Source: Ignavibacteriota bacterium (lineage in GTDB: Bacteria; Bacteroidota; Ignavibacteria; Palsa-1295). Taken from it: DNA of 64,000 nt. The notes below the pieces were generated by a model. The model made no database searches. It saw nothing but the letters and a program-made list of their open reading frames with translations, and had not been told where the DNA came from. The position numbers were made by a program, and so were the translations under genes. The number at the start of each line of letters is the position of its first letter. The stretch's first letter is position 1. Shown in pieces: positions 1 to 64,000 of the stretch. Location of the stretch: positions 89,836-153,835 of the forward strand of contig CAWCCK010000033.1 in assembly GCA_963794025.1 (NCBI GenBank), read 5' to 3'.

Positions 1-1
1 T

Positions 2-1735
2 CTGACGACAGCGGTACCCGATCCGAATAAGAACGCGATACCGTTCTCGACGATCAAGACATTCACGATAGAATGGAAGAACCTGAACATCATGAATGCG
101 AGCAATCCGAATTCTATCGCGTCGTTCCAGCTTATCATTCATCAGAACCCATTAGCGAACGATCAATCTGCTCCGGATCAACGGGCTACGATCTTATTCC
201 AATATGGCTCGATCGGACCGCTCGGCAGCGATTCAGGCTCTGTTCAAACCGCCGGTGCGTCCGTTGGCGCTAAGGATTCCGCGGGCTTCACGCATATCAA
301 CGCGCTTTATCAATCGCAGAACGACGAGAATGACGTAGCCAACAACACAAGCGCACGGACAACGAGCTGGCCACCGACGGGTCAGCCGGGCCGCGCCATT
401 GAACTTGTGCCACAGGGCCGTAATTTGCTTTCCACATGGGGCGATGGCGATGTATTGCTCGAGCAGGTTACGAACCCGAATCCGCAGATTCGTAATAATC
501 AGAGTCTTTTTGTAACGGTTGCCGACGCGTTGGCAATTCTACAAGCGGCTGCTAATGCAGTTCCGCTTGACTCGATCGAGGGCGGCCCTGCATTCCATGG
601 GGATTGCAATCATACAAGCGGGCCGGGTGCTTTGGTACTAGCAAGCTTTAACACGGCATCGGTTTCGACGAGCACGAGCATCTTTACCTCGCAGGGCCTG
701 ACGGGCTATTTTGCGGGCCAGCAGGTGACGTTCGTAGCGGGGGGTGGCACTTTGCCGACTCCGTTGCAAGCGGGTACGCCTTATTTTATAACGGCCGGGA
801 ATTTAGGCTCATTTACATTCCAGGTTTCGGGGTCTTATGGCGGTGCTCCTTTGACGATCACTACCCCTGGATCGTCCGGCTCGTTCTTTGTATCTTCTAC
901 GGCGCAGGATCCTAATTATTCCCCGCTCTATGGAACGTATTTCTATTATACGACTCCATACGATGCTGCCTACATTTTGATGTACCTTGCCGGCAAGCTG
1001 GCATATCTTCCATGGCCCAGCAATTTGCCGGTGCCAGGATATAAAACGACGGAGATTAACTCGACGAGCGTTACCGGCATCGTAGCCGACGTTTCGAATA
1101 TCAGCAGGCTGGGCAACACCGTATTGCTTCCGATCACCGTTCGAGGCAATGTAAATGGGCCTCTTTCGATTCAGATGGATCTCAAGGGGCTTGATGCAAG
1201 CGGCCTTCAATTGGTCGGTACGGAAGCACCAGACGGTACTCTTATGTGCTCGAATCCTTCGCTCGGTCGTATTACGCTTGCCACTAGCGGTGAATTTTCG
1301 AATGGTGAAACGGTTGGCTATATTGAACTTCGCGCTCAGGAAAACACGAACCCACAGTTTGATATTGAAAACGTACAAGTTAACGACGCAAATTTAGCGC
1401 CATCGCACATTGCGCTCAGTTTAGCGGATGGAAGTGCAGGCACTTCGAACAGTCTCGAACAAAATTCGCCGAATCCTTTTGTCGTATCGGCTGCAGGCCA
1501 GACGACGATCGGTTTCAACCTGGCTTCGCCAGAGAGTGTTACGCTCCGCATTATTGATGTGCTCGGACACGAAGTCCGCTCGCTTATTAACGGTGAGGGG
1601 CGCACAGCTGGTTACAACAGCATTCAGTGGGATGGGCGCGACGGTAGTGGCAATCTGGTTCCGACCGGAATGTATTTCTACCAACTTACGACCCCCGACT
1701 TCACGCAGTGCGCGAAGATGCAGGTCGTTCATTAA
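2..1735 (+). CDS. Secreted protein with T9SS C-terminal sorting domain, 5'-truncated by the window edge
   Basis: The frame of ORF 92..1735 stays open back to nt 2, and no signal peptide follows the first Met, so the gene starts upstream of the window. The last ~90 aa (NSPNPF...VTLRIIDVLGHEVRSL...GMYFYQLT) fit the Por/T9SS C-terminal domain pattern repeated in this window. Confidence 0.75.
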   Translation: MTTAVPDPNKNAIPFSTIKTFTIEWKNLNIMNASNPNSIASFQLIIHQNPLANDQSAPDQRATILFQYGSIGPLGSDSGSVQTAGASVGAKDSAGFTHINALYQSQNDENDVANNTSARTTSWPPTGQPGRAIELVPQGRNLLSTWGDGDVLLEQVTNPNPQIRNNQSLFVTVADALAILQAAANAVPLDSIEGGPAFHGDCNHTSGPGALVLASFNTASVSTSTSIFTSQGLTGYFAGQQVTFVAGGGTLPTPLQAGTPYFITAGNLGSFTFQVSGSYGGAPLTITTPGSSGSFFVSSTAQDPNYSPLYGTYFYYTTPYDAAYILMYLAGKLAYLPWPSNLPVPGYKTTEINSTSVTGIVADVSNISRLGNTVLLPITVRGNVNGPLSIQMDLKGLDASGLQLVGTEAPDGTLMCSNPSLGRITLATSGEFSNGETVGYIELRAQENTNPQFDIENVQVNDANLAPSHIALSLADGSAGTSNSLEQNSPNPFVVSAAGQTTIGFNLASPESVTLRIIDVLGHEVRSLINGEGRTAGYNSIQWDGRDGSGNLVPTGMYFYQLTTPDFTQCAKMQVVH

Positions 1736-1750
1736 AAAAGTTTCGCTTTA

Positions 1751-1772
1751 GGCTTCTTTCTCGGAAGAAGCC
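1751..1772 (+). terminator. Short hairpin downstream of the first gene (possible terminator)
   Basis: ggcttctt / aagaagcc 8-bp stem with a 6-nt loop, 16 nt after the stop codon. There is no clear T-tract. Confidence 0.35.
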
Positions 1773-1796
1773 CGGAGCATCGTTCTTTGAAAATCT

Positions 1797-2579
1797 ATGG
1801 CTATGATACTACGGCTGCTCGCAAGGGTGGTGGTTATCGCGTCGGTCGCACTTAGCGTCGGCTCGGTCTCCGCTCAAAATGTGATGCACCTTCGTATCGA
1901 CACCGTTACAGCGCAGCCGGGAGCGACGGTCGATGTGCGTGTGCTTTACACATTCATATCTACTCATGCTCACGACATCCACGATTTCACTGCTCGTTTT
2001 CTTTTCGATACTTCGGAAAGTCAACTTGTAGCGTATATTTTGGCGGGCACTGCTTCGGCGGCATTAAAGGATACCACGGGAAGTCATAACGGACTTCTCG
2101 CACTCGGAAATCAGGAGATCGATCTTACGGATTCGGTTCTTTTTAAGATTCGAATGACGATCGATTCGAATGCCGATACCGCGTGGATCCGATGGGATTC
2201 CAATTGGTATCACGGTTACGGATTAGCGGTTTTTACTGCTGGCGATGAGGGAATTGATTCCGTTTCGCTGGAAGACGGCTGGATTCGTACTCCGCAAATG
2301 AACGCCGTCGTCCAAAGTCAGTTGGACACGGCAGACGCACTGCAATTCTATCCTAACCCTGCTACGGAGCAGGTAACGATAAAATCGCCCGGATATGCTT
2401 CTGACGCGGAATTAGAAGTTTTCGATGCGTTGGGACGGCAATGCTTCTTGGGGCCGTTGGTCTCTGGAGCGTGGAAGATCCCTTACGGATTTCCAACCGG
2501 CGCTTACCACCTCGTGTTAAGCGACGATGGAAGGATAGAATCGAAAAGTATCGGAACCTTGATCGTAGCGCCACGATAG
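1797..2579 (+). CDS. Secreted protein (cohesin-like N-region) with T9SS C-terminal sorting domain
   Basis: Signal peptide MAMILRLLARVVVIASVALSVGSVSAQ. C-terminal LQFYPNPATEQVTIK...GAYHLVL sorting-domain pattern. Confidence 0.75.
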   Translation: MAMILRLLARVVVIASVALSVGSVSAQNVMHLRIDTVTAQPGATVDVRVLYTFISTHAHDIHDFTARFLFDTSESQLVAYILAGTASAALKDTTGSHNGLLALGNQEIDLTDSVLFKIRMTIDSNADTAWIRWDSNWYHGYGLAVFTAGDEGIDSVSLEDGWIRTPQMNAVVQSQLDTADALQFYPNPATEQVTIKSPGYASDAELEVFDALGRQCFLGPLVSGAWKIPYGFPTGAYHLVLSDDGRIESKSIGTLIVAPR

Positions 2580-2693
2580 CCATAGAGAAAAAAGAATAAA
2601 AAACACCGTAAGGGTGTAACAAAATGTTTGAAAACGAATTAATTGTCAGGTAAGATGAACCTTAACAATACTAAAACAGAGGAGAAGAAAGCC

Positions 2694-5600
2694 ATGCGTA
2701 AGCTTTACGGCTCAATAGCGGCTATTGTGCTTGCTATTTTGGTGCTCGCCAGCGGAACCACAACGGTTCGTGGGCAAAATTTCATACCGTATCCGACGCT
2801 GTCGTTGCGGAATTATCACGTTCCGCCGGGAGACGGGCTAACGCGTGTTGCTGTTCCGGGCAACGGCGGCGACCGTTACTTCCTTGTGCCCGTTTGGATT
2901 TGGAATCAGGTCGATACGACCTACAATCCGAACAATAGCTGGTACGAGGCAGGTAAGCCCGGCAATCCGGGTCAGCACCTGGAGCCTATCCGCAGCTTCA
3001 ACTTCCAGCTTTGGTATAATAACGAGGCGATGGAGCTTGATACCACGAATGGATCGCCGGTCGTCATGAACGGCCCTTCGATCGTATCTGCAGCTTCGGG
3101 GCAGTGCCCATCAGTCACACCGCAGGCCGATACCGGTCTTGCTTCATCGTTCTATGTAACGTTTAGCGATCAGTCGGCTAACAATCCGAACAACCCGTAT
3201 AGCCATGTTATCCGCCTTGCGGGTGCAAGTTCAGTGCCGCTTAATATGAACGCGTCGCAAGATACGGGCTACCGCGAGCACAATGGTATTTTACTTTGGC
3301 TTCGTTTCCACATGATCGTGACGTTTGCACCCGGTGGAACGATGTTCCTCGATTCTGCTGAGTTCAACGATCACTGGGGCGATACCGGTTATGCTACGGT
3401 GGGAAGCATCGGACCTCCTGAGCAACTTGGTAATTTCGGTGGTGGTACCGGAATCGGTGGCCCGATCAACCGTGGTCAATTGAATATTGATTACACAGCG
3501 CAGCCTGTTTTAGAGCTTCGTCCGGTTCCTAATGTTACTATTAATCCAGGTGGCTTAGGGCAGACATTCCCAGAGCAATATGATTCGCTTGTTAACGATT
3601 TAGTCTATGATCCGACCTCGTTCAACGGTCAGGTCACGCAATCTCTTAATCTTGATGATGCTACGGGTTCTACGGAGCTTGATAACACCACGATCGTCTC
3701 TAATCAGCCGTGGTTAACGGTGAATTGTGGTTCTCCGGGCGGTACTACTTCTATGTTCCTCGGCTGGGATGGTGTAGATGCCAATGCGCTCAATCCTTCC
3801 ACTGCACTTGAAGGACCTCAAGCCGTAACGATCTTCTTTACGGTGCAAAACCCGCAAGCAATGCTGCCTGGTATTTATTATGCCACGGTGACATTCGAGA
3901 ACGATCAGGCTGCGAATTCACCGCTTCCGCTCGTCATCCGTTTTGTTCGTGAACAAGCGCCTGACGAACCGACACAGCCCGGAACCGGTATTACACTTCA
4001 GATCTCGAATAGCTGCATCAATGGAGCAACGAATTTCTTGACGCTCGGCACTGGTCCTGGAGCTACCGATAGCATCGATGAGCTTTATGGCGAGCAGCCA
4101 GTCTCGAATGCAGATACCGCTCTTTCCCATGCCGATGACAGTGCATTCGCTTTCTTCTACCCGCAGGATCCGAATCTCCAGAATGTATTGACGAACGATA
4201 ACGATGCCGGTTATACACGCGATATTCGCAATGATAATACCGACACCTCGCTGATCTATCAGGTCGTATTCAATCCAGGTAATGTAAGCTGCTATCCGGT
4301 GAAGGTATGCGTGGATTCCTCGCAATTCCCGGCCGGTTCGCGCGTAGAGTTTGCATTCACACTGAACGGCTCCGAACAGCCGATCAATCTAAGAACCGCA
4401 ACGATCGATAATGGTTTGGAGTGCGTAACGATCACAGATGCACATATCAATACGTTCTATATCATCTATACCCCTGGGACGATCGCGAATATCGCTACGT
4501 TCATCAAGCCGTATAGCTGGTCGCTCGTATCGTTGCCGGTCATTCCGCCGGATCCAAGCGCGAGCGTAATCTTCAGCAATGCGCTGACGGTTCCATACCA
4601 ATATCAGTCGTCAAGCAGCTGGGAACAGCAGAGCACGCTGGAATTTGGTCGTGGCTACATGGTTCGCTATGGCAGCTACATCGGCAATAACGTTACGGTT
4701 GCTGGAATCAAATCCTACACTGTTTCGAACGTAGCGATCTCCCAGGGTTGGAATTCGATCGGCGGCACAAGCAGTGTTGGCACGTTCGATGGCACCAATG
4801 GATCGCAAATGATCTTTACCCCGGAGCCGGGTATAACAACGCCGCCAACGCCGCTTCCTTACATGTGGCAGTTCACACCACAAGAGGGCTATACGATGAC
4901 GAACTTCCTCATTCCGGGCCGTGGATACTTTATCAAGGTAGATAGTTCCGGTTTCTATAACCTGACAACGCCGGCACCGCCACCGCCACCAGGCGTTGCA
5001 ATGCACGGGCCGACACCGACAGGTTCGACCATTCAGTTGAATGCACCGGTAGCGGCTAAGTCAGATTCGCGTGAGAATTTGCAAGGACAGCTTACGCAGG
5101 CTACCTTCAGCGATGCGGAAGGTAACGGTCAGATCTTGTTCTTCGGCAACGCCACAACGGAGCAGCCGGAAAGCAACTTCGAAATGCCGGGCAAGTTCAC
5201 TTCGTTCGATGCGCGATTCGATATGAATAGCGGTGCGGTTAGCTATAACCACACGGCATATATCGTGAATGTTCACGCTGAAAGCTATCCTGTCACCATG
5301 AAGATCACGAACGCATCCGGCCCGGTCACGGTAAGTGACATGAACGGTAACGTTATCGGTACGGCTGTCAACAATGGCATCATAACGATCTCGAATCCGG
5401 TCACGCAGATCCAAATTGCTGAAAAGCAAGGAGATGTAACGAGCATGGTCGGCTATGCGCTTCAGGCGAACACACCGAATCCGTTTACTGACAATACGAC
5501 GATCAACTACTCGCTTCCACAAGAGTCCGTCGTATCGCTTGTTGTCTATAACCAGCTTGGTCAGGTCGTTCAGACGCTGGTCAATAGCACGGTTGGCGCA

Positions 5601-5711
5601 GGTGAGCAGCAGGCGGTCTTCGATGGATCGCAGTTGCCAGCAGGTGTGTATTATTACACGCTGAAGGCCGGTAATTTTGTTCAGACGCAGTCGATGACGC
5701 TCGAACATTAA
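2694..5711 (+). CDS. Large secreted protein with T9SS C-terminal sorting domain
   Basis: The ORF is open from 2643. The best start is M18 (MRKLYGSIAAIVLAILVLASG signal peptide); ATG 2655 is an alternative. C-terminus NTPNPFTDNTTINYSLPQESVVSLVVYNQLGQ...GVYYYTLKA is a T9SS CTD. Confidence 0.8.
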   Translation: MRKLYGSIAAIVLAILVLASGTTTVRGQNFIPYPTLSLRNYHVPPGDGLTRVAVPGNGGDRYFLVPVWIWNQVDTTYNPNNSWYEAGKPGNPGQHLEPIRSFNFQLWYNNEAMELDTTNGSPVVMNGPSIVSAASGQCPSVTPQADTGLASSFYVTFSDQSANNPNNPYSHVIRLAGASSVPLNMNASQDTGYREHNGILLWLRFHMIVTFAPGGTMFLDSAEFNDHWGDTGYATVGSIGPPEQLGNFGGGTGIGGPINRGQLNIDYTAQPVLELRPVPNVTINPGGLGQTFPEQYDSLVNDLVYDPTSFNGQVTQSLNLDDATGSTELDNTTIVSNQPWLTVNCGSPGGTTSMFLGWDGVDANALNPSTALEGPQAVTIFFTVQNPQAMLPGIYYATVTFENDQAANSPLPLVIRFVREQAPDEPTQPGTGITLQISNSCINGATNFLTLGTGPGATDSIDELYGEQPVSNADTALSHADDSAFAFFYPQDPNLQNVLTNDNDAGYTRDIRNDNTDTSLIYQVVFNPGNVSCYPVKVCVDSSQFPAGSRVEFAFTLNGSEQPINLRTATIDNGLECVTITDAHINTFYIIYTPGTIANIATFIKPYSWSLVSLPVIPPDPSASVIFSNALTVPYQYQSSSSWEQQSTLEFGRGYMVRYGSYIGNNVTVAGIKSYTVSNVAISQGWNSIGGTSSVGTFDGTNGSQMIFTPEPGITTPPTPLPYMWQFTPQEGYTMTNFLIPGRGYFIKVDSSGFYNLTTPAPPPPPGVAMHGPTPTGSTIQLNAPVAAKSDSRENLQGQLTQATFSDAEGNGQILFFGNATTEQPESNFEMPGKFTSFDARFDMNSGAVSYNHTAYIVNVHAESYPVTMKITNASGPVTVSDMNGNVIGTAVNNGIITISNPVTQIQIAEKQGDVTSMVGYALQANTPNPFTDNTTINYSLPQESVVSLVVYNQLGQVVQTLVNSTVGAGEQQAVFDGSQLPAGVYYYTLKAGNFVQTQSMTLEH

Positions 5712-5753
5712 TCGGAAATAGCCTGTAACAATCAGGCGATCCGGGAGTTATTT

Positions 5754-5790
5754 AAAGCGGGAGCTGCTACACAGAAGCGGCTCCCGCTTT
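5754..5790 (+). terminator. Rho-independent-type terminator hairpin
   Basis: aaagcgggagc ... gctcccgcttt 11-bp perfect stem, 43 nt after the stop at 5711, flanked by A/T runs. Confidence 0.6.
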
Positions 5791-5825
5791 AAGCATTGTA
5801 CAAGGGAATTTTTCGAGGGCATTTT

Positions 5826-6686
5826 ATGAAACGAACATTTGTAATCCTTTTTTTACTCGCCACGCTTCCACGATTAAGCAATGGGCAGACGGCTACGCCT
5901 GAGTTCGAGTTGAAACTTCATTATTCCGACGCAGGCGGTGGCGGCAACAGCGATCCAAAGGGCTTTGGATACGATCCCAAAGCAACGGATGGCATCGATT
6001 CACAATTCGGTGAAATGTTCTATCCTGGCGCAATTGGTTCTGGTGGATATTTTATGGCGTTCGAGCTTAATGATTCTGAAGACGACTACTCGGAGATCGA
6101 CATCATGCCTAAGCCGTCAACAGATACTTTCACTCTGCAATACACGTTTGTTCTTACAGCGTTCATGTATCCCGCTGTTCTATCGTGGGATCCGAGCACG
6201 ATTCCTTCGGCCATCAAGAGCATAACGATCACGCCAGCCGGCGCATCGTTTCTGCCGATGGCCGATATGACAAAGCAAAGTTCTGTTACGATCGATGATG
6301 TAGATCCGACCGACACGAATTACTATTTGAATTGGCTGCCCGCTACGATCACGATCTACTATAATCTACAATCGCCATTCGAAGGCGTTGCACCGTCCGC
6401 CAATCCCAGCGATGGATTGCTATTGAATCTCACGACCTACCCAAATCCGATGAGCACAAGCGGCGTGGTTTCGTTTTCTTTATCGGAGCCTGCCAGTATC
6501 TCCGTTTCCGGTTACGACGCGATAGGCCGCGAGGTCCTGCGCTTCACGAAGAACGAACCGGCAGGTGTGAACCAGATCGATCTCTCCGGCCTCGCCGCAA
6601 ACGCGCACGGCGCGATCATGCTGCGCGTCGAAGCCTCGAGCAACGCTCAGTATGAAACGAAGACCGTGATGCTGGTGAAGGAATGA
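5826..6686 (+). CDS. Secreted protein with T9SS C-terminal sorting domain
   Basis: Signal peptide MKRTFVILFLLATLPRLSNGQ (ATG 5826; the ORF is open from 5796). C-terminus TTYPNPMSTSGVVSFSL...ISVSGYDAIGREV is CTD-like. Confidence 0.75.
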   Translation: MKRTFVILFLLATLPRLSNGQTATPEFELKLHYSDAGGGGNSDPKGFGYDPKATDGIDSQFGEMFYPGAIGSGGYFMAFELNDSEDDYSEIDIMPKPSTDTFTLQYTFVLTAFMYPAVLSWDPSTIPSAIKSITITPAGASFLPMADMTKQSSVTIDDVDPTDTNYYLNWLPATITIYYNLQSPFEGVAPSANPSDGLLLNLTTYPNPMSTSGVVSFSLSEPASISVSGYDAIGREVLRFTKNEPAGVNQIDLSGLAANAHGAIMLRVEASSNAQYETKTVMLVKE

Positions 6687-6740
6687 TTCCTAAAAGGAGA
6701 GATCCTTGAGTTGCGACGTCATTGCGGCGAGAAAAAAAAC

Positions 6741-6885
6741 GTCATTGCGAGGAAGAGCATTCTTCGCAAAGCGAAGAATGCTCGACGAAGCAATCCCCGG
6801 CAGGGCGAGCAGAGCGGTAAGTCGCACGAGATTGCTTCGTCGAATCGAACTCCCTGCCGGTCGTTCGATTCTCCTCGCAATGACG
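6741..6885. repeat. Family-1 structured repeat (GTCATTGCGAGG...CCTCGCAATGAC), four-way-junction fold
   Basis: Outer stem gtcattgcgagg/cctcgcaatgac encloses three hairpins: agagcattcttcgc/gcgaagaatgctc; gacgaagcaatc.../gattgcttcgtc; gaatcgaac/gttcgattc. Other copies are at 10420, 19451 and 57767. A partial copy is at 6716-6730. Confidence 0.85.
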
Positions 6886-6906
6886 TGCTTAATAATTTCT
6901 CCATTT

Positions 6907-9900
6907 TTATTCTCCCAAAATAACCTTCCCACTCTGGCTCATCTGCCCAGAAGTTAGTCGGTAAAAATACACTCCGCGCGGGAGCGAAGAAGCATCCAGT
7001 GTTTGTGCTCCCACGCTGAACGTAGAGCGCAGCACGCTTTCGCCGAGCACATTTACGAGTGAGAAATTAACGGCGCCAACTAATGATGTGGGAAGTATAA
7101 TTTCTAAGGAGCGGCAATCTTCAGCGGGAATGATGGTTGCGTTGAGTGATGGAGCGATCATCATCGGCGATCCTTCCTTCACGCCGGAGTTTGCAATAGT
7201 TCCGGTCAGGGTGTCGATCAGCTCGTTACACATATCGCCGACAATTTCCAGCAAGGCCGTTTGCACCGGCGCGTCGTTGATAGAATCGTTGAAATCCACC
7301 GTGACCGTCATGGATTGCCCTGCCTGTAATGTGTCCGGGCATGGGGGAGTGGTCGTAAAACTGAACGCCGCGTTGAACGGGCCGCCGGGATCGAGCACAA
7401 GAAAATCTATCGGCAACGGCAGAGTTCCCACGTTCTGTATGAAGAACACTCTCTGCGTGGTGTTCGCATTCTGTGTTTGGAAATTCACAGGACCGAATTG
7501 CAGTTGCACCGGATTCGTCGTGGCTGCGCTAAGGGTGACATGAACGGTAAGATTCAGCGCCGTGTCACCGATCGTTTCGCCGGTGCCATTGATAGCCCTC
7601 AAATGATCTACGAGCGTCTCGTTGGTGCTATCGGGGACAACGTACTGCACCGAAATGGTCGCCGTCTGTCCCGGAGTAAGTTCCTGCGCTTGTGTTTTCG
7701 GGTTCCAAGTGGCGTTGCTGCCATTAACCGTGCCCAGAAGGTTAAAAAAGTCCGTGGTATCGGATTGCGTTACGAGATTAATATAGCTGTTTGCAGTTCC
7801 CGTCGCCGTGATGGTGAAGTAAGCGGTAGCCGTATCGGTCATTGAGACGCAGTCGAATGTGGTATCGATGCTCTGAAGGAACGTTTCGCTCGGAGCAGCC
7901 CCATTACCGATGAGGCTGTCAAACTCCGGAATTAAACTGCCATTCGAGGATTTAACGCTATCGCTAAACCACTTGCCTTGTGTGCGGTCGGGCGTCGTCA
8001 GCGAATTGCTATCCGGGAAATAAGCGATCCGAAACGCCCCACTCCCCGGGGATTTCGGAATAGTGATCGGTAATTGTCCGGGAACTGCCTGGAAATGAAT
8101 CTGGTCTCGCCACCATTCCGAATCGATCGTTATCGCGACAGTCGAAAGGTTCTCGATTGTGACCGTCCTCACATAGCCGCCAGCGGGTGCGGGAACTGGC
8201 ACATTTATCCAGTCCTGGCTTGTAACGAGGAAGTCACTCGCACCGTCGCCGCCGATAAGTGCAACCGCCTGTGTGAAGCACGCATTGCCAAAGATGATGC
8301 TATCAACCGCGAACGACTGCCCTATCGCCAGGAATTTAATCATGATCAGGCGGTGCTGCCCCGGATCAAGCGGAGAAAGATCGAGCGGCCCGCCAATGCT
8401 ATCGAAGATCGTAAATCCGACATCGCCCTTGAGCAACTTAAGCGTACCGAAATCAAAAGCAACCTGCCCCGTATTAAAGATCGTATCGAATTTGATATTG
8501 GGAACTACGCTGCCCAAAAGCGTTACTCCAAGATTTTGTATCGGCGGTTTTATACTAACGATCGCCGGTTCATACACGCTTGTGATCGTAGTCACATTGC
8601 CGGCAAAATCATAGATTGACACGACGAGTGTGGCCGGTTCATCCGGATTAATTACATTCATGGTGTAACCGCTCGTATCTACTCCGGAACCTTCGATAAA
8701 ATTGTTATCTACGTTATAATTCATATTAGAACTGGAATCGAGTCGGATCATCGAAAGCCCGCTTTGCTGATGCAGACTATCGGGAAGCAATCCGGAATCG
8801 ACCACATGCACGAACGCATTGAAGCACTGTCCCAACGTATCGGCAAGCGGCGGAATGGTATCCGGGGAATTAAACGTCCCGCACGAAGATGGCGTACCCC
8901 ACGCATAGGATTTATTATTGCCGTAACCGTAGATATACGCTCCCACGCCGGAATCGCTATTGGTAATAGTATGCACTCCCGGGGCAATGTGTGGAATGTT
9001 GAATACTTCCCATTGGCCGTCATTGGGTTGCGCGGCATAGCCAAGAATGCCTTTTTCATCGAAGAGTACATTCTTCGCGTCATTAACATTTACGATAATA
9101 TTTGCAAAATCATCATACGTTCCGTCGTTATTGGGTGGAACGGGCGTCTGAAATAAGATCGATTTTGTATATTGTTCTTTTGGGGAAATGGTGCATTCAG
9201 CGGGGTCGCCTAAGCCTTGGACCCCATCGGGATAGGTTGCGCCGTTCAGATACCATGCGCAAAGGAACGGCGCGTTGCTATAGATTTTTTGGCCAAGCTC
9301 CAATTCATCCCAAAAAATTCCAAATCGATTGGGGATGACGCACTCGATATGTGTACCCGTCTGGGCATCTCTACGAACTATAGTTTGGCTATCCATAGTA
9401 GAAATAAATAAATAGCGAGCAAAATCTTTGTTGTTTTCTCCCGGGGGTTGAATGGGATTGGCTGCGTAGTACGTCTCGCCCCAGGTGCGGACGGGCGGCA
9501 TCATTTCACAGACAAAATTGGGTGAAGAGAACCCCGCAGGGATCTCCGGGTCTTGCGAAGCGCCCAGCACGCCCACGGGTTGGTTAGCATGAATGATCGT
9601 TCCCGACATGTCGAAATTGGAATCGTCCGATGCTTGAACGGGCATGAATTGCATACACTGCCCGCGATTAAGTTGGAACGTTTGCGTCGCTCCTTGCGGA
9701 TACACGACGATCTTCGAATTGGTATCTCCGTAAAAATTTCCACCGTAACATTGCCGGCAATCGCAGGATGGAGTGAATTCGAAGATAGTATTATCCTGAC
9801 TTGCTACGATCATGCACTCCGAAGGCAGGTCGTAGGTTCCCTCGCCGCCATCGCTCGCGAACAGCGATCCATACGCCGCCACAACGTAATCCATCCCCCA

Positions 9901-10380
9901 TCCGATGGTGGGAATGATATACGATCCATCCCCGCTTTGGAACTGACTCGACATAAAATACACGGAGAGATCGGCACTGTCACAATACACATGGATGGCC
10001 TTGTTATCCGGGATGCCGCTCGATTCCATCTCCCAAAATTCGGGAATCGTGTAGGTGGATGTTTCATACGCCTTGACCGCGATCTCCGTCGTACTGCCAG
10101 GCACGCCACCCACGTATTGCGACGATACATACGCCGTGCAATTACTCGATGAAGTAATATAGATCTGTTTAAACGTTCCGATCTGTTCGATGCCCCACTG
10201 GTTGGAGGGCGCGGCGAACCAGAAATCGCGCCCCATCGAAGGAGCGTTGTTGTTATTCAGAGCGGTATTCGTTTTCACGATGCGATGATGAATGAGCGCC
10301 GTGCTCTGCGCGCGCGCCGCGTCAATGCCGAACGCCGCGATCAAAACCGCCGCAGCAAGTGTGATGAATGTGGATTTCAT
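6907..10380 (-). CDS. Giant T9SS surface protein, paralog 1 (IgGFc-binding-like N-domain, Ig-like repeats, T9SS CTD)
   Basis: Signal peptide. The N-domain pattern RDFWFA...IYITS...VYFMS...GSYIIPTIGWGMDYVVAAYGSLF...PSEC...GTIIHANQPVGV...YIYGYGNNKSYAW resembles the IgGFc_binding N-terminal domain family. The tail LVNVLGESVLRSTF...LPRGVYFYRLTSGQMSQSGKVILGE is shared by all four paralogs. Confidence 0.8.
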   Translation of the reverse strand: MKSTFITLAAAVLIAAFGIDAARAQSTALIHHRIVKTNTALNNNNAPSMGRDFWFAAPSNQWGIEQIGTFKQIYITSSSNCTAYVSSQYVGGVPGSTTEIAVKAYETSTYTIPEFWEMESSGIPDNKAIHVYCDSADLSVYFMSSQFQSGDGSYIIPTIGWGMDYVVAAYGSLFASDGGEGTYDLPSECMIVASQDNTIFEFTPSCDCRQCYGGNFYGDTNSKIVVYPQGATQTFQLNRGQCMQFMPVQASDDSNFDMSGTIIHANQPVGVLGASQDPEIPAGFSSPNFVCEMMPPVRTWGETYYAANPIQPPGENNKDFARYLFISTMDSQTIVRRDAQTGTHIECVIPNRFGIFWDELELGQKIYSNAPFLCAWYLNGATYPDGVQGLGDPAECTISPKEQYTKSILFQTPVPPNNDGTYDDFANIIVNVNDAKNVLFDEKGILGYAAQPNDGQWEVFNIPHIAPGVHTITNSDSGVGAYIYGYGNNKSYAWGTPSSCGTFNSPDTIPPLADTLGQCFNAFVHVVDSGLLPDSLHQQSGLSMIRLDSSSNMNYNVDNNFIEGSGVDTSGYTMNVINPDEPATLVVSIYDFAGNVTTITSVYEPAIVSIKPPIQNLGVTLLGSVVPNIKFDTIFNTGQVAFDFGTLKLLKGDVGFTIFDSIGGPLDLSPLDPGQHRLIMIKFLAIGQSFAVDSIIFGNACFTQAVALIGGDGASDFLVTSQDWINVPVPAPAGGYVRTVTIENLSTVAITIDSEWWRDQIHFQAVPGQLPITIPKSPGSGAFRIAYFPDSNSLTTPDRTQGKWFSDSVKSSNGSLIPEFDSLIGNGAAPSETFLQSIDTTFDCVSMTDTATAYFTITATGTANSYINLVTQSDTTDFFNLLGTVNGSNATWNPKTQAQELTPGQTATISVQYVVPDSTNETLVDHLRAINGTGETIGDTALNLTVHVTLSAATTNPVQLQFGPVNFQTQNANTTQRVFFIQNVGTLPLPIDFLVLDPGGPFNAAFSFTTTPPCPDTLQAGQSMTVTVDFNDSINDAPVQTALLEIVGDMCNELIDTLTGTIANSGVKEGSPMMIAPSLNATIIPAEDCRSLEIILPTSLVGAVNFSLVNVLGESVLRSTFSVGAQTLDASSLPRGVYFYRLTSGQMSQSGKVILGE

Positions 10381-10419
10381 TGTTGTGTGTTACTTAAAAA
10401 ATCTCTTGTTAGTTATTAC

Positions 10420-10554
10420 GTCATTGCGAGGAGGAATTGCTACGCGATAGCGTAGCAATTCCGACGAAGCAATCCGTTGAGATCAAGCCAAATCTCAACG
10501 GATTGCTTCGTCGCGTTCGGCTTCCTTCGGTCGCCGAACGCTCCTCGCAATGAC
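10420..10554. repeat. Family-1 structured repeat
   Basis: Same outer stem and central gacgaagcaatc/gattgcttcgtc hairpin as 6741. Hairpins 1 and 3 have different sequences but are still perfectly paired (ggaattgctacgc/gcgtagcaattcc; gcgttcggc/gccgaacgc). Confidence 0.85.
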
Positions 10555-10576
10555 GTGCTTAATAATTTCTCCATTC

Positions 10577-13270
10577 TTACTCTCCCAAAATAACCTTCCC
10601 ACTCTGGCTCATCTGCCCCGAAGTTAAACGATAGAAATACACCCCGCGTGGGAGAGAAGAAGCATCCACCGTTTGCACTCCCGCGCTGAACGTGGAGCGC
10701 AGTACGCTTTCACCGAGCACATTTACTAATTCGAAGCTGATCGAGGCGGCCAAATAGGATGGAAGGATTATTTGCAGCGAGCGGTCATCGTTGGTGGGAA
10801 GGATCGTAGCTTGCGAAGTAGAATTATTGGTTTCGTTCACGCTCGATTGGGTAGCAGCCCATCCGATCAAAGTATCGTTCTGAGGAATTTTTGTACTCGA
10901 CTCGAACACCTGCGGGCTGAACCAGCTTCCTTGCGTGTTATTGTGTGCGATCGCGGAATTGGAATCAGGGAAATAGGCGATGGTGAATATCGAAACGGTC
11001 GGTGCAGCAGCGACGGGAACAGGAAACATACTGACCGCTTTGAAATGAACGGTATCGGCCCACCACGCTGAATCGATCGTGATCGGATGGTTCGAAAGAT
11101 TGCTAATAGTTACCGTATTTTGATACCCACCCGGAGGCGCGGGCAGAGGTTCGTTCTGCCACGTCTGATTCGAAACGGAAAATTCTGCGCTACCGCCATT
11201 TCCTGTAAGCGCGACGGCATTCAGCTCGCATTCGGTTCCAAAGAGAATGCTATCCATTGCGGATGCAGTAGTTAGTGCCTTGAATTGAACCTGTATCAGC
11301 CTGCGTTCGCCCGGCAGGATCGGAGACAGATCGAGTGGCCCTCCGATACTGTCGAAAATTGTAAATCCAACGTTCCCATGCAGCAAGCGGAGTTCATCGA
11401 AGTTGTAGGGCGTCGTTCCCAAATTATAAATAGTGTCATAAGCAGTATTCGGTGGAATTCCGAGTGTCCAGGTTCCCAGATTTCTTAGCGGCGGCTCGAG
11501 GCCGGCATAATGCGTTTGGTAGGTGGTTGTGATCGTCGTTAGGTTTCCAGCGCGATCGGACACATCGACAATGAGCGATCCTGGCTTGCTTGAATCAATA
11601 ACGGTTGCAGCGTAACCGTTGCTATCTGCACCGGAGCCTTCCAGCCAATTCGGATCGGGAAGGAATGTCATGTTAGTGCTCGTATCAAGCCAGATCGCAG
11701 CCAGCCCACTTTGTGAACCACGATTATTGGGAAGGTTTCCGGAATCCGTTACATGGACGAACATCCGATAGCACTCTACCATTGTATCGGCGTGAGGCGG
11801 GATGGAATCCGGTGACTTAAACGCCGCGACGCCAGCGGGCGAAGACCACGCATAGGATTCATCATATCCATAACCGTATGCATACACTCCAACGCCAGAA
11901 TCGCTTGTTACGGTATGCACACCCGGCGCGAGATTTGGTATCGTGAAGATCTCGAACGTATCATCGACACACTCTGCAGTATAACCGGTAATACCATTTC
12001 CATCGAAGAGCGTATGTTTCGCATCGCTGTCATTAACAATGATAGTGGCATAATTAAAATACGGTACCGTGCTTCCCGCATTTAAAGGCGTTTCAAATAC
12101 GACGGATTTTGAAAATTGTTCGCGCGGATTGATGGTAACTTCCGCAGGATAGCCCTCGCCGCTGACGCCATCGGGATAGGAATAGCTATTAATATACGAA
12201 ACGAGCAGGAATGGCGCATCGCTGCTAAATTTATGAGTTCCCTGCACCTCATCCCAATAAATGCCATATTGTTTAGCGATCACACACTCCGTCGTATCCC
12301 GGTTCCCACAACTCTGACGGTAAATAGTCTGCCCCGGCTTGGATGCAATGAATAAATACTGTGCAATATCATGGCTCGGTGTGCTGGCGGACTGCGCGTA
12401 ATTGGTTACATAGTAGTTCTCACCCCAGGTTTGAACGGGCGGGGTCATTTCGCAGAGGAACTCGGAATACGGAAAATCAGCCGGAATTTCTGCATCCATC
12501 GAGCCGCCGATCACGCCGATGGGATAATTCGAATGAAGGATCGTTCCCGTAAGATCGAAATGAACCGCATCGGAATCTTTGGTGGACTGTAGCTGCATCG
12601 ACTGCCCGCGATCGAGCCGGACGCTAAACGTTGAATCCGCCGGATAGGCAATGACATTTGCATTGGCTTCACCATTGAGGTTCCCGCTCGTGCCTTGACG
12701 CAGATCGCAGGAGGGTGTAATTCGAACAATCGTACTATCCGCGTATGCCACAAACACACATTCCGAGGGAAGATCAAACTCAGAACCACCCGATTCGAAT
12801 AACGATCCATACGCGGCGACGACATAATCGGTGTCCCATCCGATCGTGGGAATGACGTAGGAACCTTCCGAACAATATGGTACAGCTGACATAAAATACA
12901 CGGAAATATCCGCATCATTGGAATAGACATGAATGCCTTTATTTTCGACGATGCAGCTCGATTCCATTTCCAGAGTGATGGGTATTTGGAAAACAGAGGT
13001 CACGTACGCTGTGACGGGAACGCTATCTAACGTGCCTCCGGCTTCTACCCAAGCCGTAGTATTTTGGGAGGAAGTAATGTAGAGCCGTATGTATTTGCCG
13101 CCTTCATTCACACCCCATTGGTTCGATGGAAGCGCAAGCCAGCAATCGCGGCCCTCCGGAACCGCAGGGCCGCGTACTTGGGAACTGATCGTGCTCGAAA
13201 GCTGCGCATGGGCCGTTGTACACGCCGCAAGCATGAGCGCCGCTGCGAGTAGGATGGATGTTCGTTTCAT
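10577..13270 (-). CDS. Giant T9SS surface protein, paralog 2
   Basis: 897 aa. The signal peptide MKRTSILLAAALMLAACTTAHAQLSS is almost identical to that of paralog 3. Same N-domain motifs (YAYGYGYDESYAW) and the same 50-aa CTD. Confidence 0.8.
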   Translation of the reverse strand: MKRTSILLAAALMLAACTTAHAQLSSTISSQVRGPAVPEGRDCWLALPSNQWGVNEGGKYIRLYITSSQNTTAWVEAGGTLDSVPVTAYVTSVFQIPITLEMESSCIVENKGIHVYSNDADISVYFMSAVPYCSEGSYVIPTIGWDTDYVVAAYGSLFESGGSEFDLPSECVFVAYADSTIVRITPSCDLRQGTSGNLNGEANANVIAYPADSTFSVRLDRGQSMQLQSTKDSDAVHFDLTGTILHSNYPIGVIGGSMDAEIPADFPYSEFLCEMTPPVQTWGENYYVTNYAQSASTPSHDIAQYLFIASKPGQTIYRQSCGNRDTTECVIAKQYGIYWDEVQGTHKFSSDAPFLLVSYINSYSYPDGVSGEGYPAEVTINPREQFSKSVVFETPLNAGSTVPYFNYATIIVNDSDAKHTLFDGNGITGYTAECVDDTFEIFTIPNLAPGVHTVTSDSGVGVYAYGYGYDESYAWSSPAGVAAFKSPDSIPPHADTMVECYRMFVHVTDSGNLPNNRGSQSGLAAIWLDTSTNMTFLPDPNWLEGSGADSNGYAATVIDSSKPGSLIVDVSDRAGNLTTITTTYQTHYAGLEPPLRNLGTWTLGIPPNTAYDTIYNLGTTPYNFDELRLLHGNVGFTIFDSIGGPLDLSPILPGERRLIQVQFKALTTASAMDSILFGTECELNAVALTGNGGSAEFSVSNQTWQNEPLPAPPGGYQNTVTISNLSNHPITIDSAWWADTVHFKAVSMFPVPVAAAPTVSIFTIAYFPDSNSAIAHNNTQGSWFSPQVFESSTKIPQNDTLIGWAATQSSVNETNNSTSQATILPTNDDRSLQIILPSYLAASISFELVNVLGESVLRSTFSAGVQTVDASSLPRGVYFYRLTSGQMSQSGKVILGE

Positions 13271-13302
13271 TGTTCTATTTTACTATAAAAATTTTATAAA
13301 GT

Positions 13303-13448
13303 TGTCATCCTGAGCGCAGCAATCCGACGCGAAGCGTCGGATTGCGGAGTCGAAGGATCTCCGGACATCACCACAGAGCGAAACGTCCGGAGATCCTTCG
13401 ACTCCGTTTTTCTCGACTTTGTCGAGAAAAACTCCGCTCAGGATGACA
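13303..13448. repeat. Family-2 structured repeat (TGTCATCCTGAGCG...CGCTCAGGATGACA), four-way-junction fold
   Basis: Outer stem gtcatcctgagcg/cgctcaggatgac encloses gcaatccgacgc/gcgtcggattgc, gagtcgaaggatctccggac/gtccggagatccttcgactc and gtttttctcgac/gtcgagaaaaac. Other copies are at 28128 (inverted) and 37122. Confidence 0.85.
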
Positions 13449-13470
13449 TGTTTATGATTTCGCATGTCTG

Positions 13471-16400
13471 TTACTCTCCCAAAATAACCTTCCCACTCTG
13501 GCTCATCTGTCCAGAAGTTAGTCGGTAAAAATACACTCCGCGCGGAAGCGAAGAAGCGTCTATATTTTCCGTTCCCACGCCGAACGTGGAGCGCAGCACG
13601 CTTTCGCCGAGCACATTTACGAGCAAGAAATTCACCGAGCCAGAAATATTTGTGGGAAGAATTATTTGCAGTGCGCGGCCATCGTCGGTTGGAAGGATCG
13701 TTGCATCGAGCGATGGAATGATCGTTTCTTTAACGCCCGCTCCTGCAACGATCGCGGTAAGCGTTTCAGAAATTTGGGCACACGCGTTCGTCGTAAAGAT
13801 AAGCTGCGTTTGTTGTTTTACGACATCGAATAGCGAGTCGTTGAAATCGAGCGTAAGAGGTAACGTTCCACCAACCGGCAGCGTGTCTGGGAATGTTACG
13901 CCGGCCGGGAGCGAGAACGTAAACGCCGGGTTGTATTGATTAAGCTCTTGCAGCGCGATCGTATCGACGATCAACGGTGCGTTTCGCGCTGTGTTCTGAA
14001 GCGCAACAGACGATGTAGTAAGTGCAGGATTGTTGACCTGAAATCCCGGCAGGACAAACGTTTGGCTTGGCGGGTTCAGGGTTCCCGCATTAAAGTTCAC
14101 ATTCACGGTAAGGAATAGCGGCCCGCCGCCAATGGTGTCTCCAAAACCATCGATCGCGATGAAGTTATCTCCAAAGCCAACATTATTGCTATCCGGCACA
14201 ATATAGTTGACCGATATAAGAGCGGTCTGCCCGGGAGTCAACGTCTGTGCAGTGGTTACAGGGTTCCACGAGACGCCGTTATCGAGCGTGCCGGTAAGGT
14301 TAAAGAAATTAATGCTATCGTATTGCGCAATGCGCGCGATGGTGCTCGGCGCAGTTCCCGTGGCGGTGATCGTGAATGCGGAGGTCGCGGTTTCGCTGGC
14401 AAGCACGCAATCGAAGGTGGTATCGATGCTTTGGGTGAACGTTTCGCTTGGCGCGACGGCAGACCCGGTCAGGCTATCGAAATGGGGAACTTCTGTTAAG
14501 CCTTCGAGGACATCCGGGCTGGTCCAGCTTCCTTCGGTGCCATCGGGAGTCATAAGGGAATTAGAATCCGGGCAATACTCGATGGTGAACTGGGCGCTGG
14601 CCGGCGCTGGCGGGATCGTAATTGGGAACGTACTTACGGCATGGAAATGGAACGCATCTTTCCAGAACGCTTTATCGATCGTTAGCGTATCGGTCGAAAA
14701 ATTAAAGATCGTAACCGTTTTTGGATAGCACGTAGGCGGTTGGGTAAGCACTGCATTGGGCCAACTTTGGCTGGTAACGAAGAAATTCGCCTGGCCGCCG
14801 CTCCCGATCAGCGCGACCGATCGTTCCCAACAACTATTGCCATAAATGATGCTGTCGAACTCCGGGATGGTTTCGATCGCTTCGAAGGTAATTTTTATCA
14901 GCCGCCGCTCGCCCGGTTGAAGCGGTGAGAGATCGAGCGGCCCGCCAATGCTATCGAATAGGGAAAACCCGACATTGCCTTTAAGCAAATGAAGTTCCGA
15001 AATATCGAACACGGCCTGCCCGGTATTGTACAGCGTATCGAAACGGATGTTTGCTGGGCCGCTCAACCAGGTTCCCAGATTTTGCAGCGGAGGCTTCATG
15101 CTATCGATGATCGGCGTGTAGGCGCTCCGGATCGTGGTATGGTTACCGGCGCAATCGAACACGGAGACGATAAGAATTCCCGGCTTCGACGGGTTGACGA
15201 CGGTCATGCTGTAGCCGCTGGTGTCCGTTTCCGAGCCTTCGACCCAATTCAGATCGGTCTCGAAATTCATATTATACACCGAATCGAGCCGTATCATATC
15301 GAGCTTCGAAGCAAGCGCGCCGGTGTCCGAAAGATGAATGAACGATTCCAAACACTCGGTGGAGATCGTTGCGAGAGGAGCGGCGGTATCCGGGGATTGG
15401 AACGATTTGCACTGTTCTGTGGAACCCCACGCATAGGTTTCATCGTAACCATAGCCATAGATATACACGCCGACGCCGGAATCGCTGGTAACTTCATGTA
15501 CGCTCGGCGCAATATGTGGAATGTTGAAGATCTCGAAGGTATCGTCAATACAGACCGCGCCAAAGCCAAGAATGCCTTTGTGATCGAAGAGGACATTCTT
15601 CGCGTCATCAACTCTGCAAATGATCTGAGCATAATCGTCATAAGGAACGATATTTCCTACGCTAAGCGGCGTTTCAAAGACCACGTTCTTTGTAAATTGA
15701 TCGCGTGAGGGAATAACGACTTCCGCCGGATCGCCTAAGCCGTTGTTACCATCGGGATAGGTTGCGCCATTGAGATACTGCACGACCAAGAACGGCGCGG
15801 TGCTTGTGAACTTTTGCCCGAGGCTCAACTCATCCCAAAAAACTCCGAATTGTTTGGGAATGATACACTCCGTTCGTAGGCTCGAATCGCAGGTTTGGCG
15901 TAAAATAGTTTGTCCCGGCTGGGAGGAAATGAATAAATACATCGCAGCGTCCTTTTGGGTCTCTCCGGGTGGCTGAACCGGACTGGTTGCGTAGTACGTC
16001 TCGTCCCAGGTGCGGATAGGCGGGATCATTTCTTCGACATGATCGCAATACGGGTAATCGGCAGGGATATTTGGGCACACCGATCCGCCTTCAACGCCGA
16101 CCGGCTTGTTGGCATGAATGATCGTTCCCGTCATATCGAAACCGGTATCGGCTTCCGATTTTACCGGCATGAATTCCATGCACTGCCCGCGGTTGAGTGT
16201 AAATGTGTATGTGGAATCTGCGAAAAAAACGATGATCGTCGAATTGGGATCGCCAGCATCATTCCCGCTGGTGCTACTGCGGCAATCGCACGGTGGAGTG
16301 AAGGAGAAAACAGTACTATCCTGATTCGCAACGACCATCATGGTCGAGGGAAGGTCAAAACCGTAACTCCCGCCGCCCTCGAAGAGCGATCCATACGCGG

Positions 16401-16872
16401 CCACAACGTAATCGGTACCCCAGCCGATCGTGGGAATGATATAGGAACCGTCCGATGTGTACGGATTATGGGACAGATCGTACACCGCAAGATCAGCCGT
16501 ATTGGAATAGACGTGAATCACTTTATTTTCTGCAATGCCGCTCGATTCCATCTCCCAGAATTCGGGAATTTTGTAACTCGAAATCTCATAGGCTGTTACC
16601 GGTATGGGAGTTATAGCGCCAGCAACTCCACCTACATATTGCGATGCCACGAACGCCGTGCAATTCTGATCCGATGTAATGTAAATACGCATATACTTCC
16701 CGCCGAGATCGATGCCCCAATAATTCGATTGCATCGCAAACCAAAAATCGCGGCCTTGTGCAAAGGTGGAATCGTGCTTGAGCGTGCTGACGCTGCTCGA
16801 AAGCTGCGCGTGTGCTGTTGTGGATGCCGCAAGCATAAGCGCCGCAGCGAGTAGGATAGATGTTCGTTTCAT
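13471..16872 (-). CDS. Giant T9SS surface protein, paralog 3
   Basis: 1133 aa, with the same architecture and CTD as paralogs 1, 2 and 4. Confidence 0.8.
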   Translation of the reverse strand: MKRTSILLAAALMLAASTTAHAQLSSSVSTLKHDSTFAQGRDFWFAMQSNYWGIDLGGKYMRIYITSDQNCTAFVASQYVGGVAGAITPIPVTAYEISSYKIPEFWEMESSGIAENKVIHVYSNTADLAVYDLSHNPYTSDGSYIIPTIGWGTDYVVAAYGSLFEGGGSYGFDLPSTMMVVANQDSTVFSFTPPCDCRSSTSGNDAGDPNSTIIVFFADSTYTFTLNRGQCMEFMPVKSEADTGFDMTGTIIHANKPVGVEGGSVCPNIPADYPYCDHVEEMIPPIRTWDETYYATSPVQPPGETQKDAAMYLFISSQPGQTILRQTCDSSLRTECIIPKQFGVFWDELSLGQKFTSTAPFLVVQYLNGATYPDGNNGLGDPAEVVIPSRDQFTKNVVFETPLSVGNIVPYDDYAQIICRVDDAKNVLFDHKGILGFGAVCIDDTFEIFNIPHIAPSVHEVTSDSGVGVYIYGYGYDETYAWGSTEQCKSFQSPDTAAPLATISTECLESFIHLSDTGALASKLDMIRLDSVYNMNFETDLNWVEGSETDTSGYSMTVVNPSKPGILIVSVFDCAGNHTTIRSAYTPIIDSMKPPLQNLGTWLSGPANIRFDTLYNTGQAVFDISELHLLKGNVGFSLFDSIGGPLDLSPLQPGERRLIKITFEAIETIPEFDSIIYGNSCWERSVALIGSGGQANFFVTSQSWPNAVLTQPPTCYPKTVTIFNFSTDTLTIDKAFWKDAFHFHAVSTFPITIPPAPASAQFTIEYCPDSNSLMTPDGTEGSWTSPDVLEGLTEVPHFDSLTGSAVAPSETFTQSIDTTFDCVLASETATSAFTITATGTAPSTIARIAQYDSINFFNLTGTLDNGVSWNPVTTAQTLTPGQTALISVNYIVPDSNNVGFGDNFIAIDGFGDTIGGGPLFLTVNVNFNAGTLNPPSQTFVLPGFQVNNPALTTSSVALQNTARNAPLIVDTIALQELNQYNPAFTFSLPAGVTFPDTLPVGGTLPLTLDFNDSLFDVVKQQTQLIFTTNACAQISETLTAIVAGAGVKETIIPSLDATILPTDDGRALQIILPTNISGSVNFLLVNVLGESVLRSTFGVGTENIDASSLPRGVYFYRLTSGQMSQSGKVILGE

Positions 16873-16897
16873 TGTTGTGTGTTAAAAAATCTGATAT

Positions 16898-19222
16898 TTA
16901 TTCTCCCAAAATAACCTTCCCACTCTGGCTCACTTGTCCCGAAGTTAGCCGGTAGAAATACACCCCTCGCGGCAGCGAAGAAGCATCGATATTTTGCGTT
17001 CCCGCGTTGAACGTAGAGCGCAGTACGCTTTCGCCGAGCACATTGGAAAGCTGGAATGTTATCGGAGCATTCACATCAGATGGAGGGATTATTTCTAAGG
17101 AGCGGCCATCGCTCATGGGAAGGATCGTAATTTGGAACGATACATTTGCAGCAACCGACTCATTCTGTTGCCCGGAACCAATAACGGCCACAGAAATGCT
17201 GTCGCAGTCATTGCCAGCAATAATGCTATCGACGGAGGCCGTCTTTGTGTTGGCCTGAAATTGAATTTCTATCACTCTGCGTCCACCCGTCGGGATCGGA
17301 GATAGATCGAGCGGCCCGCCCGTGCTATCGAACAGCGAAAATCCGACATTGCCATCTCGCAAATGCAGCACGCTCAGATCGAACGGAGCTTGCCCTTGAT
17401 TGATGATGGTATCGAACGCGACATTCGGGGAACCTGAAATCCAAACGCCAAGATTTTGTAGCGGCGGCTCGATCTCGATGAAATTCGGTTTGTACGTGGA
17501 AGTAACCGTCGTTTCATTCCCAGCCAGATCGAACACATCCACAATGAGGATTGCGGGCAGAGCCGGATCGACCACATTGATGCTATATCCGCTGGTATCG
17601 GCTCCCGATCCTTCGATCCAGTCGTTATCGACGTTGAAACTCATATTATAGACCGAATCGAGCAGAATTTCGCCAAGCCCAGTTTGTGTATCGGTGCTGT
17701 TCGGCAGGAACCCGGAATCGCTAAGATGAATGAACGCCCTGTAGCACATACTGCTCGTATCGACGTGTGGTGGGATGGTATCCGGGGAATTAAACAGCGG
17801 GGCTGCGCTCAAAAAAGACCATGCGTAAGCATTATTAAAGCCGTAGCCATAGATATAAACCCCCACGCCGGAATCACTGTTTATCTCATGCGTACCCGGT
17901 GCAATATGCGGTATGTTATACACTTCGAACGTATCATCAATGGGCTGCGCTCCATAACCAAGAATGCTTTTATCATCGAAGGTTACATTCTTGTCGTTCA
18001 CATTACAAATGATATTCGCGTAATCGTCATAAGGAACGATAGTGCCGACAGCGAGCGGTGTTTCCAGTGTGACTGTTTTTGCATATTGTTGGAGGGTAAG
18101 AATAGAAAATTCTGACGGGCCTCCAATGCCATTTATGCTATCCGGATAGGTTGAGCTATTGATATACGCAACAACTAAAAACGGTGCGCTGCTATAGAAC
18201 TTTTGCGCGAGTTCCAATTCATCCACAAATACACCGTATTGATTTGCTATCACGCACTCAACCTGATCGGTCGAATTATATTCATGGCGAAAAATTGTTT
18301 GGTTCGGCTTGGACGCAATAAATACATAGCGCGTATAATCATGGTCAGTCTCGCCGACTGGCTCAGTGACACTTGCCGCGTAGTTGGTAGTGCTCCAGGA
18401 ACGAATGGGTGTGATTGCACTGCACACGAAATTACCCTCAGTATAACCGGCTGGAATATCTGCCAGCATACATCCTCCGATCACGCTAATGGGACGATCC
18501 GCATGAATCAAGGTTCCTGTCAGATCGAAATTATCTGCGTCGACCGCAAAGACGGGCATAAGCTGCATGGATTGGCCTCGATTCAGCGTGACGCTGAACG
18601 GCACTCCTGCCGGAAACGCTACGACCATCGAACTGGAATCCCCAGCGTCAGTGCCGCTTGTACTCTTCCTGCAATTGCAGGAAGGCGTGATGGTGACGGT
18701 GGTGTTATCTTCGGTTGCAGTGATGGTGCATTCGGAAGGATAGTCGAACTGATTACCGCCGGCCTCGTACAACGAACCATACGCAGCCACAACATAATCG
18801 TTACCCAAGCCGACCGATGGAATAAGATAGGAACCATTAGACGAGTAGGTGTTATACGACAGGAAACTGACCGAGATATTCGTGCTGATGGAATAGACAT
18901 GAATCCCCTTGCTCTCGGCGATGCCGCTCGATTCCATTTCCAGCGTATCGGGAACCTTGAAGGCCGAAATCGTATTTGCCGTGACGGGCACCATGGTCGT
19001 GCTTCCATTCAGCGACACATAAGCATTGCAACTAGTTTGGGAAGTAATATAAATACGAATGAATTTACCGCCCAAATTCTCGCCCCAATAATTCGACGGC
19101 AGCGCGAACCAAAAATCGCTGCCGGACGTGTATTTTTCGGAAGTGACGGTGCTCGAAAGCTGCGCGTTAGCCGTGCCGATGGAGAGGCTTAGAATTGCTG
19201 AGAGCAGAAGTAATTTTTTCAT
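16898..19222 (-). CDS. Giant T9SS surface protein, paralog 4 (first gene of the tandem array)
   Basis: 774 aa with a signal peptide, the same N-domain motifs (YIYGYGFNNAYAW) and the same CTD. Only 25 nt separate it from paralog 3. Confidence 0.8.
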   Translation of the reverse strand: MKKLLLLSAILSLSIGTANAQLSSTVTSEKYTSGSDFWFALPSNYWGENLGGKFIRIYITSQTSCNAYVSLNGSTTMVPVTANTISAFKVPDTLEMESSGIAESKGIHVYSISTNISVSFLSYNTYSSNGSYLIPSVGLGNDYVVAAYGSLYEAGGNQFDYPSECTITATEDNTTVTITPSCNCRKSTSGTDAGDSSSMVVAFPAGVPFSVTLNRGQSMQLMPVFAVDADNFDLTGTLIHADRPISVIGGCMLADIPAGYTEGNFVCSAITPIRSWSTTNYAASVTEPVGETDHDYTRYVFIASKPNQTIFRHEYNSTDQVECVIANQYGVFVDELELAQKFYSSAPFLVVAYINSSTYPDSINGIGGPSEFSILTLQQYAKTVTLETPLAVGTIVPYDDYANIICNVNDKNVTFDDKSILGYGAQPIDDTFEVYNIPHIAPGTHEINSDSGVGVYIYGYGFNNAYAWSFLSAAPLFNSPDTIPPHVDTSSMCYRAFIHLSDSGFLPNSTDTQTGLGEILLDSVYNMSFNVDNDWIEGSGADTSGYSINVVDPALPAILIVDVFDLAGNETTVTSTYKPNFIEIEPPLQNLGVWISGSPNVAFDTIINQGQAPFDLSVLHLRDGNVGFSLFDSTGGPLDLSPIPTGGRRVIEIQFQANTKTASVDSIIAGNDCDSISVAVIGSGQQNESVAANVSFQITILPMSDGRSLEIIPPSDVNAPITFQLSNVLGESVLRSTFNAGTQNIDASSLPRGVYFYRLTSGQVSQSGKVILGE

Positions 19223-19266
19223 ATTTTTTGAGTCAGAAGCAAGTGATGTTGGGATGAGCGAAAGGG

Positions 19267-19314
19267 CACTCCCTAATAGTAAATCGCACAGGGTCGCTCG
19301 GGTTACAAAAAAAT
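19267..19314 (-). promoter_or_regulatory. Conserved upstream element, candidate ECF-sigma-type promoter (TGTAAC-N15-CGAT)
   Basis: In gene orientation it reads atttttttgtaacccgagcgaccctgtgcgatttactattaggg, ~80 nt upstream of the paralog-4 ATG. A near-identical ~45-nt block lies 70 nt upstream of the T9SS cargo gene at 52825. Confidence 0.45.
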
Positions 19315-19450
19315 TTTGAGAAAAATGAAAAAAGCCTCAAATCAGGCTGTTTTGGGCAATAAATTTTTGAAGAAAAATCGGGAATTGGGGATGGTTGGGC
19401 CGGGTCAATCGGACATTACCCGTCATTGCGAGGAGTCTTGACATGCAAAC

Positions 19451-19592
19451 GTCATTGCGAGGAGAGCATTCTGAGCGTAGTGAAGAATGCTCGACGAAGC
19501 AATCCCCGGCGGGAGGAGCGGGTGATAAAGCTCGCGAGATTGCTTCGTCGAATCGAACTCCCTGCCGGTCGTTCGATTCTCCTCGCAATGAC
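19451..19592. repeat. Family-1 structured repeat
   Basis: Same architecture as 6741. It lies immediately 3' of the dxs stop, with a partial copy at 19421-19435. Confidence 0.85.
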
Positions 19593-19596
19593 GTTC

Positions 19597-21641
19597 TTAT
19601 TGACTTAGTCTAACGGAATTGATTTCCGCACCTTGCCCTGCTTGGACGCACTCGCGTACTTTGTCGCGGATGCCTTCGCGGGTGAGGCCGACATCGGCGA
19701 GCAACCCTGCCGGCGCGCCGTGTTCGATGAAGGTATCGGGCAACCCAATGGCGAACGGATGAGGAATTGCCGATGAGGGGTGCAGGTGGGAACGTTCCGC
19801 GTAAAATTCGGCGACGGCGCTGCCGAAACCGCCGTTAACCGTTCCCTCTTCGAGCGTGATGATATATTTGAACCGCGCGGCCAGCGCATCGAGCAGCGCG
19901 GCATCCAGCGGCTTAACATAGCGTGCATTCGCCACGGCAACGGAAATACCTTCCCGATCTAGAGTCTTCGGCAGCTTTGATGGCATCGTAAAGCAATGGG
20001 CCAACACCGAGGATAACAGCGTCTTGACCATCGCGCATCATTTCGCCTTGACCGATGGGCAGCGTGCGGAACCCTTTATCGGCCAACGCCACGCCAATGC
20101 CCGCGCCGCGAGGGTAGCGTATCGCGATTGGCACCGTGGGAATTACGAATTACGAATTGCGAATTACGAATTGGGGACGATAGGTCATCGGAAGAATCAA
20201 TATTTTCGTTCGTAATTCGTAATTCGTAATTCGTAATTGGCAGCGTAGCAGTATAAAGCATGTCCCTAAGTTCCTGTTCGTCTTTGGGAACCATGATCGT
20301 CATGTTCGGAATGAGGCGGAGATACGCAAGATCGAACGCGCCGTGATGCGTGGGGCCGTCCGCGCCGACGAGTCCGGCGCGATCCATCGCAAACACGACG
20401 TTTAAGTTTTGCAATGCGACATCGTGAATGATCTGATCGAACGCGCGCTGAAGAAACGTTGAGTAGATCGCGCAGACGGGAATGAATCCCTCCGTTGCCA
20501 TTCCTGCGGCAAAGGTGACGGCGTGCTGCTCGGCAATGCCGACATCGAAGAATTTGTCTGGAACTTCTTTTTGCAGGATGTTCAGTCCCGTGCCATCTGG
20601 CATAGCGGCGGTAATGCCAACCACTTTGGGATTCATTTTGCAAATTTCGACCATCGCTTTACCGAATACTTTCGTGTATTCCGGCGGCTGCGGCGCGGTG
20701 ACAGGCTTTGTAACGGCAACGCCGGTGATCTTATCGAACGCGCCGCTCGCGGCATGATATTTCTGCACATGGGACTCCGCAGGCGCGTAGCCGTGTCCTT
20801 TTTCTGTGATGACATGCAGCAAGAGCGGCCCGCTTTGGTTCTCCAAAAATTGAAGCATTTCTACGAGCTTCACCACATTATGCCCGCTGACCGGTCCGAA
20901 ATACTTGAAGCCGAGGGCTTCGAACATCATTCCCGGCGTCATCACGGCTTTCATCGCATCGACGAGTTTGGAACCTGCGTAACGCAAGCGGCTGTGACCA
21001 TCGAGCACATCCCACACCTGATCTTTTATTTTGCGAAGCGCAGGATTGGTGAGGAGGGAATTAAAATGTTCGTGCATCGCCCACACATTCGGCGCAATGG
21101 ACATTTGGTTATCGTTGAGGATGACAAGAATATTCTTCTTCAGCATCCCGCAGTTATTCAACGCCTCGTACGCAATGCCACCGGTCATGGAACCATCTCC
21201 GATCACGGCTGCGACTTTATAGTTCTCTCCATTGTAATCACGCGCGGTTGCAATGCCAAGCGCGGCGCTGATGGAAGTCGATGCATGTCCCGCGCCGAAG
21301 ACATCGTATTCGCTCTCTTCGCGTTTCAGAAATGGCGCGAGGCCGTCTTTTTTGCGAATGGTCGAGAGCCGATCTTTCCTTCCCGTTAAAATTTTGTGCG
21401 GATACGCCTGATGGCCGACATCCCATATCAGCTTATCCTTCGGCGTGTTGAGCGCATAGTGCAGTGCAACGGTCAGCTCGACGACACCCAACCCCGCGCC
21501 GAAATGCCCGCCGGTTTGCGCGATGGTATCGATGAGATATTCGCGCACATCCGCGCTGATGGCTTCGAGATCGCTAACGGGGTGCTTCCGCAGGTCTTCC
21601 GGGGTGTTGATGCGGTCGAGGAGGGGGTAGGAATTCGTCAT
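19597..21641 (-). pseudogene. dxs: 1-deoxy-D-xylulose-5-phosphate synthase, disrupted (heptamer-hairpin insertion plus two +1 frameshifts)
   Basis: Unmistakable Dxs sequence (GGHFGAGLGVVELTVALHY, DVGHQAYPHKILTGR, GDGSMTGG) runs in frame A to ...MLYTATLP. It continues in frame B (TVPIAIRYPRGAG...AIKAAE) and then in frame C (TLDREGISVAVANARYVKPLD...). The shifts are at ~20135-20150 and ~19970-19980. Confidence 0.8.
20140..20238. repeat. Heptamer-arm hairpin element inside dxs
   Basis: The left arm (GAATTAC-type heptamers, 33 nt) is identical to the arm in xseA at 27321-27353. The complementary right arm is ttcgtaattcgtaattcgtaattcgtaatt. About 100 nt are inserted between codons LP and TVPIAIRYPRG. 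Confidence 0.85.
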
Positions 21642-21841
21642 AAGGTGTATGAGTAACGAGTAACGTGTACCGAGTTTGGGTGTTTCAAAACTCGGTATTC
21701 GGTTTCATGGCTCGTTGCTTAGAATAAATCCTCAGAAACAGGGAAAACGTTCACTCTATATTATTGGCCTTTAGAAACTAAGAATTATATTCTTGACGAA
21801 TTGGTTTTGGTCAAATTCAAACCATTTTATTGAACAAATTT

Positions 21842-23602
21842 ATGGAATCAGTCTCACATCCCGGACGGCCCCCCCGCTCTTCAAAACACTTAATAAATAT
21901 TATTGCAACTACACGGCGCAAACAGGTCAAGTCAGGGATTTCAGCATCCTCGCCTGACAATCCTACATATGTCCTATTTCTTGGGGCCGGAGCAAGTGTA
22001 ACAAGTGGAGTAAAAACAACTACTCAGATGATTGATGAATGGCGTGATAGCCTCTGGAAATCGCAAGGTAGCGACGATCGTGAAATATTTTTAAAGCAGT
22101 TCCTTTGGTATGGGCAGCAAGAAGAATATTCGTCATTATTTGAGTTAGTTTATGACCTTCCAAGTCAGCGAAGGGATTATATTGAAACATGTCTTGCAAA
22201 AGCTTCCCCGTCGTGGGGTTATATCTATTTGGTAAATTTTATTCGACACGGAGTGTTTAATACTATTTTTACAACGAATTTCGATGATTTATTGAATGAG
22301 GCTTGTTATAAATTTTCAAGTGAAGTTCGCCCAATTGTTTGCTCCCATGACTCCAGCATTAAAACAATACGAGTGGCTTCTAAAAGGCCTAAAATTATAA
22401 AGCTTCATGGCGATTTCTTATATGATGATATCAAGAATACGTCGAACGAGCTTGAGACTCTCGAGAATAACATGCGAGAGAAATTTAGGCAATACGCAAG
22501 CGAACACGGATTTATTTTTGTGGGATACGGCGGGAATGATCGCTCGATTATGGATGCCCTTAATGTACTTTTGCAAAGCAAAAATAATTTTCCTCATGGG
22601 ATTTATTGGTGTATTTTAAAAGGGTCTAAGATTCATCCAAACGTAGAAGCCCTTACCCGTTTCCCAGCCTTTAATCTTGTTGAGATAGCTGGCTTCGACT
22701 CGTTTTTCGCGGAAATGCGAGGTCGATTAGAACTGGAATTGCAGCCTGAAGTTTTCGATCCATATGTTGCTCTGAGAGACGCATTAAATGGATTCGTTGA
22801 AAAGGCAAAAATTAGTTCCGATGGGAATGAAATCATCGACAAGGATATGGATCGTCTAGCGTCAAATATTGAACGGATGGAGCGTGCATTAGATGGCACT
22901 ACTGAGAAAATGATTTTTGATGCGTCCTCGGATTCAAAGATTCCCGTTCAGCTTGAAGGGAGTATAACGGAAATTCCAGTGCCATTCCGATTTTTGGCAC
23001 AGGCGCAAGAACGAAAAGGCAATATTGAAATTGCCCAAAAATACATGCTTAAACAACTTGATACTGCACCGACGAGGGCAATGTTTGAGGCATCTTTCGA
23101 ACTCCTACTCAAAAAGCCGAATTTGGAATTTCAAGCGAAATTGGTAAAACATCTGTGTGATTCAACCGAGCTTCTTGCAAAAGATTCCTCCTTGGGAGTT
23201 AATATGGCTGTCAAATTGATGGGGATTGAACAATATGATGATGCCGTTAATATTCTCCAGTCGGGATTTGAGGCAAGTAGAAAATCGGACGGGACTTCTG
23301 CCGGGGATCTCGAATTCTATATTATTAACATGGCTCTGATCAAAAGACTCCGTGGGGTGCCACTGACAGAGGAGCAAGTGGGAACCCTGGAGGCTATTGT
23401 GAGTAGAAATGATATTGGGCGCATTACATTTGCTTCGCTACTACTTCTTGATGAGTTCGGAGCGGCCGAGGATGTGCTTAAGAAGTTAATTCTTAACAAA
23501 AAGGCAGAGAAGGAACTTGCTACGGCTCCCATTATGACGTTGATGGCTGGGCATATCACAGACTCGATCGTGATTTCGTGGATTGAAAATTCAACCAAAT
23601 AA
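21842..23602 (+). CDS. SIR2-like (SIR2_2 family) domain protein with ~250-aa alpha-helical C-terminal domain; candidate NADase defence effector
   Basis: Motifs YVLFLGAGASVTSG, IFTTNFDDLLNEA, IIKLHGDF and FVGYGGNDRSIMD are typical of defence-type SIR2 domains. The gene is AT-rich relative to its flanks. The ORF opens at TTG 21830; the first ATG is at 21842. Confidence 0.65.
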   Translation: MESVSHPGRPPRSSKHLINIIATTRRKQVKSGISASSPDNPTYVLFLGAGASVTSGVKTTTQMIDEWRDSLWKSQGSDDREIFLKQFLWYGQQEEYSSLFELVYDLPSQRRDYIETCLAKASPSWGYIYLVNFIRHGVFNTIFTTNFDDLLNEACYKFSSEVRPIVCSHDSSIKTIRVASKRPKIIKLHGDFLYDDIKNTSNELETLENNMREKFRQYASEHGFIFVGYGGNDRSIMDALNVLLQSKNNFPHGIYWCILKGSKIHPNVEALTRFPAFNLVEIAGFDSFFAEMRGRLELELQPEVFDPYVALRDALNGFVEKAKISSDGNEIIDKDMDRLASNIERMERALDGTTEKMIFDASSDSKIPVQLEGSITEIPVPFRFLAQAQERKGNIEIAQKYMLKQLDTAPTRAMFEASFELLLKKPNLEFQAKLVKHLCDSTELLAKDSSLGVNMAVKLMGIEQYDDAVNILQSGFEASRKSDGTSAGDLEFYIINMALIKRLRGVPLTEEQVGTLEAIVSRNDIGRITFASLLLLDEFGAAEDVLKKLILNKKAEKELATAPIMTLMAGHITDSIVISWIENSTK

Positions 23603-23632
23603 AAATGGCGACCTCCACGGTCGCCATTTTTT
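23601..23632 (+). terminator. Rho-independent terminator of the SIR2 gene
   Basis: aaaaatggcgacc tccac ggtcgccattttt is a perfect stem with flanking A and T tracts, and it overlaps the stop codon. Confidence 0.8.
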
Positions 23633-23833
23633 AATTCTCGAATTGAGGGGGTTCGGTAGGCATAAATTATTTTCCTTTCGTAATTCAAAGACAAAAACGG
23701 ATGGGGCTATTCAGTGGTTCCGTCATCCCGCACATCAAAATATTATTAACTGTTGATGGGTTATGGTGCCATCATCTTAACTTACGTTAGACGACAAAAC
23801 CTTATCTTTTTAGACTAAAATCCTCGATTTACA

Positions 23834-23925
23834 AAATTATTACATGCCATAAGTCGTTGTAAGTCAAGCATTTACGGTGTTTTGCAAAATATCTATACTA
23901 TAATACAGATATTTGGGAAAACTAA
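23834..23925. repeat. AT-rich ~90-nt direct repeat, copy 1 (contains palindrome aaatatct...agatattt)
   Basis: It aligns with 23979-24072. The shared core is tttgcaaaatatctata-tata-ta-agatatttgggaaaa. The TTTG ... gATATTTG arrangement resembles a Bacteroidota -33/-7 promoter. Confidence 0.6.
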
Positions 23926-23978
23926 TTCCGTTTTGTTGACACTAATTCCTATTTTCGCAATAAAAAACGGGTTTTCAG

Positions 23979-24072
23979 AAATTATTACAAACTATAACTA
24001 CATGTAAATCAATCGATTAACGTATGTTTGCAAAATATCTATATTATAGTATAGATATTTGGGAAAAGCATT
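23979..24072. repeat. AT-rich ~90-nt direct repeat, copy 2 (perfect 11-bp inverted repeat aaatatctata/tatagatattt)
   Basis: See copy 1. It ends 10 nt before the xseB stop codon. Confidence 0.6.
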
Positions 24073-24081
24073 TCTATGAGA

Positions 24082-24351
24082 TTAAAACAGGCCTTCAGAC
24101 TCGGGCAAATCGTTCATTTCAGAAGTGTCGGAAGTGGTCATTTCCTCATGCACAGCCGCGAGCTTTTCCACGCGTAGCTCGGCATCGGTGAGGACGGATT
24201 TGAGCTTTGCCGAAAGCGTCATCGCTTCTTCATAAAGCGTGAGCATCTCGGCGAGCGGGACGTTGCCCTGTTCCAGCCGATCGACGATGGTGGAAAGGCG
24301 TTCGAATTCGGATTCGAAGGAGGGGGTGGTGTTTTCTTGTTTGCGTGGCAC
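24082..24351 (-). CDS. xseB: Exodeoxyribonuclease VII small subunit
   Basis: 89 aa. FESEFERLSTIVDRLEQGNVPLAEMLTLYEEAMTLSAKLKSVLTDAELRVEKL is the canonical XseB helical pattern. Confidence 0.85.
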   Translation of the reverse strand: MPRKQENTTPSFESEFERLSTIVDRLEQGNVPLAEMLTLYEEAMTLSAKLKSVLTDAELRVEKLAAVHEEMTTSDTSEMNDLPESEGLF

Positions 24352-24394
24352 GATTTATGGAATGACTTACAAATTATATTTTTGTTGAAGGGGG

Positions 24395-25015
24395 TTATCC
24401 TTCCCGCACATTGACTCCAAGAGCATCGGTAAGCCCCTTAATATCGAGAAACATACTGCGATATCGAGTCTTATCGGTCAATTTTTCAGATGGCCTAACG
24501 AATTGAAATCCGAATCTCTCATAAAATTTTGAAACATCATAGACGCGATCAGGAATCTCGGCATCGAATAGAGCATCTACGGTTACAAAACGAACCCCTA
24601 CTTTAGGAGCAATGATCCTTGCGATATATTCTAAAGCCCACTCAACCAACATGGAGCCTACTCCTTTTGCTTCCATATCGCGAGCCAGTCTTCCGATTTT
24701 AACTGCGGGAAGAGTTCCATACGGAATTCCTTCCGATTTGAGCAGATCGTTAGCATCTTTTCTACGGCGAGGTATTGCATCGGCGCATAGGGTTATGTAA
24801 CCGAGCAAACGATCGTTTTCGCGTATAATCCATGCCTTCCCTACATGCTCTTTTACGTCCCGTGCAATGTCGGCATTCCAGTACTCCACAAACTCAGCTC
24901 TATCACAACGAAAACCCCGACCAGAATTAATATGATCGGGGTTCCATAGTTCTATTTCCAATTTCGCGGAGTCAGGCATGCTGTGTTCTCGGATCGCTTC
25001 CAAATTGGTGCTCAT
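24395..25015 (-). CDS. GNAT-family N-acetyltransferase, toxin-like (TacT/KacT-type context)
   Basis: GNAT core: LGYITLCADAI...PAVKIGRLARDMEAKGVGSMLVEWALEYI...FYERFGFQFV. The start is uncertain: ATG 25015, or ATG 24979, which overlaps the stop of the upstream small ORF (ATGCCTGA). Confidence 0.6.
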   Translation of the reverse strand: MSTNLEAIREHSMPDSAKLEIELWNPDHINSGRGFRCDRAEFVEYWNADIARDVKEHVGKAWIIRENDRLLGYITLCADAIPRRRKDANDLLKSEGIPYGTLPAVKIGRLARDMEAKGVGSMLVEWALEYIARIIAPKVGVRFVTVDALFDAEIPDRVYDVSKFYERFGFQFVRPSEKLTDKTRYRSMFLDIKGLTDALGVNVREG

Positions 25016-25166
25016 TGGAATTATTATTCTGCTTTGCAACGATTCGTTCAATCGTTGCGGCATATTCAGCATTGATAATAGGCTTGCCAGTGGACAATGC
25101 CTCTTCAACGGCCTTAGCCTGCTTCTTTGAAAGCGGCTGAGTCACGGTATGTGCTGGATATTTCAT
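24972..25166 (-). CDS. Small ORF upstream of the GNAT gene, possible antitoxin
   Basis: 64 aa, same strand, overlapping the GNAT start region. No recognisable motif; called on position only. Confidence 0.3.
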   Translation of the reverse strand: MKYPAHTVTQPLSKKQAKAVEEALSTGKPIINAEYAATIERIVAKQNNNSNEHQFGSDPRTQHA

Positions 25167-25260
25167 ATTTGCCCGCTCCTTTCTGTAAAATGTTGTTAAA
25201 TTTGACTAATTCCCAAACGAGTAGCTACTCGCCTAAGTTTCATGCCAGTCTGAGTGTTCT

Positions 25261-25345
25261 TTCAATCGAACCTTACCGTAATTCTTCCATCGGCGAAGAT
25301 GAGGATGCCGTTTTTTTCATCGCGCGTGAGGAGTTGCGAGAGGCG
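25261..25345. repeat. 85-bp duplicate of the xseA 3' end (direct repeat with 26697-26781)
   Basis: 81/85 nt are identical to the last 27 codons plus stop of xseA (RLSQLLTRDEKNGILIFADGRITVRFD*). It brackets the 1.35-kb Panacea module. Confidence 0.9.
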
Positions 25346-25435
25346 TTTGAATTCGGATTCCGCGTTGCATTCCATATTAAATTTTTAGGGTATGTAACAA
25401 GTGTTTTTTAAAGCGAAGTAGTATAGGATGGGAGG

Positions 25436-25867
25436 TTATGTGTGCTTTAATTGCGATGGACATACTTCGTGCTCTGGATCCCACCAAAGCAAGCGACAAA
25501 CTGGCCCGAGTCTAATGCCGTGAAACCTTCTCTCACCATCAACTGTAAAGGAAAAAATACTCTCTGTATCATCTTGATTAATTTCTTCAAGCCTTTTTTG
25601 AGCTACTGGCGATAGGCTCGATAAATCAATGGAATGATTTCGTTTACCCTTAATCTCTGACCATTTCATACTCTCGAATTTTTTAATTCGATCAAGAATA
25701 GCATTGAAGTCATCCATGCTCATTTTAGTAAAACACCACGGGCCGCCAATATCAATAATTTGGAACGACCATGTCGGCTTCTCATCATCAGAACTACCCT
25801 GAGGTGCACGAGGTAACTTTTTCTCGTACTCACTAAGTACCGATTTGGGTTTCAGGTTTCCACCCAT
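25436..25867 (-). CDS. Uncharacterised 143-aa protein, putative toxin partner of the Panacea antitoxin
   Basis: Its ATG lies 1 nt after the stop of the upstream DUF4065 gene. The C-terminal segment IFSFTVDGERRFHGIRLGPVCRLLWWDPEHEVCP is reminiscent of RelE/ParE-fold toxins. This is an impression only. Confidence 0.45.
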   Translation of the reverse strand: MGGNLKPKSVLSEYEKKLPRAPQGSSDDEKPTWSFQIIDIGGPWCFTKMSMDDFNAILDRIKKFESMKWSEIKGKRNHSIDLSSLSPVAQKRLEEINQDDTESIFSFTVDGERRFHGIRLGPVCRLLWWDPEHEVCPSQLKHT

Positions 25868-25868
25868 C

Positions 25869-26345
25869 TTATCCCGGCAATGCGCTATAATACTCCATTA
25901 TGGCTTCATTCGTAATTTCGTTGTTTCCTCTCTCGCCGTCCGCAAGTCCGATTCGGGCGTTTCTCCATGGGTCTTCTCGGTGAGTAAGATCACTAAGCCA
26001 TTGCGAATCATGTTTTGCATAAAAAGCAATTATTCGGTCGATTGTGTCAGTCTGAGCTTGAGTAAGTTTCTTTGGATCGCCAGAGCATGAACGGATACTG
26101 TAAAATCCTTTATTAGCGAAATATAGGCTCGGTATAACGGGTCCATTTGCCCATGCCTCTATGCGGTCATTGAAAAGAGGCTTCTCGTCCCAAACCAACG
26201 ACCACACATGAGAATAATAGGTGAGCTTTTGTAGCTTTACGGCGGGAATTTCTCCCGTTTTTGAAAGAATATAGGACGCAACATCAAAAGCGTTAATGGA
26301 TGTAATTACTTCATTCGGCGCTTTCTCTGGATTTGATCGGCTCAT
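25869..26345 (-). CDS. Panacea (DUF4065/SocA-like) domain antitoxin
   Basis: VKLQKLTYYSHVWSLVWDEKPLFNDRIEAWANGPVIPSLY matches the conserved core of the DUF4065/Panacea domain. Confidence 0.65.
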   Translation of the reverse strand: MSRSNPEKAPNEVITSINAFDVASYILSKTGEIPAVKLQKLTYYSHVWSLVWDEKPLFNDRIEAWANGPVIPSLYFANKGFYSIRSCSGDPKKLTQAQTDTIDRIIAFYAKHDSQWLSDLTHREDPWRNARIGLADGERGNNEITNEAIMEYYSALPG

Positions 26346-26697
26346 TCTAAGAACAGAAAATATGTTTGACGAAAGGTTCCCTTTGTTGTTTTTGTAGTGT
26401 TTGTAACTTCATGTTTCTTTAGCTAAAGAAACACGAAGTGGGTTAAGTTACGTTCCTAATGATATTATACCCTTTTTGTTCATCTAAACTACAATAATGA
26501 TGGTAAACCTGTTCCCATTCCGTATCTTTCAATACTTTATGGACTTTTATGATGAATGGTGATTCCGAAATTATTCGGATTCGTAAGGTGACTCGTTTAG
26601 TACCTCAAGGAGAGGCAGAAGAGAGCAAAAAATGCCGAAGATTTGCATTAATACCTGTTGTAACAAGAATGCAAGAAGCAATTCATTATTATGGCTT

Positions 26698-28047
26698 TCA
26701 ATCGAACCTTACCGTAATCCTTCCATCGGCGAAGATGAGGATGCCGTTCTTTTCATCGCGGGTCAGGAGTTGCGAGAGGCGCGGGATGATTTCGCCGTCC
26801 GTTGATTCGAGGGCAGTAAAGCCGCGGTCGAGCACGCGGTCGGGATTCATCGCGGCGAGCTTGGCGGCGTCGCGTTCCAGTTTTAATCTGCGGCGTTCGA
26901 GGGAATGAATGACGGAACGCGAGGCATCCAATATCTCGGCATTCATTCGTTCCCGCAGGGTGCGAATGGCATTCGTCATAGCAAACACAAGGGAACGTTT
27001 ATCGGAAGCAGACTCAACGTCGCGTTTATAGTGCAAGATTATTTGTCGCATCTGACGTGTAAGTCCCACGCGGCTGCCGTTGAGCGCAGAGATTAGTTCC
27101 TCTTGGTTCGGCGTAGCAAGTTCAGCGGCTGCGGTTGGCGTGGGTGCGCGGAGATCGGCTACGAAATCGGCGATGGTAAAATCCACTTCGTGCCCGACAG
27201 CGCTGATGACGGGAATTTTCGAAGAAAAGATCGCGCGGGCAACAGCTTCCTCGTTGAAGTTCCACAAATCTTCTAAGGAACCGCCGCCTCGCCCGACGAT
27301 GAGGACATCAGGCCGGGGAGAATTACGAATTACGAATTGCGAATTACGAATTGTTTTTTTTACTTCGTCCTCATTCGTAATTTGAAATTCGTAATTCGTA
27401 ATTAAATTAAATTCCTGAATCGCGCGCGCGATCTCTAACTCTGCGCCGACGCCCTGCACGGCGCATGGGCGGACGATCACGCGGACGATGGGGTAACGGC
27501 GGCGGAGCGTGGTCAGAATATCTTGTAAGGCCGCGCCGTTTTCGCTGGTAACGATTCCGATGGTTTGTGGGAACCTCGGGATGGGCCGCTTGCGCGATTC
27601 TTCGAAGAGACCTTCGGCCATCAAGCGCGCATATCGTTCCTCATACGCTTGCTGTAGATCGCCGATGCCGCTGGGGCGCACTTGAAACACATCGAGCTGA
27701 TAATTCCCGCGCGGAGGATAGACTGTGAGCCTACCACGGCACACGACTTTCATTCCATCCTTCAGATCGAAATTAAGCGTTCGGCTTTTCCAGAATACGG
27801 AGGAGATCTGTGCGCCTTCATCTTTCAGCGTCCAATACCGGTGGCCGGAGCGATGGTCGATGAAATTCGAGATCTCGCCTTCGACCGTTACCTCCGGAAA
27901 CGCGCCTTCGAGCATATCACGAATAGATTTTGTGAGCGCGCTTACCGTGAGCGGGCCATCGCCGTTAGTAGATTCATCTTCCATTATTTCCGAATTATTA
28001 CGGAATAGAGAGGATTTTGCGGCTTTTTGGTAATAGTTGCGTGGCAT
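26698..28047 (-). CDS. xseA: Exodeoxyribonuclease VII large subunit with a 28-codon in-frame repeat insertion
   Basis: OB-fold N-terminus (VSALTKSIRDMLEGAFPEVTVEGEISNF...HRSGHRYWTLKD), the DVLIVGRGGGSLEDLWNFNEE motif and a coiled-coil C-terminus. The insert ITNYEFQITNEDEVKKTIRNSQFVIRNS is encoded by the heptamer hairpin. The start may be the internal ATG at 27984. Confidence 0.85.
   Translation of the reverse strand: MPRNYYQKAAKSSLFRNNSEIMEDESTNGDGPLTVSALTKSIRDMLEGAFPEVTVEGEISNFIDHRSGHRYWTLKDEGAQISSVFWKSRTLNFDLKDGMKVVCRGRLTVYPPRGNYQLDVFQVRPSGIGDLQQAYEERYARLMAEGLFEESRKRPIPRFPQTIGIVTSENGAALQDILTTLRRRYPIVRVIVRPCAVQGVGAELEIARAIQEFNLITNYEFQITNEDEVKKTIRNSQFVIRNSPRPDVLIVGRGGGSLEDLWNFNEEAVARAIFSSKIPVISAVGHEVDFTIADFVADLRAPTPTAAAELATPNQEELISALNGSRVGLTRQMRQIILHYKRDVESASDKRSLVFAMTNAIRTLRERMNAEILDASRSVIHSLERRRLKLERDAAKLAAMNPDRVLDRGFTALESTDGEIIPRLSQLLTRDEKNGILIFADGRITVRFD
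27320..27403. repeat. Heptamer-arm hairpin element, in-frame inside xseA (84 nt)
   Basis: aattacgaattacgaattgcgaattacgaattg ... cattcgtaatttgaaattcgtaattcgtaatt. The length is a multiple of 3 and there are no stops in the gene frame. Confidence 0.85.
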
Positions 28048-28127
28048 GTGAAATGAGAAGCTGACATATTGTGCAAAAGTTCATTTTCTAAAACCATACA
28101 AAATGTCAAGATGGTAGCAGACTGCTT

Positions 28128-28274
28128 CTGTCATCCTGAGCGGAGTTTTTCTCGACGAAGTCGAGAAAAACGGAGTCGAAGGATCTCATGTAGTTTGGCT
28201 CGGTGGTGAATGTCCGGGGATCCTTCGACTGCGCAATCCGACGCGTTGCGTCGAATTGCTCCGCTCAGGATGAC
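28128..28274. repeat. Family-2 structured repeat (opposite orientation to 13303)
   Basis: Same outer stem. Hairpins gtttttctcgac/gtcgagaaaaac and gcaatccgacgc/gcgtcgaattgc are in swapped order relative to copy 13303. Confidence 0.85.
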
Positions 28275-28446
28275 ATTAGAAATTGAGCTTGCTCACCTGA
28301 AATTTCGTATATTTGTAGTCCTTTGTTCAAGGGAAATTTATCTTCTTGCTTTTGGTGTTGCACTAATGGGGGATTTTCCTGCCCTCCAGAGTGTGCGATT
28401 TAACTTAATTTTTTCGGCCCGTCTTATTTTAATTCGGGGTCTCAAT

Positions 28447-31400
28447 ATGAAAAATCTTTTACGGCTTTCCTGCTTCCTAACCTTCCTTCTTTTATTATCC
28501 ACGCCAATCTTCGCGCAGATCGGGCCGCCACAGTGGACGGCCGTCCCGATGGCGTTCAACGGAAAAATTCACATCGTAAAATTCCTCGATGCCGTCGGCG
28601 CGCCGCTTACGGGATTTGTAGGTGATGATACCGGAATTTCATTCACAACCAATGGCGGTACCTCCTGGACACGCGCGACGATCAATAGCCCCAATGCCGA
28701 TCCTTTCAAGCCTTTTCAGACGGGATGGGTCAATGATATTACGTTTAAGGATGCGATGAATGGTTTTGCCGTGATTGATAGTAACTACGCTATGGGGAAT
28801 AGCAGTACCGACGCCGGTATTCTCATCACGACGAACGGCGGTCAGTCCTGGATCTTCGATGACGCTAACGGCACGCCGGATAGCGGCAGAGGAATTTATT
28901 ACAATACCGCGAATAACCGGCTCTACGTAGCAAGCTGCGATCGAGGGCTTGTGGTTTCTACTGATAACGGCGGCACTTGGAGCGTGCAGGATACCGGTAC
29001 CAGCTATACGGGTTTTGCATTCAACGGCAATGGCTTGGGCGTTGTGGCGACGGAAGGGTCGTCGTGCGTAAATTTTCCATTGCCGTATAAAGTCTATTGG
29101 ATGAACACGACCGATGGCGGAATGCACTGGGCGAAGACCCAGATGAACACGGATTGCTGGCAGCCGGTAGGCATCCCGACGACGGAGACGTTCTTTGGCT
29201 CGACTACGGTGAATTGCGCCGGGGTCAATAATGCGATCATGCGTTCGGATAACGGCGGTTATGCGTTCTCTCCGGTGCTCGGATATCAGCCTGCTAATAT
29301 TGACACCTTGTCAGAAGCGATGGCAGGTGATGCGTGCTCGCTCTTTGCATCTTCTTTTTCTCAGGATGGAATGTGGTTCTCGACGAACGATGGCGCAAAG
29401 TGGCAGGTCATACCGTTTTCTCCGAACCCCGGCGTCAATACTCGATTTTATGTTTCGCCGGACACCGTGTGGAGCTTCGTGGGCGATTCGCTCAAATGGT
29501 TCGTGCGCCCGGCTACTGCCGATATTCATATCTGGCCCGATACCATTGCATTCAAACATGCATCCTGCGGTGCGCTTTCGGATACGACGATCCACGTCTT
29601 TGGCTGTAACTGCCCCAATAGCCCGGAACTCGACAGCGTAAAGGTTGTCCGTTTGACGAGCACCGTAGATACCATAAAAGCCAATACCTTTAACCCTCCT
29701 GCGTTACCGCAACCGTTGTGTACCCTCGGTCTGACGGCTGCCGATTCCATTGAGCTGCAATTTCAACCTACCGGTGATGCAGCGGATAGCGCTAATGTTA
29801 AATTGGTATTTCTCGACAATGGGGTACTTGTCGATACCTTCATTCACATGAACGCCAACGGGATCGTGCCGATCCTTCAGGTGCCACCGGCACCCATCAA
29901 TTTATCCGGGCCTGCGTGTTATGGGGACATCGATACGTGTATCGAGATCGTCAATCAGAGCTGTGACGCTATTACTCTCACAAGCGCTACCGTGGGTGAA
30001 CAACCTCAAGATATGGCCGAGCTTCAACTCACGGGAGCATGCATACTCAATGCGGCGCCGATCACGCTGGGGCCGGGCGCATCCTGGTGTTTTCCCATTG
30101 ATTACTTCCCCGGCCTTAAGGCCAACACCCAAAATGCGTCTTTTTCCATTAATTACGTCGATAACGGTGTGAATGCCACAACGAACACTGTTGAGGTCAA
30201 TGGCAATACGACGACGAGTGTCAGCCCATCGTTCCGTGGGTTCAATATAAACGCGAAAAGCTGCTGCGACGTCCCGTCATTCACGACCATTTATTTTACC
30301 AATCCCACCTGTGACACCATTGTGCTTACCAATCCGACCATCACGGGAACAGGTTCATACACGGGGAATTTTCAGTTCGATACCAGCGGCGCCTTAGGCG
30401 TCAAGTTCCCCGTAAAGATACCACCGGTGAAAGGGCACGTCGGGCTTACGATCCTTATTGATTGCAAAGCAACGGATATTAAAGCTATCGTACACTTCCC
30501 TTATACGATCATTTCACCATTCGCATCCGTTATCTGTGCGAATAATGTGGACTCCACTCTGTATGAGACCGGCGTGCTGCTCGATACGCTCACGTTAGAC
30601 GTTCAAAACCCGATTACGCCCGCGACTGTGAGCCCCCTCAGCGTTAATTTTGGGAGCGTAAATTGCTGCGATACTACGGAGAAACGAACGATCAAGATAA
30701 CGGCAGGATGTAAGCCGGATACGTTGACGAAGTTTGCGCTATCTGGTAACATTAATGGCAATTTCGTCTTTGATACGGTAGGAGGCAGTGGGCTTCCTAT
30801 TTACCTAGATTCAGCACAAACAACAACAATCCAAGTTGGTTTTAACCCGCTTTGCGGAAGTAATGGCGGTAAAGAGCCAAACGGAAATATAGTTATTTCG
30901 CAGACATCCGAAGGCGTTGCAAGCGCGCTTAACATCCCGCTCATTGCCGATACGACCAATGCGCCTTCGGCCAGCCTTAGTACGTATGCGATGGGCTTTG
31001 ATTCTGTTCGTTCTTGCGCAGGCCAGACGTGCAACACGCTTACAGTCACGAATGCTTCGTGCGGAGCGGTCAACCTCAGTTTGTTAACGCCGCCCGTCAA
31101 TCCGGCATTTACGGTTGGGAGCGTGACTACGAGTACGATCGCTCAGGGAGGCACCACGACCGTTTCCGTTTGCATGAACCCGAGCGCGAGTAAAGTTACC
31201 GGCGCGATCCAGGATTCAGCAGTCTTCGAGGCCAGTGCTAATGGGTTATCCTCGACGGTTACCCTTTTGCTCACGGCCTACATCGAGCCGCCGGTGCCGT
31301 CGTACACCCTGACGCAGCTTGCGAACCTGACCATCTGCGATTCGACTTCGATGACGGAATCGTTCTCGGTTACGAACACCGGCTCGTGCTACACGTATGA

Positions 31401-32691
31401 CGTCGTAAGCGCAAGCGGTGGGAACTCGGTGAGCGTGACTCCGCCACCGGGTGGGTACCCCGTCCATATCGATTCCGGCGCGTCTCAAGCGTTTAGCGTT
31501 ACGTTCGCGCCGACGAGCGTTGGAAACTTCTCCGGCAACATCACGCTCACGGATTCCGATGGGACGACGATTCAGGTTCCCTATACTTTCACGGATACGA
31601 ATTGCACGGTGACGGGGCAACTCACGTTTAAGAACTCGGGCAATACGATTGTAACGCCGAACTGCCTTAATGGTGAAATGAACTTTACTGTCGGCGCGGG
31701 CGGGGGTTCCGGCGTTGTCAATAGCGTTAGTGTTTCTCCATCGGGCGGACGGTTCGAACCGACAAACCCGATCTCAGGGTCGATGCCGTTCACGGATACG
31801 ATCCTCTTCGATCCAAATCCGAGCGGTAGCAGCTCGGCGCTCGTCACCATTAATTATACGATTAATGGCGTGGCGGGAGTCGATACCTTCTCCGTCTATG
31901 GGCAGACGACGGGAACTGTTGGCACCGCCTCGATCGGCGTGACCACTCCTTCGGATTCGTGCATTTCGCCGAACGATACCGCGCTCAAGGAGTTCGACGT
32001 CATGCTGTACGATGACATTCCCAATTCGCTTGGCGTCACGCAGTTGACCTTTGTCATTAGTTACAATGGTAACCTCTTGTGGAATCCGAAGAATATTAAC
32101 TTCGGTCCCGGATGGACATTTGTCTCCGATTCTCAGGCAAACGATGGGCTGCATATTACGCTGAGCTACGATTCGACCGGAAGCGCGAATGGTTCCACTT
32201 CCGGCGAGGCGCTCATCAAGATCACGCAGCTTGGAGCGATCACTACATTGCTTTCGGATACGGCGGTTATCACGTCGCCGCACTTCAACGATTCGGCATT
32301 CGAAGCCTGCACGCTGAAAGCGCTTGCTGCGGGTGGCGCGAACAATTCGGCGCCGATCTGCATCGATACGACGTGCGGCTGGCAGGCGCTTCAAATGACG
32401 GTAGCTGGGAACTTGCAGCCGATCACCGGCATTCAGGTCGTTCCCAACCCGGCGCATAAAGGCGGCAGCGCATCCACGCTGCACTTCACGACGAACATCG
32501 CCGGGAACGTTAATGCCGACGTGCTCGATGAGCTTGGCCATTCGGTGCTGATGCTCACAAATGGGGCGCTCGAAACCGGCGATCACGCGCTTGCGATCCC
32601 GACGGATCAGATCCCCGAAGGCGCGTACTTTGCGCGCATCACGGTGAACGGCATTACCGTTATCCGCCAGTTCGTGCTGGTGAAAGAATAG
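28447..32691 (+). CDS. 1414-aa secreted Asp-box (BNR) propeller / Ig-like multidomain protein with T9SS CTD
   Basis: The true start is probably ATG 28447 (MKNLLRLSCFLTFLLLLSTPIFAQ); the upstream part of the ORF reads through a repeat element. Asp-box-like repeats are TTNGGTSW, TTNGGQSW, STDNGGTW, TTDGGMHW. The protein is long and Thr/Asn-rich with Ig-like repeats. C-terminal CTD: VVPNPAHKGG...DVLDELGHSVLML...GAYFARITV. Confidence 0.8.
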   Translation: MKNLLRLSCFLTFLLLLSTPIFAQIGPPQWTAVPMAFNGKIHIVKFLDAVGAPLTGFVGDDTGISFTTNGGTSWTRATINSPNADPFKPFQTGWVNDITFKDAMNGFAVIDSNYAMGNSSTDAGILITTNGGQSWIFDDANGTPDSGRGIYYNTANNRLYVASCDRGLVVSTDNGGTWSVQDTGTSYTGFAFNGNGLGVVATEGSSCVNFPLPYKVYWMNTTDGGMHWAKTQMNTDCWQPVGIPTTETFFGSTTVNCAGVNNAIMRSDNGGYAFSPVLGYQPANIDTLSEAMAGDACSLFASSFSQDGMWFSTNDGAKWQVIPFSPNPGVNTRFYVSPDTVWSFVGDSLKWFVRPATADIHIWPDTIAFKHASCGALSDTTIHVFGCNCPNSPELDSVKVVRLTSTVDTIKANTFNPPALPQPLCTLGLTAADSIELQFQPTGDAADSANVKLVFLDNGVLVDTFIHMNANGIVPILQVPPAPINLSGPACYGDIDTCIEIVNQSCDAITLTSATVGEQPQDMAELQLTGACILNAAPITLGPGASWCFPIDYFPGLKANTQNASFSINYVDNGVNATTNTVEVNGNTTTSVSPSFRGFNINAKSCCDVPSFTTIYFTNPTCDTIVLTNPTITGTGSYTGNFQFDTSGALGVKFPVKIPPVKGHVGLTILIDCKATDIKAIVHFPYTIISPFASVICANNVDSTLYETGVLLDTLTLDVQNPITPATVSPLSVNFGSVNCCDTTEKRTIKITAGCKPDTLTKFALSGNINGNFVFDTVGGSGLPIYLDSAQTTTIQVGFNPLCGSNGGKEPNGNIVISQTSEGVASALNIPLIADTTNAPSASLSTYAMGFDSVRSCAGQTCNTLTVTNASCGAVNLSLLTPPVNPAFTVGSVTTSTIAQGGTTTVSVCMNPSASKVTGAIQDSAVFEASANGLSSTVTLLLTAYIEPPVPSYTLTQLANLTICDSTSMTESFSVTNTGSCYTYDVVSASGGNSVSVTPPPGGYPVHIDSGASQAFSVTFAPTSVGNFSGNITLTDSDGTTIQVPYTFTDTNCTVTGQLTFKNSGNTIVTPNCLNGEMNFTVGAGGGSGVVNSVSVSPSGGRFEPTNPISGSMPFTDTILFDPNPSGSSSALVTINYTINGVAGVDTFSVYGQTTGTVGTASIGVTTPSDSCISPNDTALKEFDVMLYDDIPNSLGVTQLTFVISYNGNLLWNPKNINFGPGWTFVSDSQANDGLHITLSYDSTGSANGSTSGEALIKITQLGAITTLLSDTAVITSPHFNDSAFEACTLKALAAGGANNSAPICIDTTCGWQALQMTVAGNLQPITGIQVVPNPAHKGGSASTLHFTTNIAGNVNADVLDELGHSVLMLTNGALETGDHALAIPTDQIPEGAYFARITVNGITVIRQFVLVKE

Positions 32692-32779
32692 GAAAGTAAG
32701 AAGTAAGAGGTAAGAGGTAGACTCGCCGCACTGCGACTTCTACCTCTTAGCTCTTAGCTCTTAGCTCTTACCTCTTACT
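32692..32779. terminator. Heptamer-arm hairpin between convergent genes (probable bidirectional terminator)
   Basis: gaaagtaagaagtaagaggtaagaggtaga ... tctacctcttagctcttagctcttagctcttacctcttactt. The arms are built of GAGGTAA/GAAGTAA heptamers and their complements. Confidence 0.6.
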
Positions 32780-33220
32780 TTACGTGTTCGTCAACGCATC
32801 CGCCATTGCTGCAGCAAGCCGGAACGATAAATGCAGGGAACCATGTCGCTCCTTCGCTTCGATAAGCGAGAGCGAGGCTGTGATGAATCCGCCCTGTCCG
32901 TAGTGGACATATTTCGCCTCGTAATACGCGGCAGATTTATAGTTGATGAGAAAGGTCATGATACTCGCTTCCAGCGCAAGTGGGATGGGCGGACACGATG
33001 CGTGAAGAATGAGATGGTCGTCCTCCGTGGAGCCGGGAACTGGAACCCATTCTTGGAATTCACTGACGCCGGGCGTAACGGATTCCGGCTCGCTCGAAAG
33101 CGTAACGGATTGAATAGGCAGCGCGCCAACCGGCACACTTGGGAACGCGGCAGTGAGGTCGGGAACTGTAATCCACGCATCCGAAGGCGATGCGCGATAT
33201 TGAAGATAGAGATTGGTCAT
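32780..33220 (-). CDS. Hypothetical protein (phage head-tail region by position)
   Basis: 146-aa ORF co-oriented with the head module. No recognisable motif. Confidence 0.4.
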   Translation of the reverse strand: MTNLYLQYRASPSDAWITVPDLTAAFPSVPVGALPIQSVTLSSEPESVTPGVSEFQEWVPVPGSTEDDHLILHASCPPIPLALEASIMTFLINYKSAAYYEAKYVHYGQGGFITASLSLIEAKERHGSLHLSFRLAAAMADALTNT

Positions 33221-33306
33221 AGAGTGGGATGATTTCCATAACGGTAGGGGCCAATGGCATTGGCCCGCTCCTGGCTAATGCCATTAGCCCCTACAAGTTG
33301 GAATGA

Positions 33307-33756
33307 TTAGAATAATGTGAAATAGTATTCCGCATAGATCACGATACTGGATCTGGTTGCGGTTTTGCTGAGGATAGGTGGATCGATCTTGAGGATCTGC
33401 GCGCTGTCGATGCGGGCGACATCGCCGATGGAAACGGTCGGGGGAATGAATCCCCCGGAAAAGAATGCTTCGATGAGCGAAACATAAGCGGAACGAATAG
33501 CGCGCATGACTTCAACGCCAAGCTGTGGATGCGTGAAATGCACGCGCACCGCGAACGCCTGCACACCGTTGGTAGGAAATCCGAAGCCATCGTACAGGGT
33601 GTATTTTGCTTCGCCGTCAATGATCTCGAAGCCGGGATAATCGCTGGGAGCTAAAGTGCTGGCGAGCGCGCTCTGCACATCCACCAGCGATTTCCACGCG
33701 GTGAACGCCACAAGCTGCGGCTCGAAACTATTGGAAAATAAAAGTTCTCTGGTCAT
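33307..33756 (-). CDS. Hypothetical protein (phage head-tail joining region by position)
   Basis: 149-aa ORF directly downstream of the connector-like gene. Confidence 0.4.
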   Translation of the reverse strand: MTRELLFSNSFEPQLVAFTAWKSLVDVQSALASTLAPSDYPGFEIIDGEAKYTLYDGFGFPTNGVQAFAVRVHFTHPQLGVEVMRAIRSAYVSLIEAFFSGGFIPPTVSIGDVARIDSAQILKIDPPILSKTATRSSIVIYAEYYFTLF

Positions 33757-33759
33757 AAT

Positions 33760-33803
33760 TGTAGCGCAAACTTTAGTTTGCGCAAACTAAAGTTTACGCT
33801 ACA
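33760..33803. repeat. GTAGCGCAAACTTTAGTTTGCG palindromic element (short intergenic copy)
   Basis: tgtagcgcaaactttagtttgcgcaaactaaagtttacgctaca. It is related to the 61-nt copies at 44010 and 45928. Confidence 0.8.
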
Positions 33804-34381
33804 CCGGGTAGCGTTTATAAGGCCGGAGCGTCTCCTGATGTAGCGCCGATAGGTCAAGGAACCGTTCCCTATCGGTGACGGTGGCGTCGTGCGCGGAGGC
33901 GATGAGCATTCCGAGCGAGCCTTCGCCCTGATTGCTCGCTTGATACAAGAGCGCCGCGATCTCCGTGATGACTTGCTTTACCGCTTCCGGACATGTCAGC
34001 GTGGATGGCTGTGCGTAGGTTAGCGTATGTTCGGCTTCACGCGCGAACCGATGCGTGAGCGTTTGCAAAAGATAGCCATTGCCGCGAATGAGCAGATCGC
34101 TCGTGCCGACGGTGGTAACCGTTCCCGAAAGATCGGTGTAGGTCCACGCCGTGAGCGTACCGGCTTGATGTCGAGGTGCATAGAACGGCGTGTCGTCGCC
34201 CCAGAAGACGTCGCGTCTTGCTGGCATTGGCGGTATAATCGCGGTCGAGCCAGGTATAGACCGCTTCGGTCGCGGCGTTGAGGCAGGTTTGGAAAAATCC
34301 CGTTACGGTCGTATCGGTGGACACATCTTTGAGATACGTCTGAAAATCCGTAAGCGCAACGGGGCTGGTAAATGTTGGCAT
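33799..34381 (-). pseudogene. Phage gp6-like head-tail connector protein, frameshifted
   Basis: The N-terminal part MPTFTSPVALTDFQTYLKDVSTDTTVTGFFQTCLNAATEAVYTWLDRDYTANA (ORF 34037..34381) continues as RRDVFWGDDTPFYAP... in another frame (ORF 33799..34227). The shift is at ~34205-34225. Confidence 0.55.
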
Positions 34382-34579
34382 TTTAATTGGGAAATATGAT
34401 AGATGAAGCTAGGAATAAACGGACTATTTATTCTCGCTTATATTAAATGGATGCGAGGAGAGTTGGACGAATAGAAATGAAGCTAAATTCTTAACTCATT
34501 CAATCACAAATTTTGCAATCAATCGGCTTAATCCTGAATTTGAAATTATCAAGATCAGAGAAGGAATAGGTAACTCAAA

Positions 34580-35035
34580 CTATGCTTTCTGTGGAGTAGT
34601 GGTAGCAATCGGCTTTGTAAATTCCTGAGCCGGTTTAAATTGACCATTCATGTATTTTTCGATTCTATTGAATCGAATGAGACCATCTGCAAAATTACCG
34701 CGATAAATTTCTAATTGAGCATCTATGCTGTCAAATTCTGCGCGATAGCGCCCAACTTCCGAATATTCCTGAAGTGCCCGATAATCCTTGCAAATCTGAT
34801 TCGGCATCTGCATTTTGCGATCAGTATTTCCAGGACGAGGATTTATTGAACGCCAACGTTCTTCGTGTGTTTTTCCGAGGTAAATATTCCGGTTACTTGC
34901 TAATGCCTCGATCAAGTGTAAAGCGGAGTAAAACACCGCCGTAACCTTCCACTCTTCGAATTGATTTGGGAACGCTTCACATAGACTATCGAAAAACTTC
35001 TTTATGTCGGCAGCTCTACCTAAATGCTCTTTCAT
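34580..35035 (-). CDS. All-alpha protein, HEPN-like (tentative)
   Basis: AT-rich 151-aa ORF. WKVTAVFYSALHLIEALAS...GKTHEERWRSI resembles HEPN-type helical cores. No database check was possible. Confidence 0.35.
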   Translation of the reverse strand: MKEHLGRAADIKKFFDSLCEAFPNQFEEWKVTAVFYSALHLIEALASNRNIYLGKTHEERWRSINPRPGNTDRKMQMPNQICKDYRALQEYSEVGRYRAEFDSIDAQLEIYRGNFADGLIRFNRIEKYMNGQFKPAQEFTKPIATTTPQKA

Positions 35036-35044
35036 CCGGCATTC

Positions 35045-35608
35045 TTAAAAAGAGAGCTGATTGGTAGTTAAAACAAGCGGAGCATTACCCACCATCGAGC
35101 TTAACGCATATTTAGGGAGGAATTGAACACGCACGGCATACTTAGGATCAAACTCATCTTCAAGATGGTATTGGATAGCAAAAAATGTATCCCGATTTTC
35201 AGGGGTGTCCTCATTTAGTGCAATCAAATAATTTGAATGTGTGCCAGAAGGCTTAAGCTTGTAAGCCATATTAATCAAGCTTGAATTATCGCTAAGATAT
35301 TTTTCAACGATCTCATCAACTTTCGAAAGAATAATTTCGTTGAAACGATCTCCACCTTCCATAAGGCTTTTAAGTGGGTTTTCAATAGACCGCTTAATGC
35401 TCGCAGCGAAGGCTGTATGCACATTCACATCCAACATATCTTTGCCGAGGGTTACCTCCTCGCCGACATGATTGGCGAGATCTCTTACAAAAGAGTTAAG
35501 CGTATCGAGCATGAGCTTCAAGGTTTCGTTCCCAGTCGGCACACTCGATTTCGTTGGTGCGGTCTCTATCAATGGCAGGTCATTCACGTTGGTGTAAACC
35601 GGACACAT
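35045..35608 (-). CDS. Hypothetical 187-aa protein, co-transcribed partner of the HEPN-like gene
   Basis: AT-rich ORF 9 nt upstream of the 34580..35035 gene. The pair is inserted between the major capsid and connector genes. Confidence 0.4.
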   Translation of the reverse strand: MCPVYTNVNDLPLIETAPTKSSVPTGNETLKLMLDTLNSFVRDLANHVGEEVTLGKDMLDVNVHTAFAASIKRSIENPLKSLMEGGDRFNEIILSKVDEIVEKYLSDNSSLINMAYKLKPSGTHSNYLIALNEDTPENRDTFFAIQYHLEDEFDPKYAVRVQFLPKYALSSMVGNAPLVLTTNQLSF

Positions 35609-35811
35609 AATTTAACCGTGCCCGACTGGATTTGTGTTGCTTTTAGAAAAGCGTTGACCTGCTACCTATGGCAGGTCAACGCAGATTTTTAATTTAGCGT
35701 TCCATTAATTCTTTGAAAAAACGATTTTTATTTTTTCTATCGAATTCTTGTCCTTCTTTGGCAGCTAAAGCTGGGGTTTTACAAAGAAGAGATAGCTATG
35801 TGGATCGTCAT

Positions 35812-37095
35812 TTACGACGCGCTCGTACTGAGCACCGCCAGATACCCCGGCTGGCCAACGCCGAAGGCAATGCGTTCGGTCATGCGGAGCAGCTGGAGAT
35901 CGTTGGTGAATGCGTTGACGCTGGCAGCGGTGGCGTCGTAGGACACGCGGAGTTCCATACCGCCGCGGGTTCCCAGCCAGCATCCGGCGGTTTGCAGGTT
36001 CCCAAAGAGCGCAAACGGCGTGCTCGGCGTGGTGTTCGCGCTATATCCGTTGATAAGCACTCCGTTCGGGAGCGAAACCACCGGATAACCGTGGAACTGT
36101 AAGTTCGTCGCATTGAACCCATTCGCGCCGTTGATGTTCGGATCGTTGGAGGTGGCAATATCCCACAGATAGCGACTTGCGGAATCTTTTTTCTTCAAGA
36201 GATCGGTCAGCGTGTTCTGCTCGACGAACAAACACGCGCCGCGCTGCTGCGCAGGGCCGACGGACTGCACCAGATTGATGAGATCGTCCAAAGTAATATC
36301 CGGGAAATGCGTTTTACCGGAGGTAGATGCGCCGCCGAGATACGTCAGGGTCGTTCCCGCCGTCTGTAAAATTCCCGTGAACGGCGCCCCGGTTCCGTTG
36401 AAGACCTGCATGTCTTCCTGCTGTCCGAACACCTCGACGAAAATACGCAGGATCGTATTATAGACGTCAATGTTCGCGTCCATAAGCAGTTCGTTCGAGA
36501 TAGGATAGATCGCGGCGAGCTTTTGCGCGGTAAGCACCAGGCGACCGAAGGTTCCAGCGCTTGCCGGAATTGTGGTATCTTCGCCAACCCAGCTTACAGA
36601 AGGCGTACCCGTGAGCGTCGAAACATTCAGCACGTTCGTTTGCATTTGAATCTGCGCGCAATATTTTCTCGCGAACCCATATTGGTTCAACAGAAAGAGC
36701 ACGTCCGCATAAAATTCCTGCGGTACCAAGTAGCCGCCTGCAGAATTGGTTCCTTCGATCTGCGGCGCGAGCGTGCGTGTGTATTCCGGTTCGTAGGTTT
36801 GCATGATCGAGCGCAGCGTTTGGTGGTCGTTTGCACCGATGGCGTTGAAGAACCGGAACGTTTTTAGGATCTTTTCGCGATCATTTGTAAGGACGGGCTG
36901 CGCACGTCCTCCCCGGTGAACAACGGGTTCGTCGTTGGCCAAAGGGCCGGACGTGTGCAGCACGTCCCTACCAAGCGCGGAGATCGCGGAACGATCCGGG
37001 AGGGATTTTATTTTGCGATCGAGCGCTTTATCGATAATGGTATTGAATTCGTCGCGCGAGGCGGTAAGGGTGTTTTCGGTTTCGTTAATGGTCAT
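35812..37095 (-). CDS. Phage major capsid protein, HK97 family
   Basis: 427 aa. The central pattern ...TGTPSVSWVGEDTTIPASAGTFGRLVLTAQKLAAIYPISNELLMDANIDV... is typical of the Phage_capsid (HK97) family. Confidence 0.8.
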   Translation of the reverse strand: MTINETENTLTASRDEFNTIIDKALDRKIKSLPDRSAISALGRDVLHTSGPLANDEPVVHRGGRAQPVLTNDREKILKTFRFFNAIGANDHQTLRSIMQTYEPEYTRTLAPQIEGTNSAGGYLVPQEFYADVLFLLNQYGFARKYCAQIQMQTNVLNVSTLTGTPSVSWVGEDTTIPASAGTFGRLVLTAQKLAAIYPISNELLMDANIDVYNTILRIFVEVFGQQEDMQVFNGTGAPFTGILQTAGTTLTYLGGASTSGKTHFPDITLDDLINLVQSVGPAQQRGACLFVEQNTLTDLLKKKDSASRYLWDIATSNDPNINGANGFNATNLQFHGYPVVSLPNGVLINGYSANTTPSTPFALFGNLQTAGCWLGTRGGMELRVSYDATAASVNAFTNDLQLLRMTERIAFGVGQPGYLAVLSTSAS

Positions 37096-37121
37096 GTTGA
37101 AATTAAATTGGTTGTTTTATC

Positions 37122-37267
37122 TGTCATCCTGAGCGGAGCAATTCGACCGGAGGGAGAATTGCGAAGTCGAAGGATCTGGTGAGATTACCCGCAGAGGTGT
37201 ATTGCATGAGATCCTTCGACTGCGCGAGACTCCGCTATCGCTGCGTCTCGCTCCGCTCAGGATGACA
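37122..37267. repeat. Family-2 structured repeat
   Basis: Outer stem gtcatcctgagcg/cgctcaggatgac and central gtcgaaggatct/agatccttcgac hairpin. Side hairpins gcaattc/gaattgc and gcgagac/gtctcgc differ from the other copies but remain paired. Confidence 0.85.
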
Positions 37268-37408
37268 GGTGGATGGAACGTGTTGAACTGTGATTGAATA
37301 TGTGCAAGCAATTGATGTGTCGGGAATCGAATGCGCGCCCGACGAAGAAACAATTCCCACGAATTATGTGTAGTTTGTCGGCATGAATCTAAAAGAAGGA
37401 GACGCACC

Positions 37409-37999
37409 ATGAGGACGATCAGGATCTTCGAACATGTCTCGCTGGATGGCGTGATCGCGCCGACGGGCGATGACGAATTTGCGAATGGCGGATGGATGGT
37501 ATCGTACCGAACGCCGGCTGGGGCAGCGAAGCTCGCCGAGATACAGGGCACGGGCTTCGATCTGCTGCTTGGCCGCCACACCTACGATCAATGGGCCAGC
37601 TTCTGGCCGACGATGAAGGGCGGTCCGTTTGCGGACGGCCTGAACGCCGCGACGAAATATGTCGTGACGCACAGGCCGGAGGGCCTCGCATGGGGTCCCG
37701 TTGGGAACTTGGGAACGGATATTCTGGAGGGTATTCGCAGCCTCAAAGCAACGGAGGGGCCGGATCTGATCGTCTGGGGAAGTTCCACAGTGACGCCCGT
37801 GTTGCTCGAGGAGGGTTTGGTAGATGAAGTGGTGCTCATCGTTTATCCGATCTTGATGGGCGCGGGCAAACGCTTCTTTTCCGATAGCGTCGGCCCGCAG
37901 GAACTCGCGCTTGTCAGCACGATGGCTACGCCAACGGGCGTGCTTCTCAATACATACCGATACGTTGGATCGGTGCGTAGGGAACCTGCGGCGGGATGA
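37409..37999 (+). CDS. Dihydrofolate reductase-like (RibD C-terminal domain) family protein
   Basis: MRTIRIFEHVSLDGVIAP...LLLGRHTYDQWASFWP...LIVWGSSTVTPVLLEEGLVDEVVLIVYPILMGAGKRFF. The ATG is preceded by aaggag. Confidence 0.7.
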   Translation: MRTIRIFEHVSLDGVIAPTGDDEFANGGWMVSYRTPAGAAKLAEIQGTGFDLLLGRHTYDQWASFWPTMKGGPFADGLNAATKYVVTHRPEGLAWGPVGNLGTDILEGIRSLKATEGPDLIVWGSSTVTPVLLEEGLVDEVVLIVYPILMGAGKRFFSDSVGPQELALVSTMATPTGVLLNTYRYVGSVRREPAAG

Positions 38000-38073
38000 A
38001 AGCGGGTATCCATAGGAAGTAGGATCATGGGAATGCGGGAATGTTAGATAGTAGGAGTCGCGTTTTCCGTTTC

Positions 38074-38802
38074 ATGAAATGTGTATTGTTGGTGACGGTA
38101 CTTGTCCTTCTTGCGACGCGCTGTGAGGCGCAACGTTTCTATTACGGCATCACGCTTGGCGGCGACCTTGGGAATGAATCCGATGGAGCGCGATCGTTCG
38201 AGTATGGCAATAGCTGGTTCTATTCTCACAATGAAATCGAACCGGGCGGCGGTACTCTTTATTCGGAACTGGGACTCATTGCCGGATTCGAGGCGGATTA
38301 TCGTTTGAGCAATAGCTTTGCTCTTAGCGGAAGCGCGTTATTCGATCAAAAAGGAGTCGGCCTGAATTACATTTATACGACGGAAGCCAGTCCCGACCCG
38401 ATCGCCACTACGCACCAGGATAATACGCTGGACTATCTGGAGATACCTGTGCTCGTTAAGTGGAAACCGTTTGCCGAAGCTGCCGGCATTTTCCTTTTTG
38501 CCGGGCCGAGCGTTGGGTTCCTGCTTTCAGGTAAGGCGGTGTTAAGCCTGCAAATTGCGGGCGAAGGCAATCCTTCGATTCCACTCACGCAAAAGAATCC
38601 CAGTGTTTCGGCGGTTGCGGGAATTGGGTTTGGGTTCGATCTTAGCGAGAAGATGCGCTGTGAAATACGCGCGGCCTATGCCTGGGGACTCACGAACGAT
38701 TCATTCAGCGAGGCGACGAGTGAGCCGTACTATCGCGATCCCGTGTATAGTGCAACGGCCAGCGACATACGACTAACCGCGACCGTGTTGTTTCCCGGCT
38801 AA
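38074..38802 (+). CDS. Outer-membrane beta-barrel (porin-family) protein
   Basis: Signal peptide MKCVLLVTVLVLLATRCEAQ, alternating beta-strand pattern and a C-terminal aromatic end (...LTATVLFPG). Confidence 0.6.
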   Translation: MKCVLLVTVLVLLATRCEAQRFYYGITLGGDLGNESDGARSFEYGNSWFYSHNEIEPGGGTLYSELGLIAGFEADYRLSNSFALSGSALFDQKGVGLNYIYTTEASPDPIATTHQDNTLDYLEIPVLVKWKPFAEAAGIFLFAGPSVGFLLSGKAVLSLQIAGEGNPSIPLTQKNPSVSAVAGIGFGFDLSEKMRCEIRAAYAWGLTNDSFSEATSEPYYRDPVYSATASDIRLTATVLFPG

Positions 38803-38819
38803 TGCGGTATGTGGGAATG

Positions 38820-39392
38820 TTACTGAAGCAGCCATTCCAGCGTGTTAGCGATCGTTTTTTCGATCTCTTCGTCCGACAGGAGTGACTTATTGGAGTCCAC
38901 CGCATCCGGGTTCATCGGCAGCTCGACTTTGGAGCATTCGATGAGTTCCCATTCGGTGAAGGTATAACCGCCGAACTCATTGGCTTCATATTCGATGGGA
39001 CTGAATCCGATAGAATTAGCGGGAAGCATTCCCGCCATATCCATTTGATAGACTTGCTCGGCGAGCGGTGAAATATCGGCAGGCGCGTATTCGACAAGCG
39101 CGAATAATTCGTTTTTCGTTTGCTTGAGATCGAGGACGCGCCCGATGGTGCTAAGCAACGCTCCGCTCGCGCCATGCTGCCAGAGAAATTGCGGATTTTT
39201 GAGGAAGTTTTCTGCATCCATTCCCGCAATGACGAGCATATCTCCCGCACGATCGACGGCATTGGTGGCAAGTGTCAGCCACCGCTGACGTGGGGGTAAG
39301 GATGAAGGTTGAGGGATGAGGGATGAAGGTGGGGAAGCGGAAGATATAGTTCGGCTTTCAGAGAGAAGGGTTTTGTGTATGATTGTTTGCAT
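38820..39392 (-). CDS. Phage prohead protease (HK97 family) with heptamer-repeat-encoded N-terminal segment
   Basis: DMLVIAGMDAENFLKNPQFLWQHG...IGRVLDL...LPANSIGFSPIEYE... fits Peptidase_S78. The probable start is ATG 39392. The N-terminal PPSSLIPQPSSLPP is encoded by GGATGAA-type repeats at 39296-39345. Confidence 0.7.
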   Translation of the reverse strand: MQTIIHKTLLSESRTISSASPPSSLIPQPSSLPPRQRWLTLATNAVDRAGDMLVIAGMDAENFLKNPQFLWQHGASGALLSTIGRVLDLKQTKNELFALVEYAPADISPLAEQVYQMDMAGMLPANSIGFSPIEYEANEFGGYTFTEWELIECSKVELPMNPDAVDSNKSLLSDEEIEKTIANTLEWLLQ

Positions 39393-39523
39393 CAATTTAG
39401 ATGGGAAATTTAGGCGAAGGATGAAAGTATTTGTGCTGTGATTTAGAGGCGACTCAGGAAAAAGGCATATGACCGCTATCGCTTTGGTAGCGATGTATTG
39501 ATAAATTAGATATTGTATAAAAG

Positions 39524-40144
39524 TTACAGGGAGAAGAGGCGCCTTAGCCAATCGAAGAACGCAAGACCCAATTCACAATTGGGATCCAAATAATTTTTGG
39601 CAATAGCAATGCCGAAGTTAACACCGGGTTCCGGTTGCCAAGCAAGCCAAGTGTTGGCCTCAGCTTTTATTTTGTGCTCATCTGGGAATTTATGCTTACC
39701 GAGATCCATAATGCCTTTAACGGCTGCGACTGCATGTGGCCATAAGTCGTCATTCGCCGGAATGAGTTGGTGAATGAAATTTTCAAGCATTCCTGCTGAA
39801 ATATTGTCGGGCATGATCCATACACCTGCTGTAATTCCGTTAACCGGTTCGAGAATAAGTCCCGCTCTCCCTGGTGGGTTGGAAGGAACATTATAACCAT
39901 GTTTTTTAAGCATGTCTGAAACACTTCGCCATCTTGCAGCGATATCCGTTTCAGCGTCTAAAACTATTCCTATGGTTTTAAGGCCGCTACCCTTCAATTG
40001 AGTTGAAAATTCAAACGGGAGCTTTGTAATCCCCTTTGCGTCAACCACCCAAACATGCTTTTCCTGAACACCGTTGGCTTCCAACATGTGGATTGTGACG
40101 TGCATATCGTCACTACCTTCTGCTACGACTACGAGAGGGTGCAT
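39524..40144 (-). CDS. Small Toprim-like protein (DUF3226/DUF4276/DUF4435-like), partner of the upstream ATPase
   Basis: N-terminal VVVAEGSDDMHV (conserved Glu) and IVLDAETD (DxD-like) fit a Toprim signature; WIMPDNISAGMLENF follows. The start overlaps the ATPase stop (TAATG). Confidence 0.5.
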   Translation of the reverse strand: MHPLVVVAEGSDDMHVTIHMLEANGVQEKHVWVVDAKGITKLPFEFSTQLKGSGLKTIGIVLDAETDIAARWRSVSDMLKKHGYNVPSNPPGRAGLILEPVNGITAGVWIMPDNISAGMLENFIHQLIPANDDLWPHAVAAVKGIMDLGKHKFPDEHKIKAEANTWLAWQPEPGVNFGIAIAKNYLDPNCELGLAFFDWLRRLFSL

Positions 40145-41277
40145 TATCGAATTTCGATTTCGTGTTCTCGTGCGAGAGCAAGTTCCGATTCCTCAAATTC
40201 GATAGATTGGATTCGGTCGCCTTTTCGTTCGAGGCGGATGAGCCTCCCTTCGATAGTAGTATTCTCTGCTGCGGCACCCTCGAAAGCATCTATGCAATCT
40301 TTGCTGTGTGTAGTAGCAAAGACTTGTGTGTTCAGGCGTGTCGCAAGATCGAAAATCAAACGCCAAAGATCGGGCTGAACAGAATAATGCAATCCGCTTT
40401 CGATTTCATCAATAAGGAATAGCCCAGAGGGGCTATTCACAAGTGATAATGCAATTGCAAAAAGTCGATTCATTCCTTCGCCGAACGTCCGCAAAGGTGT
40501 AACGTTGTCGCTATCCCCGGTGACACCTACGGGGATTCGCACACGATCATTTCGACGTAGGTTGCTATTATCAATAATGACGACTCGTTCAAGCTCGGGC
40601 ATAATTAGCTTTAAGGATGAAAGAACATCCTTTTCTGCACTTTTAAGCACCACTTGATCCCAAAGTGAACCGACTTCCTGCGAATCGGAGAGCCCGTTTG
40701 CACCAATAAAGTGAAAAGGACCGATCTCTTCATCATCATCGTCAATCCGATAACTAAGTCTATCGTCAAGGACTAAAAATCGCGAACCTTGACCGTTGCG
40801 GCGAATGCTAAGTCCAGAAACGATTGAGCCATTTGAATCCACTATAGCATCAGATAGTGGTTCATAAATTCTATGGCCTTCATCATCTCTTTTTGATTGG
40901 TACTTTGCTATTTCGATAAGTAGCTGTTGGCTTTCATCCCCTATTTCACCAATTCGCAACGAAGAAAGTGCATCCTTTTCATTTGGCTTATGGAAAATTC
41001 GAGGCAAAATCTGGGCGAATTGGCCATCCAGTCTAGACCGTTTAATTTGGCCTTCGTCTCGCAACTCAAGAATGCGTCCTAATACAGACAAGGATCCATT
41101 TGAAGCATACAATTGAAGTGCTTCAAGAACGGATGATTTTCCTACGTTATTTTTGCCTACAATAAGGTTGACACTGCCCAGCCGGGGAATTCGGAGCGAC
41201 GAAAACGCCCTGAATCCGGAAATTTCAAGAGATTGAAGAAAAGGAAACTGTGCCATAATTCTTAAATTGTTAAACAT
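40144..41277 (-). CDS. ABC-type AAA_15/AAA_21-family ATPase (AriA/OLD-N/RloA-like)
   Basis: ISGFRAFSSLRIPRLGSVNLIVGKNNVGKSSVLEAL (Walker A) and LFLIDEIESGLH (Walker B/D-loop), followed by ATTHS (H-loop). Confidence 0.7.
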   Translation of the reverse strand: MFNNLRIMAQFPFLQSLEISGFRAFSSLRIPRLGSVNLIVGKNNVGKSSVLEALQLYASNGSLSVLGRILELRDEGQIKRSRLDGQFAQILPRIFHKPNEKDALSSLRIGEIGDESQQLLIEIAKYQSKRDDEGHRIYEPLSDAIVDSNGSIVSGLSIRRNGQGSRFLVLDDRLSYRIDDDDEEIGPFHFIGANGLSDSQEVGSLWDQVVLKSAEKDVLSSLKLIMPELERVVIIDNSNLRRNDRVRIPVGVTGDSDNVTPLRTFGEGMNRLFAIALSLVNSPSGLFLIDEIESGLHYSVQPDLWRLIFDLATRLNTQVFATTHSKDCIDAFEGAAAENTTIEGRLIRLERKGDRIQSIEFEESELALAREHEIEIR

Positions 41278-41392
41278 TAGTTAGTTTAGAATCGGTTCGT
41301 TTTTCTGGACGGCATTTTACTACGCATGTTGCCCAAGCGCCGTACCCACCCCTCCCGCGAGCGGCCCCAGGCCCATGAGCGCGCGCTGTTCA

Positions 41393-42031
41393 CTACTCGA
41401 CGAGCATTCCATACGGGTTGCGGGGGATGAAGAGTCCTTTAATGCAATCGGCGTTGCGGATGCAAATCTGAGTGTGGTTTTGTTTTCGGAATCCGGCTCC
41501 GGGATATAGTTCCTCGCCTTCGGGGAACATGGCTCGTACGGAATCGAACGGTGGAAGGTTCTCAAAACCTACATGATGATCGCGTATGAGTTGATGCAGA
41601 TAGTTTATTACTGCACAGTCCAAGTGTCTGGCGCGACGGTCGCTGCCGCCTTTGTTTTCCGGCAGTTGGGTTCCCGCGAGTTCCGTTGCTTGCAGCAGCG
41701 TTTTGTGTGCCCTTCTTACCTGATCTATGGATTTTGCATCGAGCAGGTCAAGGCAATTGTTGAGGGATATTACCGCGCCGAGTACTGCGGGCGTTTCGAC
41801 CTTATGCTTTTGGCTGTATGGATGTTTTTTAAGATGCCGCGCCCATTGCATTGCACTCTTCGGGTCGTTTTCCCAAAAGTAAACACCAGAGCCCAGCCAA
41901 TCGAAACTGTTGGTGCTGGCGCGTAAAGTTCCAGGATGAAGAGCGAGTTGGTCTCTAAGCTTCCGATCGCACCCGTGAAACGCGAGCACGAGGTTTGGCC
42001 GTGGTGTGTACATGGGACGTTCGTCCACCAT
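41393..42031 (-). CDS. DUF3990-like protein (predicted ADP-ribosyltransferase-fold toxin-like)
   Basis: LAFHGCDRKL...FDWLGSGVYFWENDPKSAMQWA...AVISLNNCLDLLD follows the pattern I associate with DUF3990. The alternative start is ATG 42013. Confidence 0.4.
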   Translation of the reverse strand: MVDERPMYTPRPNLVLAFHGCDRKLRDQLALHPGTLRASTNSFDWLGSGVYFWENDPKSAMQWARHLKKHPYSQKHKVETPAVLGAVISLNNCLDLLDAKSIDQVRRAHKTLLQATELAGTQLPENKGGSDRRARHLDCAVINYLHQLIRDHHVGFENLPPFDSVRAMFPEGEELYPGAGFRKQNHTQICIRNADCIKGLFIPRNPYGMLVE

Positions 42032-42179
42032 GTGAGCGGTAATGTGCCGTCAGCTTGCCATGTGCGTCGATAATCCCTGCTGCTCGCAGTGATGCAAGGG
42101 CAGACTTCTTACTCGCCAAATACTTTTTAGCGGAAAGCTCGATGACCTCGACGTATTGTTTTGCCTGGCTGTCGCTCAT
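41955..42179 (-). CDS. Small ORF upstream of the DUF3990-like gene, possible antitoxin/partner
   Basis: 74-aa ORF with a helical N-terminal ~48 aa. Its 3' end overlaps the downstream gene start. Confidence 0.3.
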   Translation of the reverse strand: MSDSQAKQYVEVIELSAKKYLASKKSALASLRAAGIIDAHGKLTAHYRSHGGRTSHVHTTAKPRARVSRVRSEA

Positions 42180-42260
42180 GGTCTGATATTTTGGTTAGCA
42201 CAAGTTGTGCCGAAAATAGGAACACTTGTTATGCAAAAAGATTCAGTCAACCTTAGCAAA

Positions 42261-43561
42261 TTAATTGGCAAGCACGGTTCCAGCATTATTCGGAAGTGGA
42301 GGCAGCCCGATAAGCGCCCGCTGCTCGTCGATGGTCATGGATTGTTTGAGCGCATTGACGCGCTCCATGAAGATGTCTTCGGATTCGGGCAAAAGCGATT
42401 CGTGTTCGATGATGAGTTCCCCACGCGGAACGAAACGTCCGGTATCTGAGGAACGCTCGGGCCATCGAACTCGGAGGCCAATGCGCGCGTGAATGCTTGC
42501 GCGTGTTTGGCAAGCGAATGATCCACGACATCGCGCAGGAACACCATGTAGCTCGTATCCGCATTTGCAAGATTTACTTGTTCGGTATCGCCAAAGACGA
42601 TCTTCGGAACTCGAAATGCTTCTCGAATGGCATTCTTCAGTTCATCTTTCGATTTTGTGAAATCGAGTTCCTTCCCACCGGAACTAAGAAGCTGCACTTC
42701 GCCGCCATCGGGAAGGATTCCGATGCGTCCGGCATTGTTGGGCGAGGCATATTTTGATTCCCACGCAATTCGCAGGCGATCCATTTCGTCCTGCGTCATC
42801 AGCGCGCCCGGCGGCCAGCGAAGCACGGCGCGCGGCGTAGCATCGTTCTCGAAAAATCGCGATTGAAACAGACGCACCGCGGATTCAGCTTTTGCCGTAT
42901 CCATAATGTCCGAGATCAGTCCGTGCCCGAAGAACGGCGACATGCGAATATCGGGTCGGCGAATATGAATGACATCGTTTGCAGAAATAACCGCATTCGA
43001 TGGAAGGAACCGGTAGGTCTCCGGCAGTCCATCCGCGCCGCGCTCGATCTGGAACGAAAGTACGCTTGCCGGCCACAATTCTACGACGTTACCGTTGCCA
43101 TCGCGCACTTTCAACCAGATCGAGTTCCCGGTCGCATCGAGCCACTGGCTGGATAGTTCCATCAAATCGCTCATATCGAAGATGGGATTGGGGCGCCGCA
43201 GCAGTTTTTCTAAGGGGTGATCGAACGGGAGCGCATCGCGTAGGTCGGTGCTTCCATCGTGGGCGATGGAGCCAGCCCGACCAACGCGGGCATGGAACTT
43301 CCCGCGTCCGATGGCCTCGCTGCGCGCGTGCATACACGCGGCGACGGTCTCGCGGATCTGTCGCAAGTTTTCGGTAACGTTTTCGCGGCCAAAATTCCCG
43401 GATGGATAGACCATCGGGATGCCGCCCGGCGGCCACGGCAAGAGTCCGCCGGTGCTTGCAGCGACTTGCTCTGCTGCGCCGCGAGCCACGTCTTCGCGTA
43501 GGTCGGCGCTTCCAGCCCGACGAGTTAATTGAATGGAAAATTTTCCTAGTTTGAGATTCAT
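42261..43561 (-). pseudogene. Phage portal protein (HK97 family), frameshifted near the C-terminus
   Basis: Portal-like body (…NSIWLKVRDGNGNVVELWP...RFFENDATPRAVL...). After ~ALASEFD the annotated frame becomes nonsense. The authentic C-terminus ELIIEHESLLPESEDIFMERVNALKQSMTIDEQRALIGLPPLPNNAGTVLAN* reads in another frame and ends at 42261. Confidence 0.7.
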
Positions 43562-43569
43562 ATTATTAA

Positions 43570-43706
43570 AATGATGAATGGTGAATGATGAATGATGAAA
43601 TTATTGTGTTAGAAAAAATCGCAATGCTAAAGAAAATCGTGAATGCTATGCCCAAGAATGACGGCGACAGGAAATGGTCGTCATTCATCATTCGTCATTC
43701 ATCATT
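43570..43706. repeat. Heptamer-arm hairpin (AATGATG/TGAATGA arms) at the 5' end of the GT-C gene
   Basis: aatgatgaatggtgaatgatgaatgatgaa ... 78 nt ... tcgtcattcatcattcgtcattcatcatt. Confidence 0.8.
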
Positions 43707-43710
43707 ATGG

Positions 43711-45336
43711 ATGATCGCTCTCGTAACCGCAGCGATCGCGGCCTGCTGGTGGCCGATCCGAATGCGGTTCCCATTCGACGACACGTACATCACGTTTCGC
43801 TATGCGGAAAATCTCGCGCATGGCTTCGGCCTCGTGTGGAACGGGGGAAGTATTCTGCATCCCGTTGGCGTGCACACCGAAGGTTACACGAATTTTCTGT
43901 TGGTGCTTCTGCTCACGCCGTTCGTGTGGATGGGCTGTGATCTTGCGATCGTCTCGCAAGTGATCGGGGTGGTTGCGGTGATCGTTTCGGCGGTTGCGAT
44001 CTATCGGATTGTAGCGCAAACTTCAGTTTGCGACTTCTCGCCGGGGTCGCAAACTAAAGTTTGCGCTACATTCGCTATTGCTCTTTTCTTATTCGATCCC
44101 TTTACTTGGATGAACGCCTACTCTGGCTTGGAGACGAGCCTGTTCACAATGTGGCTGCTGGTGGCACTATGGGCGTTCACCACAAAGCGAACGGAACTAT
44201 CATTCATGTGCGCTACATTCGCCACGCTGACACGTCCCGAAGGCGCGCTCTTGGGAATGATTCTGCTGGCAGTAGCGCTTATTCAAAAACAGCTATATCC
44301 GAACGAAGAAAGTTCTGCCACGTTAAAAGATCATCCGCCGGTATCGGTTTTTAGTTATTGGGCGTCGGCGTTTGTGTTGCCGTTAGTTCTCTATGCGGGA
44401 TGGAAATGGTGGTATTTCGGGAACCTGCTTCCGAACTCGTTCTATGTCAAAGTAGGGCAAGTCACGAGTTCATTTTTCCTTCCCGGACGCGGTTCGATGC
44501 GAATTTTCTATACCGGCGTGTGGTATTTGCTTCCATTCGTACTTATTGCAGTATGGAAGGGACGCAAAAATTCCGTAGTACAAATTGCAGCATTATGGTG
44601 CTGGCTGCTGAGTTGCTTCTATTTATTTTCGCAGCTGATTCAGAACGAATATCAGCGGTTTACCTATCCGATCGAAGTGATGCTGATCGTGCTTGTGGGA
44701 ATTGCGATCGGCAGTATAACGCAGAAGCAGTGGCTTGCGAGTGTTGCCATGATCGTGATACTTGCGGTCAATATAATTTGGCCACTCTACTTTCGGCGAG
44801 GTCTGGGATATATTGAGCGGACGGACGAAGAAACAAGTTCCTACCCGCATCTGGCGGAAATATTGCGTTCCATTCCCGATCATAAAGACCTCACGCTGGC
44901 GTGGGGCGATGCGGGAAGGATTCCGTATTTCTCCGATGTCCGCAGTATCGACCCCGTTGGTTTGAACACGAATGAGATCGCCCACGCGAGCACGGCGGAG
45001 GAAGTGGTGCACGATGTGATGCGGGCGAAACCTGATCTTCTTATCATTCCGCTCGTCTATCCCCGCGACGTTCCGCCCGGCTGGAACCGTTCCCACGATT
45101 CGGCTCGTATGATCCTACCGCATGGGCAGGGACTCATCGGTTCGGCGTATCCTGCGCTTGCTCGTGCCGCGCTTGCCAGCACGTACAAGCCGATCTTTAT
45201 GTCGCCACAGCCCATTTACGATATTGAGTTCCTCGCAGATACGACTTCGGTCTATTACGCGGATATTGTCAAGATATTAGTTCCGCGCATCGGCCACGAT
45301 CCGGATTTTCTTCCGCCGGCGATGAATATAAAATAG
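43711..45336 (+). CDS. Polytopic membrane glycosyltransferase-like protein (GT-C fold, ArnT/PMT-like)
   Basis: The motif FPFDDTYITFRYAENLAHGFGLVWN...GYTNFL and more than 10 hydrophobic segments. The ORF is open from 43585, but that part is repeat-encoded, so ATG 43711 is preferred. It carries an in-frame palindromic element (VAQTSVCDFSPGSQTKVCAT). Confidence 0.6.
   Translation: MIALVTAAIAACWWPIRMRFPFDDTYITFRYAENLAHGFGLVWNGGSILHPVGVHTEGYTNFLLVLLLTPFVWMGCDLAIVSQVIGVVAVIVSAVAIYRIVAQTSVCDFSPGSQTKVCATFAIALFLFDPFTWMNAYSGLETSLFTMWLLVALWAFTTKRTELSFMCATFATLTRPEGALLGMILLAVALIQKQLYPNEESSATLKDHPPVSVFSYWASAFVLPLVLYAGWKWWYFGNLLPNSFYVKVGQVTSSFFLPGRGSMRIFYTGVWYLLPFVLIAVWKGRKNSVVQIAALWCWLLSCFYLFSQLIQNEYQRFTYPIEVMLIVLVGIAIGSITQKQWLASVAMIVILAVNIIWPLYFRRGLGYIERTDEETSSYPHLAEILRSIPDHKDLTLAWGDAGRIPYFSDVRSIDPVGLNTNEIAHASTAEEVVHDVMRAKPDLLIIPLVYPRDVPPGWNRSHDSARMILPHGQGLIGSAYPALARAALASTYKPIFMSPQPIYDIEFLADTTSVYYADIVKILVPRIGHDPDFLPPAMNIK
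44010..44070. repeat. 61-nt GTAGCGCAAACTT-AGTTTGCG palindromic element, in-frame in the GT-C gene
   Basis: tgtagcgcaaacttcagtttgcga cttctcgccgggg tcgcaaactaaagtttgcgctaca. Confidence 0.85.
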
Positions 45337-45348
45337 TGATCGCACCCA

Positions 45349-46817
45349 TTACATCACTCTCGCTTTTTTCGCATATTTATGAAGCCTGAGCGCATAACGT
45401 GCAAGCGCCGTAGCATCGGCATAATCGGGCGAGTGGCCGAGGCGTTCTTTTAAGGTAATTTTGTCCTCCATTTTATAGGCTCCGGATAGCGCGCTTATTT
45501 CCAGGCGGATCGCCGAGAGTTCCTCATGGAACCGTTTAAAATCGCGCAGCAGAATTTCTCCTTCGAGCAGTTCGGATTGAAGCACAAAATACATTTCGGC
45601 TCGCGCGTTTGCTAATGCTTTGCCGGGAAATAATTTCATCGGCTTTTGCGTAAAGTTCACGGCGAAGTATGGAACGTTCATTCTCTTTAACCTATCGCTG
45701 ACACCGCCGCCCAAGCCCGTGTCATCAATAGCGATAATGAGTTCCACGCCTTCGGCCTCGCATTTATCGTACTCCGATTTTATTTTGTCTGCCGTCGTCA
45801 TCAGATCGTCATTGAGCGTCATGTTGAATTTGGTTTGAACATCCGGCCCGTCACTATGCACGTCAAACCAGGTATAGACCGTAGCATCTCTGCCCACGCC
45901 TCGGGAAATATCGACGCCCATTGCTCGTGTAGTGCAAACTTTAGTTTGCAATTCGGCAGTTGGGTCGCAAACTGAAGTTTGCGCTACATTTCGAAGTATT
46001 AGTTCCATAGGTATGAATCCGACGGATTCTAATTGTGCCCATTCTCCAAAAATGCGAGCTTTCACGAGCGGTGTTTTGCGATAAAAAAGTCCGTTCCAAT
46101 CCAGCTTGAACGCGTCCTCGGAGGCGGCGATGACCGTATCACCATTGGGAACATCTATCTCGAACGACCACGAGCGCGACCCGGTCGCTGATCCAGTTCT
46201 GCGTGACGGCGCCGGGAATGATTTCTTTGCCTTTGATCACGTTCGGATGGTCGAACGCGGAGATATGGATCACTTTCCACTCGCCGGATTGCTCGGCGTC
46301 GATACGGATAGGACTCGCGGTCGATCGGATTGCAGATCATAACGATCTGTGCATTCACGCCGCTCAGGTTCCCGGTCAGCGCCGTCATGATCTCATCGTT
46401 AATGCCGGTCGCTTCATCGACGGCGACGAGAATGTGCGGCGCGTGAAAACCCATGGCATTTTCCGGCACGCTCGGCGAAATGCCGAGCATAAAATGCTTG
46501 TCGGACATTTTGATCGCGGTTCCGGTGCGCTCAACCGCTTTGGTATAGAGCTTTGCCGTGCGTGCCTGACGCCGGATCTCGCCCCAAAGGTTCCGCCTTA
46601 CTTGAGTCCATGAAGAAGCGGTCGTAAGCACGATGGAATCTTTATAGGTGGAGAAATACCAGTTGCAGATCGCGGCGAGCGCAGTGGTTTTGCCCGCGCC
46701 ATTGCAGGAACGAATAAGTATTTTTCTTTCGCCGGATTCGACGGCTTCGAATATTTCCTGCATCTTAGACCAGCAGTTTATTTTTAATTTATTTTTTGCG
46801 AATGATTGGAGGGACAT
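45349..46817 (-). pseudogene. Phage terminase large subunit, two frameshifts plus a palindromic-element insertion
   Basis: ATPase part in ORF 46155..46817 (Walker A SCNGAGKTT, Walker B LVAVDEATG). The middle part SGEWKVIHISAFDHPNVIKGKEIIPGAVTQNWISDRV reads only in a second frame. The nuclease part (GVDISRGVGRDATV, IAIDDTGLGGGVSD, SPDYADA) is in ORF 45349..46065. Confidence 0.75.
45928..45988. repeat. 61-nt palindromic element, in-frame in the terminase nuclease domain
   Basis: tgtagtgcaaactttagtttgca attcggcagttggg tcgcaaactgaagtttgcgctaca. It is translated as VAQTSVCDPTAELQTKVCTT. Confidence 0.85.
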
Positions 46818-47230
46818 GGTGGGAAGGATGTGGGTAATGCGGGAATTTTTAGCAATGCGGGCGCTTTGGGCAATGCGGGCGCTCCGGATATCGAGGGTGG
46901 TATATGCCCGGTAAGAGATTGATGCAGCCTTTGTTGAAGTGGTGTGTTCATGAATGTGGATTGGAGAGGAAATGCTATGAAAATGCTTTGTTAGCAGTTT
47001 TGATACAACTCGGCAGGCTCGGGACGAACCACGTTTACGAGGATGGGGCGGCGGGATGGTGGCGCCGCAGGCGATGCGGACGGCCTAACCGACCGTTACC
47101 GGAACGACGGTTGTCGTATCATTCCCAAAGATGTCGATGACTTTGACGGCGACGGAATAGCGGCCTGGCTGTTCGTAGGTGTGGAGCGACGTTTATGGCA
47201 ATTTTCCTGCCCGCTACGAAATTCGAAAAT

Positions 47231-49741
47231 TTACCCATTCAACATCGCCTCAAGGCTTACCTTCCAATTCTCGAATGGAATGAATTCATATTTCACATGC
47301 CGCTGCTCGAAAGCGAGATTAATATCCTTCCAGGAAATCTCATTAGACTTTTTATCGCACAACTTCAAAACTGCTTCGACATATTTCGAACGAGGGTCAT
47401 TAACTAAGTGCATCCCTTTCGTCTCAACAACATAAGCGCGTTGAAACAACTCGTTGCTTTGATCGCCTGAAGTGAGAATAAAATCAGGATATACTTTATG
47501 CTTTTGCCATCCCTGAAGTGAGTATGAATGCTTGGCTCTATCGGTGTTGCGATACCACATGAATACCTTTTTATGGTCGTCCACGAACCGTGCAAATTCT
47601 TTTTCGTCCGAAGAGGAATAAGAATCCGCATCCTCTGATATTGGATCGAAGAGCGTGAGCCTGAGTTGCCCACCGTCCTCACTTCTAAGCAACTTAATCT
47701 CAGTAGGAACCTGCTTCTTAATCGGAGGTTTCCAATCCGTTCGCTCACCCCATTGGTCGGTAATAACCACAAACTTTAGTTCACCAGAATCCATCATCTT
47801 GTGAAATACCGCCTCGGCGAGATCGTCTTTTGCCAACGTAAGGCAAGTGCGCAAGAATGCTGACCAGGAATAAAGATCGTTCGTAATTATCTCCGGGCCA
47901 AATTTCTTTTTCAAACGATTGAGCACAAGATTTGCGATGTCATAAGCTACCCAGGGATTCGGAATAAGATCCATTAGATCCTTAGCAACGTGGAGCGGTT
48001 CCGGTTCATGCGCTGTATTTTCTAAGTAGGAAACAGTAGTTCGTTCAACTCCTGTTGGTGTCAAATCATAAGCAACTTCTATATCCCTACTGGATTTTTC
48101 AGATGGATTGTATTGCTCAAAAAACGGATCGAGATCGGCCTGCTCCCGATCGATGCGGCAAGCTAGGTCTTGCTCATAATCCAGACGGCGAAACGAACCA
48201 TCGCCATTCGAAACGGCAAAAACGGGTAGGAAAAGATGCTTTGCAGCATTCTCTATTCCTTTCCGCCAATGATAGGTATTGCTATTCACGCTCTCTTCAT
48301 CCCCGGATGTAAAGCGAATATCTTGCGCGATTTCTTCAAGACCTTCCTTCTGCAAATCCTTAATAAGTTGATCGAATAGAGCGTTAGATTTACGAGAATA
48401 GACATAGCACTCATTGAGTGCCGGAATTGGCGAGAGCCTGCCAAATGGCTGGCGCATTACACGACCGGCGAGTTGTGTGATACCCGTCTGTGTTTTCGGA
48501 TTATTGAGATTAACAAGCACATACGCAAACGAGCAGTCCCATCCCTCCTGAAGCGCACGTACTGTAATAATATAACGAATCGTTGAGCGGTCGGACATTA
48601 GTCCTCCAACTTCATCGACGGCCTTAAGTTCATCTTTCGGTCCGGTCTTAATAGCTATTTCTTCTTCCGGTACACCGTTCGCCTTTAGCCAGGTTTTAAC
48701 CTCCTCCACATGAATTAAACCCGCTTTCTTTTCACCGGAACTTTCTGCGGAAATAAGGCAAATAGGCCGAATATACTCTTTCGTAAGTCCCTGATGTTCA
48801 ATAGAAAAATCTTTCAACTCAGCAAGCCGTTTCATCCCAAGACGAAGCGCCTCGTATCTATCGGTGTGCCCATCCTCGGAAACCTGATGCACCTGAATTG
48901 GTAGCTTAATCATGTGCACTTTCTTGAGATCCAGCCCCCCAATATCAACAAGCTTATTGCTTTTTTCTGGGGTCGCTGAAAGCTCGATCATGCACGATGG
49001 GTTGAGATTTTCGAGCATTTCTCGCCGGAGGCCGCTCTTCGCGCGGTGACTCTCGTCGAATATAATTGGTGGCTGACAAAGCCGAATTACGTTAGCAAGT
49101 GAAGGAACGATGAGGCTACCCCACATTCCCTTCTGCGTTTCTAAGTTTGGAACTTCCGCAAGCAACTTTGCATGCGCCGGAAGATCGTCCTCGGCTGGCA
49201 AAAATTGAGTGAAGCTGCCGCTTCTATGAGCACGAAGTTCGGACTCCGTTTTGCGAGCCATCCCTTGTACCTTCATCACAAGCACGACGAGATTACCCTC
49301 TATGTCCGAGCGTTGAATCGGATCGTCTTTCTCGACAATGATCGTCCGTTTGCCGCTCGCGCGGTCTAAGGCCAGACGGTATTCGTGATCCTTCGTCCGA
49401 AGGTTTTTTAATGTTTGACGGTAAATTTGTACCGAAGGCACAAACCAAACAACAAGACCCGTTTGCTTCCGCAAAAGCTTGGATTGAACGAGATCGATCG
49501 TCCGAACGGCAAGGTACGTTTTCCCGCCGCCGGTGGGAACCCGAAGGCAAAAGAACGGAACATCCTTGCCAATGGCATTACGGAATGGAATGTACGCGGG
49601 AAATTTCTTGACGCGCTTCCAGGCTTCGTCGCTCGCAGAAGCAATATCCGGCATGGCTATTCGAACATCCCGAATGGCGTCAAGATACCGCTCGACAATA
49701 TCGAGTGTGATTACCTGATATTCTTTTGGCTCGAAGTTCAC
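47231..49741 (-). CDS. res: Type III restriction enzyme, Res subunit (SF2 helicase + PD-(D/E)xK nuclease)
   Basis: Motif I VPTGGGKTY, motif II IIFDESHRA, QEGWDC, and the C-terminal nuclease motif PDFIL...VVETKG. It overlaps mod by 4 nt. Confidence 0.8.
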   Translation of the reverse strand: MNFEPKEYQVITLDIVERYLDAIRDVRIAMPDIASASDEAWKRVKKFPAYIPFRNAIGKDVPFFCLRVPTGGGKTYLAVRTIDLVQSKLLRKQTGLVVWFVPSVQIYRQTLKNLRTKDHEYRLALDRASGKRTIIVEKDDPIQRSDIEGNLVVLVMKVQGMARKTESELRAHRSGSFTQFLPAEDDLPAHAKLLAEVPNLETQKGMWGSLIVPSLANVIRLCQPPIIFDESHRAKSGLRREMLENLNPSCMIELSATPEKSNKLVDIGGLDLKKVHMIKLPIQVHQVSEDGHTDRYEALRLGMKRLAELKDFSIEHQGLTKEYIRPICLISAESSGEKKAGLIHVEEVKTWLKANGVPEEEIAIKTGPKDELKAVDEVGGLMSDRSTIRYIITVRALQEGWDCSFAYVLVNLNNPKTQTGITQLAGRVMRQPFGRLSPIPALNECYVYSRKSNALFDQLIKDLQKEGLEEIAQDIRFTSGDEESVNSNTYHWRKGIENAAKHLFLPVFAVSNGDGSFRRLDYEQDLACRIDREQADLDPFFEQYNPSEKSSRDIEVAYDLTPTGVERTTVSYLENTAHEPEPLHVAKDLMDLIPNPWVAYDIANLVLNRLKKKFGPEIITNDLYSWSAFLRTCLTLAKDDLAEAVFHKMMDSGELKFVVITDQWGERTDWKPPIKKQVPTEIKLLRSEDGGQLRLTLFDPISEDADSYSSSDEKEFARFVDDHKKVFMWYRNTDRAKHSYSLQGWQKHKVYPDFILTSGDQSNELFQRAYVVETKGMHLVNDPRSKYVEAVLKLCDKKSNEISWKDINLAFEQRHVKYEFIPFENWKVSLEAMLNG

Positions 49742-51423
49742 TTGGGTTCTATACGACGATAAATCTCATACGGTAATTGTACATACTCAACGCCGAACGG
49801 ATGAAGAACGTCGCTCGACATCCATTTCACCGGAGCAAAAACGAGGCGTTTCTTAGTGCCATTCCATTCCGGCAGCTTCTTCAACCAGTCGAATGTAAGA
49901 GCAACATCTTTTTTCAGCCGTTCTAAGTCCGGCTCATAAATAAGATAGACTTCGAATTTATCTGTCTCGCCAATGTATTGCTTCTTCTCTTTTATCTTTT
50001 TCTCGTCAATGCTCGCACCCGTGAGTGTGCTCCATACGAAGCCAGCCATGTCCTTATAGCTCGGCAAGTTTTTCCCGCTCAGGAATTTTTCCTCATCGAA
50101 TGCTTCCCCAAGCTCGTAATACGTGAAGCTGCCACCAAGTCCCTTTTTCAGGTTCTCATCTTTCGCTGTCTTTACGCCTTTAATTACACGCCGCACACGC
50201 TCGGCTGTGATTTTATCTGAAATATCAATCTGTTTTCCTGTTGCGGAATTAATTTCGTCGCACTGAACGAGAATGAACTTCCGGTTCCCACCATCTTTAT
50301 TTAGTGCAAGAACAGCTTGTGCAGTAGTGCCCGAACCGGCGAATGAATCAAGAACGAGATCGCCAGGTTCCGTAGCAGCTTCGAAGAGTGTTGCAAGAAG
50401 GTATGGCGATTTGGGATTTTGAAATGGTCTACCGCCGAATATCGCTTCAATTGATAGCATTCCTTTCTCAGTTGCGAACGAAGGGTCTATCAATAATGAT
50501 TTAAGTTTTTTCTTGCCCACGCGGGCTTTTCGGAATATCTTCCAATCCGCTCCGGTTTGCCAAGCTTTAAGCTGATCTATGTGTTTACCCACTTTTTCCT
50601 TGCCCCATGTCCATACACCTTCAGATTGATCTTCAAACAGTGGCCAAACTTCTTTAGATCCTTTATTTTTAGATAGTGTTACTTCACCTGTTTTAATATC
50701 AGCAAAAATAGGATACCATAAGTTTTTTCTATTCTGTGGATTAAACTCACGATGGGTATTTCTCAATTCTAACCAGCGGTAACGTCCTTTTTCATCTATT
50801 TCTGGATATTCCTTCTCTATTTGCTCTTCGGATTTTTCAATTGCAAAAGCATGGTCATTTTCAGTTAACGAGTAACATAGCACATACTCATGCGAAGTAG
50901 CAAAATTTGGCTGGAGAACGCGCCCTTTAGGATTAGATTGTACAATTAATTCCGCAACAAACTGATTCTCTCCAAAAATATCATCCATGAGCATTCTTAA
51001 ACGATGATTCTCGTTGTCATCAATCGAAATAAAAATCACCCCGTCTTCGGACATTAGCTCTCTCAACAATTTCAATCGTGGTGTCATCATGCACAGCCAT
51101 TTATCATGTCGGTTAGCGTCTTGTGTTTCGACCGGTTTTCCAAACCAGTCTCTTCCATCTGGATACTTTACATTGTCGTTATAAACCCATCCTTCATTGC
51201 CGGTATTATACGGCGGATCGATATAAATGCACTTGACCTTTCCGGCAAAATGCGGCATGAGGGATTTCAGAGCTTCCAAATTATCGCCGTGAACGATAAT
51301 GTTATCTTCGAGTCCGGGCTTATCGGTAAGGCTCTTCTTTTTATCGATCTCGAGCTTCCGGTGCGGGACGGTGAGGTGATAATTCTGAACGAATCGCTTT
51401 CCGGTGAATTCGAGATATGCCAT
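49738..51423 (-). CDS. mod: Type III restriction-modification Mod methyltransferase (N6-adenine/N4-cytosine, beta class)
   Basis: CIYIDPPYNTGNEGWVYND (motif IV) lies upstream of DSFAGSGTTAQA (motif I), and the gene lies upstream of res. Confidence 0.8.
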   Translation of the reverse strand: MAYLEFTGKRFVQNYHLTVPHRKLEIDKKKSLTDKPGLEDNIIVHGDNLEALKSLMPHFAGKVKCIYIDPPYNTGNEGWVYNDNVKYPDGRDWFGKPVETQDANRHDKWLCMMTPRLKLLRELMSEDGVIFISIDDNENHRLRMLMDDIFGENQFVAELIVQSNPKGRVLQPNFATSHEYVLCYSLTENDHAFAIEKSEEQIEKEYPEIDEKGRYRWLELRNTHREFNPQNRKNLWYPIFADIKTGEVTLSKNKGSKEVWPLFEDQSEGVWTWGKEKVGKHIDQLKAWQTGADWKIFRKARVGKKKLKSLLIDPSFATEKGMLSIEAIFGGRPFQNPKSPYLLATLFEAATEPGDLVLDSFAGSGTTAQAVLALNKDGGNRKFILVQCDEINSATGKQIDISDKITAERVRRVIKGVKTAKDENLKKGLGGSFTYYELGEAFDEEKFLSGKNLPSYKDMAGFVWSTLTGASIDEKKIKEKKQYIGETDKFEVYLIYEPDLERLKKDVALTFDWLKKLPEWNGTKKRLVFAPVKWMSSDVLHPFGVEYVQLPYEIYRRIEPK

Positions 51424-51826
51424 TTTTGATTAATTTAAAGTAGGTGCCCATCAAACGCTGTACTAAAATACAACATTACACGAGCGGAAGCACGATTTAC
51501 GAATTTTTAATCGCTGACGCATGTCCCCGGCTATTTCCTGTCCCTCGCCGTGGTCGGCCGCTCGTTGTTTCGATTTAACTTGTGATTTCATTTTGCTCAC
51601 AAAACCAACACTCCATCTTAGCATAGAATTGCCGTATCACAAAAATACGACGGAAAGCGTCGGGGTTGGTGAAGTGGTACATTTTGTTCGTGGTGAAGGG
51701 GGTCCGAACCCTTCGGCAAGCTCAGGGCAGGCTCTGGATTACGCGGATGTTTTGGGAGGGATGACGCGGATAGATTTTTGAATCCCTCCGCGTCATCTTT
51801 TCTTTTCTGCGTCATCCCGGTTCAGA

Positions 51827-52216
51827 CTATCCCTCCAGTTCATATTCGTAATGCCGGATAAGCAGCGCCGTGATGATGCGGTACGCTTGCTCGCGCGCTT
51901 CCCAGAAATCGTCCGACGAGTCGCAAAGGAATGCTTCCAACTGCTCGACATACATCGCGGAACTTAAAATAAAATCCCGCAGGAACCGGAGATCGTCTTC
52001 GGTGAGCGAGTTGATGGGCAAGTCCAAATCCATCGGCGAAATCAGGATCGTCGATGAAGCGTGTTCGTCCACGAAGCGTTCGTCTTCGATCTGGCAGAGA
52101 TGGTCGAGATATTCGTCGAGACTGTACGCGCGAGGAGCATCGGCAGCGATGCGTGTATTATCTGCGCTTGGAATCCGTGCCATGCGCGGTGTTGCGAAGT
52201 TTGGTTGATGTGTCAT
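51827..52216 (-). CDS. Hypothetical acidic 129-aa protein
   Basis: ORF with clear coding-type composition and no recognisable motif. It lies upstream of and co-oriented with mod-res. Confidence 0.4.
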   Translation of the reverse strand: MTHQPNFATPRMARIPSADNTRIAADAPRAYSLDEYLDHLCQIEDERFVDEHASSTILISPMDLDLPINSLTEDDLRFLRDFILSSAMYVEQLEAFLCDSSDDFWEAREQAYRIITALLIRHYEYELEG

Positions 52217-52257
52217 GGTGTTGATAGATTAATAGTTGAATGAAAAACTTAGATGGG

Positions 52258-52434
52258 TTATTCCTCGCACTCCTCTTTCGTACCAGCCGAAGAGCGACGC
52301 CGGTCGAAAAGACCGAGGTAATCCCTGCGAAGATCGAAGGTAGGATCGCTCGTCCGTGAGCGCATAAAGGAATCGACCATGATTTTTAGGTCTTTTTCCT
52401 TTTTGGCTTTTAATTTCTTGCTTTTTTGTTGCAT
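52258..52434 (-). CDS. Possible small basic protein (58 aa, below the ORF-track cutoff)
   Basis: Reverse-strand ATG at 52434 to TAA at 52258: MQQKSKKLKAKKEKDLKIMVDSFMRSRTSDPTFDLRRDYLGLFDRRRSSAGTKEECEE. It lies 41 nt upstream of the 129-aa gene. Confidence 0.25.
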   Translation of the reverse strand: MQQKSKKLKAKKEKDLKIMVDSFMRSRTSDPTFDLRRDYLGLFDRRRSSAGTKEECEE

Positions 52435-52742
52435 TTATCTCTCTTACACCCTATACAACGCATATTTTAACACACAAAGTTCAAAAAGTATAAAATAAAA
52501 CCTGAATTTTAACTATAACAACATGAAAACAAAGGAGATAAAATTTGTTGTTAAAGTGCTACTTTAGGCACCTATTTCCGGGAGTAATGGTGGAGAAGCG
52601 TGTAACGATGGTAGGGGCACATGGCCTTTGCCCATTCCTATTCCAGGTCCATCGGGTTAATGCCATTAACCCCTACGTTTTGGTAAAGGCGTTTTTGAGC
52701 TCATTTCGAGGTTGTATCAAAAAAATCTCACGCAAACCAAAG

Positions 52743-52790
52743 ATTTTTTTGTAACCCGAGCGACCCGGTGCGTTTTAACTAAAGGGGGTT
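52743..52790 (+). promoter_or_regulatory. Conserved upstream element, candidate ECF-sigma-type promoter (TGTAAC-N15-CGTT)
   Basis: gatttttttgtaacccgagcgacccggtgcgttttaactaaaggg is near-identical to the block upstream of paralog 4 (19267-19314, opposite strand). It lies 70 nt upstream of ATG 52825. Confidence 0.45.
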
Positions 52791-52824
52791 TGATACTCCC
52801 ATGCTTTTCATATAAAAATCTACC

Positions 52825-54045
52825 ATGAAACACAAACTTATTCTTATTGCTATGGTTTTTACGATAGCTTTTGGAGCTTTGCCAGATGCGAGAGCGCAAT
52901 GGGTGATGGCAGGCTTGGATAGCGACCAAGTGGAGACCATAGTATCAAGTGGTTTAAATCTCTTTGCTTGGACTGCGCTCCACGGTATTTTTCTATCTAT
53001 TGACAGTGGTACGAGTTGGAGCTCAGCAGGCCTGACATCATACTATGGTGGTAACGCTCTTGTGGTGAGTGGCACAAATCTCTTTGCTGGAATTAATGAA
53101 TATGGCGTTTTTAAATCTTCCGATAGCGGAAAGAGCTGGATTCGAACAGGACGCTTTTCGGAAGATCCCGAAATTGCCGCCCTCGTTGTTAGTGGCACGA
53201 ATATCCTTGCTGGCACTTACGGCTTTAGTGCCGTTAGTCCTGGAGGTGTTTTTCTTTCCGGCGATAGCGGTACCAGTTGGACGGAAGCCAATATCGGTTT
53301 GATAGATACACCCGTTCTTTCATTCGGCTTAATGGATACGAATATTTTTGCAGGGACTTACGGAGGAGTTTTTGTATCGAGTAACAATGGGACAAGCTGG
53401 ACTCAAACCAATTTTGAGATAGGTTCCCCAGTGCAATGCTTTGTGGTGAGTGGTTCCACTCTTTTTGCCGGCACGGAAGGGAAAGGCATTTTTCTCTTAT
53501 CGGACTCGGATACAGGATGGACGGCAACGAGCGTCGGATTATCGAAAAATTATATCTATGCCATGGCAGTAAGTGGAATAAATATATTTGCAGCAACGGA
53601 TAGTGGTGTTTTTCTCTCGACTAACAACGGTACAAGCTGGAATGCAGAAAATTCTGGATTGCCGTTTTTCCGAACAGCCTATGCTCTCTCTGTGATGGGG
53701 TCAAATCTCTTCGCCGTTCCCGACAGTGGAGTGTATCGTCGCGCACTTTCCGATTTCAAAACAAGCGCTGTTTCGCCCGGCACCTCGATCGAAAATTCCC
53801 TCACCACCTACCCCAACCCCTTCACTTCGTCCACCAGCATCAATTTCACCACTCCCGAAAGCGGCGTGGCGACCGTGAGCGTGGTGAATATCTTGGGAAC
53901 CGAAGTTGCGCGCGTCTTTTCCGGCGAGCTGAGCGCGGGCGAGCATTCGTTCCTGTGGGATGCCGCTAACTTGCCGCCGGGAATGTACGAGTGCATCGTG
54001 CAAGAGAATGGCAGCGTGCAACGGGTTCCCTTAGTTAAGAAGTAA
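52825..54045 (+). CDS. Secreted Asp-box beta-propeller repeat protein with T9SS CTD
   Basis: Signal peptide. There are 6-7 repeats of SGTNLFAGT..GVF.S.DSGTSW(T). C-terminus TTYPNPFTSSTSINFTTPESGVATVSVVNILGTEV...GMYECIV. Confidence 0.8.
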   Translation: MKHKLILIAMVFTIAFGALPDARAQWVMAGLDSDQVETIVSSGLNLFAWTALHGIFLSIDSGTSWSSAGLTSYYGGNALVVSGTNLFAGINEYGVFKSSDSGKSWIRTGRFSEDPEIAALVVSGTNILAGTYGFSAVSPGGVFLSGDSGTSWTEANIGLIDTPVLSFGLMDTNIFAGTYGGVFVSSNNGTSWTQTNFEIGSPVQCFVVSGSTLFAGTEGKGIFLLSDSDTGWTATSVGLSKNYIYAMAVSGINIFAATDSGVFLSTNNGTSWNAENSGLPFFRTAYALSVMGSNLFAVPDSGVYRRALSDFKTSAVSPGTSIENSLTTYPNPFTSSTSINFTTPESGVATVSVVNILGTEVARVFSGELSAGEHSFLWDAANLPPGMYECIVQENGSVQRVPLVKK

Positions 54046-54051
54046 GAAGTA

Positions 54052-54828
54052 TTACGGCAGGACTAGCTTAATCACATTTGAGGGTGGGCCGAAGCCGCAG
54101 AATTGGGTCTTTAATGTATCGCCGGAGTAGTAGCTGTAATTAAAATAACCACCGTAACAATACGTCTGCGCTGGATAAGCGACCATGTAAATGGTATCAC
54201 CATCCTTGGCTCGCGTAGTATTGATTTTGATCTCAGGCAAATAGTTAGATTCAGTCCAAGCAATGTATGTGCTCGAATCTTGATAATTAATATTTGGACT
54301 TTTCCCAATGAAGCAATAGATGGCCCCAGTACCGGCATTATTTCCGGAAGAGTCCAATATCACAGGTGGATTGGAAGCGAAGCTCATGACGAAGTTGGTG
54401 TCTGGTGGATCGCTGAAATCTTTGGTTATTGTGGGAGGGTTGACAGTCGTTTTCCAGTTGTTTATTCTGTCAAGGCCAGCATAGACGTTATGCAATGTTC
54501 CCGCACCCACGAATTCCACCGGACTTAAAACATACTTTGTAAATCCTGTTTTTGAAAAGCTAATAGAGTAATAACCAGCCGGGAGGTTATCGAAGACAAA
54601 AGCGCCCGCGCTATCGGTGACGGTCGCAAACGTCGTTCCCAAAATTTGAACGTTCACGCCCGCCGAAGATGCTGAGAACGAGCAATCCAACTCCTGAAGT
54701 TGCACGGAGCCAACGATCTGACCCGTACTTACGGACGCGACTTCTGTCGTCTTGGTGCAACCGTAAATAAGTGACATTGCAGCGAAGAAAACAATCCCAC
54801 GAAAGAGTAGATGATTTTTCATAAGCAT
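54052..54828 (-). CDS. Lipoprotein with carboxypeptidase-regulatory-like (CarboxypepD_reg) domain
   Basis: Signal peptide plus lipobox (AAMSLIYGC). GQIVGSVQL...VNVQILGTTFATVTDSAGAFVFDNLPAGYYSISFSKTGF. Confidence 0.6.
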   Translation of the reverse strand: MLMKNHLLFRGIVFFAAMSLIYGCTKTTEVASVSTGQIVGSVQLQELDCSFSASSAGVNVQILGTTFATVTDSAGAFVFDNLPAGYYSISFSKTGFTKYVLSPVEFVGAGTLHNVYAGLDRINNWKTTVNPPTITKDFSDPPDTNFVMSFASNPPVILDSSGNNAGTGAIYCFIGKSPNINYQDSSTYIAWTESNYLPEIKINTTRAKDGDTIYMVAYPAQTYCYGGYFNYSYYSGDTLKTQFCGFGPPSNVIKLVLP

Positions 54829-55005
54829 AAGAAATTGAGATGAATAGGTAGCACGCAGTGCATGAGCAGATTACTCCGCTCCGTAAAGAAGACCAGCGAA
54901 AAGCCAAAAGGTTACAACAATTCTCTGTTTTTTGGCCAGAATCTTTTCAATCATTCAAAAAGCGCTCCTTTTGAGCGAATTGGTGTCAGGGAGGTCGGGC
55001 TGGAA

Positions 55006-55140
55006 GCACCGACTTACGCGGCGCGAACCTACGCGGCGCGAACCTACGCGGCGCGAACCTACGCGGCGCGAACCTACGCGGCGCGAACCTACGCGGCGCG
55101 AACCTACGTGGCGCGAACCTACGTGGCACCGACCAGCGCC
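55006..55140. repeat. 15-bp tandem repeat (GCGCGAACCTACGCG), 7 full plus 2 degenerate units
   Basis: There are 5 perfect units at 55021-55095 and 2 units with a C>T change at 55096-55125, flanked by degenerate units gcaccgacttacgcg and gcaccgaccagcgcc. There are no spacers. Confidence 0.9.
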
Positions 55141-55167
55141 GATCCCCAAATTCTTAATTTTTAATTC

Positions 55168-57447
55168 TTACTTCTTAATTGACGTAGCCGGGCTATACAT
55201 TTTCTCTGCATATTCGCGCATCATGCGTTCCGAAGAAAAGCGCGGGAGGATGGTGGCAATAGATTCCTTCACCACGCGCAGCCAGTTATGCGGCACGCCA
55301 TCGAGCGTTTGGTCATAAAAGAGCGGGATGATCTCGCGCTCGAGCATATCGTACATGCGGTTGGCGTCGTATTTATCCTGATCTTCCTGCGGACCTTCGT
55401 TCCCGCCTTCAAAACCCCAACCATTACAATTAGGAATTACGAATGACGAATTACGAATGGAGGAATTAGGATCATTCGATGAATCTTGTGAATTATTGTC
55501 CTTTTCCTCATTCGTCATTCGTAATTCGTCATTCTTAATTCCTTCCATCCACCAACCATCAAGAACAGAAAAATTTGGGAGACCGTTAATGGCAGCTTTC
55601 ATACCGCTGGTTCCCGAAGCTTCGAGCGGGGCTTTGGGATTGTTCATCCAAAGGTCGCAGCCGCGCACGAGATATTTCGCGGAGTGCATTCCGTAATTTT
55701 CGATGAATGCAATGCGTCCGCCAAACGCAGGGTCGAGCGCGTGATGCCAGATTTCTTTGATAAGCTGCTTGCCGCCTTCATCCGCAGGATGCGCTTTGCC
55801 GCTAAAAATAATTTGCACGGGACGCACGGGATCGTTCACAATGCGTTTGATGCGATCGAGATCGTTAAAGATAAGCGTGGCGCGTTTGTAGGTAGCAAAA
55901 CGGCGCGCAAAACCAATGGTGAAAATACTGGGATCGAGCAGAACGCCTTCGGCGATAACGCTTTCGCCGGCCTGAGAAAAATCATGATCGCCGGTCAGCC
56001 ATTTTCTTCTTACGCGATCGGAAATAATGCTGAAGAGGCTTGCCTTCATGCGATGCCGCGTGTGCCACAGGGTTTCGTCCGGTATCTCGCGGACGCGTTC
56101 CCAATAGTGCTCATCATCGAGATGACTGGCCCAATCGGTTCCCAGTTCCTTCACGAACAGCGCTTCCATTTCCGGTGCCAGCCACGTGCGAACGTGAACG
56201 CCGTTTGTAACGGATGTCAATGATGAAGCATAAGGAGCGAGGGAGGAAGGTTTGTCTTTCTCTCCTTCATCCTTCATCCTTCCGCCTTCATCCTTGCCCA
56301 GATATTCCGGCCACATCGCGGCGGTTACTTCGCGGTGTTTTTTACTGACGGCATTGCGGTGCGCAGAGAGATTCATCGCAAGCGCGGTCATATTAAACAT
56401 TCCCTGATGTTCGCCGAGCGCGAAAAATTGCTCTTTGGTCATGCCGAGATCGGGCCAATAATGCCAGAAATATCGGGAAATAAGATCGATGTCGAATGAA
56501 TCGGTTCCCGCGGGAACCGGCGTGTGTGTGGTAAAGATAGAGGAATGGCGAACGAACTCTAATGCTTCATTGAGCGTCTTTCCGGCTTTGATGGCTTCGC
56601 GTAATCGTTCCACGAACAGGAACGCGACATGTCCCTCGTTCGCGTGATACACGTCCGGCTGAATGCCTAATGCGCGCAGAACGTGTATGCTTCCAATGCC
56701 AAGCGCGATCTCCTGACGCAAACGGTATTCGTGGTCGCCGCCATAGAGACGCATGGTGATGTCGCGGTTTTCGGGATCGTTCTGATCGATATTGGAATCC
56801 ATCAGATAAATTTTTACGCGCCCACACCGCACGAGCCATACTTGAAGATGTAGCAAGTCATCGGGCCGCTGCATGGGGATCGAAATAATGAGCGGTTCAC
56901 CGTTCGCATCTAAGGTGCGATCGATCGCGACATTCGCCATGTCGATCTCGGGGTAATCCGCAAGTTGTTCGCCATCAGGCGCAATGCGCTGCTGGAAATA
57001 TCCTCTCGGATACATAAAACCGAGTGCCGTGAAATTCAGGCCGATGTCGCTCGCGGTTTTTGCCTGATCGCCGGAAAGAATTCCCAATCCGCCGGAATAA
57101 ATTCTGAGGCTGCTATGCAATCCATACTCTGCTGAAAAATATGCGATGTTCGAGGTACAGACGTTCGCTTGCACCGTCGGATTTCCCGATACGTCGCACA
57201 CGGCACACAGCGCATCGTCGAACAGCACCAGCACGTCATCGTATTGTTTTAGAAAATCGGCGTCGGCAGCGAGGACGTCCATCCGGTCGGGCGTGACAAG
57301 GTTGAGCATCTTAACGGGATTATGATCCGTCGAGCGCCACAGTCGCACCGAGATCGATCGGAACAGCGCGCGTGATTCCGGCGACCAGCTCCACCACAGA
57401 TTATGCGCCAGTTCTTCAAGCCGAGAAATACGTTCTGGAAGTTGCAT
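55168..57447 (-). CDS. glgP: Alpha-glucan (glycogen/maltodextrin) phosphorylase, GT35, with two in-frame repeat insertions
   Basis: LWWSWSPE..., the PLP-lysine region EASGTSGMKAAINGLPNFSVLDGWW, and TNGVHVRTW. The inserts are KDEGGRMKDEGEKDKPSSLAPYASSL and NDELRMTNEEKDNNSQDSSNDPNSSIRNSSFVIPN. Confidence 0.85.
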   Translation of the reverse strand: MQLPERISRLEELAHNLWWSWSPESRALFRSISVRLWRSTDHNPVKMLNLVTPDRMDVLAADADFLKQYDDVLVLFDDALCAVCDVSGNPTVQANVCTSNIAYFSAEYGLHSSLRIYSGGLGILSGDQAKTASDIGLNFTALGFMYPRGYFQQRIAPDGEQLADYPEIDMANVAIDRTLDANGEPLIISIPMQRPDDLLHLQVWLVRCGRVKIYLMDSNIDQNDPENRDITMRLYGGDHEYRLRQEIALGIGSIHVLRALGIQPDVYHANEGHVAFLFVERLREAIKAGKTLNEALEFVRHSSIFTTHTPVPAGTDSFDIDLISRYFWHYWPDLGMTKEQFFALGEHQGMFNMTALAMNLSAHRNAVSKKHREVTAAMWPEYLGKDEGGRMKDEGEKDKPSSLAPYASSLTSVTNGVHVRTWLAPEMEALFVKELGTDWASHLDDEHYWERVREIPDETLWHTRHRMKASLFSIISDRVRRKWLTGDHDFSQAGESVIAEGVLLDPSIFTIGFARRFATYKRATLIFNDLDRIKRIVNDPVRPVQIIFSGKAHPADEGGKQLIKEIWHHALDPAFGGRIAFIENYGMHSAKYLVRGCDLWMNNPKAPLEASGTSGMKAAINGLPNFSVLDGWWMEGIKNDELRMTNEEKDNNSQDSSNDPNSSIRNSSFVIPNCNGWGFEGGNEGPQEDQDKYDANRMYDMLEREIIPLFYDQTLDGVPHNWLRVVKESIATILPRFSSERMMREYAEKMYSPATSIKK
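55433..55542. repeat. Heptamer-arm hairpin element in-frame in glgP
   Basis: ggaattacgaatgacgaattacgaatgg ... ctcattcgtcattcgtaattcgtcattcttaattcc. Confidence 0.8.
56222..56296. repeat. GGATGAA-type imperfect hairpin element in-frame in glgP
   Basis: gatgaagcataaggagcgagggaggaagg tttgtctttctct ccttcatccttcatccttccgccttcatcc. It is related to 39296-39345 in the prohead protease gene. Confidence 0.65.
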
Positions 57448-57450
57448 CTG

Positions 57451-57535
57451 AGAATTAAGAATTAAGAATTAAGAATTAAGAATTAAGAATTAAGAATTAA
57501 GAATTAAGAATGACGAATTAAGAGTAAGAATTAAC
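57451..57535. repeat. Tandem heptanucleotide array (AGAATTA x ~12) immediately upstream of glgP
   Basis: agaattaagaattaagaatta... starts 4 nt from the glgP start codon. Complementary runs are at 57724-57740 and at the glgP 3' end (55150-55180). Confidence 0.9.
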
Positions 57536-57540
57536 GAAAT

Positions 57541-57672
57541 TCTGATTAAATCTCAAGCATGGATTCCCGCCTTCGCGGGAATGACAGGATTGTGTCGTTT
57601 TGGGCGCTTCGCGCCATGATTCTTTATCCATGTCATCCCCGCGAACGCGGGGATCCAGACTTAATCAGAGAT
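57541..57672. repeat. Family-3 MITE-like palindromic element (GGATTCCCGC..GCGGGAATGACA / TGTCATCCCCGCGAACGCGGGGATCC)
   Basis: Inverted 26-nt arms at 57561-57586 and 57631-57656, each itself a hairpin. The outer inverted repeat is tctgattaa/ttaatcaga. The central hairpin is ggcgc ttc gcgcc. Confidence 0.75.
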
Positions 57673-57766
57673 TCCCTAAGAGTATAATTTGCGGAAAACA
57701 TGCCTAACACACGACGCATGACTCTCAATTCTTAATTCTATGTTAAGTGTAAGTCCGTTTCAGAAC

Positions 57767-57903
57767 GTCATTGCGAGAAGAGCATCAAGCAGCGACAGCC
57801 ACTTGATGCTCGACGAAGCAATCCCTCCAGATTCAGTTGAATCTCAGCGGATTGCTTCGTCGAATCGAACTCCCTCCGGTCATTCGATTCTCCTCGCAAT
57901 GAC
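57767..57903. repeat. Family-1 structured repeat
   Basis: Same outer stem, central hairpin and hairpin 3 as copy 6741. Hairpin 1 is replaced by gagcatcaag/cttgatgctc. Confidence 0.85.
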
Positions 57904-57983
57904 GTTAACTTCTTTTTTATGAATATCCAAAGAATCACTATCACCCGTTCCTCGTTACTCACTACTCGTTACTCATTCACTCT

Positions 57984-58772
57984 ATGGACTCTTTTCATTA
58001 TTCCACTCAAAACGGCATTGCTCGCGTAAAATTTGCGCGGCCTGAGACGCTGAACTCGCTTACGTTCAAAGTGTATCGCGATCTCACCGATCTTTTTTAT
58101 CGTATGCGAACGGACGATGCGGTGAAAGTCATCGTGCTCGAAGGCAACGGTCGCGGCTTCTGCTCCGGCGGCGATGTGCATGAAATTATCGGGGAACTAA
58201 TAAAACGCGACACCAAAGGGTTGTTGGAATTCACGCGCATGTCCGGCGAGCTAATTGTGAATATGCGTCAGCTTGAAAAACCGATCATCGCAGCCGTGAA
58301 TGGCATTGCCGCTGGAGCGGGAGCCGTCATCGCGCTTGCCAGCGATTTCCGCATTTTTGCGAAAGAAGCGAAGATCGCGTTCCTTTTTCAAAAAGTCGGG
58401 CTGACGGCTGCGGATATGGGCGCGGTATTTTTGCTGCCGAAAGTTATCGGCCTCGCCCGCGCAACGGAACTGCTGATGCTCGGCGATACCATCACATCCG
58501 AACAAGCAGAAAAAATTGGATTGGCAAATAAAGTAGTTCCTATTGCAGATTTAGAGAAAGAATCCCTCGCGCTTGCGGAGCGTCTTGCGAAGAGCGCAAG
58601 CCTCGCGCTTGGCCTTACCAAGCGGCTTTTGAATAACGAATGGAACATGGACATCGCATCCGCCATCGAGCAGGAAGCGACCGCGCAGGCGCTCATGATG
58701 CAAACCCGCGATCATCGGGAGTTCCACGCAGCCTTCGCAGATAAGCGGGAAGCGAAATTCGAGGGGAGATAA
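57984..58772 (+). CDS. Enoyl-CoA hydratase/isomerase (crotonase) family protein
   Basis: VIVLEGNGRGFCSGGDVHE... and AAVNGIAAGAGAVIALASDFR are crotonase-fold signatures. Confidence 0.8.
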   Translation: MDSFHYSTQNGIARVKFARPETLNSLTFKVYRDLTDLFYRMRTDDAVKVIVLEGNGRGFCSGGDVHEIIGELIKRDTKGLLEFTRMSGELIVNMRQLEKPIIAAVNGIAAGAGAVIALASDFRIFAKEAKIAFLFQKVGLTAADMGAVFLLPKVIGLARATELLMLGDTITSEQAEKIGLANKVVPIADLEKESLALAERLAKSASLALGLTKRLLNNEWNMDIASAIEQEATAQALMMQTRDHREFHAAFADKREAKFEGR

Positions 58773-58777
58773 ATTTT

Positions 58778-59035
58778 TTATAGTGGACTAATTTTACCGG
58801 GCTTTTGGCGATGGCTTGCTTCGTCCCAGGCTCGCAACAATTCGCTTTTATGGAGCGCAGCCCATTCCATGATAAATCCCAAAGCGCGAGGATGAACCTT
58901 CCCACGAATTACGGAAAGATCGTTGATGCGGATGAGAACTTCTTCGCCTGCATACTCCGCATGAAAATGCGGAGGAGCATGGTCATCGTAATACATATAA
59001 ACGACAACACCAAAAAAACGACTGACTTCTGGCAT
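58778..59035 (-). CDS. DUF4160 family protein
   Basis: MPEVSRFFGVVVYMYYDDHAPPHFHAEY is the hallmark N-terminus of DUF4160. Confidence 0.7.
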   Translation of the reverse strand: MPEVSRFFGVVVYMYYDDHAPPHFHAEYAGEEVLIRINDLSVIRGKVHPRALGFIMEWAALHKSELLRAWDEASHRQKPGKISPL

Positions 59036-59301
59036 TATACAGAGGCGAGTACTTGTTGAATCGGAATTCCCGTGGCGCGAGCGTAAAGAACGTAGGGGTC
59101 GAGATCAATTTCCCCAGGCCATTCGAGCGTACCCCGTTTGGAATCGATCGTTACGGAACGAAAAAATTCTGGATTGTTCCAGTTTTCGAACACTCCATCA
59201 CGCGTGATTTCTGAAAGATCGGCGATCCCTTCGACCCCGTTGCTGAAACGGAGTTGAAGCGCATAATCCTTAAGCGGTTTAACGAATGTCACGGTTAGCA
59301 T
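59035..59301 (-). CDS. DUF2442 family protein
   Basis: The pattern LQLRFSNGVEGIADLSE...WPGEIDLDPYVLY. Its stop overlaps the DUF4160 start by 1 nt, as is typical for the DUF2442/DUF4160 gene pair. Confidence 0.6.
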   Translation of the reverse strand: MLTVTFVKPLKDYALQLRFSNGVEGIADLSEITRDGVFENWNNPEFFRSVTIDSKRGTLEWPGEIDLDPYVLYARATGIPIQQVLASV

Positions 59302-59407
59302 AGCTATTAAAAAAGCACTTTTCGAAGCCCATTCGTTCCATTATAGAGAAGTAGGATGATTTTTTCGTATTTTTGTTGCATTGCATCACTTTTAATCATT
59401 ATATCTT

Positions 59408-59980
59408 ATGGAATACACAATGAGTCCTGTTGGTGCCACGCCCGTTACGATGGTGGAGAATGCGGCTGTTCGATACGCGGGTTTTTGGCGGCGGTTTATC
59501 GCCTTCGTTTTAGATTGGCTGATCCTCGGCGCAGTCATCAGCATTCCCATGTTCATTTTTGGCGTCGGGATGTGGTCCGAGACCTACACGACGCGCACCA
59601 CGCATGGATGGAACTATAACACCTACGCCGATCACAACGGATTCGCCGGTGGAATCATGAGCTTGTGGATGATCTATTTGGTCGTCGCATGGCTCTACCA
59701 TGCATTCATGGAAAGCTCGAAACAACAGGGCACGCTCGGCAAGATGGCGCTGGGCCTTCGCGTAACCGATCTCGATGGCCGGCGCATCAATTTTGGCCGC
59801 GCAACGGGACGTTATTTCGCAAAAATGCTTTCAACTATAATCTTCATGATCGGATTCATCATGGCTGCATTTACCTCGAAGAAACAAGCGCTGCACGATT
59901 TCATCGGCGGAACTCTTGTGCTTTCGAAGCAATCCACAGTTCCCACGCAAGTGGCGCAAAATGCGTTTTCGGGATCGTGA
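59408..59980 (+). CDS. RDD family membrane protein
   Basis: YAGFWRRFIAFVLDWLILG ... GRYFAKMLS ... KQALHDFIGGTLV, with 3 TM segments. Confidence 0.7.
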   Translation: MEYTMSPVGATPVTMVENAAVRYAGFWRRFIAFVLDWLILGAVISIPMFIFGVGMWSETYTTRTTHGWNYNTYADHNGFAGGIMSLWMIYLVVAWLYHAFMESSKQQGTLGKMALGLRVTDLDGRRINFGRATGRYFAKMLSTIIFMIGFIMAAFTSKKQALHDFIGGTLVLSKQSTVPTQVAQNAFSGS

Positions 59981-60378
59981 ATAAAATCATCAATCCAAAA
60001 ACACTCGCAGTGCCAACGGGTTATTCGCATGGTATCATGTCTGATGGCAAGCGGACGATCTATCTCGCCGGCCAGATCGCAATGGATCAGCAGGGCGCGG
60101 TCGTTCATGCGGGCGACATGGTGAAGCAATTCGATCAGGCGCTGAATAATTTGCAGGAAACGCTTCGTGCATCGAGCGCAGAAATGACGGATATTGTTAA
60201 GCTGCTCATTTTCGTGAAAGATAAGCAACTGTATCAAAAACATTTGAAGGAGATCGGCGTGGTGTATCGGAATTATTTCGGGAAGTATTTCCCGGCGATG
60301 TCGCTCGTGGAAGTATCAGCGCTCTTCGAGGACGATGCACTGATCGAGATCGAAGGGATTGCGGTGGCGAATGAGTAA
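59977..60378 (+). CDS. RidA/YjgF/L-PSP family protein
   Basis: The GTG start overlaps the RDD stop (GTGA). PTGYSHGIMSDGKRTIYLAGQIA...MTDIVKLLIFV...PAMSLVEVSALFEDDALIEIEGIAV. The upstream part of ORF 59665..60378 overlaps the RDD gene and is rejected. Confidence 0.75.
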   Translation: MNKIINPKTLAVPTGYSHGIMSDGKRTIYLAGQIAMDQQGAVVHAGDMVKQFDQALNNLQETLRASSAEMTDIVKLLIFVKDKQLYQKHLKEIGVVYRNYFGKYFPAMSLVEVSALFEDDALIEIEGIAVANE

Positions 60379-60491
60379 TTCGATAAAATACACGTCCCTC
60401 CCAGGGTCCATTTCATTCCACCCTGGGCTATTGACCGGTTTTTAGCCCAGGGTGCAGTGAAACGGAACCCTGGGTTTTGGGCGTAAGTAGT

Positions 60492-61683
60492 ATGGATTTT
60501 AGATTAACGGATCGGCAAACACATTGGCAAACCATCGCGCGAAATTTCGCGCAGCAGCGCGTTGCGCCCATTGCGCGGGAGATGGATGAATCCGGCGATA
60601 TGCCGCTTGCGCTCGTAGGCGAAATGGCTGCGCTCGGCCTGCTCGGTGGAACGATTCCCACATCGCTCGGTGGAAGCGAGATGGATCACGTTTCGCTCGC
60701 GCTGGTGTATGAAGAATTGGGTCGCGCGTGTTCCAGCGTGCGCGGATTTATGACGGTGCATTCTTCACTGGTCATGCAATGCATCTATCAATGGGGAACT
60801 CCAGAGCAAAAGGAAATTTATGTACCGGCAATGGCTCGCGGCGAAGCGATCGGTTGCTACGCGCTCACGGAACCCGAAGCCGGCAGTGATGCCGCAAGTA
60901 TTCAAACCACTGCGAGGAAAACCCAGGGTGGGTATCGATTGAACGGCAAAAAGATTTGGATCACGAATGGCAATATCGCGCGCGTCGCAATCGTCTTCGC
61001 AAAACTTGATTCCCTAACCGACAAAAAACCGCATGAGCAAATAACTGCATTTATTGTGCGACTGAATCACCCAGAGATCGAGCGAATGCGGATGCCGGGT
61101 CAGGAACTCGGTCACCGTGCCAGCGACCATGCAAGCATAGTGTTCCGGGATACATTAGTAAGTGAGGATCTCGTTCTTGGCGGCGAAGGGGTGGGATTTA
61201 AAGTGGCAATGTCCGCGCTCGATCATGGACGGCTGGGCGTTGCGGCAGGCGCGCTCGGTGTGCATCAGGCGTGCTCTGGATGCGTGCGTGAATTTTGCGA
61301 GGGAACGAAAACAATTCGGCAAGCGCATCGGAGATTTCGAAATGATACAAGCGACGATCGCGGAAATGAAAGCCACGCTCGATGCGTCGCGCTTGCTCGT
61401 CTATCGCGCAGCGTGGATGAAAGACCAACCACCCCCTGACCCCCGCCTTGGAAAGGCGGGGGGAAAACTTGAAACAAGCGTAGCGAAATACTTTGCCACG
61501 AACGCTGCATGTAAAGCCGCTTCGGATGCCGTACTATTACATGGCGGGCGCGGTTATTCGAATGAATATCCCGTCGAACGTTATTACCGCGACATCAAAG
61601 GTTTGCAGATCTACGAGGGAACCGAACACATTCAGAAGATCGTGATCGCGCGGGAAGTATTAAGCGAATCGGGATCACGCTGA
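60492..61683 (+). pseudogene. Acyl-CoA dehydrogenase with a +1 frameshift (or sequence error) at ~61275
   Basis: MDFRLTDRQ...YALTEPEAGSDAAS...GVAAGALGVHQAC is in one frame. LDACVNFARERKQFGKRIGDFEMIQ...YEGTEHIQKIVIARE is in the next frame, and the junction cag gcg tgc [t] ctg gat implies 1 extra nt. There is also an in-frame GC hairpin insert (PPPDPRLGKAGG). Confidence 0.75.
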
Positions 61684-63357
61684 TGATTTATAGGATTTGG
61701 ATTTTCTAAATGTAGGAACGAATATCCAACTAACGATCAGTAGAAATAAAGTACAAAGGCTTATCCATGAGCCTATGCTTGCTGCCGTCGATGTTTCCAA
61801 CCACAGAATAAGCCGATGTTTTCCTTCGGGAACTGTGAGCGTGAGTCTTCCGAGCGTATCCGGCGCAGTGACGGTTGGAGTTCCATCGATCGTAGCTTTC
61901 CAAGACGGCCAATACGAGCGGCGAAGTAACGCTTGTGATGGAGCGTGAGCAAAATATTCTATGGTATCGGAATACGGTTTGTGGATCGAAGCAATAAGAG
62001 CTACGCTATCCTGTGCAGGCCAAACGATAGTTTGGGAATCGTTCACAAATGGCGCCGATAGCGAATCACCCCACACATAATAGGGCTTGGCCCACCGGGT
62101 TGCATATTCCGGCGCTTCGCCGATCGGCAGCGGGCCATGCTTGTGAACGTGAACGTTCGCTAATTGAAGTCCAACGAGCACGATCGTACTCACTGACCAA
62201 AACATCACGATGATCGAAGCAATGGGAACTCGATTCGCTGCATCGTTCTTCTTCGTCTCTTCCGGCCATGCAATGGCGATAACGATAAGTAACAGGATCG
62301 AAAAACGCGACGCAAGCTGCACAATAGTGAACGGGGGAATATAACGATAAAGATATTGTGTAAGAAGCGGGAACTGCGCTGCAATGATAAAAACGACAAT
62401 CCAAAAGAGCGGTTGAATAGCGTTCCTGCTGCGAAACCATGCGATGAGCAACATGCACGCACCAACCAGCATGACGAACGTGTAACTATTGATCGTAATC
62501 GCCTGACCGGTAAAAATAGCAAGGAACGGCGAACTTTGAACAAGGGGAACTGGACGCCACAATCGTTCCAACTGCACATGGTTGAACATCGTTGCAACAG
62601 GCAGTACATAAAATGCCGTTAGCAATAGCGAAGCGATCGTTCCCACGAGAAGCCCTTGTAATCCTCTTTGTCGTCCTTGTCCTTTTTGAAAGATGACGTA
62701 GAGAAAAAGTCCCATTCCCGCGACGGCTGCTGCGGGCATGTTGGTAAGAATAAGAAGCGAGAGCGAAAGCACAAGGAGCACAACGCCACGGAAAACGCCT
62801 TGCGGTTTTCGATGTTGGAGGATAATATCCGTTCCCCAAAACACGAGCGGCACAAAGCAAAAGGCGATATGCTCCGGCAACGCGCCGCGTATCGAGTAAT
62901 TAAAAATACGATAGGGAGCGAACGCATAGAGAAGCGCAGCGAAAAGAATTCCCACATTAGATTTTGTCGAGAAGCGCCATCGAAGATAGAGCCACATACT
63001 CAACGCAGAGAACCCGAATGCAAGAATCCCAAGTATTTTTCCTATAATTTCCGGGCTTGCATTTGGAACTAAAAAATAAAGTGCGCTCGAAAGAAAAAAC
63101 GTAAACGGAGGATAATAATAAAACGATGGCGCGCCAAAGCGATGGAACGAATCCGGTAGCCAGCGCGGATAATAGATTCCCACTTGCCACATTCTATGCC
63201 ACTCGTCAATCCAAAAAATGTGGGAGAAGCTATCGTAACCGCTGAAAGGGAATGTGGCCCAATCGGTTAACTCGAAAATAATTGCAACGAAAAGCGCTAA
63301 GGCCGCAAATTTTTCAGCGGTTCTCAATCCTTTCCATTGTTGGCGGAAATGGCTCAA
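61675..63357 (-). CDS. Polytopic membrane protein, PTPS-related/YfhO-like (GT-C-like) family
   Basis: GYDSFSHIFWIDEWHRMWQVGIYYPRWLPDSFHRFGAPSFYYYPP and many TM segments. The ORF is open to 63543, but that part overlaps the upstream gene. The probable TTG start at 63357 lies directly after the upstream stop. Confidence 0.6.
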   Translation of the reverse strand: MSHFRQQWKGLRTAEKFAALALFVAIIFELTDWATFPFSGYDSFSHIFWIDEWHRMWQVGIYYPRWLPDSFHRFGAPSFYYYPPFTFFLSSALYFLVPNASPEIIGKILGILAFGFSALSMWLYLRWRFSTKSNVGILFAALLYAFAPYRIFNYSIRGALPEHIAFCFVPLVFWGTDIILQHRKPQGVFRGVVLLVLSLSLLILTNMPAAAVAGMGLFLYVIFQKGQGRQRGLQGLLVGTIASLLLTAFYVLPVATMFNHVQLERLWRPVPLVQSSPFLAIFTGQAITINSYTFVMLVGACMLLIAWFRSRNAIQPLFWIVVFIIAAQFPLLTQYLYRYIPPFTIVQLASRFSILLLIVIAIAWPEETKKNDAANRVPIASIIVMFWSVSTIVLVGLQLANVHVHKHGPLPIGEAPEYATRWAKPYYVWGDSLSAPFVNDSQTIVWPAQDSVALIASIHKPYSDTIEYFAHAPSQALLRRSYWPSWKATIDGTPTVTAPDTLGRLTLTVPEGKHRLILWLETSTAASIGSWISLCTLFLLIVSWIFVPTFRKSKSYKSSA

Positions 63358-63359
63358 CG

Positions 63360-64000
63360 TTAATAGCGAAGCAACGCTTCGATCGCTGCGCGAATGCCTG
63401 CAACCGTCGGAACGACGGCGTCCATCAGCGTTGTATTGTAGGGAACCGGGCAGTCGGGAACCGCAAGGCGTTCGACGGGCGCATCGAGGAACTGAAATGC
63501 GTTCTGCGAGATCGTCGCGGCAATTTCGCCGCCCAAGCCGCATGTCCAGCTATCTTCATGCAGCACGAGCACACGGTTCGTTTTCTTCACGGATCGCAGA
63601 ACAGCTTCTTTATCCCAGGGAATTATTGTTCGAAGATCGAGAATTTCTACATCCATCCCCTCTGTTGCTTGCGTTGCTCGGTCAACCATTGCACCCCATG
63701 TGACAATCGTTGCAGCATTTCCTTCCCGATGAACACGCGCCTTGCCAAAGGGAAGTATAAATTCATCGCCGGGATAATTTGCGCGGGCTTGAGGGGTATC
63801 GAGCAAGGCGCGGTGTTCGAAAAAGAATGTGGGGTCTTCGCCACGCAACGCAGATCGCAAAAGGCCGACGGCGTCTTCCGTATTCGATGGATACGCAATG
63901 CGCCAGCCAACGGTATGCGCGAACGCCGCTTCACCGGAAACGGAATGCCACGGGTCGCCCGTCTTTTTTCCAAAGCCAACGGGAATTCTTACCACGACCG
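63360..64000 (-). CDS. 2-oxoacid dehydrogenase E1 component beta subunit (transketolase C-terminal region), 5' end outside the window
   Basis: ...AYPSNTEDAVGLLRSALRGEDPTFFFEHRALL...ATIVTWGAMV...DVEILDLRTIIPWDKEAVLRSVKKTNRVLVLHED...GGEIAA... The frame is open to the window end. Confidence 0.8.
   Translation of the reverse strand, partial: VVVRIPVGFGKKTGDPWHSVSGEAAFAHTVGWRIAYPSNTEDAVGLLRSALRGEDPTFFFEHRALLDTPQARANYPGDEFILPFGKARVHREGNAATIVTWGAMVDRATQATEGMDVEILDLRTIIPWDKEAVLRSVKKTNRVLVLHEDSWTCGLGGEIAATISQNAFQFLDAPVERLAVPDCPVPYNTTLMDAVVPTVAGIRAAIEALLRY

Follow-up and report, generated by a model that had tools for sequence, protein, structure and literature searches.

DSR2 (defence-associated sirtuin 2) of Bacillus subtilis is a single polypeptide of about 1000 aa in which MID and CTD are distinct domains, and it joins an N-terminal immune SIR2 NADase to an alpha-helical repeat sensor of a phage protein; its alpha-solenoid C-domain binds the phage tail tube protein. 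Avs5 (SIR2-STAND) and the STAND/TPR receptors also carry a SIR2 effector and a TPR-type phage-protein sensor in one protein. In the short-Argonaute system SPARSA the SIR2 domain is part of a SIR2-APAZ chain of 584-587 aa (8jkz, 8in8, 8jl0). Replacement of N142 or H186 of SPARSA by alanine abolishes the NADase activity, and the roles of the two residues are debated in the same paper (PMC10781750). More generally, immune-clade SIR2 proteins show a 12-fold enrichment in the vicinity of defence systems (bioRxiv 10.1101/2024.09.18.613514).

The window analysed here, i.e. a contiguous stretch of 64,000 nucleotides from an Ignavibacteriota bacterium, encodes a SIR2-TPR protein (Table 1) that is probably a phage sensor and killer in one chain and a member of a large uncharacterised family. 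Our preferred reading, to which we give a probability of about 0.6, is that of a self-contained DSR2-like abortive-infection protein in which the TPR domain would sense a phage protein and the SIR2 domain would deplete NAD+. The original prediction of an intact 586-aa ORF with a SIR2 domain was confirmed by the ORF list and by the profile matches. There is an alternative TTG start at 21830, the frame is intact to 23602, and an identical protein is found on an independent Logan contig.

Table 1. Positions of the SIR2-TPR gene, its domains and its surroundings in the window.
Feature	Position	Strand	Basis
SIR2-TPR gene, 586 aa from ATG	21842..23602	+	ORF list
SIR2 (SIRim-type) Rossmann domain, residues ~41-296	21962..22729	+	Pfam SIR2_2, PADLOC, SPARSA alignment
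GAGAS (within SIR2 domain)	21983-21997	+	
Asn146 codon (within SIR2 domain)	22277-22279	+	
His189 codon (within SIR2 domain)	22406-22408	+	
Helical linker (297-350), low-confidence loop (351-362), beta-hairpin (366-379)	22730..22984	+	AF2 models
TPR-like alpha-solenoid, residues 382-586, putative sensor	22985..23599	+	AF2, Foldseek, profile
Conserved C-terminal cap module, residues ~435-570	23144-23551	+	hhalign to families A3, A4, A7
Divergent dxs/SIR2 intergenic region	21642..21841	.	Alignment with L093 and L141 xseB 3' ends
Intrinsic terminator: 13-bp perfect stem, 5-nt loop, U-run	23601..23637	+	Folding
AT-rich spacer (GC 0.33), right end of insert	23638..24081	.	
xseB, flanking host gene	24082..24351	-	Pfam Exonuc_VII_S

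The N-terminal domain had been called a defence-type SIR2, and the Pfam and PADLOC profile searches agree. SIR2_2 (PF13289) matches the protein with 62.8 bits (cutoff 24.5, E 4.8e-17), so that this score, the Gly-rich NAD loop and the Asn/His pair together place it in the SIR2_2 or immune SIR2 ("SIRim") superfamily. Three of the motifs originally named are present as given, i.e. GAGxS (GAGAS, residues 48-52), KLHGD (187-191) and VGYGGND (227-233); the fourth, given as TTNFDDLLE, had lost one N and actually reads TTNFDDLLNE (144-153). In the alignment to the SPARSA chain 8jkz, N146 falls on N142 and H189 on H186; this catalytic pair is intact, and both residues are, like the GAGxS loop, invariant across 60 homologues. 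The nearest solved relative is the SPARSA SIR2-APAZ chain both by sequence (E 7e-24) and by fold (Foldseek E 6e-11, with DSR2 second at E ~1e-7), and the best PADLOC models are those of Aga_SIR2-PNTD1-PNTD2 (E 7.6e-66). Judged by its sequence, the SIR2 domain falls into the pAgo-associated subclade of the immune branch, and for this reason automatic tools will mislabel the protein as SIR2-APAZ. A case in point is a 624-aa relative next to the integrase of a 14-kb Vibrio Vinavirales prophage, which was labelled pAgo__SIR2APAZ by its depositors.

These matches, the nearly equal length of the SPARSA chains and the depositors' label are what one would expect if the gene encoded the SIR2-APAZ subunit, orphaned or degenerate, of a SPARSA system whose pAgo was lost or is encoded elsewhere. 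We consider this highly improbable and largely refuted, because the resemblance is confined to the SIR2 part: of the 558 positions of the PADLOC profile only 7-280 are covered, the matches stop at residue ~290, and the APAZ part (positions 281-558, PNTD1/2) is left unmatched. The C-terminal ~200 aa were modelled by AF2 as helical with pLDDT above 90, and Foldseek returned only TPR proteins for this domain, with consensus TPR (CTPR), OGT and LapB at the top (E ~1e-3). A profile of the domain matches consensus-TPR chains at E 1e-13, whereas the single 586-aa sequence gave no Pfam TPR match. The C-domain had been described as helical and without a recognised motif; it is helical in the model and matches no named family, and the fold can now be refined. 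A multi-helix repeat solenoid with a TPR sequence signal has the marks of the TPR repeat superfamily, and according to the confident model the C-domain is a TPR-like solenoid, i.e. neither an unknown fold nor an APAZ domain; the latter was considered and rejected on the unmatched profile positions and the TPR-only structural matches. No short pAgo adjoins the gene (its neighbours are dxs and xseB), none was seen at 15 homologue loci or in the 14-kb prophage, and none is among the best 25 of the 107 PADLOC families matched by the other long ORFs of the window; HerA and TIR are not among these 25 either. The SPARSA chains are thus the nearest relatives of the SIR2 domain, with the same Asn/His pair, but the window protein has neither an APAZ domain nor an Argonaute partner and its activation cannot be nucleic-acid-guided through pAgo.

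In its proposed working principle the protein resembles DSR2. Both are single polypeptides with an N-terminal immune SIR2 domain and a helical-repeat region, and the whole model aligns to DSR2 chains at E ~1e-7. However, the global rmsd to these chains is ~20 A, the window protein is much shorter than DSR2, as had been noted at the outset, its SIR2 domain is closer to the SPARSA type and its C-domain is a short solenoid of 205 aa. With the full-length Dsr2 model NF041819 of NCBIfam, which has a cutoff of 1400 bits, the protein reaches 22.2 bits and is matched at residues 142-192 only; the PADLOC Dsr2 model reaches E 4.5e-6 over 50 residues, and the 13 PADLOC families found at E <= 0.01 do not include a Dsr1 model. 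Avs5 differs in having an NTPase/NOD, which was found in the window protein neither by Pfam, NCBIfam and PADLOC nor in the model; the latter consists of the SIR2 domain, the linker and the TPR domain only, and 586 aa leave no room for an NTPase. Pfam, PADLOC and NCBIfam gave no SLOG, STAND or APAZ match in the protein. The absence of the SLOG domain of ThsA, which had been pointed out before, is in line with the Pfam result, and Thoeris ThsA models match the SIR2 domain only weakly (E 7e-5), with no TIR in the neighbourhood. Nor is a HerA ATPase among the identified neighbours or conserved across the homologue loci. The earlier statement that no HerA, pAgo or TIR partner is adjacent therefore holds, the neighbours being dxs, xseB, two TA-like pairs and xseA (Pfam). 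The PADLOC candidate PDC-S65 (PDLC05061/PDLC05060) is similar in model length (592 and 503 positions) and matches at E 5e-29 and 2e-17, but the 100-bit match covers profile positions 32-347 of 592, i.e. the SIR2 part only; we found no mention of PDC-S65 in the literature.

The two halves of the protein differ in their conservation. Across homologues the SIR2 domain is 62-65% identical and the TPR domain only 23-26%, as expected for a fixed effector combined with a diversifying sensor, and the linker/hairpin segment (residues 297-379) is poorly conserved as well (18-40%). Within the solenoid there is a C-terminal cap (LNKxQIKxH ... GAxILL ... WPIxKLL) that is also found in other proteins. It is homologous to the C-termini of a family of ~585 aa (A3; hhalign 99.2%), in which 8 of 17 sampled proteins match DUF4365 at E <= 0.1 (best 6e-06), and to those of a family of ~400-450 aa with an ERRNLFVH motif (A4; hhalign 99.3%). 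The latter is possibly HEPN-like, as suggested by this motif and two weak RTasHEPN matches (E 0.003-0.007). PDB profile searches with the DUF4365-type and HEPN-like families gave no informative match, and their members matched no known defence model in PADLOC. The cap is further homologous to the C-terminus of a SIR2 class of ~870 aa (A7; hhalign 96.7%, E 3e-10), which has the same SIR2 subtype (45-51% identical) but contains ~290 more helical-repeat residues between the SIR2 domain and the cap. This class occurs in Bacteroides, Pseudomonas, Acinetobacter, Pectobacterium, Vibrio and others and is unnamed in PADLOC beyond its SIR2 domain. We tentatively suggest, as somewhat less likely than not, that the cap marks an undescribed but widespread class of NTPase-less single-protein receptors in which one sensor scaffold carries interchangeable killing domains. 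These may include the SIR2 NADase (in forms of ~560 and ~870 aa), a DUF4365 PD-(D/E)xK nuclease and a HEPN-like RNase, and the genes may travel in very small cassettes that lack an integrase and use the 3' ends of conserved genes as insertion sites. At five C-terminal positions that hardly vary in the family the window copy has another residue (Q499L, H503L, G531A, A532S and W562A), so its sensor may be altered or decaying.

The surroundings of the gene show that it is of foreign origin and inserted at a recurrent cargo hotspot. Its GC and GC3 are 0.417 and 0.385, as compared to 0.540 and 0.647 in dxs and 0.541 and 0.644 in xseB, and it lies on the strand opposite to these two genes; both features had been predicted. 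The predicted interruption of the xseB-dxs linkage is also seen, as dxs and xseB are ~50 nt apart in 10 related genomes; the xseA-xseB-dxs operon is otherwise conserved. In the closest Kapaibacteria genomes xseA, xseB and dxs are spaced by about 50 nt and the SIR2-TPR gene is absent from the xseB-dxs site. This spacing and the difference in GC3 (0.39 vs ~0.64) indicate that the gene sits on an insert of ~2.3 kb. The insert lies between two copies of the xseB 3' end: its left edge is a decayed copy at 21717-21753 (aligned with L093 and L141), and the right-hand copy is the xseB 3' end itself at 24082-24120. The strong terminator attributed to the gene follows the stop codon (stem 23601-23631, -19.5 kcal/mol, z -6.35) and is flanked by A/T, so it is possibly bidirectional. 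The spacer contains two 41-nt repeats with palindromes (23881-23921 and 24027-24067); an Rfam scan of 19-29 kb gave only chance matches below the gathering score, none of them in the spacer. There is no integrase or transposase ORF in either insert (ORF list). The adjoining TA modules of the original prediction correspond to the two TA-like pairs among the neighbours, and other relatives carry an RM enzyme, a BrnT/A-like pair or an AAA ATPase at the same site. In the comparison of sister genomes, the xseA/xseB/dxs junctions of Kapaibacteria thus behave as a small hotspot of defence/TA cargo.

Full-length homologues number more than 2000 and come from many phyla. An all-against-all comparison of the flanking ORFs of 15 homologue loci gave no conserved neighbour. 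The sole recurrent one is def (peptide deformylase), which precedes the gene at two loci with a gap of 21 nt or ~300 nt and could hint at a link outside defence. Most loci are flanked by ordinary housekeeping genes and not by dense defence islands, and at some the gene stands beside PycTM, Mrr_cat/M78 or an integrase with a Rep gene. The many single copies among housekeeping genes, the adjacency to def and the fact that TPR domains commonly bind host proteins would suit a cellular, non-immune enzyme that acts in deacylation, ADP-ribosylation or NAD signalling on a host substrate recruited by the TPR domain. We regard this as improbable, since the SIR2_2 domain is of the pAgo-associated type and not a classical sirtuin, the nearest relatives lack the gene, its composition is foreign, a prophage and an integrase-bearing element carry copies, and nuclease-type domains are joined to the same C-terminal module. 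Nor are the homologues uniformly associated with housekeeping genes, as there is no synteny between loci and one relative resides in a prophage. Foldseek found nothing at E <= 1e-3 for the full model among the BFVD viral structures. We found no paper on the SIR2-TPR family, and the broader SIR2/TPR literature led only to DSR2, Avs5, SPARSA, FAM118 and SAMD9.

In the preferred DSR2-like reading, the SIR2 domain would be a NAD+ glycohydrolase whose activity is held back as long as the cell is uninfected. The TPR-like solenoid would bind a phage-made protein, and the resulting oligomeric or conformational change would enable the Asn146/His189 site to hydrolyse NAD+, the loss of which would starve the infected cell and stop phage replication. 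What we infer here is the NADase activity and its autoinhibition, that the trigger is a protein and which one it is, and abortive infection as the outcome, hence also the defence phenotype. As TPR domains bind proteins in general, the ligand could just as well come from the host, and SIR2 domains can also ADP-ribosylate or deacylate instead of depleting NAD+. It is accordingly conceivable, if rather unlikely, that the protein is a defence or addiction effector that does not act through a bulk loss of NAD+ set off by a phage protein, i.e. one that ADP-ribosylates a target or makes a signalling nucleotide, or that as a guard senses the loss of a host factor or stabilises the cassette like a toxin. 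Immune SIR2 domains do not all share one catalytic chemistry, as the debated SPARSA residues illustrate, and an integrase-less cassette beside TA modules with an atypical sensor cap would fit such a role. On the other hand, the closest characterised relatives, SPARSA and DSR2, are NAD+ hydrolases, as are ThsA and SIR2-HerA, and no conserved antitoxin-like small ORF accompanies the gene.

If the preferred reading is true, a compact protein of 586 aa, with no partner gene and no NTPase, would be added to the list of SIR2 defence proteins. The family is common in environmental phyla, i.e. the Bacteroidota/FCB group, Planctomycetota, Calditrichota and KSB1, which defence catalogues compiled from cultured Proteobacteria and Firmicutes cover poorly. 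It is also an annotation trap, as SIR2-APAZ models of the DefenseFinder/PADLOC type match the family strongly and "pAgo" may then be reported without an Argonaute. Finally, a cap shared by SIR2, nuclease and possibly HEPN-like proteins would provide a direct handle on what such sensors recognise.

The SIR2-TPR gene is a single intact ORF, for which an alternative in-frame TTG start lies at position 21830. An independently assembled Logan contig encodes the identical protein among the same neighbours, so the ORF is not an assembly artefact of the window record. In composition (GC 0.417, GC3 0.385) the gene is sharply unlike the host genes dxs (GC 0.540, GC3 0.647), xseB (0.541, 0.644) and xseA (0.533, 0.587). 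It ends in a terminator hairpin with a fold of -19.5 kcal/mol (z -6.35 against shuffles). The AT-rich spacer between the terminator and xseB holds two repeats of 41 nt at a distance of 146 nt, and each contains an internal palindrome (AAATATCTATA...TAYAGATATTT). The repeats are absent elsewhere in the window and have no Rfam match, and they could be operator-like sites or the remnant of a cassette end.

Features of the locus and of the SIR2-TPR protein (window nucleotides unless residues are indicated)
Feature	Position	Strand	Remark
dxs	19597-21641	-	three frames: 20076..21641, 19913..20134, 19597..20031
Decayed copy of ancestral xseB 3' end	21717-21753		from alignment; stop included
SIR2-TPR ORF	21842 (ATG)-23602	+	586 aa; stop 23600-23602
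Terminator hairpin	23601-23631, then U-run	+	perfect 13-bp stem beginning at the SIR2-TPR stop codon
41-nt repeats	23881-23921, 24027-24067		
Functional xseB 3' end	24082-24120		
GNAT pair	24395-25166		237-aa GNAT acetyltransferase ORF (206 aa as called on Logan contig) and overlapping 64-aa ORF
87-nt direct repeat, 95% identical	25259-25345 (duplicate), 26695-26781 (genuine xseA 3' end)		flanks SocA-Panacea/143-aa pair
Panacea pair	25436-26345		143-aa MAG6450/NsnC-like protein and SocA/Panacea antitoxin
GAATTAC hairpins	20140-20239, 27320-27404, 55434-55541, 57452-57519		tandem heptamers and their inverse
SIR2 Rossmann domain	residues to ~296		AlphaFold2 model
Helical linker	residues 302-350		AlphaFold2 model
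Loop, low model confidence	residues 351-362		AlphaFold2 model; pLDDT < 50 at 354-361
Beta-hairpin	residues 366-379		AlphaFold2 model
Helical repeat solenoid	residues 382-586		AlphaFold2 model; pLDDT mostly > 90

All SIR2 motifs named in the original prediction were found, i.e. GAGAS (48-52), TTNFDDLLNE (144-153), KLHGD (187-191) and VGYGGND (227-233), and Pfam assigns residues 141-262 to SIR2_2 (E 4.8e-17; 62.8 bits, the cutoff being 24.5). The top PADLOC models are Argonaute-associated SIR2 proteins; the match to Aga_SIR2-PNTD1-PNTD2 (PDLC02419, E 7.6e-66) is confined to profile positions 7-280 of 558, that is to the SIR2 part, and leaves the APAZ part unmatched. The closest solved chains are SPARSA SIR2-APAZ proteins (8jkz, 8in8, 8jl0; E 7e-24, only query residues 88-288 aligned). 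This alignment pairs N146 with Geobacter N142 and H189 with Geobacter H186, and alanine at either position of the Geobacter protein abolishes NADase activity (PMC10781750). Conservation across 60 homologues is 100% for the GAGxS loop and for T144, N146, F147, D148, D149, K187, H189, G190, D191, G228, Y229, G231 and D233.

The AlphaFold2 model of the whole protein, built with 60 homologues as input, has a mean pLDDT of 86.9. When it was searched with Foldseek, SPARSA chains came on top (~290 aligned columns, E 6e-11), followed by DSR2 chains at E ~1e-7 and an rmsd of ~20 A; this pattern indicates a shared class of architecture (SIR2 plus helical repeats) and not a shared structure. As a single sequence, the C-domain gave no Pfam, NCBIfam or PADLOC match. 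Its profile matches consensus-TPR chains (E 1e-13), and a separate model of residues 300-586 (pLDDT 87.6) retrieved TPR proteins exclusively (consensus TPR, OGT, LapB, Sec17; best E 1e-3). These results identify the C-domain as a divergent TPR-like solenoid: it had been described as helical, which is correct, and as uncharacterised, which does not hold for its fold. We also considered an APAZ domain in this position, which is ruled out by the end of the PADLOC match at profile position 280 and by the TPR-only Foldseek result.

A profile search with the C-domain against 1.84 billion representatives (E <= 1e-3) returned 685 proteins. Beyond the SIR2 family there are two groups, whose matches are limited to the last ~130-250 profile positions and lie at the protein C-terminus. 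The first group, A3 (~585 aa; hhalign probability 99.2%, E 1.5e-19, 244 columns), has conserved E, D and QxK residues, and 8 of 17 sampled members match DUF4365, a PD-(D/E)xK-type domain (best E 6e-06 in a scan with a limit of E 0.1). One member adjoins a DUF6361/helicase/WYL gene set with a RadC gene shortly upstream. In the second group, A4 (~400-450 aa; probability 99.3%, E 1.1e-20), the N-domain carries a conserved TERRNLFVHxDG motif consistent with the HEPN Rx4-6H pattern, and two members have weak RTasHEPN matches (E 0.003-0.007); we tentatively regard it as a HEPN domain. The same terminal cap (probability 96.7%, E 3.3e-10) is found in a ~870-aa class of the same SIR2 subtype (45-51% identity), which is common in Bacteroides, Pseudomonas, Acinetobacter, Pectobacterium, Xenorhabdus, Vibrio and Stenotrophomonas. 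The groups have the cap consensus YYxLNKxQIKxH ... GAxILLxxxxEAE ... WPIxKLL in common. The effector is swapped on one cap, and a single sensor-like scaffold with varied, putatively cell-killing domains is a pattern typical of defence proteins.

The foreign origin of the gene is evident at its insertion site. Dxs places the window in Ignavibacteriota/Candidatus Kapaibacterium (top genomes 97% and 94% identical in this protein). In ten relatives (loci L141, L093, L094, L096, L099-L102, L104 and L105) xseA, xseB and dxs are consecutive with gaps of ~50 nt, whereas the operon of the window is broken up by two low-GC blocks. For the block with the SIR2-TPR gene, window positions 19663-21647 align to dxs and 24095-24348 to xseB of L141 at the DNA level, thus ~2.4 kb of the window stands in place of 59 nt, and the predicted interruption of the xseB-dxs linkage is borne out. 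The second block, between xseA and xseB, consists of the GNAT/64-aa and SocA-Panacea/143-aa pairs, both TA-like and low in GC (GC3 0.37-0.40). The 87-nt repeat resembles a scar left by a cassette that was inserted at the xseA 3' end; the ORF list of the window contains no integrase in either block. A GNAT pair also lies downstream of dxs in the relative L097.

Other relatives carry different cargo at the same junctions, named here from reading N-terminal sequences and not from profile searches: a ~476-aa P-loop ATPase in L095 (7273-9950, together with a BrnT/BrnA-like pair) and L097 (8495-9931), and a 1000-aa type IIG-like restriction-modification enzyme with a 464-aa protein in L103 (2695-7124). 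Taken together, this makes the xseA|xseB|dxs site a small hotspot for cargo, and the proposed defence-island context is upheld.

The dxs gene of the window is read in three frames and therefore has two frameshifts, near 20135 and 19980-20030, while in relatives it is one ORF of 674-716 aa; it is either a pseudogene or affected by assembly indel errors. GAATTAC hairpins (23 pattern matches, 0 expected by chance) lie within the coding sequence of dxs and, in frame, of xseA (ITNYEFQITNE...IRNSQFVIRNS), and similar elements occur in the L141 xseA and L093 dxs copies. At ~42000-51500, PADLOC points to a second defence cluster: at the level of the region, a Type III methyltransferase (E 8e-129) and restriction enzyme (E 1e-115), AbiLi, PDC-M38A/B and AriA-like ATPases are strongly matched. 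The flanks (13471-19222 and 28210-32691) encode very large secreted proteins with terminal T9SS (Por) sorting tails. Those on the upstream side are tandem paralogues, of which L141 and L093 have at least 3 copies. None of these flanking genes has a bearing on the SIR2-TPR finding.

More than 2000 proteins match the SIR2-TPR protein at E <= 1e-3. The best 120 of these are 515-693 aa long and 39-50% identical at a query coverage of 68-100% (mostly >= 90%), the closest relatives reaching only ~46-50%. Identity is very uneven, 62-65% in the SIR2 domain versus 23-26% in the TPR region. The full-length form is present, among GTDB species representatives, in Rhodothermales, Balneola, Flavobacteriaceae, Planctomycetota, Phycisphaerales, Caldithrix, KSB1 and a 'delta proteobacterium' MAG, and the 80 loci kept include no member of Ignavibacteriota/Kapaibacterium. 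The gene is solitary in all nine homologue contexts, mostly amid unrelated housekeeping genes; in some a Pycsar-type PycTM, Mrr_cat/M78 or DUF6161 gene adjoins, and one is an element with integrase and Rep protein. The near-identical loci L005 and L006 differ in the gene immediately upstream. When the flanking ORFs of 15 loci were compared all against all, no neighbour was shared except peptide deformylase in two distant genomes, L173 (6134-8716, the delta proteobacterium) and L175 (6351-8707, Caldithrix, gap 21 nt), where the homologue follows directly on the same strand; the 13 other loci lack this adjacency. In a 14.4-kb temperate Vibrio prophage (Vinavirales, PM2-like; PQ189367.1), a 624-aa homologue (1354-3228; 39.5% identity over 87% of the query) adjoins the integrase. 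The depositors labelled this homologue 'pAgo__SIR2APAZ', although the genome encodes no Argonaute, and the label probably reflects a mis-annotation that affects the family systematically.

For each named system compared, features that define it are missing from the protein. SPARSA is nearest by SIR2 domain, but APAZ and pAgo are absent here, as are the SLOG domain and ThsB partner of ThsA and the HerA partner of SIR2-HerA. In working mode the protein can be likened to DSR2, whose model gives 22 bits where the cutoff is 1400, and to Avs5 minus its NTPase, the NOD being absent. Matches to the PADLOC candidate PDC-S65 are limited to the SIR2 half.

The evidence fits best with abortive infection by a single protein that would work like DSR2: the TPR solenoid would bind a phage protein, binding would relieve the inhibition of the SIR2 domains or drive their assembly, and NAD+ would be hydrolysed at the N146/H189 site. 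Architecture, catalytic residues, foreign origin, absence of a partner and effector swapping are established here, while activity, trigger and outcome are predicted. Caution is warranted as many homologue loci lie outside obvious defence islands, and five near-invariant cap residues are changed in the window copy (Q499L, H503L, G531A, A532S, W562A). The finding of an immune-type SIR2 protein on an insert, with no partner, is real, and the defence interpretation is supported as a candidate. We regard the protein as a predicted NADase of the immune SIR2 type whose short, putative TPR sensor is novel; the working principle is already known, and the family is large, unnamed and prone to mis-annotation as SIR2-APAZ. 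The shared cap ties this family to nuclease-bearing relatives, which makes the target of the sensor experimentally approachable.

Follow-up and report, generated by a model that had tools for sequence, protein, structure and literature searches.

How does a stable hairpin built from tandem heptanucleotides come to lie within the reading frame of a housekeeping enzyme, and what keeps it there? The xseA gene raises this question. An initial annotation of the 64,000-nucleotide stretch of DNA analyzed here (the window) described a family of elements with two arms of tandem heptamers around a unique spacer, and placed in-frame copies in xseA, glgP, dxs and a prohead-protease gene. We examined these elements in the window, at orthologous loci and across other phyla.

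Tandem-heptamer hairpins in the window

Combining Tandem Repeats Finder with an inverted-repeat search, we found period-7 arrays that pair as hairpin arms. The arrays are genuine and greatly exceed chance expectation: (AATTACG)3, allowing three mismatches at most, matched the window 22 times, compared with 0.01 matches expected from shuffled sequences. Arrays hold 3.6-12 copies of their unit (GAATTAC, GAATGAC, GGATGAA, AATGATG or AAGAATT). The hairpins span 84-137 nt, with inverted repeats of 24-31 nt as arms, and several copies occur in the 64 kb. Five or six of the 12 strong hairpins of the window, which constitutes an unbiased sample, lie inside ORFs, and in-gene palindromes number about six per 64 kb window. 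The closest homologues of the host genes belong to Candidatus Kapabacteria/Kapaibacterium MAGs. The three housekeeping loci contain the following features.

26698-28047, minus strand: xseA, exodeoxyribonuclease VII large subunit, intact, 449 aa (Pfam Exonuc_VII_L and tRNA_anti_2, homologues)
27320-27403, minus strand: heptamer-arm hairpin of GAATTAC units, 84 nt, in frame in xseA (repeat search, translation, fold, orthologues)
19597-21641, minus strand: dxs, broken into three reading frames owing to two +1 insertions, at about 20128 and about 19963 (Pfam over 20076-21641 and downstream pieces, orthologue alignment)
20139-20240, minus strand: heptamer-arm hairpin of GAATTAC units, stop-free, in dxs (repeat search, fold; in frame in relatives L003, L126 and L156)
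55168-57447, minus strand: alpha-glucan phosphorylase gene (glgP-like), intact, 759 aa (Pfam DUF3417 and Phosphorylase, homologues)
56222-56296, minus strand: decayed GGATGAA-type hairpin, in frame, glgP site 1 (fold, drift relative to the gene)
55423-55543, minus strand: heptamer-arm hairpin of alternating GAATGAC/GAATTAC units, in frame, glgP site 2 (repeat search, fold, orthologues)
57451-57534, minus strand: direct array of 12 heptamers (TTAATTC on the gene strand), ending 3 nt before the glgP start codon (Tandem Repeats Finder)
55149-55180, minus strand: heptamer array containing the glgP stop codon (Tandem Repeats Finder)

The hairpins of xseA (arms of 31 nt, 94% complementary; loop of 21 nt; RNA fold of -30.3 kcal/mol, z = -7.5), dxs (20140-20238; arms of 30 nt, 97% complementary; loop of 38 nt; z = -9.0) and glgP site 2 (55432-55543; arms of 28 nt, 96% complementary; loop of 56 nt; z = -7.5) are strong, and none of 200 shuffles folded equally well as RNA in any of the three cases. 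The 84-nt, in-frame copy reported in xseA was thus confirmed at 27320-27403. Two copies had been claimed for glgP; the one at site 2 is a strong hairpin, and the one at 56222-56296 is only degenerate (z = -2.3). The statement that copies lie inside ORFs without breaking them holds for xseA and glgP, which are intact, but not for dxs, which is split in the window.

Further elements occur elsewhere in the window.

32693-32781, no strand assigned: heptamer-arm hairpin, AAGTAAG/GAGGTAA against CTCTTAG/CTCTTAC, arms of about 27 nt and loop of about 35 nt, filling the gap between two convergent genes (repeat search, z = -4.9)
43570-43706, plus strand: heptamer-arm hairpin of AATGATG units, arms of about 29 nt and loop of about 79 nt, at the 5' end (N-terminus) of membrane-protein ORF 43585-45336 (repeat search, z = -5.1, relatives)
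44010-44070, plus strand: GTAG-type REP-like palindrome, in frame (IVAQTSVCDFSPGSQTKVCAT) in the same membrane-protein ORF (inverted repeat, orthologues)
45928-45988, minus strand: second copy of the GTAG-type REP-like palindrome, inside ORF 45349-46065 (strong-hairpin list of the window)
39300-39326, minus strand: direct array of 3.9 GGATGAG units, without a hairpin, in the N-terminal extension of the prohead-protease ORF (Tandem Repeats Finder, fold)

The hairpin at 43570-43706 stands in place of the N-terminal residues of relatives, and orthologues carry heptamer hairpins or another REP at the 44010-44070 site. The prohead-protease copy proved not to be a member of the hairpin class: the segment at 39296-39345 is a plain tandem array in which we found neither an inverted partner nor a fold. 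Its ORF (38820-39551) has a weak prohead-protease match in Pfam, and the start codon of the extension is uncertain.

The in-gene segments are insertions at short loops

Judged from orthologous sequences, the segments are lineage-specific insertions at short loops rather than ancestral parts of the proteins, since they are missing in basal Kapabacteria, in other phyla and in solved structures. Basal Kapabacteria and other phyla lack an insert at all four sites compared (xseA, dxs and both sites in glgP). In XseA, the 84-nt element encodes ITNYEFQITNEDEVKKTIRNSQFVIRNS between AIQEFNL and RPDVLIVGRGGGS; basal Kapabacteria and Ignavibacteria-like proteins have 2-4 residues at this position, and E. 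coli XseA (8txr) has 4, compared with 31 in the window. The Dxs insert lies between MLYTAT and GPIAIRYPRG, where about 30 orthologues have only EYRK-like residues and where E. coli Dxs (2o1s) has 3 residues, compared with 35. At both glgP sites, more distant Kapabacteria and other phyla have a short segment or none, site 2 is empty or otherwise filled in orthologues, and a solved phosphorylase homologue (9l6i) has neither insert. The initial annotation had expected structure mapping to place the inserts in surface loops, and had named homologous segments in unrelated lineages as the observation that would speak against insertion; mapping placed the inserts at short loops, missing in 8txr, 2o1s and 9l6i, and no homologous segments were found at these sites in orthologues from unrelated lineages. 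An example of a protein stretch that contains an insert junction is EFNLITNYEFQITNEDEVK.

The AlphaFold model of the window XseA has a mean pLDDT of 80. In the model, the insert is coil without secondary structure between a helix (residues 202-215) and a strand (248-253), and residues 221-225 and 227-239 have pLDDT below 50; most of the insert is thus probably a disordered loop. A phmmer search with the 35-aa dxs insert peptide against 1.84 billion representative sequences returned 0 matches, the query being too short and too low in complexity for this to be informative. Alignments of xseA, dxs and glgP showed no target-site duplication, direct repeat, or shared terminal or target motif at the insert boundaries. 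We found no clean case of an empty and a filled site in a pair of near-identical genomes.

Unrelated palindromes occupy the same sites

Across Kapabacteria, four sites, listed below, each hold three to four palindromic families, with the same boundaries and no common remnant.

xseA site: GAATTAC hairpin in the window and L001; G+C-rich palindrome in L124 and L125; other palindromes in L126 and L156
dxs site: GAATTAC hairpin in the window, L003, L126 and L156; GTAGCGCAAAC REP in L002; GTAGGGGCCAATGGC REP in L124; GGAGAAT hairpin in L125
glgP site 2: GAATKAC hairpin in the window; 10-residue remnant in L127; GGATGAA hairpin in L128
ArnT/PIG-U-like membrane protein: REP in the window (44010-44070); GAATTAC hairpin in L091; AATGGCG hairpin in L127; another REP in L128

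Of the dxs sequences in the pairwise identity matrix, that of L126 diverges most, yet it has its hairpin in common with the window; the dxs hairpin therefore looks ancestral at this site, where it appears to have been replaced at least three times. Such reuse may reflect either palindromes that target existing hairpins or a selection filter acting on a high flux of insertions. The competition among several repeat families for identical loop positions in essential enzymes provides a natural experiment on how loops are acquired and tolerated.

We consider it probable that the elements form a class of small palindromic repeats with tandem-heptamer arms, whose in-gene copies are kept if they are in frame and stop-free and whose sites are reused. 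The unit would be AATT followed by three variable bases, in two tandem arms around a unique spacer. Hairpins of this kind are widespread between genes in many phyla and, in Kapabacteria and at least some Chloroflexia, are present within genes as well. Persistence within a gene would demand a frame-preserving length and variant units that remove TAA or TGA. A copy that is read through would add a loop of 25-40 residues, probably disordered, at a permissive surface loop or domain linker, and such permissive positions are reused, a resident palindrome either giving way to a member of another family or eroding through mutation. We infer that the copies are mobile and disperse as hairpins, much like REPs or MITEs, possibly via a single-strand, hairpin-specific transposase. 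Among the window ORFs scanned with Pfam, there was no transposase, RAYT or other candidate mobilizing gene.

The hairpin pattern recurs across phyla

At least 120 stretches in GTDB representative genomes match the hairpin pattern. Among the matches listed, carriers in Bacteroidota include cultured Chitinophaga and Ferruginibacter, as well as MAGs of Bacteroidales, Prevotellaceae, Flavobacterium, Saprospiraceae, Hymenobacteraceae and Kapaibacterium. Acidobacteriota carriers among these matches are Pyrinomonadaceae and Chloracidobacterium, and Chloroflexota, Planctomycetota, Cyanobacteria, Endomicrobium and Patescibacteria are also represented. In these phyla, the AATTACG hairpin is mostly intergenic. 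Phages carry the hairpin, rarely, with only 6 stretches recovered from a scan of viral contigs. The presence of the hairpin in cultured Chitinophaga makes its origin, and any factor that binds it, experimentally approachable.

Long ORFs hold 8 of 15 heptamer hairpins and 10 of 35 other hairpins in 207 kb of Kapabacteria, and 3 of 153 and 0 of 70, respectively, in 816 kb of other phyla; sampling was biased in both directions, and these counts are indicative only. A Chloroflexia MAG carries in-gene heptamer hairpins in two ORFs that are glycosyltransferase-like, judged from their translations.

Variant units in register with AATTACG arrays retain positions 1-4 (AATT) in 83-94% of cases and positions 5-7 in 36-65%. 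Spacers are all different among the 123 copies listed. Unrelated spacers between copies, unlike those of a classical MITE family, speak against a mobile-repeat explanation. An all-against-all comparison of the ORFs around 120 loci among the matches listed revealed no recurrent neighbor, the largest family covering 8 loci. A more far-reaching reading, albeit an unlikely one, is a single cross-phylum hairpin system, in which a sequence-specific machinery would read AATT every 7 nt, homogenize arms and swap cassettes at fixed sites, essential genes included. If true, such a machinery would be a new way of moving or maintaining small elements, unlike both RAYT/REPIN and classical MITEs. Worth following up are the reuse of sites, the conservation of arms at the nucleotide level and the cross-phylum class of AATT-N3 hairpins.

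Arms are conserved at the nucleotide level

Between relatives, the flanking coding DNA differs by 16-20%, while intact arms show 0-1 change per approximately 60 nt.

xseA, window and L001: arms 0/61 changed; flanking 600 nt 122/600; loop 4/21; p = 2e-6
dxs, window and L003: arms 0/60 changed; flanks 93/598; p = 7e-5
dxs, window and L126: arms 1/59 changed; flanks 101/598; loop 26/39; p about 4e-4

The conserved entity is the nucleotide sequence of the arms, not the peptide. The decayed copy behaves otherwise: at glgP site 1, the window and L127 differ by 17.9% plus 24 gap columns, compared with 8.5% in the rest of the gene (p = 0.007). Two processes could hold the arms uniform, namely selection that acts on the hairpin itself and gene conversion involving other genomic copies. 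We looked for compensatory arm changes in L156, and the changes seen there do not pair in register.

The arms of the xseA and dxs copies had been reported as identical and, on that ground, as recent in origin. The identity holds, over 35 nt (27319-27353 and 20139-20173), and the same arm with the same variant unit occurs in the membrane protein of another genome (L091). Recent common origin does not follow from it, since 21 metagenome contigs also contain this 33-nt arm and arms are near-invariant across 16-20% flank divergence. Nor does recent insertion account for the intact arms of dxs, because this hairpin looks ancestral to lineages about 20% apart. All 21 metagenome matches to the 33-nt arm are non-coding arrays, which weakened the idea of a special coding-competent subfamily.

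Alternatively, the host could retain the hairpins because they have a role, as an RNA or DNA structure or as a binding array for a heptamer-recognizing protein that influences translation, mRNA stability or DNA metabolism. Near-invariance of the arms, synonymous sites included, despite flanks that diverge by about 20% and while loops and the decayed copy drift, is in line with this explanation, as are the retention of the AATT core across phyla and the arrays adjoining the glgP start and stop codons. However, close relatives swap the hairpin for unrelated palindromes or lose it while keeping the gene, basal lineages have no insert at all, and an Rfam scan of the window returned no match to an RNA family. 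We doubt a host function.

Similarly doubtful is the proposal that the arrays are immobile, each having formed where it now lies when replication slipped on heptamer-like native sequence and a subsequent template switch created the inverted arm. Suitable native sequence is available, namely a unit-like GAATTTA at the boundary of the xseA site and EYR codons at empty dxs sites that could spell GAATACCG; moreover, arrays that are direct only exist (57451-57534 and 39300-39326), and array copy number differs between relatives. Independent births in place would nevertheless have to account for one 35-nt arm, variant unit included, in three different genes, one of them in another genome, for the recurrence of the same unit and variant units across phyla, and for unrelated palindromes (GTAG REPs) at the same sites.

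Variant units keep in-gene hairpins free of stops

Under the preferred explanation, a repeat class whose in-gene copies persist when they can be read through, stop codons should be avoided. A run of three CGTAATT units includes TAA in each of the three frames, so that no frame on either strand of a perfect hairpin is free of stops. Among the matches listed from the GTDB scan, whose pattern demands two perfect units per arm, 122 of 123 hairpins lie outside long ORFs. The in-gene copies carry a variant unit exactly at the would-be stop codon: this position reads TCG CAA in xseA, in dxs and in the membrane protein of L091, which is another Kapaibacterium MAG, and TCG TCA in glgP, where alternating GAATGAC and GAATTAC units avoid both TGA and TAA. 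In P0129, the would-be stop codon is replaced by K, not Q. Such stop-avoiding variant units are a prediction of selection for read-through and argue against removal from the mRNA; the open frames suggest that the inserts are translated.

The dxs gene of the window departs from this pattern in its reading frame, which shifts 8-10 nt past the element and again about 165 nt later. A DNA alignment with five orthologous loci located the two extra bases, GGT[G]CCAATC and GAAGA[C]TCTAG, both outside the arms. An acyl-CoA dehydrogenase gene in the window is also split (60477-61439 and 61162-61683), and the same dxs insert stays in frame in relatives L003, L126 and L156; the split is therefore likely to reflect assembly errors. 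Assembly indels are the likeliest cause, and a dxs pseudogene in the window is a possible alternative. Programmed frameshifting or bypass at dxs was rejected, given that the indels lie outside the arms and are missing in relatives and that another gene is split.

That the inserts go untranslated, being removed from the mRNA like introns or skipped by ribosome bypass, is highly improbable. Very stable hairpins within ORFs, and a dxs frame lost just past the element, would fit such a process. Yet intact copies are always in frame and avoid stops by unit substitutions, which would be needless if they were removed, and the dxs frame is shifted by single inserted bases that lie outside the arms and are missing in five relatives, in a window where another gene is frameshifted too.

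An origin of the repeats as assembly artefacts is scarcely credible. Split genes and contig names suggest that the window and several relatives derive from polished long-read assemblies with residual indels. Chimeras are unlikely, however, because assemblies made independently of one another share the inserts, among them a JGI contig, an ENA forest-soil contig, a MEGAHIT MAG and contigs from long reads. The inserts occupy the same sites in different projects and with different assemblers, including short-read MEGAHIT contigs, and the intergenic form is present in cultured Chitinophaga genomes.

Relation to known repeat classes

The heptamer hairpins are best filed as protein-coding palindromic repeats, with a behavior like that of the Rickettsia palindromic elements (RPEs). 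The initial annotation had named RPEs and the cyanobacterial STRR heptamer repeats as the closest precedents, aptly as it turned out. RPEs are palindromic, in-frame, fold-compatible inserts in Rickettsia housekeeping genes (Ogata et al. 2000, 2002, summarized in PMC10969869). The elements described here share with RPEs a size of about 100 nt, in-frame insertion that is tolerated in unrelated housekeeping genes, occurrence in multiple copies and the presence of several families per genome. RPE families, however, have a conserved consensus and a conserved peptide, whereas these elements have tandem-heptamer arms and unique spacers, without a family consensus or peptide. They also differ in their host, which is a free-living, Bacteroidota-related lineage and not Rickettsia, in the reuse of their sites by different families, and in that the heptamer hairpin type is cross-phylum and mainly intergenic. 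Protein-coding palindromes, previously regarded as peculiar to Rickettsia, are now found, at higher density, in a free-living lineage.

The units of cyanobacterial STRRs are CCCCAGT, TTGGTCA and CAACAGT. The arrays studied here likewise contain at least three head-to-tail 7-nt units, but not these unit sequences. Related TAACTGA repeats of Beggiatoaceae, Cyanobacteria and Bacteroidetes are tandem heptamers with a patchy distribution across phyla that often adjoin start codons (PMC4679880). Head-to-tail heptamers, patchy phyla and frequent placement at start codons are thus common to both; STRR and TAACTGA repeats are direct and mainly intergenic, with other units, whereas the arms here are inverted and paired, and many are coding. 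STRR-like heptamer arrays, long unexplained, are hereby tied to a defined hairpin architecture with a conserved AATT core. Inverted pairs are known from Xanthomonas, where convergent GGGAATC heptamer arrays, capable of forming stem-loops, number 70-75 per genome (PMC4692102). Unlike the hairpins of the window, those arrays are G-rich and quadruplex-forming, are rarer in coding regions and have no reported in-frame inserts.

REPs and REPINs are dispersed short hairpins, often inverted doublets, that are mobilized by RAYT transposases (PMC3116915, PMC3733652). GTAG-tagged REP-like families co-reside in the window and fill the same in-gene sites in relatives, and the GTAGCGCAAAC and GTAGGGGCCAATGGC families do bear a GTAG/CGTC tag. 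The heptamer hairpins, by contrast, have neither the GTAG nor the CGTC tetranucleotide that is conserved at the foot of the 20-40-nt REP hairpin, and REPs are extragenic by definition. In-frame fusions are also known for MITEs, namely intragenic ERIC and QMITE2 of Coxiella (PMC5896051, PMC10969869). Like MITEs, which occasionally lie in frame in ORFs, the heptamer hairpins are small, non-autonomous inverted-repeat elements with terminal inverted repeats. Unlike ERIC and QMITE2, they lack a target-site duplication, a conserved internal sequence and a related (parent) IS at the loci inspected, and their in-gene density is much higher. A full-text literature search retrieved no description of heptamer-arm hairpins in genes or of such repeats in Kapabacteria, and a search for the repeat strings and insert peptides found no mention of them. 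With regard to annotation, the inserts account for odd low-complexity segments, for example ITNYELRITN and IRNSQFVIRNS, in many MAG proteins.

Heptamer hairpins and arrays beyond the window

In-frame heptamer-arm hairpins, small palindromic repeats with arms of tandem 7-nt units, were also detected in a Chloroflexia MAG (L051), where they lie at 2515-2605 and 6841-6911 within two ORFs and are built from other units, GTATTGC and CGGCAGT. Kapabacteria are therefore not the sole carriers of in-gene heptamer hairpins. Judged on their translations alone, both host ORFs look glycosyltransferase-like. In the metagenome contigs L140/L144 and L146, GGGGATT-type and CCCAATT-type heptamer arrays immediately adjoin AATTCGT-type arrays. 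Because these array types abut, the G-rich heptamer repeats of Xanthomonas (PMC4692102) and Nostoc are suggested to be part of the same NNN-AATT repeat world.

Repeats flanking glgP

Both ends of glgP carry heptamer arrays: a 12-copy array (57451-57534) ends 3 nt upstream of the gene's start codon, and the stop codon falls inside another (55149-55180). This arrangement is reminiscent of the TAACTGA repeats of Beggiatoaceae, which are start-codon-proximal (PMC4679880). At the position of the 12-copy array, one of the relatives' orthologous loci (L128) has a heptamer hairpin. Downstream of glgP, a 15-nt unit, TACGCGGCGCGAACC, is repeated in tandem in 7.5 near-perfect copies (55015-55127), and related GCGTAGGTCGG repeats occur at the same position in the relatives' loci L127 and L128.

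Variable cargo and phage-like genes

An island of low GC content (0.40-0.44) separates dxs from xseB/xseA.

Features of the low-GC island (21800-26400)
21830-23602: SIR2_2-domain ORF
23880-24067: inverted repeat of 41 nt, 88% complementary, with a 106-nt spacer
25869-26345: SocA/Panacea antitoxin-like ORF
within 21800-26400: GNAT-like ORF

Among the relatives' loci, xseA, xseB and dxs are neighbours with no intervening cargo in two (L001 and L126), and different cargo (SIR2_2; AAA_14 and DUF4143) occupies the island position in three (L124, L125 and L156). The interval looks like a variable hot spot for defence genes.

The window also holds a Type III restriction-modification pair (47231-51423) and a phage-like region with capsid, S78 protease and portal genes (35812-43561), syntenic with relatives near xseA, which may represent a prophage that has become domesticated, or else a defence insertion.

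Genes of the restriction-modification pair and between the protease and portal
39524-40144: DUF3226 ORF, between protease and portal
40144-41277: AAA_15/AAA_21 ATPase, between protease and portal
47231-49741: Res helicase-like ORF of the Type III pair
49738-51423: N6_N4 DNA methylase of the Type III pair

Assembly quality and IgGFc_binding paralogues

A frameshift divides the acyl-CoA dehydrogenase gene (60477-61683) into two overlapping ORFs; together with the two indels in dxs, this split suggests that some indel errors remain in the assembly. Four tandem IgGFc_binding paralogues, each with a type IX secretion sorting tail, span 6907-19222, and nested perfect palindromes (10409-10565 and 13296-13455) separate genes of this set.
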